Shown one piece after another: positions 1 to 24,000 of a stretch of 24,000 bases of DNA (position 1 is its first letter; each line of letters starts with the position of its first letter). Below the pieces are notes generated by a model. It worked only from the letters and a program-made list of their open reading frames with translations, was not told the origin of the DNA and did not search any database. The DNA is from an uncultured Candidatus Saccharibacteria bacterium (GTDB lineage: Bacteria > Patescibacteriota > Saccharimonadia > Saccharimonadales > JAGQNJ01), in assembly GCA_964494845.1 (NCBI GenBank), contig CAZBSC010000002.1, forward strand, positions 22,970 to 46,969, in the 5' to 3' direction. The position numbers were made by a program, and so were the translations under genes.

Positions 1-43
1 CAGTAATCGAACAGTCTGAAGATAAGATAGAAGAAGAGGTGTA

Positions 44-418
44 ATGCTTAGCCTTTTTGCGGGTTTTGTATGCGAAACATCGTACTATCCACAAATTTTG
101 CTGAGTAGAATGATTTTCTGGTCGAGTGTTGTGGGTGCTGGTATCCTTATCTTCGTTAGTTTTAAAAAAATAAAAAACTGGTGGTTAAAGATTATATCCA
201 CAGCCGGTATTCTGTTAGCGCTCGTGACGGTGCTTTTTATAGCTACAGTTTTTGTCATTCCTTGGGGATGTAGCGTAAATCCACTCGACTTCTCGAAGCC
301 AATTAATCCGAATTACGATCCTCGAAACTATGGGCCCCCCACAACCGAAGAGGTACAACGCGATGCTTCACCCCAACCACCTAATGGGGTAGAGATATAT
401 AACGTTAATCCTCAATAG
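44..418 (+). CDS. hypothetical integral membrane protein
   Basis: 124-aa ORF with a purine-rich SD-like GAAGAAGAGG just upstream. Its ATG overlaps a preceding in-frame TAA (TAATG at 42-46), suggesting coupling to a gene that runs off the left edge. Two clear hydrophobic helices (MIFWSSVVGAGILIFVSF, IISTAGILLALVTVLFIATVFVIPW) precede a Pro/Asn-rich tail. No family recognised. Confidence 0.5.
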   Translation: MLSLFAGFVCETSYYPQILLSRMIFWSSVVGAGILIFVSFKKIKNWWLKIISTAGILLALVTVLFIATVFVIPWGCSVNPLDFSKPINPNYDPRNYGPPTTEEVQRDASPQPPNGVEIYNVNPQ

Positions 419-422
419 AGCA

Positions 423-451
423 TTGACAATTTCTATCTGTTAAAGTAGAAT
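423..451 (+). promoter_or_regulatory. sigma70-type promoter of the rpsF operon
   Basis: Perfect -35 TTGACA (423-428), exactly 17-nt spacer, -10 TAGAAT (446-451). This leaves a roughly 65-nt leader before rpsF. Confidence 0.55.
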
Positions 452-521
452 AAGTCTACTAATAAACCTCAGCTCGTTATCACTCAGGAGAACGGGCCGA
501 AAGACCAAAGGAAGGAATTTT

Positions 522-896
522 ATGCAGCAATATGAATTAGCAGTCGTATATGACCCTGGTCTCGAAGTGGACTTGTCTAAAGCCGAAGATCGAGTCAAAA
601 AAATCGTTAGCGATAATAAGGGAAAAATCGTTAGTAATGATAATTGGGGCAAGCGAAAGCTTGCTTACCCAATAAACAAGCACGAACATGGTGTCTACGT
701 GTTTTATATCGTAGAACTTGTTCCAACGTCACTTGCGAAAGTTGAGAGTTCACTGAATATCACAAACGAGGTAATCCGCTATCTTATCGTTAGGCAAGAC
801 GAGAAAGAACTAGCAAAAGTGGCTGCAGCTAAAGCTGCAAAAGCTGAACGCGAGGCTAAACAAGAAGCTAAAGAAAACGAACCAAAAGAAGACTAA
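522..896 (+). CDS. rpsF: 30S ribosomal protein S6
   Basis: MQQYELAVVYDP... and ...GKRKLAYPINKHEHGVYVFY match the conserved S6 core. Lys/Glu/Ala-rich C-terminal tail. SD AAAGGAAGGA lies 5 nt upstream. Canonical rpsF-ssb-rpsR context. Confidence 0.95.
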   Translation: MQQYELAVVYDPGLEVDLSKAEDRVKKIVSDNKGKIVSNDNWGKRKLAYPINKHEHGVYVFYIVELVPTSLAKVESSLNITNEVIRYLIVRQDEKELAKVAAAKAAKAEREAKQEAKENEPKED

Positions 897-910
897 GGGG
901 GAATAGGGAT

Positions 911-1384
911 ATGGCAAAAAGTATTAACATGGTGACACTGATGGGTAACCTAACTAGGGACCCTGAACTGCGACAGACGCCGAATGGACAGAGTGTATGT
1001 AGCTTTAGTTTGGCGCTGAACCGTAGCTATAAAGACGCCAGCGGCGAGTGGAAAGAACTGACAGATTACGTAAATATTATTGCTTGGGCGGCTCTTGGCG
1101 AAAGAGTTTCGCAGTACCTAGCAAAAGGCCGTCGATGTTTAGTTGTTGGCCGACTTCAAAGCAGCAGCTGGGAACAAGATGGTCAAAAGCGAAGCAAAAT
1201 CGAGGTTGTAGCCAATGATGTAACTTTTCTAGATGGACGTGGCGGGGATGGATCATACGAAGGCGGCGATAAGAGCTCCACATCACCAAGTCCGCAATCT
1301 ACCAGCAGCAAAAAACAAGACGATGTCGTAATTGAAGACATCGATGACAGTGCACCTATAAACTTAGACGACATCCCATTCTAG
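911..1384 (+). CDS. ssb: single-stranded DNA-binding protein
   Basis: OB-fold N-terminus (NMVTLMGNLTRDPELRQTPNGQSVCSFSLA...), a Gly/Ser-rich linker and the canonical acidic C-terminal tip DDIPF. SD GGGGGAATAGGG upstream. Confidence 0.95.
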   Translation: MAKSINMVTLMGNLTRDPELRQTPNGQSVCSFSLALNRSYKDASGEWKELTDYVNIIAWAALGERVSQYLAKGRRCLVVGRLQSSSWEQDGQKRSKIEVVANDVTFLDGRGGDGSYEGGDKSSTSPSPQSTSSKKQDDVVIEDIDDSAPINLDDIPF

Positions 1385-1397
1385 CGAGTAAATATTT

Positions 1398-1589
1398 ATG
1401 AATAAAACCAAATTAGTCACAAGTTCAATAGCAATGTATTGCCTGGTTATAAGTTCGGGAATTATGATTGGTGGATTCATGGCCAACCCACCACAATATG
1501 GTTATCTCAAAGTGCTTTTTGGCCTAGGCATTTTATTGAACATAGTTGCATTGATAGCATTTAATAACGTGCGGAAACAGGAGAAATAA
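1398..1589 (+). CDS. small hypothetical membrane protein (two predicted TM helices)
   Basis: 63-aa ORF that exactly fills the ssb-rpsR gap and ends in tandem TAA TAA, the second overlapping the rpsR ATG. Two hydrophobic helices. No convincing SD (only GAG), so coding status is uncertain. Confidence 0.4.
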
Positions 1590-1591
1590 TA

Positions 1592-1795
1592 ATGGCGAAG
1601 ATTTTTAGAAGAAAAGAAGAAGTAGCGTATTTTGACTACAAGGATTTCAAATCCTTGCAACGATATTTGAACGTATACGGCCAGATTGAGCCGCGTAAAA
1701 AGACTGGCTTAACAGAGAGCCAACAACGACATTTGTCACGGGCAATCAAACGAGCTCGACACTTGGCGTTGCTGCAATTCGTATCAAACGGCTAG
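1592..1795 (+). CDS. rpsR: 30S ribosomal protein S18
   Basis: 67 aa. [14 protein letters not shown]...[19 protein letters not shown]...[18 protein letters not shown] is the S18 signature. SD CAGGAG lies 8 nt upstream. Confidence 0.95.
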
Positions 1796-1828
1796 AATAA
1801 AGAATAAACCCTAAAAAGGAATTCTAAT

Positions 1829-2107
1829 ATGGATAATGTATACAAAAAAGTCCAGAATTTGCATAACAGATTTAAAGATACGGTTGATGAACCCCAAGCG
1901 GCAATCTCTACTAGTCTTCGAAATGATATACAGCGTCTAGAAGATGAGATTGAAATGAAGAGAAACAAGGGAACGCTAGAGGACAGAGTGAAGGATATTA
2001 TTCGTAAGCTAGAGTCGCATCGTAATGACAGCTTCATGAGTTACGATGATGTAAAATTTTTGATGGATAGGTTTGATGATCTTCGTCAAGATATCAGGAA
2101 ACTATAG
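1829..2107 (+). CDS. hypothetical charged, probably all-helical/coiled-coil protein
   Basis: 92-aa ORF with SD AAGGA 8 nt upstream. Highly charged heptad-like sequence (DIQRLEDEIEMKRNKGTLEDRVKDIIRKLE). No family recognised. Confidence 0.55.
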   Translation: MDNVYKKVQNLHNRFKDTVDEPQAAISTSLRNDIQRLEDEIEMKRNKGTLEDRVKDIIRKLESHRNDSFMSYDDVKFLMDRFDDLRQDIRKL

Positions 2108-2119
2108 GCAATAATTACC

Positions 2120-2686
2120 ATGGCTTTTGGAATAACTGATCTTAAAAAAGGCACTATTTTTCAACTAGATGGTACACCGTACCGTGTTGTGCAGTATGGC
2201 CAAAAAGTTATGGGACGCGGTGGGAGCATAGTGAATGTAAAGATAAGAAGTCTTATAGATGGTCGGGTTTTGGATAAAACATTCAAGGGCAATGAAAACG
2301 TCGAGCCGGCTGATGTATCTAACCAAAAAGTCCAATATCTATACAACGATGTATCCAATTTTTTCTTTATGAATCAGGATACCTACGAGCAATTCGAGGT
2401 TAGAGCAGATATAATTGGCGATCAGTCGGGTTACTTGAAGGAAAGCGATAATGTCACAATCCAGCTGTTTGACGGCCAGGTGATAAATGTAGAATTACCT
2501 AAGAATGTTTACCTAAAAGTTACTTACTGCGAGGATGTGGTAAAAGGTGATACTACCAGCTCGATTACCAAAGACGCTGAACTTGAGACTGGGATAACAG
2601 TAAAAGTTCCAGCCTTCATAAAAACAGGTGACGTAATATCTGTTGATACCGAGAGTGGCGCCTACCGTGAACGCAAGAAAGACTAA
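2120..2686 (+). CDS. efp: translation elongation factor P
   Basis: 188 aa. Aligns without gaps to B. subtilis/E. coli EF-P through the beta3-beta4 loop (YRVVQYGQKVMGRGGSIVNVKIRSL vs [25 protein letters not shown]). Three-domain length. Confidence 0.95.
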   Translation: MAFGITDLKKGTIFQLDGTPYRVVQYGQKVMGRGGSIVNVKIRSLIDGRVLDKTFKGNENVEPADVSNQKVQYLYNDVSNFFFMNQDTYEQFEVRADIIGDQSGYLKESDNVTIQLFDGQVINVELPKNVYLKVTYCEDVVKGDTTSSITKDAELETGITVKVPAFIKTGDVISVDTESGAYRERKKD

Positions 2687-2701
2687 AGGAAACGACGAAC
2701 T

Positions 2702-3421
2702 ATGTCTAAACAAAGACTAGATCAAGCTCTGGTCAGTAAAAAGCTAGTTCAGTCTCGCTCTCAAGCAGAAAACTACATAAAATTGGGAATTGTTAGTGTG
2801 GGTGGCGTAATTATTAAAAAACCAGGGTATTTTGTTAGCGATGATGCCCGTATCGCGTTGGACACAGACGAAAGATACGTGTCGCGTGCGGCATTGAAGT
2901 TGGCTTCGGTGGCAGAACAGTTTAGTCTAGATTTTAAAAACAAAGTGATACTAGATGTTGGGTCATCAACCGGTGGCTTTACAGACTTTGCATTGCAACA
3001 CGGTGCTGCTAAGGCTATTGATGTTGAAGTTGGTAGCAACCAGCTACACCCAAGTCTTAGGGGCGATAAAAGAATAGAGCTGCATGAACAAACTGATATC
3101 AGGTCAATTAAAAAGTTATCATCGCCAGCAGATATTGTCGTAATTGATGTTTCATTCGTATCACTGAGAGAGATTTTGCCTCATGTTGCTTCTTTGATAA
3201 GCAAACATGCATTAGTTGTCGCGATGGTCAAACCACAGTTTGAAGCGTCCAGCGAAGTTAAACACAAGGGTGTGATAAAAAATGAGCGAATAAGGCGAAA
3301 TATTCTGAAAGATTTTGAAACTTGGGTAAGACAGTATTTTGCGACCATAGATAAAGCCGATAGCAAGGTTAGCGGCAATAAAGGAAATGTCGAGCGTTTT
3401 TATTTGCTAAAGAAGATTTGA
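2702..3421 (+). CDS. tlyA: TlyA-family rRNA 2'-O-ribose methyltransferase (S4 domain + FtsJ-like SAM MTase)
   Basis: N-terminal S4-like RLDQALVSKKLVQSRSQAENYIKLGIVSVGG. SAM motif ILDVGSSTGGFTDFALQHGA. Conserved KPQFE and ERFYLLKK tail, typical of TlyA. Confidence 0.9.
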   Translation: MSKQRLDQALVSKKLVQSRSQAENYIKLGIVSVGGVIIKKPGYFVSDDARIALDTDERYVSRAALKLASVAEQFSLDFKNKVILDVGSSTGGFTDFALQHGAAKAIDVEVGSNQLHPSLRGDKRIELHEQTDIRSIKKLSSPADIVVIDVSFVSLREILPHVASLISKHALVVAMVKPQFEASSEVKHKGVIKNERIRRNILKDFETWVRQYFATIDKADSKVSGNKGNVERFYLLKKI

Positions 3422-3444
3422 CCATCTAGCCAAATCCTGGATGG
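3422..3444. terminator. hairpin between convergent tlyA and crp-family stop codons (possible bidirectional terminator)
   Basis: CCATCTAG (3422-3429) pairs with CTGGATGG (3437-3444): 8 bp including one G-U, with a 7-nt loop. It occupies the 28-bp gap between the two stop codons. The T-tracts on both sides are poor. Confidence 0.3.
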
Positions 3445-3449
3445 CGGTT

Positions 3450-4097
3450 TCAAAGAAAACTTCGCAATTTTGCTTCGTTCTTTATTGTGATATGAGACTG
3501 GACATTAGTAATGAAGCCTTTTCTGATTAGTTGGGCAAGTTCTCGCCCGGTCGTTTCTCTGGTAGCATTAATTGAGCTAGCGATATCTTGTTGTTTTAGA
3601 GGGGCTTCAATAAAAATTCCATCTTTTGTAGTTTCGCCAAATCGTTGGCTCATGATTAATAAAAATGAAATCAATCTTTCCCGAACCGATCTGTATTCTA
3701 AATTAATAATCCTTTCAGAATGAATTCGATACATTTCTAAAACCACATCTAGTAGCGGCGGTAAAAGATCCTGATTTTGTTTTAGTAAGTTCAAATATTT
3801 CTTTTGATCGAGCCGCAGGACCTTAACTGGCGATAACGCTTCATATATAACATGACGGCCCTCTCCAGTGATGGACCATATGAGAGGGAAGATCTCGTTG
3901 GTTTTTCTTATAATCAGCAGGTTTTCTTCGCCGTATTTGGTTATGTCGTATGCTTTAACTAATCCCTCTACTATATAAAAAACGCCCTGGGGGTTCTCCC
4001 CAGGGCGAATAATAAATTCACCTTTTTTGTAAGTCAGTGGCGTGCCTTGCTGGAAGGCTTGCACTAAAGATGTGTGCTGATTCTTTGAAGCAAACAT
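3450..4097 (-). CDS. Crp/Fnr-family transcriptional regulator (cNMP-binding-like domain + C-terminal HTH)
   Basis: 215 aa. Beta-roll region GEFIIRPGENPQGVFYIVEGLVKAY. Recognition helix ATRETTGRELAQL keeps the R-E-x-x-G-R pattern of E. coli CRP (SRETVGRILKML). No cysteines, so it is not an FNR-type Fe-S sensor. Confidence 0.85.
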   Translation of the reverse strand: MFASKNQHTSLVQAFQQGTPLTYKKGEFIIRPGENPQGVFYIVEGLVKAYDITKYGEENLLIIRKTNEIFPLIWSITGEGRHVIYEALSPVKVLRLDQKKYLNLLKQNQDLLPPLLDVVLEMYRIHSERIINLEYRSVRERLISFLLIMSQRFGETTKDGIFIEAPLKQQDIASSINATRETTGRELAQLIRKGFITNVQSHITIKNEAKLRSFL

Positions 4098-4103
4098 ACC
4101 TAT

Positions 4104-4112
4104 ATTATGTCA
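4104..4112 (-). promoter_or_regulatory. extended -10 element (TGaCATAAT) 6 nt upstream of the crp-family ATG
   Basis: The minus strand reads TTTTTGTGACATAATATAGGTATG. There is no SD, and the geometry fits a leaderless or near-leaderless transcript. Confidence 0.35.
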
Positions 4113-4173
4113 CAAAAATATTGGTATTCGTAATTATCTTGTTTCCTATTAAAAATTTTCTCGTAAGGGTTGG

Positions 4174-4189
4174 TGTGAGATATCTCGCA
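4174..4189. promoter_or_regulatory. CRP-type operator TGTGA-N6-TCGCA
   Basis: TGTGAGATATCTCGCA has one mismatch to the TGTGA-N6-TCACA consensus, with a palindromic GATATC core. It is the only such site I found in the window. It lies 84 bp upstream of the crp-family start and 92 bp upstream of the bPH gene start. Confidence 0.5.
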
Positions 4190-4272
4190 CTCTTCGAGCG
4201 ATTAGGTTAACAGACATTGATCTTTATATAGGCATATACTGTTATTGTAGCAACAAATGAGGAGGTGCTCAG

Positions 4273-4893
4273 ATGGTTAGCTCAAAGGAAATAGAGAAAC
4301 AATTAAAGAGATTGAATGTGCACTTTTCATTTTTTGGTAACGCGGAACTTCGCGAGCTACAAAATATAATTGTAGAGAATGAGCAGATCGAGTACTGCAC
4401 TAACGGTCGTTACTCAGGAGGATTTGCTGTTTTATGTGTCACAAACATGCGAGTTTTACTAATCGATAAAAAACCGTTTTTCTTAATGCTCGAAGACCAC
4501 AGTTACGAAATGATAACGGGGGTGGATTACTCGTATAGATTGTTAGATGCCACAGTAAAAATCCGTACAGCCAATAAAACCCTCAAATTCACCGGTTTCA
4601 ACAAACAAGCGTTGAGGGACGCTACCAGTCAAATCCAACAACAGGTAATACACTTTCGCCAATTGCATATCATGAGAGCAGAGTCGGAACAATCCGGGAT
4701 TGCTCAGGTTATTGATAATACCTCCCTGCATGAGTGGCCACAACCAACAAATTTTTCCCCGGCAATATTATCTGGTAGTAGTGATGAAGCTGGTTTGGTG
4801 GAAGTGGGGTTGCCAGATGTAGGGATCTCCAATTCCGCCAATACGTACATTAAGTCGCCATTACTGACCCGAAGACGCCTCCCTAGATACTAA
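4273..4893 (+). CDS. bacterial PH (bPH/YokE-like) domain protein with low-complexity C-terminal tail
   Basis: 206 aa. Strong SD GAGGAGGTG lies 5 nt upstream. The core ...CTNGRYSGGFAVLCVTNMRVLLIDKKPFFLMLEDHSYEMITGVDY...ATVKIRTANKTLKFTGF resembles bacterial PH-domain proteins. Confidence 0.7.
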   Translation: MVSSKEIEKQLKRLNVHFSFFGNAELRELQNIIVENEQIEYCTNGRYSGGFAVLCVTNMRVLLIDKKPFFLMLEDHSYEMITGVDYSYRLLDATVKIRTANKTLKFTGFNKQALRDATSQIQQQVIHFRQLHIMRAESEQSGIAQVIDNTSLHEWPQPTNFSPAILSGSSDEAGLVEVGLPDVGISNSANTYIKSPLLTRRRLPRY

Positions 4894-4897
4894 AATC

Positions 4898-5974
4898 CTA
4901 TGTGTTAAAACGAAATTCAACAATATCATCTGGCTGCATGATATAGTTTTTGCCCTCGAGGCGGACTTTCCCGTTAGCCTTTGCGCCAGCAATTGAGCCC
5001 GCTGATATCAGGTCGTCAAAACTAACTACTTCTGCAGCAATAAACCCTTTCTCAAAATCGCCGTGAATAACCCCTGCGGCTTTTGGGGCATTTGCGCCTT
5101 TTTTCACTGTCCATGCCCGTACTTCCTTTTCGCCGGCAGTTAGATAACTCTGCAGCCCCAGAGCATGGTAAGCAGCATGAATTAGTTGGGCTAAGCCAGT
5201 TTCTTCTTGGCCATAGCTTTCAAGTAGTTCTTTCGCATCATTACTATCAAGATCTTTTAGCTCGTTCTCTAATTTGGCACAAACAAATATGGCTTTGGCT
5301 GGGGCAACTATTTCACGAAGTTGTTGCTTTTTAGAGCTATCGGAAAGGCCTTTTTCGTCCATGTTAAATAAGTAGATAACAGGCTTCGCTGTAATTAGAT
5401 GAGTGTCCTTGATAAGATCAAAATCTAGGTCATTAACAGAGTAAAGTGGTTTGCCTTCATTGAGCAACTTTTGTGTTCGTTCTAGTGTATCGACAATAGG
5501 TTTTAGCTTGGGGTTGCCCTTGGCTTCTTTAGTAATTTTTGGAAGCTGTTTTTCGACGGTTTGTAGATCTGCCAGCATAAGTTCCGTATTGATTACTTCT
5601 ATGTCTTTTTCAGGATTAACTTTTTCCTCGACGTGCACAACGTTAGAGTCGTCAAAGGCCCTGACGACATGACATAAAGCATCGGTGGAGCGAATATGGC
5701 CCAGAAACTGGTTCCCCAGACCTTCACCCTTAGATGCTCCAGAAACTAACCCTGCGATATCAATAAAATTCACCGTTGCCGGCACGATAGGTGCGTTGTT
5801 ATACATTTTTGCTAGGGCTGAAAGTCGGTGATCCGGGATAGCGACTATGCCTGTATTGGGCTCGATTGTTGCGAAAGGATAGTTTGCAGCTAGTATGTCG
5901 TTGTTCGTTAAGCAGTTAAAAAGTGTCGACTTGCCAACGTTTGGTAGCCCAACTATTCCAATAGATAAAGACAT
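4898..5974 (-). CDS. ychF: redox-regulated ribosome-binding ATPase YchF
   Basis: 358 aa. G1 motif GIVGLPNVGKSTLFN, FATIEPN, DIAGLVSGAS, and the C-terminal TGS-like RAWTVKKG...IHGDFEKGFIAAEV. Confidence 0.95.
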   Translation of the reverse strand: MSLSIGIVGLPNVGKSTLFNCLTNNDILAANYPFATIEPNTGIVAIPDHRLSALAKMYNNAPIVPATVNFIDIAGLVSGASKGEGLGNQFLGHIRSTDALCHVVRAFDDSNVVHVEEKVNPEKDIEVINTELMLADLQTVEKQLPKITKEAKGNPKLKPIVDTLERTQKLLNEGKPLYSVNDLDFDLIKDTHLITAKPVIYLFNMDEKGLSDSSKKQQLREIVAPAKAIFVCAKLENELKDLDSNDAKELLESYGQEETGLAQLIHAAYHALGLQSYLTAGEKEVRAWTVKKGANAPKAAGVIHGDFEKGFIAAEVVSFDDLISAGSIAGAKANGKVRLEGKNYIMQPDDIVEFRFNT

Positions 5975-6016
5975 AGGTCATATTCTAACAGAGGTAAGGC
6001 AATTATCCTAAGCTTA

Positions 6017-6424
6017 TTATTCTACAGATATAGTACCTTTAATATAGGGGGCTAGATGATCGTGCATTCTCCACTTGCCCTTATTCTTGAAGGTGAATGT
6101 CCAACTTTCACCTGGCTTTAGCTCTCTTTTTGGATCAAATTCTGGGTACAAATCATGAGTTGGATGGATATTGGATGCTGGCCAGCGATTGCTTCCACTT
6201 TTATTGACGAACGTTATAGCTTCACCAGTTTTTAGGGTTACTTCGTTCGGGCTATACCCATCATCATTCATTACTATTGTTGCGACAACTTTTCCGTTAG
6301 TTGGGGCAGGCTCTTGAGTCTGAGTCTGCTCGTTATTTTTACGACTAAGCTGAGAGTACCCGACAATGAATAAGAAAATTAACGCAAAGAAGAATAGTGC
6401 GATTAATAGATGTTTTTTCTTCAT
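6017..6424 (-). CDS. secreted/membrane-anchored cupredoxin-like domain protein lacking the type-1 Cu cysteine
   Basis: I prefer ATG at 6424, giving MKKKHLLIALFFFALIFLFIVGYS (a signal/anchor). It overlaps the upstream stop as TAATG. The ORF track's TTG at 6439 is an alternative start. The beta-sandwich-like pattern is VVATIVMNDDGYSPNEVTLKTGEAITFVN...PGESWTFTFKNKGKWRMHDH...GTISVE. His/Met residues are present but there is no Cys. Confidence 0.7.
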   Translation of the reverse strand: MKKKHLLIALFFFALIFLFIVGYSQLSRKNNEQTQTQEPAPTNGKVVATIVMNDDGYSPNEVTLKTGEAITFVNKSGSNRWPASNIHPTHDLYPEFDPKRELKPGESWTFTFKNKGKWRMHDHLAPYIKGTISVE

Positions 6425-7623
6425 TAGATTGCCGTACAATAAGATTTATATTTTGGCTCGAATTTATCACAAAACTGACTGAGTTTATCGTCACTCTCGA
6501 TTATATCTTCAGCTCGGTCCGAGATTGTGGCGTAACACCTTTTTTTGTAAGCCGTCGATATTAGATTATTACATAGGTCTAGGGCGGTTTCTTGTGTGCT
6601 CTCATGCCAAAATGAATTTTGTGACGCACCTTCTATACAAGCTAGTGCCAATTCATTTGACTTCGCATAACTACAGTTTTTCTCAACCTTTTCTGAGTCA
6701 CTAGAGAAGGTTGTGCCGACATCTCTTCCCATACTTAAGAAACAAGTTGTCTGGTATTTATTTTCAATCTCAGTGCATGCGTTCGCTACTTTGTTATATT
6801 TAGTTCCAAATATTGCTATCATTCTCGATGTTTGATAGTTATAGCAAGCAAATTTATATCTTTCGTTGATTTTTGAAGAATTACACGGGAACAAAGGGTC
6901 ATTGCTCAGCCATTCACTACTATGGTAATGGCTGTCTTCTTTATGTTTTTTTGCGTCATTAACCGATAGAGCTCCAACTACGTTTTCCATAAAGACGCCT
7001 GAATAGCAGGATTCCTTACTGTCAAACATTTTCGGCAAGCCGTCACATCCTTTTAATGCTTCGGGGAGGTCGTAATCGTTGTAAGCCATTAAACCGTGGC
7101 CTATTCCATGAAAGCACTGATGTGCATAAAAATTATTAATCTGATTTTGACAGATCAGGTTAATGCTTTCGGATAGATTTTCTGCACCATGCTCTTTAAA
7201 AAAGGCTTCTGTTACTCCATGGGTATAGCCGGACATACATTCACTGTTGTTTACGCTAAATGCCTTTTCGCCTATTAACTCATAGTTGAGATGGCCTACT
7301 TTATGGACGTATTGATGACAGTCAACTGGGGACGCCTTTATTCTTGCAATAGTCTCGTCTACGCCGTGTTTTTTCAGGTATTTTTTCAATATTTTTTCGT
7401 CCGAAAAGATCCCACGGTCATCCCTAGCTACTTGATTACCGTGTACTTGGTTGAAAGCCAAGTTATTTAAGATAAAAAGAACACAAGCGAAAGCCAGCAA
7501 CATTGCGATGTATGAATAATATCTAATGTATCTATTCTGCCGGTAAAGTAGGGCCAGCTTAGAAAAAAAATATTTAGATTTTTGACGTATTTTTAAATTA
7601 TGGGCTTTTCTATTTTTAGTCAT
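6424..7623 (-). CDS. membrane-anchored Cys-repeat protein (about 7.5 tandem ~34-aa C-x10-12-C units; His-rich first units)
   Basis: 399 aa. Basic N-terminus, then one TM helix (YSYIAMLLAFACVLFILNNLAF). The ectodomain has 16 Cys arranged periodically (158/170, 193/206, 247/260, 283/294, 317/329, 351/363, 385/396, plus 102 and 129). No family recognised. Confidence 0.7.
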   Translation of the reverse strand: MTKNRKAHNLKIRQKSKYFFSKLALLYRQNRYIRYYSYIAMLLAFACVLFILNNLAFNQVHGNQVARDDRGIFSDEKILKKYLKKHGVDETIARIKASPVDCHQYVHKVGHLNYELIGEKAFSVNNSECMSGYTHGVTEAFFKEHGAENLSESINLICQNQINNFYAHQCFHGIGHGLMAYNDYDLPEALKGCDGLPKMFDSKESCYSGVFMENVVGALSVNDAKKHKEDSHYHSSEWLSNDPLFPCNSSKINERYKFACYNYQTSRMIAIFGTKYNKVANACTEIENKYQTTCFLSMGRDVGTTFSSDSEKVEKNCSYAKSNELALACIEGASQNSFWHESTQETALDLCNNLISTAYKKRCYATISDRAEDIIESDDKLSQFCDKFEPKYKSYCTAI

Positions 7624-7756
7624 CGATTATATTCTTCAATTAAAGTAAATTGTATTGTTACGTAGCTTAAAAAAACCGATTCAAGCATAAGGTAATCATA
7701 TAATAAGAGTTTTTGATTAACAATCTTTAAACGTAAGCGTATATGGTGTATCATTA

Positions 7757-10700
7757 TTGCAAAATGAGTATCAGAATATGAAAGATGTTAACCTACCATC
7801 AAATGACATTGACGCAGACGATTTAAGAGCTTCTTCGTTAAATAATTCTGAGGTGATTGTTGGTAATGTCCAGAAGAAGTCTTTTTTTAAGAATAAAAAG
7901 GTACTGGGCATATGTTTGTTAGTAATTGGTTTACTAGGCCTATCTTACTTAGGTTTCTTGAATTTTTATAAAACCGCAGAAAAACAAGGCTTTAAAGATA
8001 TAGTAATTGGCGATACGACAATCACTAAAGCCGATATTGATAGATATGCTCGAAGTATCGAGAATTATAAGAAAGATAATCCTGACCTGAAATTTAATCA
8101 GTCAGCAAGCGAGATAGCTATAGATGATTTGGTTATGAACGCGGCGCTAATAAAAGAAGCAAAAGAGCGCAAAAAGTCTTTAACAGAGGCAGAGCTTAGA
8201 AAGATCTATAAGATTCCAAAAACTACTACTGATTATCAAGCGACAGTTAAATCCTGGAAGTCTTACGATGGGTCGGGCTATTTTGTCTATACGGTTGAAG
8301 AAAATCTACAATTACGCAAGAAACTAACAGAGGATATTTTGGCGAAGAAATCAATATTTCTAACAGCTGTCAATTTTGACGCGCCATTTTTTAGATTAGA
8401 AAAAAACGCCAACAAGTTAAAGGGTCTTCATGAACAAGCTAAAGACAGACTAACCAAAGAGCTATTGCCGTTATTCCAGAAAAAACTTAGTAAATCAGAA
8501 ATTGCCAAAAAAGCCGATGTTAACTATGTCGATAACCAAAAAGAACCAAATGACATCTATAAACTTTTTATGAAAAAAATCGTGACTACTGCTGGTTATA
8601 TGGAGCAGTACACATCATCTCAAGTTAGCAATCCAAAATTTAACGATATGAAAACAATAGAAAAATCAGGCAAGCTTAACGAATCATTTTATGATTTGGA
8701 TAATGTTGATTACGGTATTTTAATAAATGACCTAAAAAATACTAATCAGGAAATTGATAAGTTAAAAAACGTCGGTGATTATACAGGAGTATTTGCTTCA
8801 AAGACAGGTAGATATATGATTGCTAGACTCGAGAAAAAGTCCGGTGGTGATTATTCTAACTGGGAAGAATTCTTAAATAAATACAAAGAACAGTCAATTC
8901 CAAAAGAGAACAAAATTTCTAAATCGTCCCAGAGTAATGCTAAAAAGTCGCCTAATCTTTTGTCGCAACTGGCGACTCCACAGACTGTGAAAGCCCAGAG
9001 CGTGGTTCCGGGCGGGTGCGGTAGTCATCAAATTACGGCTTCGATTGCATTAGTCTTTCCAAACGGAGCAAGTGCTCAAGCACTAGTAGCGATTAGTCAA
9101 TCAGCTAATGTATGTCTTCCTGGAGGTGCTAGCGCGTGGGGCGATGGATATGCATCAATTAGCGGTACCTGTTGGGGGTCACCACCTACTTCATCCTACA
9201 CTTTGCCTTCGGGCTATAGGGTTACGGCTGACCTAACAAGTACCTGGAGTCCAAGTGACACGAATGCTTACCATGTATGGCAAAGGATGGTTTATTTGGC
9301 AAGAAATTATAACCCGCCACCACCAAACCCACCACCAAACAATAATCCAGGAAACCCTGGAGGAAACCCCGGAAACAATCCTGTTGAGCCGACATGTTCA
9401 GTAAGCGCGACTCTGTCGCAAAATCCTACTACGCTCCAATACAACGTAACAATTTCTTGGTCAAGCAGTCATAACCAGAGTCAATCGCTAAGCTGGTCGG
9501 GTAGTGGCCAAAGTGGCGTAACCGTAGAACAAAATGTGACGAGTTTTCCGCGGACGTATACAGGCACATTTACGAATGGCAACTTTGATCCGCCTAGATC
9601 CGTGACCTGTTCTGACACTGTAAACTTAACGGGACCGCCACCACCTGAACTACCAACCTCACCAATGCTTCAACCGTATATGCGTGTCTATGGTAATGAC
9701 GTGATTGTCGGCAGTGTCTTTAAAAATGATGCCGGAGAATGTGAAACGACCAGTACTAGTGAACCGATAACTGGTATAACTAAATCTAAAATTGTCGATG
9801 ACAAACGGGTATATGCCGGTGCATCTGGTCAGTTCGCGGTTTTTGATAATAGTAAAGATGAATATTGGAAACCACCGTATGGAGACATCAAGCAGTTCTT
9901 TAGTGACAACCAGCGATCTCAGGCCTCTGTTGACCGTACTGAACTAGGCGGTCTTACAATGCCCGGAAATACCATACCCCCCAATGACTTAACTTTCGGC
10001 AATCATTATAGTGTTTACACGCCAAATAAATCTGGTAGCGATAAAGTAGATGATGTTAATTATCCAGGCTGGTGGAAACAAAAAAGTGGTAGAGTCCCAG
10101 CTTGGGGTGGCAATAGTGGATTAGTGATGTGCATACCAAATTATTATGGTGACACAGAAGCCGCTGGCGTTAAATCAGTTCCTGGAGGCATATTAAGCGA
10201 TATAGCCAGAACTCTTACCCTTCCGATTGAAGATACAGAGCGAAAACTACTACTCGTCAACGGTGATCTATTTATCGATAAAAATGTAAAGTATAAAAAT
10301 ACATCATGGGACAGCGTATCTGATATTCCTAATGTAACAGTAATCGTAAAAGGCAATATTAGAATAGACAAAGACGTCACACAACTTGACGGAATATATG
10401 TCGCTCAACCTAAAAATTCTGCTTCTGGCAATAATCCTGATGATGGAGGGTTAATATATACATGTTCTCAGATATATAGACCGTATCTTATTAGAGACCT
10501 AAGAGCAAATTGTGGCAAACAATTAGTTATCAACGGTTCCTTTATCTCTAAGAAAGTGATATTCCATAGGACTAAAGGTTCAGTTGTTTGTGATGAAAGA
10601 CTTCCAGCTACCGTCCCTTGTACCCCTGCAGAGCCAAATGAATCAGCAGACTCTGATAATATTGCCGAAGTCTTCAATTTTAGCCCAGAGGCCTATATGA

Positions 10701-10780
10701 CACCACTTAACGTCAGCTTGCAGTCGGCTTTACCATTCCAAAAGTACGATTCTATCACCAGCCTACCCCCAGTATTTTAA
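7757..10780 (+). CDS. large membrane-anchored modular surface protein: PpiD/PrsA-like chaperone module + Cys-bracketed beta modules + Pro-rich linkers + ~370-aa beta-rich C-terminal domain
   Basis: 1007-aa ORF from TTG 7757 (GGTG lies 8 nt upstream); ATG 7778 is the alternative start. TM helix at aa 49-70. SurA_N/PpiD-like segment DIVIGDTTITKADIDRY...AIDDLVMNAALIKEAKERKKSLTEAEL. Degenerate parvulin end GVFASKTGRYMIARLEKK. See the finding for the remaining modules. Confidence 0.8.
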   Translation: MQNEYQNMKDVNLPSNDIDADDLRASSLNNSEVIVGNVQKKSFFKNKKVLGICLLVIGLLGLSYLGFLNFYKTAEKQGFKDIVIGDTTITKADIDRYARSIENYKKDNPDLKFNQSASEIAIDDLVMNAALIKEAKERKKSLTEAELRKIYKIPKTTTDYQATVKSWKSYDGSGYFVYTVEENLQLRKKLTEDILAKKSIFLTAVNFDAPFFRLEKNANKLKGLHEQAKDRLTKELLPLFQKKLSKSEIAKKADVNYVDNQKEPNDIYKLFMKKIVTTAGYMEQYTSSQVSNPKFNDMKTIEKSGKLNESFYDLDNVDYGILINDLKNTNQEIDKLKNVGDYTGVFASKTGRYMIARLEKKSGGDYSNWEEFLNKYKEQSIPKENKISKSSQSNAKKSPNLLSQLATPQTVKAQSVVPGGCGSHQITASIALVFPNGASAQALVAISQSANVCLPGGASAWGDGYASISGTCWGSPPTSSYTLPSGYRVTADLTSTWSPSDTNAYHVWQRMVYLARNYNPPPPNPPPNNNPGNPGGNPGNNPVEPTCSVSATLSQNPTTLQYNVTISWSSSHNQSQSLSWSGSGQSGVTVEQNVTSFPRTYTGTFTNGNFDPPRSVTCSDTVNLTGPPPPELPTSPMLQPYMRVYGNDVIVGSVFKNDAGECETTSTSEPITGITKSKIVDDKRVYAGASGQFAVFDNSKDEYWKPPYGDIKQFFSDNQRSQASVDRTELGGLTMPGNTIPPNDLTFGNHYSVYTPNKSGSDKVDDVNYPGWWKQKSGRVPAWGGNSGLVMCIPNYYGDTEAAGVKSVPGGILSDIARTLTLPIEDTERKLLLVNGDLFIDKNVKYKNTSWDSVSDIPNVTVIVKGNIRIDKDVTQLDGIYVAQPKNSASGNNPDDGGLIYTCSQIYRPYLIRDLRANCGKQLVINGSFISKKVIFHRTKGSVVCDERLPATVPCTPAEPNESADSDNIAEVFNFSPEAYMTPLNVSLQSALPFQKYDSITSLPPVF

Positions 10781-10824
10781 CCAAAAATAACAGAAAATAT
10801 ACTTGCCTTCGACGGTTATGCTTA

Positions 10825-10833
10825 TGGTATACT
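10825..10833 (+). promoter_or_regulatory. extended -10 promoter element TGgTATACT upstream of pilM
   Basis: TGgTATACT ends 9 nt before the pilM ATG. A weak -35-like TTGCCT (10803-10808) sits at 19-nt spacing. There is no SD before pilM. Confidence 0.4.
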
Positions 10834-10842
10834 GGTCATAAG

Positions 10843-11883
10843 ATGAGTTTATTGTCCGGAGTATCTGATTTTTTTGGACTTGATCTCGGCACCACAGCAG
10901 TTAGAGTCGTAGAGTTAAGAGGGGGTGGGCCGACCAAGCAGTTGTTTAAGTACGCCTCCGCGCCAATAAATAGTGCGATTGCAGCTAGTGATGCTGATAA
11001 TGATCAACATAAAGTAGCTCAAGTTATCCATGATTTAATAACTACATCGCAAATATCAACTAGAAATGTTGCTGTCGGTATACCGTCGTACAAGGTATTC
11101 ACGACAGTGGTGGATATAGATAGACTTTCGCCTAATGATCTAGCTAAAACTATCCGACTTCAGGCGGATTCTCTTATACCAACACCGCTTTCAGAGTCAA
11201 AAATAGACTGGGCAGTAATAGGAGATTCACCCAAGGATAAATCTAAACAAGAAGTCTTATTGACTAGTGTTACCAACGAATATATAGAAAAACAATTGGA
11301 TATTTTGGAGTCTATCGGTCTGAATGTTATAGCTTTCGAACCGGACAATCTGGCGTTAGCCCGCGCAATGGTAGCCCCTGAATCGACAAATCCGCAGGTT
11401 GTTTTGGATATTGGCCACAAGACTACTGATTTAGTGATAGTAATGAATGGTGCCCCCAGGCTAACTAGATCTATCCCGACTGGGTCTGAGGCTATTTTAC
11501 GCTCGGCTGTACAGAACTTGGGCATAGATCAGAAACAAGCTGAACAGTTTGTTTTCAAGTTTGGTTTAAACAAGAACAAGTTAGAGGGACAAATCTACCA
11601 GTCTATTATCGGCACTGTAGATTTAATCGTTAGTGAAGTAGAAAAATCTATTAAATTTTTTCAAACACGCTACGTTGACACGCCTATTGATAGAATTGTT
11701 GTCACTGGTAATGCCGCTGGTCTCCCAGAGTTCCCACTTTACGTTGCTAATAAAACCGGCCTAAAAGTAGAAATAGGCAATGCCTGGAGAAATGTAGCCT
11801 ATCCCCAATCCCAACAAAATGAATTGTTATCAGTGTCCAATAATTTCGGAGTGTCAATCGGTCTGGCGGAGAGGATAGAATGA
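10843..11883 (+). CDS. pilM: type IV pilus assembly protein PilM (actin-like ATPase fold)
   Basis: 346 aa. FFGLDLGTTAVRVVELR, VVLDIGHKTTDLVIV and IVVTGNAAGLPEF are the actin-fold phosphate/adenosine motifs typical of PilM. There is a 4-nt ATGA overlap with pilN. Confidence 0.9.
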   Translation: MSLLSGVSDFFGLDLGTTAVRVVELRGGGPTKQLFKYASAPINSAIAASDADNDQHKVAQVIHDLITTSQISTRNVAVGIPSYKVFTTVVDIDRLSPNDLAKTIRLQADSLIPTPLSESKIDWAVIGDSPKDKSKQEVLLTSVTNEYIEKQLDILESIGLNVIAFEPDNLALARAMVAPESTNPQVVLDIGHKTTDLVIVMNGAPRLTRSIPTGSEAILRSAVQNLGIDQKQAEQFVFKFGLNKNKLEGQIYQSIIGTVDLIVSEVEKSIKFFQTRYVDTPIDRIVVTGNAAGLPEFPLYVANKTGLKVEIGNAWRNVAYPQSQQNELLSVSNNFGVSIGLAERIE

Positions 11884-12566
11884 TCCAATTTAATCTATTA
11901 CCATCAGTAAAGATCGAGTACATAAAAGCAGCTAGGACGAAGCGCATGGTCATTACGGTCGCTGTTTTAGCCGCCGGCTTTGCCTTCCTTTTGTTCATGA
12001 TTCTATTCATAAACGTGAATGTGATACAAACCAAGCACATCAAGAACGTTACAAAAGATATAAAAGACAATGTGTCCAAATTGGAAGCAGTTGAAGATAT
12101 AGACAAGGTTCTTACGGTCCAAAACCAGCTGAAAGCACTCCCGCCACTACACGAACAAAAACCTGCAGCCAATAGAGCACTGAGTTACGTCAGAAAATTG
12201 ACACCAAAAGCAGCAAGCGTATCACAAGTATTAATTGACTTTGATGAATCTACAATTAGCATTGACGGGACAGCGAATTCTCTTGTAACAGTAAATAAGT
12301 TCGTTGATACGTTGAAATTTACAAAATATACAGTAGAAGGTTCTAATGAGTTAAAAAACGCATTTTCGGAAGTAGTGCTAAGTACATTCAGTATTAACGA
12401 CGCCGGAGCCACATTCCAAATCAAATTAAAATTTGATCCGGTTATTTTTGACAATACTAAGGACGTGCAGCTAATTGTCCCCAGTATAATATCTACCAGG
12501 TCCCAAACGGAAAAACCAACCGATCTATTCAAAGCGCCGGCAACTAGCAAAGATAGAGAAAACTAG
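11880..12566 (+). CDS. pilN: type IV pilus assembly protein PilN
   Basis: 228 aa. The N-terminal MIQFNLLP matches the conserved INLLP PilM-binding peptide. It is followed by a single TM helix (VITVAVLAAGFAFLLFMILFI) and a periplasmic-type domain. Confidence 0.8.
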   Translation: MIQFNLLPSVKIEYIKAARTKRMVITVAVLAAGFAFLLFMILFINVNVIQTKHIKNVTKDIKDNVSKLEAVEDIDKVLTVQNQLKALPPLHEQKPAANRALSYVRKLTPKAASVSQVLIDFDESTISIDGTANSLVTVNKFVDTLKFTKYTVEGSNELKNAFSEVVLSTFSINDAGATFQIKLKFDPVIFDNTKDVQLIVPSIISTRSQTEKPTDLFKAPATSKDREN

Positions 12567-12577
12567 TAAGGAAAAAC

Positions 12578-13246
12578 ATGGCAAAAAGACACGTATCACA
12601 AAAAGTAACTCAGATTGACAGGGCGAATACCACCATGGTTGTTTGTGTGGCTGTGTCTGCATTCATCTTTATTTTTTCACTTGTAGCCAGTCACGCCCTT
12701 TGGTCCAAGATGTCTTACCAGAGCAAGATTATAGGTGCTAAAGAAAAGGCAAGAGACCAGCTGATTGCAAATATTAATAAAGTCGGGAATCTGGTGGTAT
12801 CTTATAAAGCATTTGTAGAAACTGCCGACAATATATTAGGCGGGAGTCCATCTGGAAAAGGCGACAAAGATGGGAACAACGCAAAGATTGTGTTGGATGC
12901 ATTGCCAAGCAAATATGATTTCCCTGGCCTGACGACAAGTATCGAAAAAATTCTAAAGAATAATAACAGTTCTATTAACAGTATTAGCGGGACTGATGAT
13001 GAACTTTCTCAGGTTAGTAAAAATAATAGCAATCAGCCTATTGCAATGTCATTCAAGCTCTCTGCCGATGGTACATACGATTCTACGCAGAAATTACTAG
13101 GATTACTGCAGAATTCAATTAGACCAATTCACGTTAAGCAACTAGGATTGGCCAGTGCCGAAAATGGCATAGAGGTGACAGTCACCGCGGACAGTTACTA
13201 TCAGCCAGAAAAAACTCTAACCATTCAGAAGAAGGTGATTAAGTAG
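12578..13246 (+). CDS. pilO: PilO-like type IV pilus assembly protein
   Basis: 222 aa with SD AAGGA. It has a short N-terminus, a TM helix (MVVCVAVSAFIFIFSLVA), a coiled-coil segment and then an alpha/beta region. The call rests on position after pilN and on topology, not on motifs. Confidence 0.6.
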   Translation: MAKRHVSQKVTQIDRANTTMVVCVAVSAFIFIFSLVASHALWSKMSYQSKIIGAKEKARDQLIANINKVGNLVVSYKAFVETADNILGGSPSGKGDKDGNNAKIVLDALPSKYDFPGLTTSIEKILKNNNSSINSISGTDDELSQVSKNNSNQPIAMSFKLSADGTYDSTQKLLGLLQNSIRPIHVKQLGLASAENGIEVTVTADSYYQPEKTLTIQKKVIK

Positions 13247-13247
13247 C

Positions 13248-13499
13248 ATGAAACAAAAAGATATTGCAGTCATCGTAGTAGTAGTCGTTATTAGTGGTTT
13301 TATTTCGTATTTTGTATCTAACGCCTTGTTTTCATCCCCCAAACGTCTTAAGACAGAGGTCGAGGTTGTGGAGCCTATAAGTGCTAGCTTTAGCCAGCCA
13401 GACAAACGTTACTTCAATAAGTCTTCTATCAATCCCACGCAGACAATTACTATAGGTGATAGCGAGAATCAACAACCATTTCAGCAGTCGAGTAACTAA
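13248..13499 (+). CDS. small single-pass membrane protein in the pilMNO-pilB junction
   Basis: 83 aa. SD GAAGGTGA lies 9 nt upstream, and the start is 1 nt after the pilO-like stop. TM helix IAVIVVVVVISGFISYFVSNALF, then a polar tail. No family recognised. Confidence 0.5.
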   Translation: MKQKDIAVIVVVVVISGFISYFVSNALFSSPKRLKTEVEVVEPISASFSQPDKRYFNKSSINPTQTITIGDSENQQPFQQSSN

Positions 13500-13513
13500 G
13501 GGAGACTAGACCT

Positions 13514-15304
13514 ATGAGTGTCTTGTCTGAAGATATACAAAAACAAGTCGAGCAAGCTTTAATTAGTAAAAATTTGCTCGATGCTGATTTAGCGAAACGA
13601 CTTCGGCAAAAAGCCACTGATCAAAGTACGCCATTTTTACAATTGCTAGTGGTAGAGGGCGGTATATCCAATGAAGTTCTGACAAAAACAATAGCTAACG
13701 TCACCAACGTTCCTTACGTAAATCTCAGTAACGCAAAAGTAGATGCTAACGTGTTGGCGTTGTTACCTCAAGATATCGCCGAACTATACATGACTGTGCC
13801 ATTGGGCGAGATGCAACATCGCCTAGTGGTTGCAATGCTAGATGCAGACAACATACAAGCTGTTGATTTCCTGTCAAATAAAATAGGTCGTCCACTGAAG
13901 GTATACGCTGCTTCTGAAGAGGGCATCCGAAGAGTTCTGAGCCAGTACGAGTCCAAGATAGATCAAAATGTAGCCAACGCCTTCAAAAAGCCGGACGAAA
14001 CCACTGAGACAGAGTCCTCAAAAGAAGCTGCGATAGCACAAAATAATATAGAGTCAGTTGTTGCCGATTCACCAATTAGCAAGGCGTTATCCGCGATACT
14101 AGAATACGCCGCAAATAATAGAGCTAGTGATATACACATCGAGCCGTTGGCGGAAGAGATTAAAATACGAGCTCGAATAGATGGCGTACTGCGAGAAATA
14201 ATGAGATTACCAAAGAGCACAGAAGCGCCGCTAGTATCTAGGATAAAAATTTTGGCTAGTCTAAAGATTGACGAACACCGCATTCCTCAAGATGGACAAT
14301 TTACCGTACGCGTTGCCAGGCGTGATATAGATCTGCGAATTGCAATATCCCCTGTGGTGTGGGGGGAGCAGGTTGTAATCAGGCTGCTAGACAAATCTGG
14401 AACCAGCCTAAAACTAGAAGAAATGGGATATATGGGCCGCTCTCTAAAGCAAATTAGGGAAGCTTTGAAATTTTCTAATGGCATGGTTCTTACATCTGGT
14501 CCTACCGGATCAGGAAAATCTACGTCAATGTATGCCTTGATCCAGGAAATTAAAAGTGAAGAAATAAACATAGTCACACTGGAAGACCCGGTTGAATACA
14601 AAATGCCTGGTGTAAACCAAATACAGGTTAATAACGAAGTAGGACTGACTTTTGCAAGTGGTCTGAGATCGATACTGCGCCAAGACCCAAATGTTGTAAT
14701 GGTCGGAGAGATTAGAGATAAAGAAACCGCTCAATTATCTGTTCAGGCCGCATTAACTGGGCACCTTGTGTTTTCGACGCTGCATACTAACTCTGCTGCC
14801 GGCATTCTGCCGCGACTACTTGATATGGGCATAGAACCATTCCTAATCGCTAGTACTGTCCGGGCAGTTATTGGCCAAAGACTAGTTAGGCGTATCGGTG
14901 AGGACAAAGAAGAATACAAGTCCAGCCCGACCGAAACAGAGGCTATTAGATCGACCATAGGTCATTTATTGCCCGAAACTGAACAAGAGGCAGCTAAAGT
15001 GGCGCTTGAATTAGGCTATAAAAGCTTGCCACTAAGTGGCCAAACCGCTTATACTTTGTACAAGGGCAAAGACGGCCCCGATGCGCCCGGTGGATATAAG
15101 GGACGAATGGGCTTGTATGAGGTATTTAATATCAACGAAGATATCCAAAATCTCATACTAAAGCATTCAACAAGTGCTGAAATCCAAAAAGCCGCGCAAG
15201 CCCAAGGCATGATAAGCATGCGTCAAGACGGGTACTTGAAGGCTCTGGCCGGATTAACAACACTAGCAGAGGTAAATAGGGTGGCGGGAACAGAAAGCGC
15301 CTAA
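13514..15304 (+). CDS. pilB: type IV pilus assembly (extension) ATPase PilB/GspE family
   Basis: 596 aa with SD AAGGGAG. It has an N-terminal T2SSE_N-type domain, Walker A GPTGSGKS, Walker B/Asp box VVMVGEIRD, and His box GHLVFSTLHTN. Confidence 0.95.
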   Translation: MSVLSEDIQKQVEQALISKNLLDADLAKRLRQKATDQSTPFLQLLVVEGGISNEVLTKTIANVTNVPYVNLSNAKVDANVLALLPQDIAELYMTVPLGEMQHRLVVAMLDADNIQAVDFLSNKIGRPLKVYAASEEGIRRVLSQYESKIDQNVANAFKKPDETTETESSKEAAIAQNNIESVVADSPISKALSAILEYAANNRASDIHIEPLAEEIKIRARIDGVLREIMRLPKSTEAPLVSRIKILASLKIDEHRIPQDGQFTVRVARRDIDLRIAISPVVWGEQVVIRLLDKSGTSLKLEEMGYMGRSLKQIREALKFSNGMVLTSGPTGSGKSTSMYALIQEIKSEEINIVTLEDPVEYKMPGVNQIQVNNEVGLTFASGLRSILRQDPNVVMVGEIRDKETAQLSVQAALTGHLVFSTLHTNSAAGILPRLLDMGIEPFLIASTVRAVIGQRLVRRIGEDKEEYKSSPTETEAIRSTIGHLLPETEQEAAKVALELGYKSLPLSGQTAYTLYKGKDGPDAPGGYKGRMGLYEVFNINEDIQNLILKHSTSAEIQKAAQAQGMISMRQDGYLKALAGLTTLAEVNRVAGTESA

Positions 15305-15327
15305 TAAAAGGGGAATTTATCATAATT

Positions 15328-16422
15328 ATGGGCACGACAAATACAACCAGTACATCTCAGGGAGAGATAAGAATCGAACCATTGCTTGATGAAGTAATAA
15401 AGAAAAAAGCTTCAGATCTTCATCTTCAGGTCGGGTTACCGCCTATTTTGAGAATTGATGGTAAGCTTGGGCCTGTTTCTGAAGCCAACTTGCTCACCGA
15501 AGAAAGTATCGAGACGTTAATTTTTTCAATTTTAGATGATGATCAAAAAAAGATTCTCCTAAAAGACAAAGAATTTGATTTTAGTTTTGCATACGGTGAT
15601 TTAGGTAGGTTTCGTGTTAATGCTTTCCACGAGCGTGGTAACATCGCTGCGGCATTGCGGCTCATTCCTAACCAATTGTTGACGGTGGAACAACTAGGAT
15701 TGCCGCAAATTGTCAATAAATTTGCTGATTTCCCAAGAGGTCTGGTGCTGGTTACGGGTCCAACTGGGTCTGGTAAATCAACTACGTTGGCTGCTTTGGT
15801 AGACAAGATAAATACTGAACGATCCGACCATATAGTTACCATTGAAGACCCGGTAGAATTTACCCATAAATCCAAGAAATCTGTAGTTGTACAACGCGAA
15901 GTTCATTATGATACCTATTCGTTTTCAGCCGCTCTTAGGAGCAGTCTACGCCAGGATCCAGATGTGGTCTTGATAGGAGAAATGCGTGACCTAGAGACGA
16001 TTGCAGCAGCTATTACAATTGCCGAGACAGGACACCTAGTTTTTGCCACATTACACACCAATAGCGCAGCTCAATCAATCGACAGGATGATAGATGTTTT
16101 TCCTCCTCACCAACAACCACAAATTCGTTCTCAATTGGCAAATATACTAATGGCAATATGTTCTCAGCGATTAATTCCGTCAATTGGTGGGGGAAGACAC
16201 GCTGCTGCGGAAATTTTGATTGCTACGCCAGCCGTAAGAAATATTATTCGCGAAGGAAAGAGTCACCAGCTAGAGGCCGTCATACAAACAGGATCAGAAT
16301 TTGGCATGCAATCTATGGATAAAACGCTAGTTGGGATGGTTCAAAAAGGTCTTATTACTTATGATGAAGCTCGAAATTACGCTGTTGATCTAGACGAGTT
16401 AGACCGAATGATGAGGACTTGA
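15328..16422 (+). CDS. pilT: type IV pilus retraction (twitching) ATPase PilT
   Basis: 364 aa. ASDLHL, Walker A GPTGSGKST, VVLIGEMRD, GHLVFATLHTNSA, and the PilT-specific AVRNIIREGK motif. Confidence 0.95.
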   Translation: MGTTNTTSTSQGEIRIEPLLDEVIKKKASDLHLQVGLPPILRIDGKLGPVSEANLLTEESIETLIFSILDDDQKKILLKDKEFDFSFAYGDLGRFRVNAFHERGNIAAALRLIPNQLLTVEQLGLPQIVNKFADFPRGLVLVTGPTGSGKSTTLAALVDKINTERSDHIVTIEDPVEFTHKSKKSVVVQREVHYDTYSFSAALRSSLRQDPDVVLIGEMRDLETIAAAITIAETGHLVFATLHTNSAAQSIDRMIDVFPPHQQPQIRSQLANILMAICSQRLIPSIGGGRHAAAEILIATPAVRNIIREGKSHQLEAVIQTGSEFGMQSMDKTLVGMVQKGLITYDEARNYAVDLDELDRMMRT

Positions 16423-16431
16423 TAATAGACT

Positions 16432-17649
16432 ATGCTTACATTCAAATACACTGCTAGAGACCCAATTAGTGGGAAAAAGGTATCTGATAAGATTTCAGCT
16501 GAATCTGAACAAGCTGCAACTAAAGCTATTCAGAAAGAGGGGCTTGCCCCGATTGCAATAACGCCTATGAACACTTCAAAGGGTGGCATTAATAGGTTCA
16601 CTCATAGGATAAAAACAAAAGATAAAGTTTTGTTTTCTCGACAATTGTCTACCCTTATTAATGCCGGGCTACCCTTGGTGCAGAGCTTGAGGAATGTTTC
16701 GGGCCAAACCCAAAACAAAAAACTCCAAATAATAATCAACGATATTATTACTGATGTTGAATCTGGGCTCGCGTTCTCGGCTGCATTAGCAAAGTTCCCA
16801 GAGGTTTTTGATAACGTTTTTATTAACCTGGTGGCAGCAGGTGAAGCCTCAGGAACGTTAGATAAGGCATTAGATAGAATAGCTAACCAGAAAGAAAAAG
16901 ACGCTGAAATTATCAGTAAAGTTCGGGGAGCCATGGTCTACCCGATAATTGTTTTATGCGTCATGGCGGCGGTGGTTATATTTATGATAGTCGGTGTTTT
17001 GCCAACTATAGAGCAAGTTTACAAAGGCATCCCGGGTGCTGAACTGCCATTTGTAACCAAGGCATTGCTAGGAATCGCCCACTTTACGATAAAATTCTGG
17101 TGGCTAGAAATTATTCTGCTAATCATAATTGTTTTCTCTACAAGCCGCTGGGCCCGTACACTCGGAGGCAAAAGAATAATTGATAAGTTAAAAATGCGGG
17201 CATGGCCTATAGGACGATTATTCATGAAACTCTACATGGCTAGATTTACCAGGGTAGGATCTACTTTGGTGGCAAGTGGTGTACCACTAATCCAAATGCT
17301 CGAAATTACAGGCAAGTCTGTAAGTAACATTCACATAGAAGAATCTGTCGGCCGGGCGATTGAAAAAGTTAAAGGGGGCAAAGCTTTATCTGATTCTTTG
17401 AAGGGAGATCCCAATTTCTTAGAGTTGGTGCCCGATATGTTGCATATTGGCGAGCAGTCTGGTTCAGTCGAGCAAATGCTATCCAAAACAGCTGATTATT
17501 ACGAGAGAGAAGTTGACAACGAGATTAAGTCTATATCTACAATTATTGAACCTGCATTGATGATTCTGGTGGGCATAGTGGCAATAACAATCGTTACGGC
17601 AATATTGTTGCCAGTATATACTTTGGTCGGCAAGGACATTATTAAGTAG
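16432..17649 (+). CDS. pilC: type IV pilus platform protein PilC (two T2SSF domains)
   Basis: 405 aa. Duplicated GspF/PilC-type domains (FSRQLSTLINAGLPLVQSL... and FTRVGSTLVASGVPLIQML...) with three hydrophobic TM regions. Confidence 0.95.
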   Translation: MLTFKYTARDPISGKKVSDKISAESEQAATKAIQKEGLAPIAITPMNTSKGGINRFTHRIKTKDKVLFSRQLSTLINAGLPLVQSLRNVSGQTQNKKLQIIINDIITDVESGLAFSAALAKFPEVFDNVFINLVAAGEASGTLDKALDRIANQKEKDAEIISKVRGAMVYPIIVLCVMAAVVIFMIVGVLPTIEQVYKGIPGAELPFVTKALLGIAHFTIKFWWLEIILLIIIVFSTSRWARTLGGKRIIDKLKMRAWPIGRLFMKLYMARFTRVGSTLVASGVPLIQMLEITGKSVSNIHIEESVGRAIEKVKGGKALSDSLKGDPNFLELVPDMLHIGEQSGSVEQMLSKTADYYEREVDNEIKSISTIIEPALMILVGIVAITIVTAILLPVYTLVGKDIIK

Positions 17650-17666
17650 ATATGGTTAAAAAATAC

Positions 17667-17695
17667 TTGCTTTTGGTGTTCCACAGAGTTAGTAT
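17667..17695 (+). promoter_or_regulatory. candidate dedicated promoter of the major pilin gene
   Basis: -35 TTGCTT (17667-17672), 17-nt spacer, -10 TAGTAT (17690-17695). Located in the 94-bp pilC-pilin gap, with SD AGGGGG downstream. Confidence 0.35.
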
Positions 17696-17743
17696 TTAAG
17701 CATAAGTATAAATAAACAATCCGCACAGGGGGCATATTGCGAC

Positions 17744-18202
17744 ATGAATAAACTAAAAACAAAACAACAGGGTTTCACGATTATAGAGGTCATGATTGTG
17801 CTAGTAATAGCATCAGTAATACTTTTGATAGTGTTTTTGGCTGTTCCAGCATTACAAAGAAACTCTCGTAATAATCAACGGAAGAACGATGTTAGTCGCT
17901 TATTGAGCGCAGTTACGGAATGGTCAAACAATAACAATGGCAAACTACCTACCACGGATGATGAGAAATTATCAGCACTGCTTAACGTGGGTCAGGGGAG
18001 CTATTATTCAGAGGCTCCGACTTGGCAATCTGGCAAAGTAACAAATAGTATGGATGCTGAGCACATAACAATTGTTACAAAAGCATCCTGCGATGCTAAT
18101 GGCGATGATACTGTAACTACAGCTAGTGGCAGGCGTTTCGCTGTATTGTACGCGGTGGAAACAGGTAGTGGTACACCAGATAAAACTTGCACTGAATCTT
18201 GA
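17744..18202 (+). CDS. pilA: major type IVa-like pilin (prepilin)
   Basis: 152 aa. Short basic leader MNKLKTKQQG, then the cleavage/methylation site G|FTIIEVMIVLVIASVILLIVFLAV with Glu at +5. There is a C-terminal Cys pair (C116/C149) for a D-region disulfide. The gene is flanked by its own promoter-like element and a terminator. Confidence 0.9.
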   Translation: MNKLKTKQQGFTIIEVMIVLVIASVILLIVFLAVPALQRNSRNNQRKNDVSRLLSAVTEWSNNNNGKLPTTDDEKLSALLNVGQGSYYSEAPTWQSGKVTNSMDAEHITIVTKASCDANGDDTVTTASGRRFAVLYAVETGSGTPDKTCTES

Positions 18203-18226
18203 GGATAACAATCTAGATTGATTTAT

Positions 18227-18255
18227 AAAGCTTCATTCTGGAGCTTTATTTTTCT
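18227..18255 (+). terminator. rho-independent terminator/attenuator after the major pilin gene
   Basis: AAAGCTTCA (18227-18235) pairs with TGGAGCTTT (18239-18247): 8-9 bp including one G-U. It is followed by ATTTTTCT. Confidence 0.65.
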
Positions 18256-18291
18256 ACTTGCAGTCAAAAAGGATTAGAATATAACCAAGAT

Positions 18292-19107
18292 ATGATTTTT
18301 ATTATTTTAGTATTACTCGGCCTATGTTTTGGCAGTTTTGTTAATGCAGCTGTTTGGCGGATTCACGAGCAGCAATCAACAAAACCAAAGCATAATAATT
18401 TGTCCGTTGTAGCGGGAAGATCTATGTGCCCTAACTGCTCTCACGTATTATCCGCATTAGATTTAATCCCAGTTTTGAGCTGGGTTTGGCTAAGGGGAAA
18501 ATGTCGTTATTGTCATAAAAAAATATCTTGGCAGTACCCAACAGTTGAAATCGCAACGACTGTATTGTTTGTTCTTTCTTATGTATATTGGCCGTTTAAT
18601 TTTGATTCGTTAGGCATGCTCCAATTTTCTTTGTGGTTAGTTTTTCTAATTGGATTTATGGTAATTTTTGTTTATGACACAAAATGGATGATAATCCCCA
18701 ATAGAGTAATATACCCACTAATCGTGCTCGGTATTGTTTATGTATTACTATCGTCAATAGCAAATGGCTCTTTTGACCCAATTATCCGAGCTTTATACGG
18801 AGTTATTATTGCCAGTGGCCTTTTCTATGGCTTGTTTCAAATATCTGGTGGTAAATGGATAGGTGGTGGTGATGTGAAGCTTGGATTTGCAATTGGTCTA
18901 ATAATTGGTGGGGCAACTCAAGCAGTTTTGGTGCTTTTCATAGCCTCTTTACTGGGATGCTTTGTTTCTATCCCACTATTAATTTCTGGTCAGGGCAGAA
19001 AAAAGAAAGTTCCGTTCGGTCCATTTTTGATAATAGCTACGTTTGTAGTTATGTTGTTTGGTGCTAGTATCTCAACTTGGTATCAAAACAACATTCTACT
19101 ACTGTAA
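18292..19107 (+). CDS. pilD: prepilin peptidase / N-methyltransferase PilD (A24 family)
   Basis: 271 aa. N-terminal CPNC...CRYC zinc-type motif. Catalytic Asp contexts FVYDTKWMIIPN and GGGDVKLGF. Multiple TM helices. Confidence 0.92.
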   Translation: MIFIILVLLGLCFGSFVNAAVWRIHEQQSTKPKHNNLSVVAGRSMCPNCSHVLSALDLIPVLSWVWLRGKCRYCHKKISWQYPTVEIATTVLFVLSYVYWPFNFDSLGMLQFSLWLVFLIGFMVIFVYDTKWMIIPNRVIYPLIVLGIVYVLLSSIANGSFDPIIRALYGVIIASGLFYGLFQISGGKWIGGGDVKLGFAIGLIIGGATQAVLVLFIASLLGCFVSIPLLISGQGRKKKVPFGPFLIIATFVVMLFGASISTWYQNNILLL

Positions 19108-19134
19108 AAAGGGTCTATTAGACCTTCTTGCTTA

Positions 19135-19143
19135 TGCTATACT
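19135..19143 (+). promoter_or_regulatory. extended -10 element TGcTATACT 7 nt upstream of the first minor-pilin ATG
   Basis: Same TGnTATACT box as upstream of pilM. There is no SD. A weak hairpin GGTCT/AGACC (19112-19124) lies just after the pilD stop. Confidence 0.35.
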
Positions 19144-19150
19144 TAAGTCA

Positions 19151-19984
19151 ATGGGTAAAGGGGTAAGAAATACCAAACGATCTCCGTATCGGAGGCGCAA
19201 TGGCTATACAATTGTAGAGACCATGATATTCTTGGCTGTTTCAGGGGTTATACTCTCCACTTCTTTGTTATTTTTCAGAGGCAGGCAAGAAAGAATCCAG
19301 TATACACAGGGTGTTCGAGAGGTTGAGTCACAGATAAAAACAATCATGAATGAGGTCTCTAGCGGATATTTTCCAAATGATGGTAGTTTTACGTGCGCAG
19401 GAGGTGGGGCAGCTGGACCAATCTTGAATTTTGCTGCGACGGGTGGCCAGGGGACAAATGAAGATTGTGTATTTTTGGGCAAGGTAATCAGGTTTAATGA
19501 AGGTTCAAACTATTCTTCATATTCTGTTCTCGGGTTAAGAAAAACAGGCGATGAATTGTCATCGACTCTTGCAGGAGCTAAGCCCATAATAAACGAGAAG
19601 ATTGGCGAAACCTATGCATTGCCCTGGGGAATAAAAGTGACAAAAGTTGCCAACGTAGACGGTACGCCACCGAATATCAGTTCCGTAGGTTTGATATTAT
19701 CTTTAGGAGCATCGTCGGGCGCTCCTGACCCAGCTGGCTTTTCATCAGGTTCTAGGTCCGCTGATTTATTGCCAATTATCGACACTAACGGATTAAGTGA
19801 TGACTTTTCTAGAGTTTCATCAGGTGTTAATGGAATGTTAGATAGCCAAAGACGCCCGAAAAAAATAATAATTTGCCTGGTTTCAGGTAGTGGAGATAGA
19901 AAATCTGCGATTGTTTTAGGTGGTGAAGGCAAGCAATTGAGTGCCGAAACATTTATAGATTCAACTTTCCCGGAGTGCAATTAA
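19151..19984 (+). CDS. minor (pseudo)pilin with long basic leader
   Basis: I use ATG 19151; the ORF track's 19058 start would overlap pilD by 50 nt. Leader MGKGVRNTKRSPYRRRNG, then G|YTIVETMIFLAVSGVILSTSLLFF with Glu at +5. 277 aa. Confidence 0.75.
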   Translation: MGKGVRNTKRSPYRRRNGYTIVETMIFLAVSGVILSTSLLFFRGRQERIQYTQGVREVESQIKTIMNEVSSGYFPNDGSFTCAGGGAAGPILNFAATGGQGTNEDCVFLGKVIRFNEGSNYSSYSVLGLRKTGDELSSTLAGAKPIINEKIGETYALPWGIKVTKVANVDGTPPNISSVGLILSLGASSGAPDPAGFSSGSRSADLLPIIDTNGLSDDFSRVSSGVNGMLDSQRRPKKIIICLVSGSGDRKSAIVLGGEGKQLSAETFIDSTFPECN

Positions 19985-19987
19985 ATT

Positions 19988-20446
19988 ATGATTAGGTTTC
20001 ATAAAAATCAGATGGGGGATACGATAGTAGAAGTTTTGATTGCTGTTGCAGTCATGGGTATATCTATTGGTCTTGCGTACGGAATTTCAAATCGCAGCCT
20101 GAAGTCTGCTCGTCAGTCACAAGAAAGACTGGAAGCACTTAAACTAGTTGAGGGACAAGTTGAGCAACTAAAAGCATTATCATATTCAACGGATAATAAA
20201 GGAATTTTTTCCGAAAATTCAGCTTTTTGTATAAATAATGGCGATAAAGTCGTTTCGACTGATTTAATTCTAGGCGACCTAGATTCAGACCCACTGACTA
20301 AATATAATCCGGACTGTATAAAGGGCCTATATCACATAGCCGTAAAGCGTAATAGTAACGAATTTACTATTGCTGCTAGGTGGTTTGGTATCAATGGTCT
20401 GAATGTCGAAGAAGTTAAATCAAGGTATAGGTTATTCGATCAATGA
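19988..20446 (+). CDS. PilV-like minor pilin
   Basis: 152 aa. MIRFHKNQMG|DTIVEVLIAVAVMGISIGLAYG with Glu at +5. It is followed by the helical segment SARQSQERLEALKLVEGQVEQLKAL, typical of PilV-type proteins. Confidence 0.7.
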   Translation: MIRFHKNQMGDTIVEVLIAVAVMGISIGLAYGISNRSLKSARQSQERLEALKLVEGQVEQLKALSYSTDNKGIFSENSAFCINNGDKVVSTDLILGDLDSDPLTKYNPDCIKGLYHIAVKRNSNEFTIAARWFGINGLNVEEVKSRYRLFDQ

Positions 20447-21096
20447 TGAACATAATAAAGCGACTATACAAAACTCAATCCGACGGTTTCACTATCATCG
20501 AACTGATGATTGCGATTACGATTTTCTCAGTAGTTCTCTTGGCTGCAGGAGCAACACTAACTCAAATAAGCAGACTTTATTATAAGGGCGTAATAACCAA
20601 CAAAACTCAAAATATTTCTAGAAGTTTAATTGATGAAATATCTCAAAATCTACAATTTAGTAGCGGTGTAGTTAATTCGGCTGCTAATGGCCAGACGCAG
20701 AGCGTGTGTATTGGCTCAACTCGATATACGTTCGTTCTTAATAAACAGATTAAACAGGGAGATCCAGGAAATTTGCACGCTTTGTGGCGAGACAAGATAT
20801 CCGGGGTAGGTAGTTGCGGCGATAACCAACCAAACCTATCTGATGAAAATCCGGTTGGCGATGAGGGCAAAGAGCTGTTAGAAACTGGCATGAGATTGAA
20901 GTCTTTGTCTGTTACAGATACTGGCCGTAACGAAATATATTCAATAACTGTCGGTGTAATGCACGGAGATGACGATCTTATTAACTTTACAAGCCCGGGG
21001 AATCCGAAGGACTGCAAGGGAGATATCACTGGTTCGCAGTGGTGCGCATTGTCCGAATTAACTACTCAAATATATTCTAGGGTTCGTGTACACTAA
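20443..21096 (+). CDS. PilW-like minor pilin
   Basis: 217 aa. 4-nt ATGA overlap with the previous gene. Leader ...KTQSDG|FTIIELMIAITIFSVVLLAAGATL with Glu at +5. Confidence 0.75.
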   Translation: MMNIIKRLYKTQSDGFTIIELMIAITIFSVVLLAAGATLTQISRLYYKGVITNKTQNISRSLIDEISQNLQFSSGVVNSAANGQTQSVCIGSTRYTFVLNKQIKQGDPGNLHALWRDKISGVGSCGDNQPNLSDENPVGDEGKELLETGMRLKSLSVTDTGRNEIYSITVGVMHGDDDLINFTSPGNPKDCKGDITGSQWCALSELTTQIYSRVRVH

Positions 21097-21103
21097 TAAT
21101 ATT

Positions 21104-22180
21104 ATGAAAAGCGTTAGAACAATAAATAGATTGGCCAAAGACGAAAAAGGGATAGCCTCAATTATGGTGGCAGGTATATTTATCGTCATAATATCATTAG
21201 TAGCTACGGGTTTTGCTACATTAATGCGCCGCGAACAGCGACAAGCATTAGACAAACAGTTGAGCACGCAGGCATATTACGCCGCTGAATCAGGGGTAAA
21301 TGATGCAATAAAATATTTAGCCACCCATCCTTCGGCAAAGTCATCGGACTGCAGTAAAACTGCTGATGTAACTGGGAATACTTCATTTGGGACAAATAAC
21401 GATGCGATCTCATACACTTGTGTTTTAGTTGATACCACTCCTGATTCATTAAATTACAACCCGATTTCTACAGACAAATCTACAATTTTAAAACTTAATG
21501 CAGCGGGGGCGGATACCATAAATATTAGCTGGCAAGATTGGGCAAATAATCAAAATTATGTAACTGCATCTGATGGCCATCCGTTATCCAACGCAGATTC
21601 TAGGGGAGTATTGCACGATGAAGTATGGCAATCAGGCGTTCTTCGCGTATCTTTGATGCCCATAACTCAACCAATCACCAGAGAAAAACTAATAAAAGAG
21701 ACCCAGACGTTGTTTTTGTATCCTAACTTGAACACCACAACCGGTAGAAAGGGTACTCATCAATTTTCTGCATCTAAAGCCGGACAAGGTGTTTTTGTGG
21801 ACGGCGAGTGTAATCCTGCCAATAGCGATATTAATCCTGAAATAACCCCCTATGACTGTAATATGAAGATTACTAACTTACCTGCTGGGGTAGATTCTTA
21901 CTATATTCGGCTAAAATCGATCTTGACTAACCATTCTGTTCAGATCACCGCTAATGGTGACGGTAATCAGATTGAGTTACCAGGAACGCAAGCCGTCATT
22001 GATGCTACTGGTAAAGCTAACGACGTGCTTCGTCGAATTCAGGTTAGAGTTCCCCTAAACGCAGATTATAGCTATCCAGAGTTTGGTTTAGAGACAACTA
22101 ATGCGATATGTAAAGATCTAGAATTATATGTTCATATTCCTGGCGCATATCCTAATGCAGACAGGGATAACTGCTCATAA
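21104..22180 (+). CDS. PilX-like minor pilin / pilus-tip component (no Glu+5)
   Basis: ATG 21104; GTG 21086 is the alternative start. KDEKG|IASIMVAGIFIVIISLVATGFATLMRREQRQALDKQLSTQAYYAAESGVNDAIKYL matches the PilX N-terminal pattern (hydrophobic helix then ...A..AEsG...A). A large ~300-aa C-terminal domain contains several Cys. Confidence 0.7.
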   Translation: MKSVRTINRLAKDEKGIASIMVAGIFIVIISLVATGFATLMRREQRQALDKQLSTQAYYAAESGVNDAIKYLATHPSAKSSDCSKTADVTGNTSFGTNNDAISYTCVLVDTTPDSLNYNPISTDKSTILKLNAAGADTINISWQDWANNQNYVTASDGHPLSNADSRGVLHDEVWQSGVLRVSLMPITQPITREKLIKETQTLFLYPNLNTTTGRKGTHQFSASKAGQGVFVDGECNPANSDINPEITPYDCNMKITNLPAGVDSYYIRLKSILTNHSVQITANGDGNQIELPGTQAVIDATGKANDVLRRIQVRVPLNADYSYPEFGLETTNAICKDLELYVHIPGAYPNADRDNCS

Positions 22181-22181
22181 T

Positions 22182-23096
22182 TTAACTTGGATCTTTGTGA
22201 AATTGATCGTGGATCTTTTTAAGGTGTGGGTCTGTTACGTGGGTATAGATCTGCGTGGTTGCTACGTTACTGTGGCCTAGCATGGCCTGAACGCTTCGTA
22301 GGTCTGCTCCGTTCATCAGTAGATCGGTCGCGAATGAGTGTCGCAAAGTGTGTGGGGACACATGCTTAGTTATGCCCGCTAACTTTGCGTATCGTTCAAC
22401 CAACCTCTGGATGCTCCTTGCAGTTAGTCGTTTGTAGTCTCCGGTCATATCAGATTTAGAATTACCGCTGTAACTGATAAACAATGCCGGCAAACTGTCA
22501 CGGCGCATGTCTAGATATTTCTGGACCCAAGTTGCGGCCGACTCGCTAATAAATACAGGCCTGTCTTTTTGCCCTTTGCCCCTGACCATAAATTCTCGCC
22601 TAGTCATATTCACGTGGTCTCGGTTCAGTTTGACCAGTTCCGATACGCGCAGACCGCTGGAGAAAAGTAGCTCCAGTATTGCTCTGTCTCTCAGACCAGA
22701 TAACTCGGATATTTTAGGCTGCTCGAAAAGCCTATGCAGGTCTTCTTTGTCTAAAAAAGTCACTTGTTTGCGCCTGGTCCTTGCGAGCTCTATTTTGTCG
22801 GCACTCATGGCCGGGATGCCACGTTTGGCGCAGAATTTTAGAAAACTCCTTAGAGCTATCAAGTGATAGTTTTGGGTCGATTTGCCGAGCTCGTCCGCAG
22901 TATTTGTTCCTAAACGGTTTAGCCATAAGCGCCACTTCTGAATCATTTCAGGGTTTATATCTTTTACTGCTATGTCTCCAGCATAATCTTCCAGCCTAGT
23001 AAGGTAATGATCGTAATTAGCAATAGTTTTCTGAGAACGATTCTGCTCTATTTCTTGATATTCGAGGAAATCGGTCTTTGCTTTTGTGAATAGCAT
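22182..23096 (-). CDS. xerC: XerC/XerD-type site-specific tyrosine recombinase
   Basis: 304 aa. N-terminal SAM-like core-binding domain (KTIANYDHYLTRL). Catalytic-domain residues are present: RDRAILELLFSSGLRVSE, HTLRHSFATDLL, LGHSNVATTQIYTHV. The XerC versus XerD assignment is not resolvable by eye. Confidence 0.88.
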   Translation of the reverse strand: MLFTKAKTDFLEYQEIEQNRSQKTIANYDHYLTRLEDYAGDIAVKDINPEMIQKWRLWLNRLGTNTADELGKSTQNYHLIALRSFLKFCAKRGIPAMSADKIELARTRRKQVTFLDKEDLHRLFEQPKISELSGLRDRAILELLFSSGLRVSELVKLNRDHVNMTRREFMVRGKGQKDRPVFISESAATWVQKYLDMRRDSLPALFISYSGNSKSDMTGDYKRLTARSIQRLVERYAKLAGITKHVSPHTLRHSFATDLLMNGADLRSVQAMLGHSNVATTQIYTHVTDPHLKKIHDQFHKDPS

Positions 23097-23141
23097 ATTA
23101 TTATTGTATATGACATTAGCACTTTATGTTTCACTTATGCT

Positions 23142-23169
23142 TTAACTGACGATTTCCATCTGTTATAAT
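23142..23169 (+). promoter_or_regulatory. ndk promoter with extended -10
   Basis: TGtTATAAT (23161-23169) matches the extended -10 consensus. A -35-like TTAACT (23142-23147) sits at 16-nt spacing. Confidence 0.45.
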
Positions 23170-23230
23170 TGAAATTAACTTAGCCGTGGGCAAGTTGAAC
23201 AAATCATTAGTGCAAAGGAGCATAAACCTC

Positions 23231-23695
23231 GTGGAAAGAACATTGATTATTGCAAAGCCAGACGCCGTTCAGAGAGGTCTAGTTGGCGAGATTGTACGAA
23301 GGCTAGAACAAAAAGGCCTTAAGCTAATTGGCATGAAAATGATGAGTCTCGATGACGCGATACTAAAAGATCATTACATTGAGCACGTCGATAAGTCTTT
23401 TTATTCAGACCTAGAATCTTTTATGAAAAGCTCTCCTGTTGTGGTTATGGCATGGGAAGGATTCGAGTGTGTCAATTCTGTCCGTATCCTAGTCGGGGCG
23501 ACTAACCCAAGGGCTGCTGATGCTGGAACAATCCGTGGCGACTTTGCGATAGGCGAGGGCCGCAACCTTGTACATGCTTCTGATAGTGCCGAAACCGGCA
23601 CTAAGGAAGTTGCTAGATTTTTCAGTGATACCGAGCTATTCACTTATGAAAAGTCAGAGTATGCAAATGTCTATCCTGACCACGAACGCAATTAG
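23231..23695 (+). CDS. ndk: nucleoside-diphosphate kinase
   Basis: (V)ERTLIIAKPDAVQRGLVGEIV..., and the active-site His in NLVHASDS. I prefer GTG 23231, which gives the canonical ERTL N-terminus and has SD AAGGAG 10 nt upstream. The ORF track's GTG 23186 would add 15 non-conserved residues. Confidence 0.9.
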   Translation: MERTLIIAKPDAVQRGLVGEIVRRLEQKGLKLIGMKMMSLDDAILKDHYIEHVDKSFYSDLESFMKSSPVVVMAWEGFECVNSVRILVGATNPRAADAGTIRGDFAIGEGRNLVHASDSAETGTKEVARFFSDTELFTYEKSEYANVYPDHERN

Positions 23696-23707
23696 TCTAA
23701 CTATATT

Positions 23708-23782
23708 TGGTGTCCCCATCACGATTCGAACGTGAATCTAGTCCTTAGGAGGGACTTGTTCTATCCATTGAACTATGGGGAC
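23708..23782 (-). tRNA. tRNA-Arg (anticodon CCU), CCA encoded
   Basis: The minus strand is GTCCCCA-TA-GTTC-AATGGATA-GAAC-A-AGTCC-CTCCTAA-GGACT-AGAT-TCACG-TTCGAAT-CGTGA-TGGGGAC-A-CCA. This folds as a perfect 7/4/5/5-bp cloverleaf with a canonical T-loop and anticodon CCT. 75 nt. Confidence 0.9.
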
Positions 23783-23843
23783 ATGCGTCCGACTAATGAC
23801 AAAATCATCATAACCCAAAAATGCTGTTGTAACCATCAAAACT

Positions 23844-23852
23844 TGATATAAT
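23844..23852 (+). promoter_or_regulatory. extended -10 element TGaTATAAT upstream of the last partial gene
   Basis: Perfect TGnTATAAT ends 24 nt before the ATG at 23877. No clear -35 and no SD. Confidence 0.3.
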
Positions 23853-23876
23853 ATATTTGTTCGATAAAAAACAAAA

Positions 23877-24000
23877 ATGAAAAAACAAACCAATCTGGTT
23901 TTAGCTGGTTCAATAATCGGTATATCGATAGCTTTAATGCTATTCGCAGTTTCCAAATATCGTTGGACTGGAACAAAAACCCCAGAAAATAATGCCGATA
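23877..24000 (+). CDS. partial (5' end) hypothetical membrane-anchored protein
   Basis: The frame stays open from ATG 23877 to the window end: MKKQTNLVLAGSIIGISIALMLFAVSKYRWTGTKTPENNAD. This is a typical basic N-terminus plus signal/anchor helix. It is truncated by the window. Confidence 0.4.
   Translation, partial: MKKQTNLVLAGSIIGISIALMLFAVSKYRWTGTKTPENNAD

Follow-up and report, generated by a model that had tools for sequence, protein, structure and literature searches.

A conserved C-terminal domain encoded upstream of pilM in Saccharibacteria type IV pilus loci and its exchangeable N-terminal regions

We analyzed the gene preceding pilM in a 24,000-nucleotide stretch of Saccharibacteria DNA (the window). 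The conserved element that links this gene to the pilus locus is a C-terminal domain of ~340 residues and not the chaperone-like module carried by the window protein. The domain is missed by current annotation (Pfam, NCBIfam) and represents a very large unannotated family, a member of which nearly always opens the main pilus operon across the sampled clade.

Linkage to pilM and properties of the C-terminal domain

The gene (7778..10780, + strand) is followed by a spacer of 62 nt (10781..10842, +), without a terminator-like site on the + strand, and by pilM, which starts at 10843 on the same strand. Downstream lie, in order, pilM, pilN-like and pilO-like genes, an 83-aa ORF, pilB, pilT, pilC, a pilin gene, pilD, three pilin-like genes and a gene for a PilX_N protein (10843..22180, +). 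An earlier reading of the DNA, made from the sequence alone, had noted the 62-bp gap and had placed the gene at the head of the pil locus; both descriptions were confirmed. It had also described the locus as devoid of the PilQ secretin, PilP and PilY1, and indeed none of these was matched among the ORFs scanned (2120-22180). The window also contains a bPH gene close by and encodes a XerC-like protein.

The sequence-only reading had left room for homologues being scattered without linkage to pil genes. Instead, all 7 homologues looked up were located directly upstream of pilM. When 30 species-representative genome loci were scanned for the C-terminal domain with a 7-sequence alignment, ~24 of them, comprising every locus that included the pilM-side flank, showed the domain followed by pilM-N-O-x-B-T-C. 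A survey from the PilM side, restricted to PilM relatives at ≥66% identity, gave a similar picture: among 56 metagenomic pilM loci whose upstream DNA was long enough to judge, 55 carried a gene for the C-terminal domain on the same strand, at a distance of ≤400 nt from pilM in 51 of these loci. Tandem paralogues, 2-3 per locus, were frequent. On the other side, the essential T4P1 locus of S. epibionticum has ychF directly beside pilM, with no such gene between them (PMC10633639 Table S1), and one further locus (L067) shows the same ychF-pilM arrangement, again without the gene. These two arrangements argue for an accessory rather than a core pilus component, and against an indispensable conduit. 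A substitution for PilQ, PilP and PilY1, as proposed in the sequence-only reading, might still be envisaged. The gene goes unmentioned in the published accounts of the TM7x and S. epibionticum pilus loci that we consulted, and we found no literature on it.

The C-terminal domain comprises aa 638-977 (9668..10687, +). Its AlphaFold model (pLDDT 78, pTM 0.79) points to a fold that is probably a beta-solenoid. The three rung-like repeats (aa 834-844, 864-874 and 925-935) and six Cys residues (662, 792, 903, 919, 945 and 955) were found as described before, and D648, D878, R938 and E971 are invariant or nearly so. The family comprises 6,712 clusters (50% identity representatives, E≤1e-3); nearly all of the 150 matches listed from these clusters have the domain at their very C-terminus. 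A word-indexed homologue search with the C-terminal-domain profile returned 25 proteins. Searches of the domain against Pfam and NCBIfam gave no match, nor did its profile against PDB sequences. Foldseek found no match for it in BFVD and none of significance in the PDB, the best being ComZ (6qvi_B; E 0.43, TM 0.19).

The domain is followed by a disordered tail of 30 residues (10688..10777, +; pLDDT <50), which ends in SLPPVF-COOH. Across the 136 top family members the tail has the consensus KYD[YS]ITSLPP[IV]L, with P at position -3 in 136/136; L at -5 and a hydrophobic final residue were each seen in 135/136. We considered whether the protein belongs to a known class of surface or pilus proteins. 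An LPXTG sortase substrate was rejected, as the chain stops right after LPPVF, with no hydrophobic segment or charged tail behind it. A secretin was likewise rejected (no PF00263 or N-domain match in the protein), and so was a type IV pilin: PF07963 is absent from the window protein, and the motif G-[FMY]-[TS]-L-x-E is absent from the N-termini of all 136 family members.

Exchangeable N-terminal regions and the chaperone-like variant of the window

The regions upstream of the C-terminal domain vary, consisting of a Sec signal peptide alone, a VWA domain (as in the relative P0023), CARDB, DUF6923 or unrecognised sequence. Sec signal peptides are present in most of the 136 top family members. 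The minimal form, a signal peptide plus the C-terminal domain (367-368 aa), occupies the same slot upstream of pilM, as does the DUF6923 form. A SurA-like module was found in only 2 of 55 pilM loci and 6 of the 136 top family members. Thus, this module is one of many alternatives and, with minimal forms sharing the slot, 'pilin foldase' does not define the family; the earlier idea of a pilin foldase fails as a family trait.

Mosaicism was also evident. Between one related locus (L012) and the window, the pil proteins are 89-99% identical, the N-terminal part 36% and the C-terminal domain 50%. Beginning at 9653, the DNA of two further loci (L042, L043) matches the window at 89-92% identity. Recombination breakpoints were placed at three positions: 9653, where the C-terminal domain starts at the 3' end of the linker; ~10613, shortly before the gene stops; and 10780, its last nucleotide.

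The window ORF (7757..10780, +) encodes 1007 aa when counted mechanically from TTG 7757, and residue numbers throughout follow this count. In 21 of 21 homologues the residue aligned with M8 is the first residue, so that ATG 7778 is the likelier start and the product has 1000 aa. These full-length homologues (26-96% identity), together with confident folded domains in the AlphaFold model, confirmed that the ORF is real and not a chance occurrence. The fusion is conserved down to 26% identity, and in locus L005 it is duplicated. The architecture read earlier from the sequence, namely a TM anchor, a SurA_N-like chaperone, two beta modules, Pro-rich linkers and a beta-helix-like C-terminus, was borne out in this order, with each landmark at its assigned residue. 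The literature searched contained no characterised example of this fusion, in agreement with the earlier reading.

A single N-terminal TM helix was located at aa 49-74 (7901..7978, +), based on a hydrophobic stretch (aa 49-70) and an AlphaFold helix (aa 49-74); it had been placed at aa 49-70 before. It is preceded by ~40 cytoplasmic residues. As an AxA cleavage site is absent, the helix probably serves as an uncleaved signal anchor. A membrane tether of the PpiD/PrsA/SurA type, which is a TM helix in PpiD and a lipobox in PrsA, is thereby present.

The TM helix is followed by a SurA_N-like chaperone segment (aa 80-194; 7994..8338, +), which includes VIGDTTITKADIDRY (aa 83-97). In the window protein PF13624 scored 20.8 bits, under the gathering score of 27.2, and 20 of the 22 family members matched it, with a best E of 1.1e-9. 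The hhalign comparison with a SurA_N+Rotamase_2 protein reached 95.8% (E 7e-9). In the PDB, the full-length model retrieved the SurA-like LIC12922 (3nrk, Foldseek prob 0.99) and the PrsA-like YacD (9a7d_B), with nothing beyond SurA/PrsA-like and tandem Ig-like matches. Together, the family-level PF13624 matches, hhalign and 3nrk uphold the SurA_N/PpiD-like region of the sequence-only reading. Pfam and NCBIfam searches of the whole protein and each sub-domain gave the weak SurA_N match alone, and PHROGs gave no match. PDB sequence searches returned chance-level matches only with the N-domain profile (E >0.07) and none with the whole-family profile. A word-indexed homologue search with the N-domain profile returned 3 proteins.

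The segment had also been assigned a parvulin-like end. DSSP analysis of the model predicted an inserted alpha/beta domain (aa 195-365) with a closing helix (aa 369-380; together 8339..8911, +) in the order beta-alpha3-beta-alpha-beta2 (E195-206, helices, E277-285, helices, E346-348, E352-363, H369-380). This predicted topology and the two weak SurA/PrsA matches (Foldseek alignments to 3nrk and 9a7d_B spanning ~330-356 columns at TM 0.2-0.3) are in favor of the assignment, whereas a sequence signal is absent. Rotamase families gave no match at E≤10 in a Pfam search of aa 195-385 and none at E≤0.01 in the 22 family members, and hhalign of this segment against the Rotamase_2 part of the protein P0184 reached 1.4%. 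Judged by sequence, the catalytic His pair of parvulins appears to be missing, with no His in either LAKKSIFLTAVN (aa 195-206) or FASKTGRYMIARLEKKSGGD (aa 346-365). TGRYMIARLEK corresponds to aa 350-360.

Beta module 1 (aa 421-517; 9017..9307, +) was defined by the model and the family alignment, and contains C421, H424, C453 and C472, which are invariant across the 22-member family. A Pro/Asn/Gly linker predicted to be disordered (aa 520-542; 9314..9382, +) connects it to beta module 2 (aa 546-625; 9392..9631, +), an Ig-like sandwich with C547 and C618 at its borders, which is missing from two homologues (P0010, P0014). The linker GPPPPELPTSP (aa 626-636; 9632..9664, +) leads into the C-terminal domain. 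Modules, Cys residues and linkers were thus present as anticipated, and Foldseek matched the modules to tandem Ig-like proteins (BcpA, Fabs).

Possible roles in the secretin-less pilus

The reading we prefer, at somewhat less than even confidence, is that the product acts outside the cytoplasm as a modular accessory protein of the Saccharibacteria pilus locus, PilY1/PilC-like by analogy and not by membership. The C-terminal domain and terminal peptide would serve as its docking part, contacting the pilus or the envelope machinery, and the variable N-terminal region would supply a lineage-specific activity. Forms with VWA or CARDB may act in adhesion. The window variant would instead provide a membrane-tethered foldase, near the exit of prepilins and other exported proteins. 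In this manner, exchangeable surface modules could be coupled to a secretin-less pilus via the C-terminal domain and tail. Several features count against this reading. With the TM anchor probably kept, the linkers and Ig modules of the window variant would span from the membrane to the wall surface and not ride the pilus tip, so that this variant is incompatible with tip travel as in PilY1. Furthermore, the minimal form, with the C-terminal domain only, has no obvious effector, and the gene borders pilM at one end of the operon and is not grouped with the minor pilins, which is where pilY1 is found. The match to ComZ, the sole structural hint of a pilus protein, lacks significance.

It is also conceivable, though unlikely, that the protein belongs to the pilus machine itself and has a structural role at the wall or S-layer, such as a collar, guide or tether replacing the secretin/PilP layer, with the C-terminal domain as the working unit and the N-terminal additions being decoration. 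This would fit a gene that is the first of the machinery operon and near-universal in the clade, minimal forms that consist of the domain alone, a TM anchor, linkers and Ig modules that could reach from membrane to wall, and the absence of secretin and PilP (ORFs 2120-22180). However, the slot is empty in S. epibionticum, where T4P1 is essential, and in L067, and 2-3 divergent tandem paralogues occur. Moreover, the domain body shares only 50% identity between genomes with Pil proteins at 89-99%, a divergence not usual in core parts of a machine, and Foldseek against the PDB detected no oligomeric ring or pore-like fold.

TcpF and CofJ bind a minor pilin through a flexible terminal signal. The window protein might, in a similar way, be cargo exported or displayed by a piston-like pilus, with the terminal peptide as the signal binding the tip minor pilin. 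Consistent with cargo, a disordered, near-invariant peptide is found at the exact C-terminus, the variable N-terminal regions with Sec signal peptides are cargo-like, and the protein is encoded by the pilus operon. But a signal of this type would be far smaller than the conserved 340-residue domain, the window variant is probably membrane-anchored, and 1-3 copies per locus do not amount to a substrate set, making this role rather improbable.

For the window protein alone, the housekeeping PrsA/PpiD-like foldase of Saccharibacteria may have become fused to the neighbouring pilus-locus gene and serve general secretion instead of pili. The SurA-like module is rare among proteins with the C-terminal domain. 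In S. epibionticum an essential stand-alone SurA_N+PpiC protein (SEML1_0121) is encoded a few genes past the pil locus, beside a PH-domain gene, and in the window, too, a bPH gene is near. SEML1_0121, however, keeps PF00639, PF13145 and PF13616, whereas the parvulin signature is undetectable in the fused N-domain. Given also the conservation of the fusion to 26% identity and its duplication in L005, we regard a housekeeping function as having little likelihood. Finally, a beta-helix enzyme (polysaccharide lyase or hydrolase) or a peptidoglycan remodeller opening the wall for the pilus is highly improbable: the beta-solenoid-like fold and its few near-invariant charged residues (D648, D878, R938, E971) would suit an enzyme, but the C-terminal domain did not model as a known one, a possibility raised in the sequence-only reading, as Foldseek against PDB and BFVD gave no lyase or hydrolase and nothing below E 0.4, Pfam, NCBIfam and PDB sequence searches were empty, and the small-solenoid matches were the non-enzymes bactofilin, MinC and ice-binding proteins.

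Returning to the accessory protein, a bolder and more doubtful version is that the solenoid with SLPP[IV]L-COOH constitutes a new component class of secretin-less Saccharibacteria pili, an adaptor through which exchangeable, recombining surface modules, such as adhesin-like domains or, in the window, a foldase, would be joined to the pilus or to the site where it passes the wall. If true, swapped N-terminal cassettes would help set the host range of these obligate epibionts. Type IV pili are essential to epibiotic life in cultivated Saccharibacteria (PMC10633639, PMC11623550). The family provides concrete candidates for the envelope passage of a secretin-less pilus in an ultrasmall bacterium, and for host-specificity proteins of the pilus.

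Comparison with known systems

The window protein shares with PpiD, PrsA and SurA the N-terminal anchor, the SurA_N-like helical module and, as predicted, an inserted alpha/beta domain and a closing helix. In contrast to these foldases, it lacks the parvulin signature, with no His in the catalytic-His strands, has ~620 extra residues forming two beta modules and the beta-solenoid, and is encoded by the first gene of a pilus operon.

Thermus thermophilus ComZ, a tip-associated competence pilin, likewise combines a large beta-solenoid with a link to type IV pili. However, ComZ belongs to the pilins and carries a class III signal peptide, which the window protein lacks, and the match at E 0.43 and TM 0.19 shows no relationship. 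TcpF and CofJ of type IVb pili resemble the window protein in being encoded in a pilus operon and carrying a flexible, conserved terminal peptide; their signal is N-terminal and short, whereas the peptide of the window protein is C-terminal and comes after a domain of 340 residues.

T9SS CTD proteins and autotransporters, the latter with their beta-domain, also end in a conserved domain that follows N-terminal passengers of varying kind. Here, in contrast, the copies are confined to the pil locus and not spread over many cargo genes, and the fold is unrelated. Saccharibacteria are taken as monoderm-like. As the locus is also without a secretin, this lineage presumably has no outer membrane.

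PilY1 of Pseudomonas and Myxococcus and PilC1/PilC2 of Neisseria contain a beta-propeller. The domain analyzed here is probably a beta-solenoid of unrelated fold, without a PF05567 match and without a propeller among its Foldseek matches. Compared to PilY1, the gene is located upstream of pilM and not in a minor-pilin operon, and the window variant is TM-anchored. What the PilY1/PilC proteins have in common with the family is that they are Sec-secreted non-pilins of a pilus locus, occur as 1-3 paralogues, and join a conserved C-terminal domain to a variable N-terminal region, which in P. aeruginosa PilY1 includes a VWA domain.

The gene upstream of pilM and its chaperone-like N-terminal block

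The big gene lies ahead of pilM at window positions 7757..10780 (+), an ORF of 1007 codons counted from a TTG. M8 marks the aligned position at which all 21 full-length homologues begin, so the ATG at 7778 is the more likely start, which would give a product of 1000 residues; residue numbers used here count from 7757. Every landmark that the sequence-only reading had placed on the protein was found at its residue: a hydrophobic helix (aa 49-70), the segment VIGDTTITKADIDRY (aa 83-97), TGRYMIARLEK (aa 350-360), the Cys of a first middle module (C421, C453, C472), a Pro/Asn/Gly linker (aa 520-542), the Cys of a second middle module (C547, C618), GPPPPELPTSP (aa 626-636), three rung-like repeats (aa 834-844, 864-874 and 925-935) and six Cys beyond residue 638. 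The AlphaFold model, based on a 22-sequence family alignment (mean pLDDT 67.5), contained confident blocks at 80-380, 421-517, 546-625 and 790-975, with disordered segments at 1-48, 383-421, 518-541, 625-637 and 978-1007. Foldseek matched the two middle modules to tandem Ig-like proteins, e.g. the BcpA pilin and Fabs.

As had been proposed, the N-terminal block is a chaperone of the SurA_N type. On the window protein PF13624 (SurA_N-type) scored 20.8 bits, under the gathering score of 27.2, and 20 of the 22 family members matched it (best E 1.1e-9). The N-domain profile aligned with a bona fide SurA_N+Rotamase_2 lipoprotein (probability 95.8%, E 7e-9), and Foldseek matches included the SurA-like LIC12922 (3nrk, prob 0.99) and the PrsA-like YacD. 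The parvulin-like end of the earlier reading (about 195-365) found no support in sequence. No Rotamase family was detected there even at E<=10, and hhalign against a Rotamase_2 segment gave 1.4%, whereas the order of predicted secondary-structure elements is compatible with a parvulin inserted in a SurA/PrsA core. The two strands due to carry the catalytic His residues have none. Taken together, this segment is probably a degenerate, PPIase-inactive insert. PpiD/PrsA/SurA are the closest known likeness for residues 49-385.

A C-terminal domain family

A search of 1.84 billion representative proteins with a profile built on residues 638-1007 retrieved 6,712 clusters at E<=1e-3, of which 1,956 reached E<=1e-30, and in nearly all of the 150 hits listed the match extended to the very C-terminus. 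Most of 136 complete C-terminal-domain proteins start with an ordinary Sec signal peptide; a pilin-type signal occurred in none of them and the SurA-like N-domain in only 6. The N-terminal parts joined to the domain include VWA, DUF6923, CARDB/DUF11, or none, the minimal form being a signal peptide plus the C-terminal domain (about 370 aa). The last twelve residues read KYD[YS]ITSLPP[IV]L, with L-5 conserved in 135/136, P-3 in 136/136 and a hydrophobic final residue in 135/136; disorder is predicted for this tail.

When the domain was modeled separately from 34 sequences (pLDDT 78, pTM 0.79), Foldseek gave no significant match in PDB or BFVD. Since the top matches (all E > 0.4), though not significant, were all small beta-solenoids (ComZ, ice-binding proteins, bactofilin and MinC), the modeled domain is probably a beta-solenoid, of a family for which we found no representative in Pfam, NCBIfam or PDB. 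By eye, a recurrent unannotated N-terminal module with motifs like GAAFIIxTMLG and YAI[KR]xxC[GA]NPxG was seen in C-terminal-domain proteins of seven related loci (L060, L079, L082, L088, L091, L099, L106) and in the homologue P0025, and may represent another domain not yet described.

Linkage to pilM and reshuffling of the gene

The big-gene stop lies 62 nt from pilM, the spacing noted previously, and the + strand shows no terminator-like site in between. On the same strand follow PilM, PilN-like, PilO-like, an 83-aa ORF, PilB, PilT and PilC, then a pilin, PilD, three pilin-like proteins and a PilX_N protein. No signature of a secretin, PilP or PilY1 was present in the window ORFs scanned (2120-22180), as previously read.

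Seven full-length homologues, with identities as low as 26%, were checked for context, and all seven lie directly upstream of pilM on the same strand. The 30 genome loci examined in species-representative genomes belong almost entirely to Saccharibacteria, with one carrying the label Paceibacteria. In about 24 of them, i.e. in every one with the pilM-side flank present, pilM comes after the C-terminal domain; the others end at a contig edge. The minimal and DUF6923 forms occupy the same place. A survey from the PilM side, restricted to PilM relatives at >= 66% identity, covered 80 metagenomic pilM loci, 56 of them with at least 1,100 nt upstream. A same-strand C-terminal-domain ORF preceded pilM in 55/56, within 400 nt in 51 (typical gap 49-170 nt), and only 2/55 had the SurA-like module. 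By these counts the position ahead of pilM is nearly obligate. However, in the related locus L067 ychF directly adjoins pilM with no C-terminal-domain gene between, and the annotation tables of the cultivated Saccharibacterium S. epibionticum (SEML1_0103-0104) give the same arrangement, although its type IV pilus locus T4P1 is essential (PMC10633639). Both are natural cases of absence. In the clade sampled, then, the C-terminal-domain gene is very common but not required for possessing a pilus.

Tandem paralogues of the domain (2-3 copies) are frequent in the genome loci. In L018, L024, L053, L088, L020, L021, L027, L005 and L008, 2-3 tandem genes upstream of pilM each end in the domain and differ in their N-terminal parts; where a SurA-like form accompanies another form (L027, L008, L033), the SurA-like copy adjoins pilM. 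L004 (4151-7941) carries a second, divergent pilM-N-O-small ORF set plus pilT directly upstream of the big-gene homologue P0011.

Compared with the window, related locus L012 is 89-99% identical in protein from pilM to pilD, but for the big protein identity falls to 36% over the N-part and 50% over the C-terminal domain. At the DNA level, 89-92% identity of L042 and L043 to the window starts exactly at 9653, where the Pro linker gives way to the C-terminal domain, and about 90% identity of L012 starts at 10613, near the gene end. L009 is 88% identical over 6017-10780, a block comprising the two divergent upstream genes and the entire big gene and ending at gene end 10780, with flanks at 64-69%. 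These breaks at 9653, about 10613 and 10780 indicate recombination that swaps gene parts independently of the pil operon. The big gene is thus reshuffled at domain boundaries and diverges much faster than the machinery genes. Such behavior is typical of exposed, interaction-determining surface proteins.

Several features of the surrounding DNA were also noted. The 83-aa ORF (13248-13499, +), between pilO and pilB, is kept in nearly all related loci spanning the stretch; in S. epibionticum the corresponding protein, SEML1_0107, proved essential by Tn-seq and is reported to match CpaB-like proteins by structure. The pilD ORF (18292-19107, +) overlaps the next pilin-like ORF (19058-19984, +, TTG start) by 50 nt, and the latter probably has its real start downstream of that TTG. 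After the pil locus, a XerC/XerD-like recombinase (-) and an ORF (+) at 22182-23695 follow the order of SEML1_0117 (recombinase) and SEML1_0118 (ndk) in S. epibionticum, where the next genes encode a PH-domain protein and a stand-alone SurA_N+PpiC protein. Divergent from the big gene, 6017-7623 (-) encodes a 140-aa cupredoxin-like protein and a membrane-anchored one of 399 aa, rich in Cys and His, that falls in no Pfam family.

Proposed role and comparison with known systems

The modular build, the place ahead of pilM, the peptide at the exact C-terminus and the variability with recombination are observed. From these we infer that the C-terminal domain and its tail link the big protein to the pilus or to its route through the envelope, and that the N-terminal region is an exchangeable working end. 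In the window variant the TM anchor looks uncleaved, so the protein probably remains tethered; this would position the chaperone at the membrane surface, and the two Ig-like modules and Pro-rich linkers would let the solenoid reach the wall surface. Because an essential SurA_N+PpiC protein is encoded on its own in S. epibionticum, a few genes past the corresponding pil locus, the fused module may be a captured general foldase, with pilins as putative substrate only. Alternatives to this coupling role are a structural collar at the level of the wall, cargo exported by the pilus and bearing a C-terminal signal, or a fortuitous fusion. An enzyme opening the wall is the least likely.

No description of the big gene was found in the papers on Saccharibacteria pili that were searched; pilus locus 1 of TM7x is defined from pilM onward, with no mention of a gene upstream. 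Membership in the PilY1/PilC family is excluded, as both a propeller and a PF05567 match are absent. In conclusion, we regard the big protein as a probable accessory surface protein of the pilus locus, whose underlying domain family has not itself been described. By analogy only, its family would share the overall logic of PilY1/PilC, in which a conserved C-terminal domain couples to the pilus, the N-terminal effector varies and paralogues are few.
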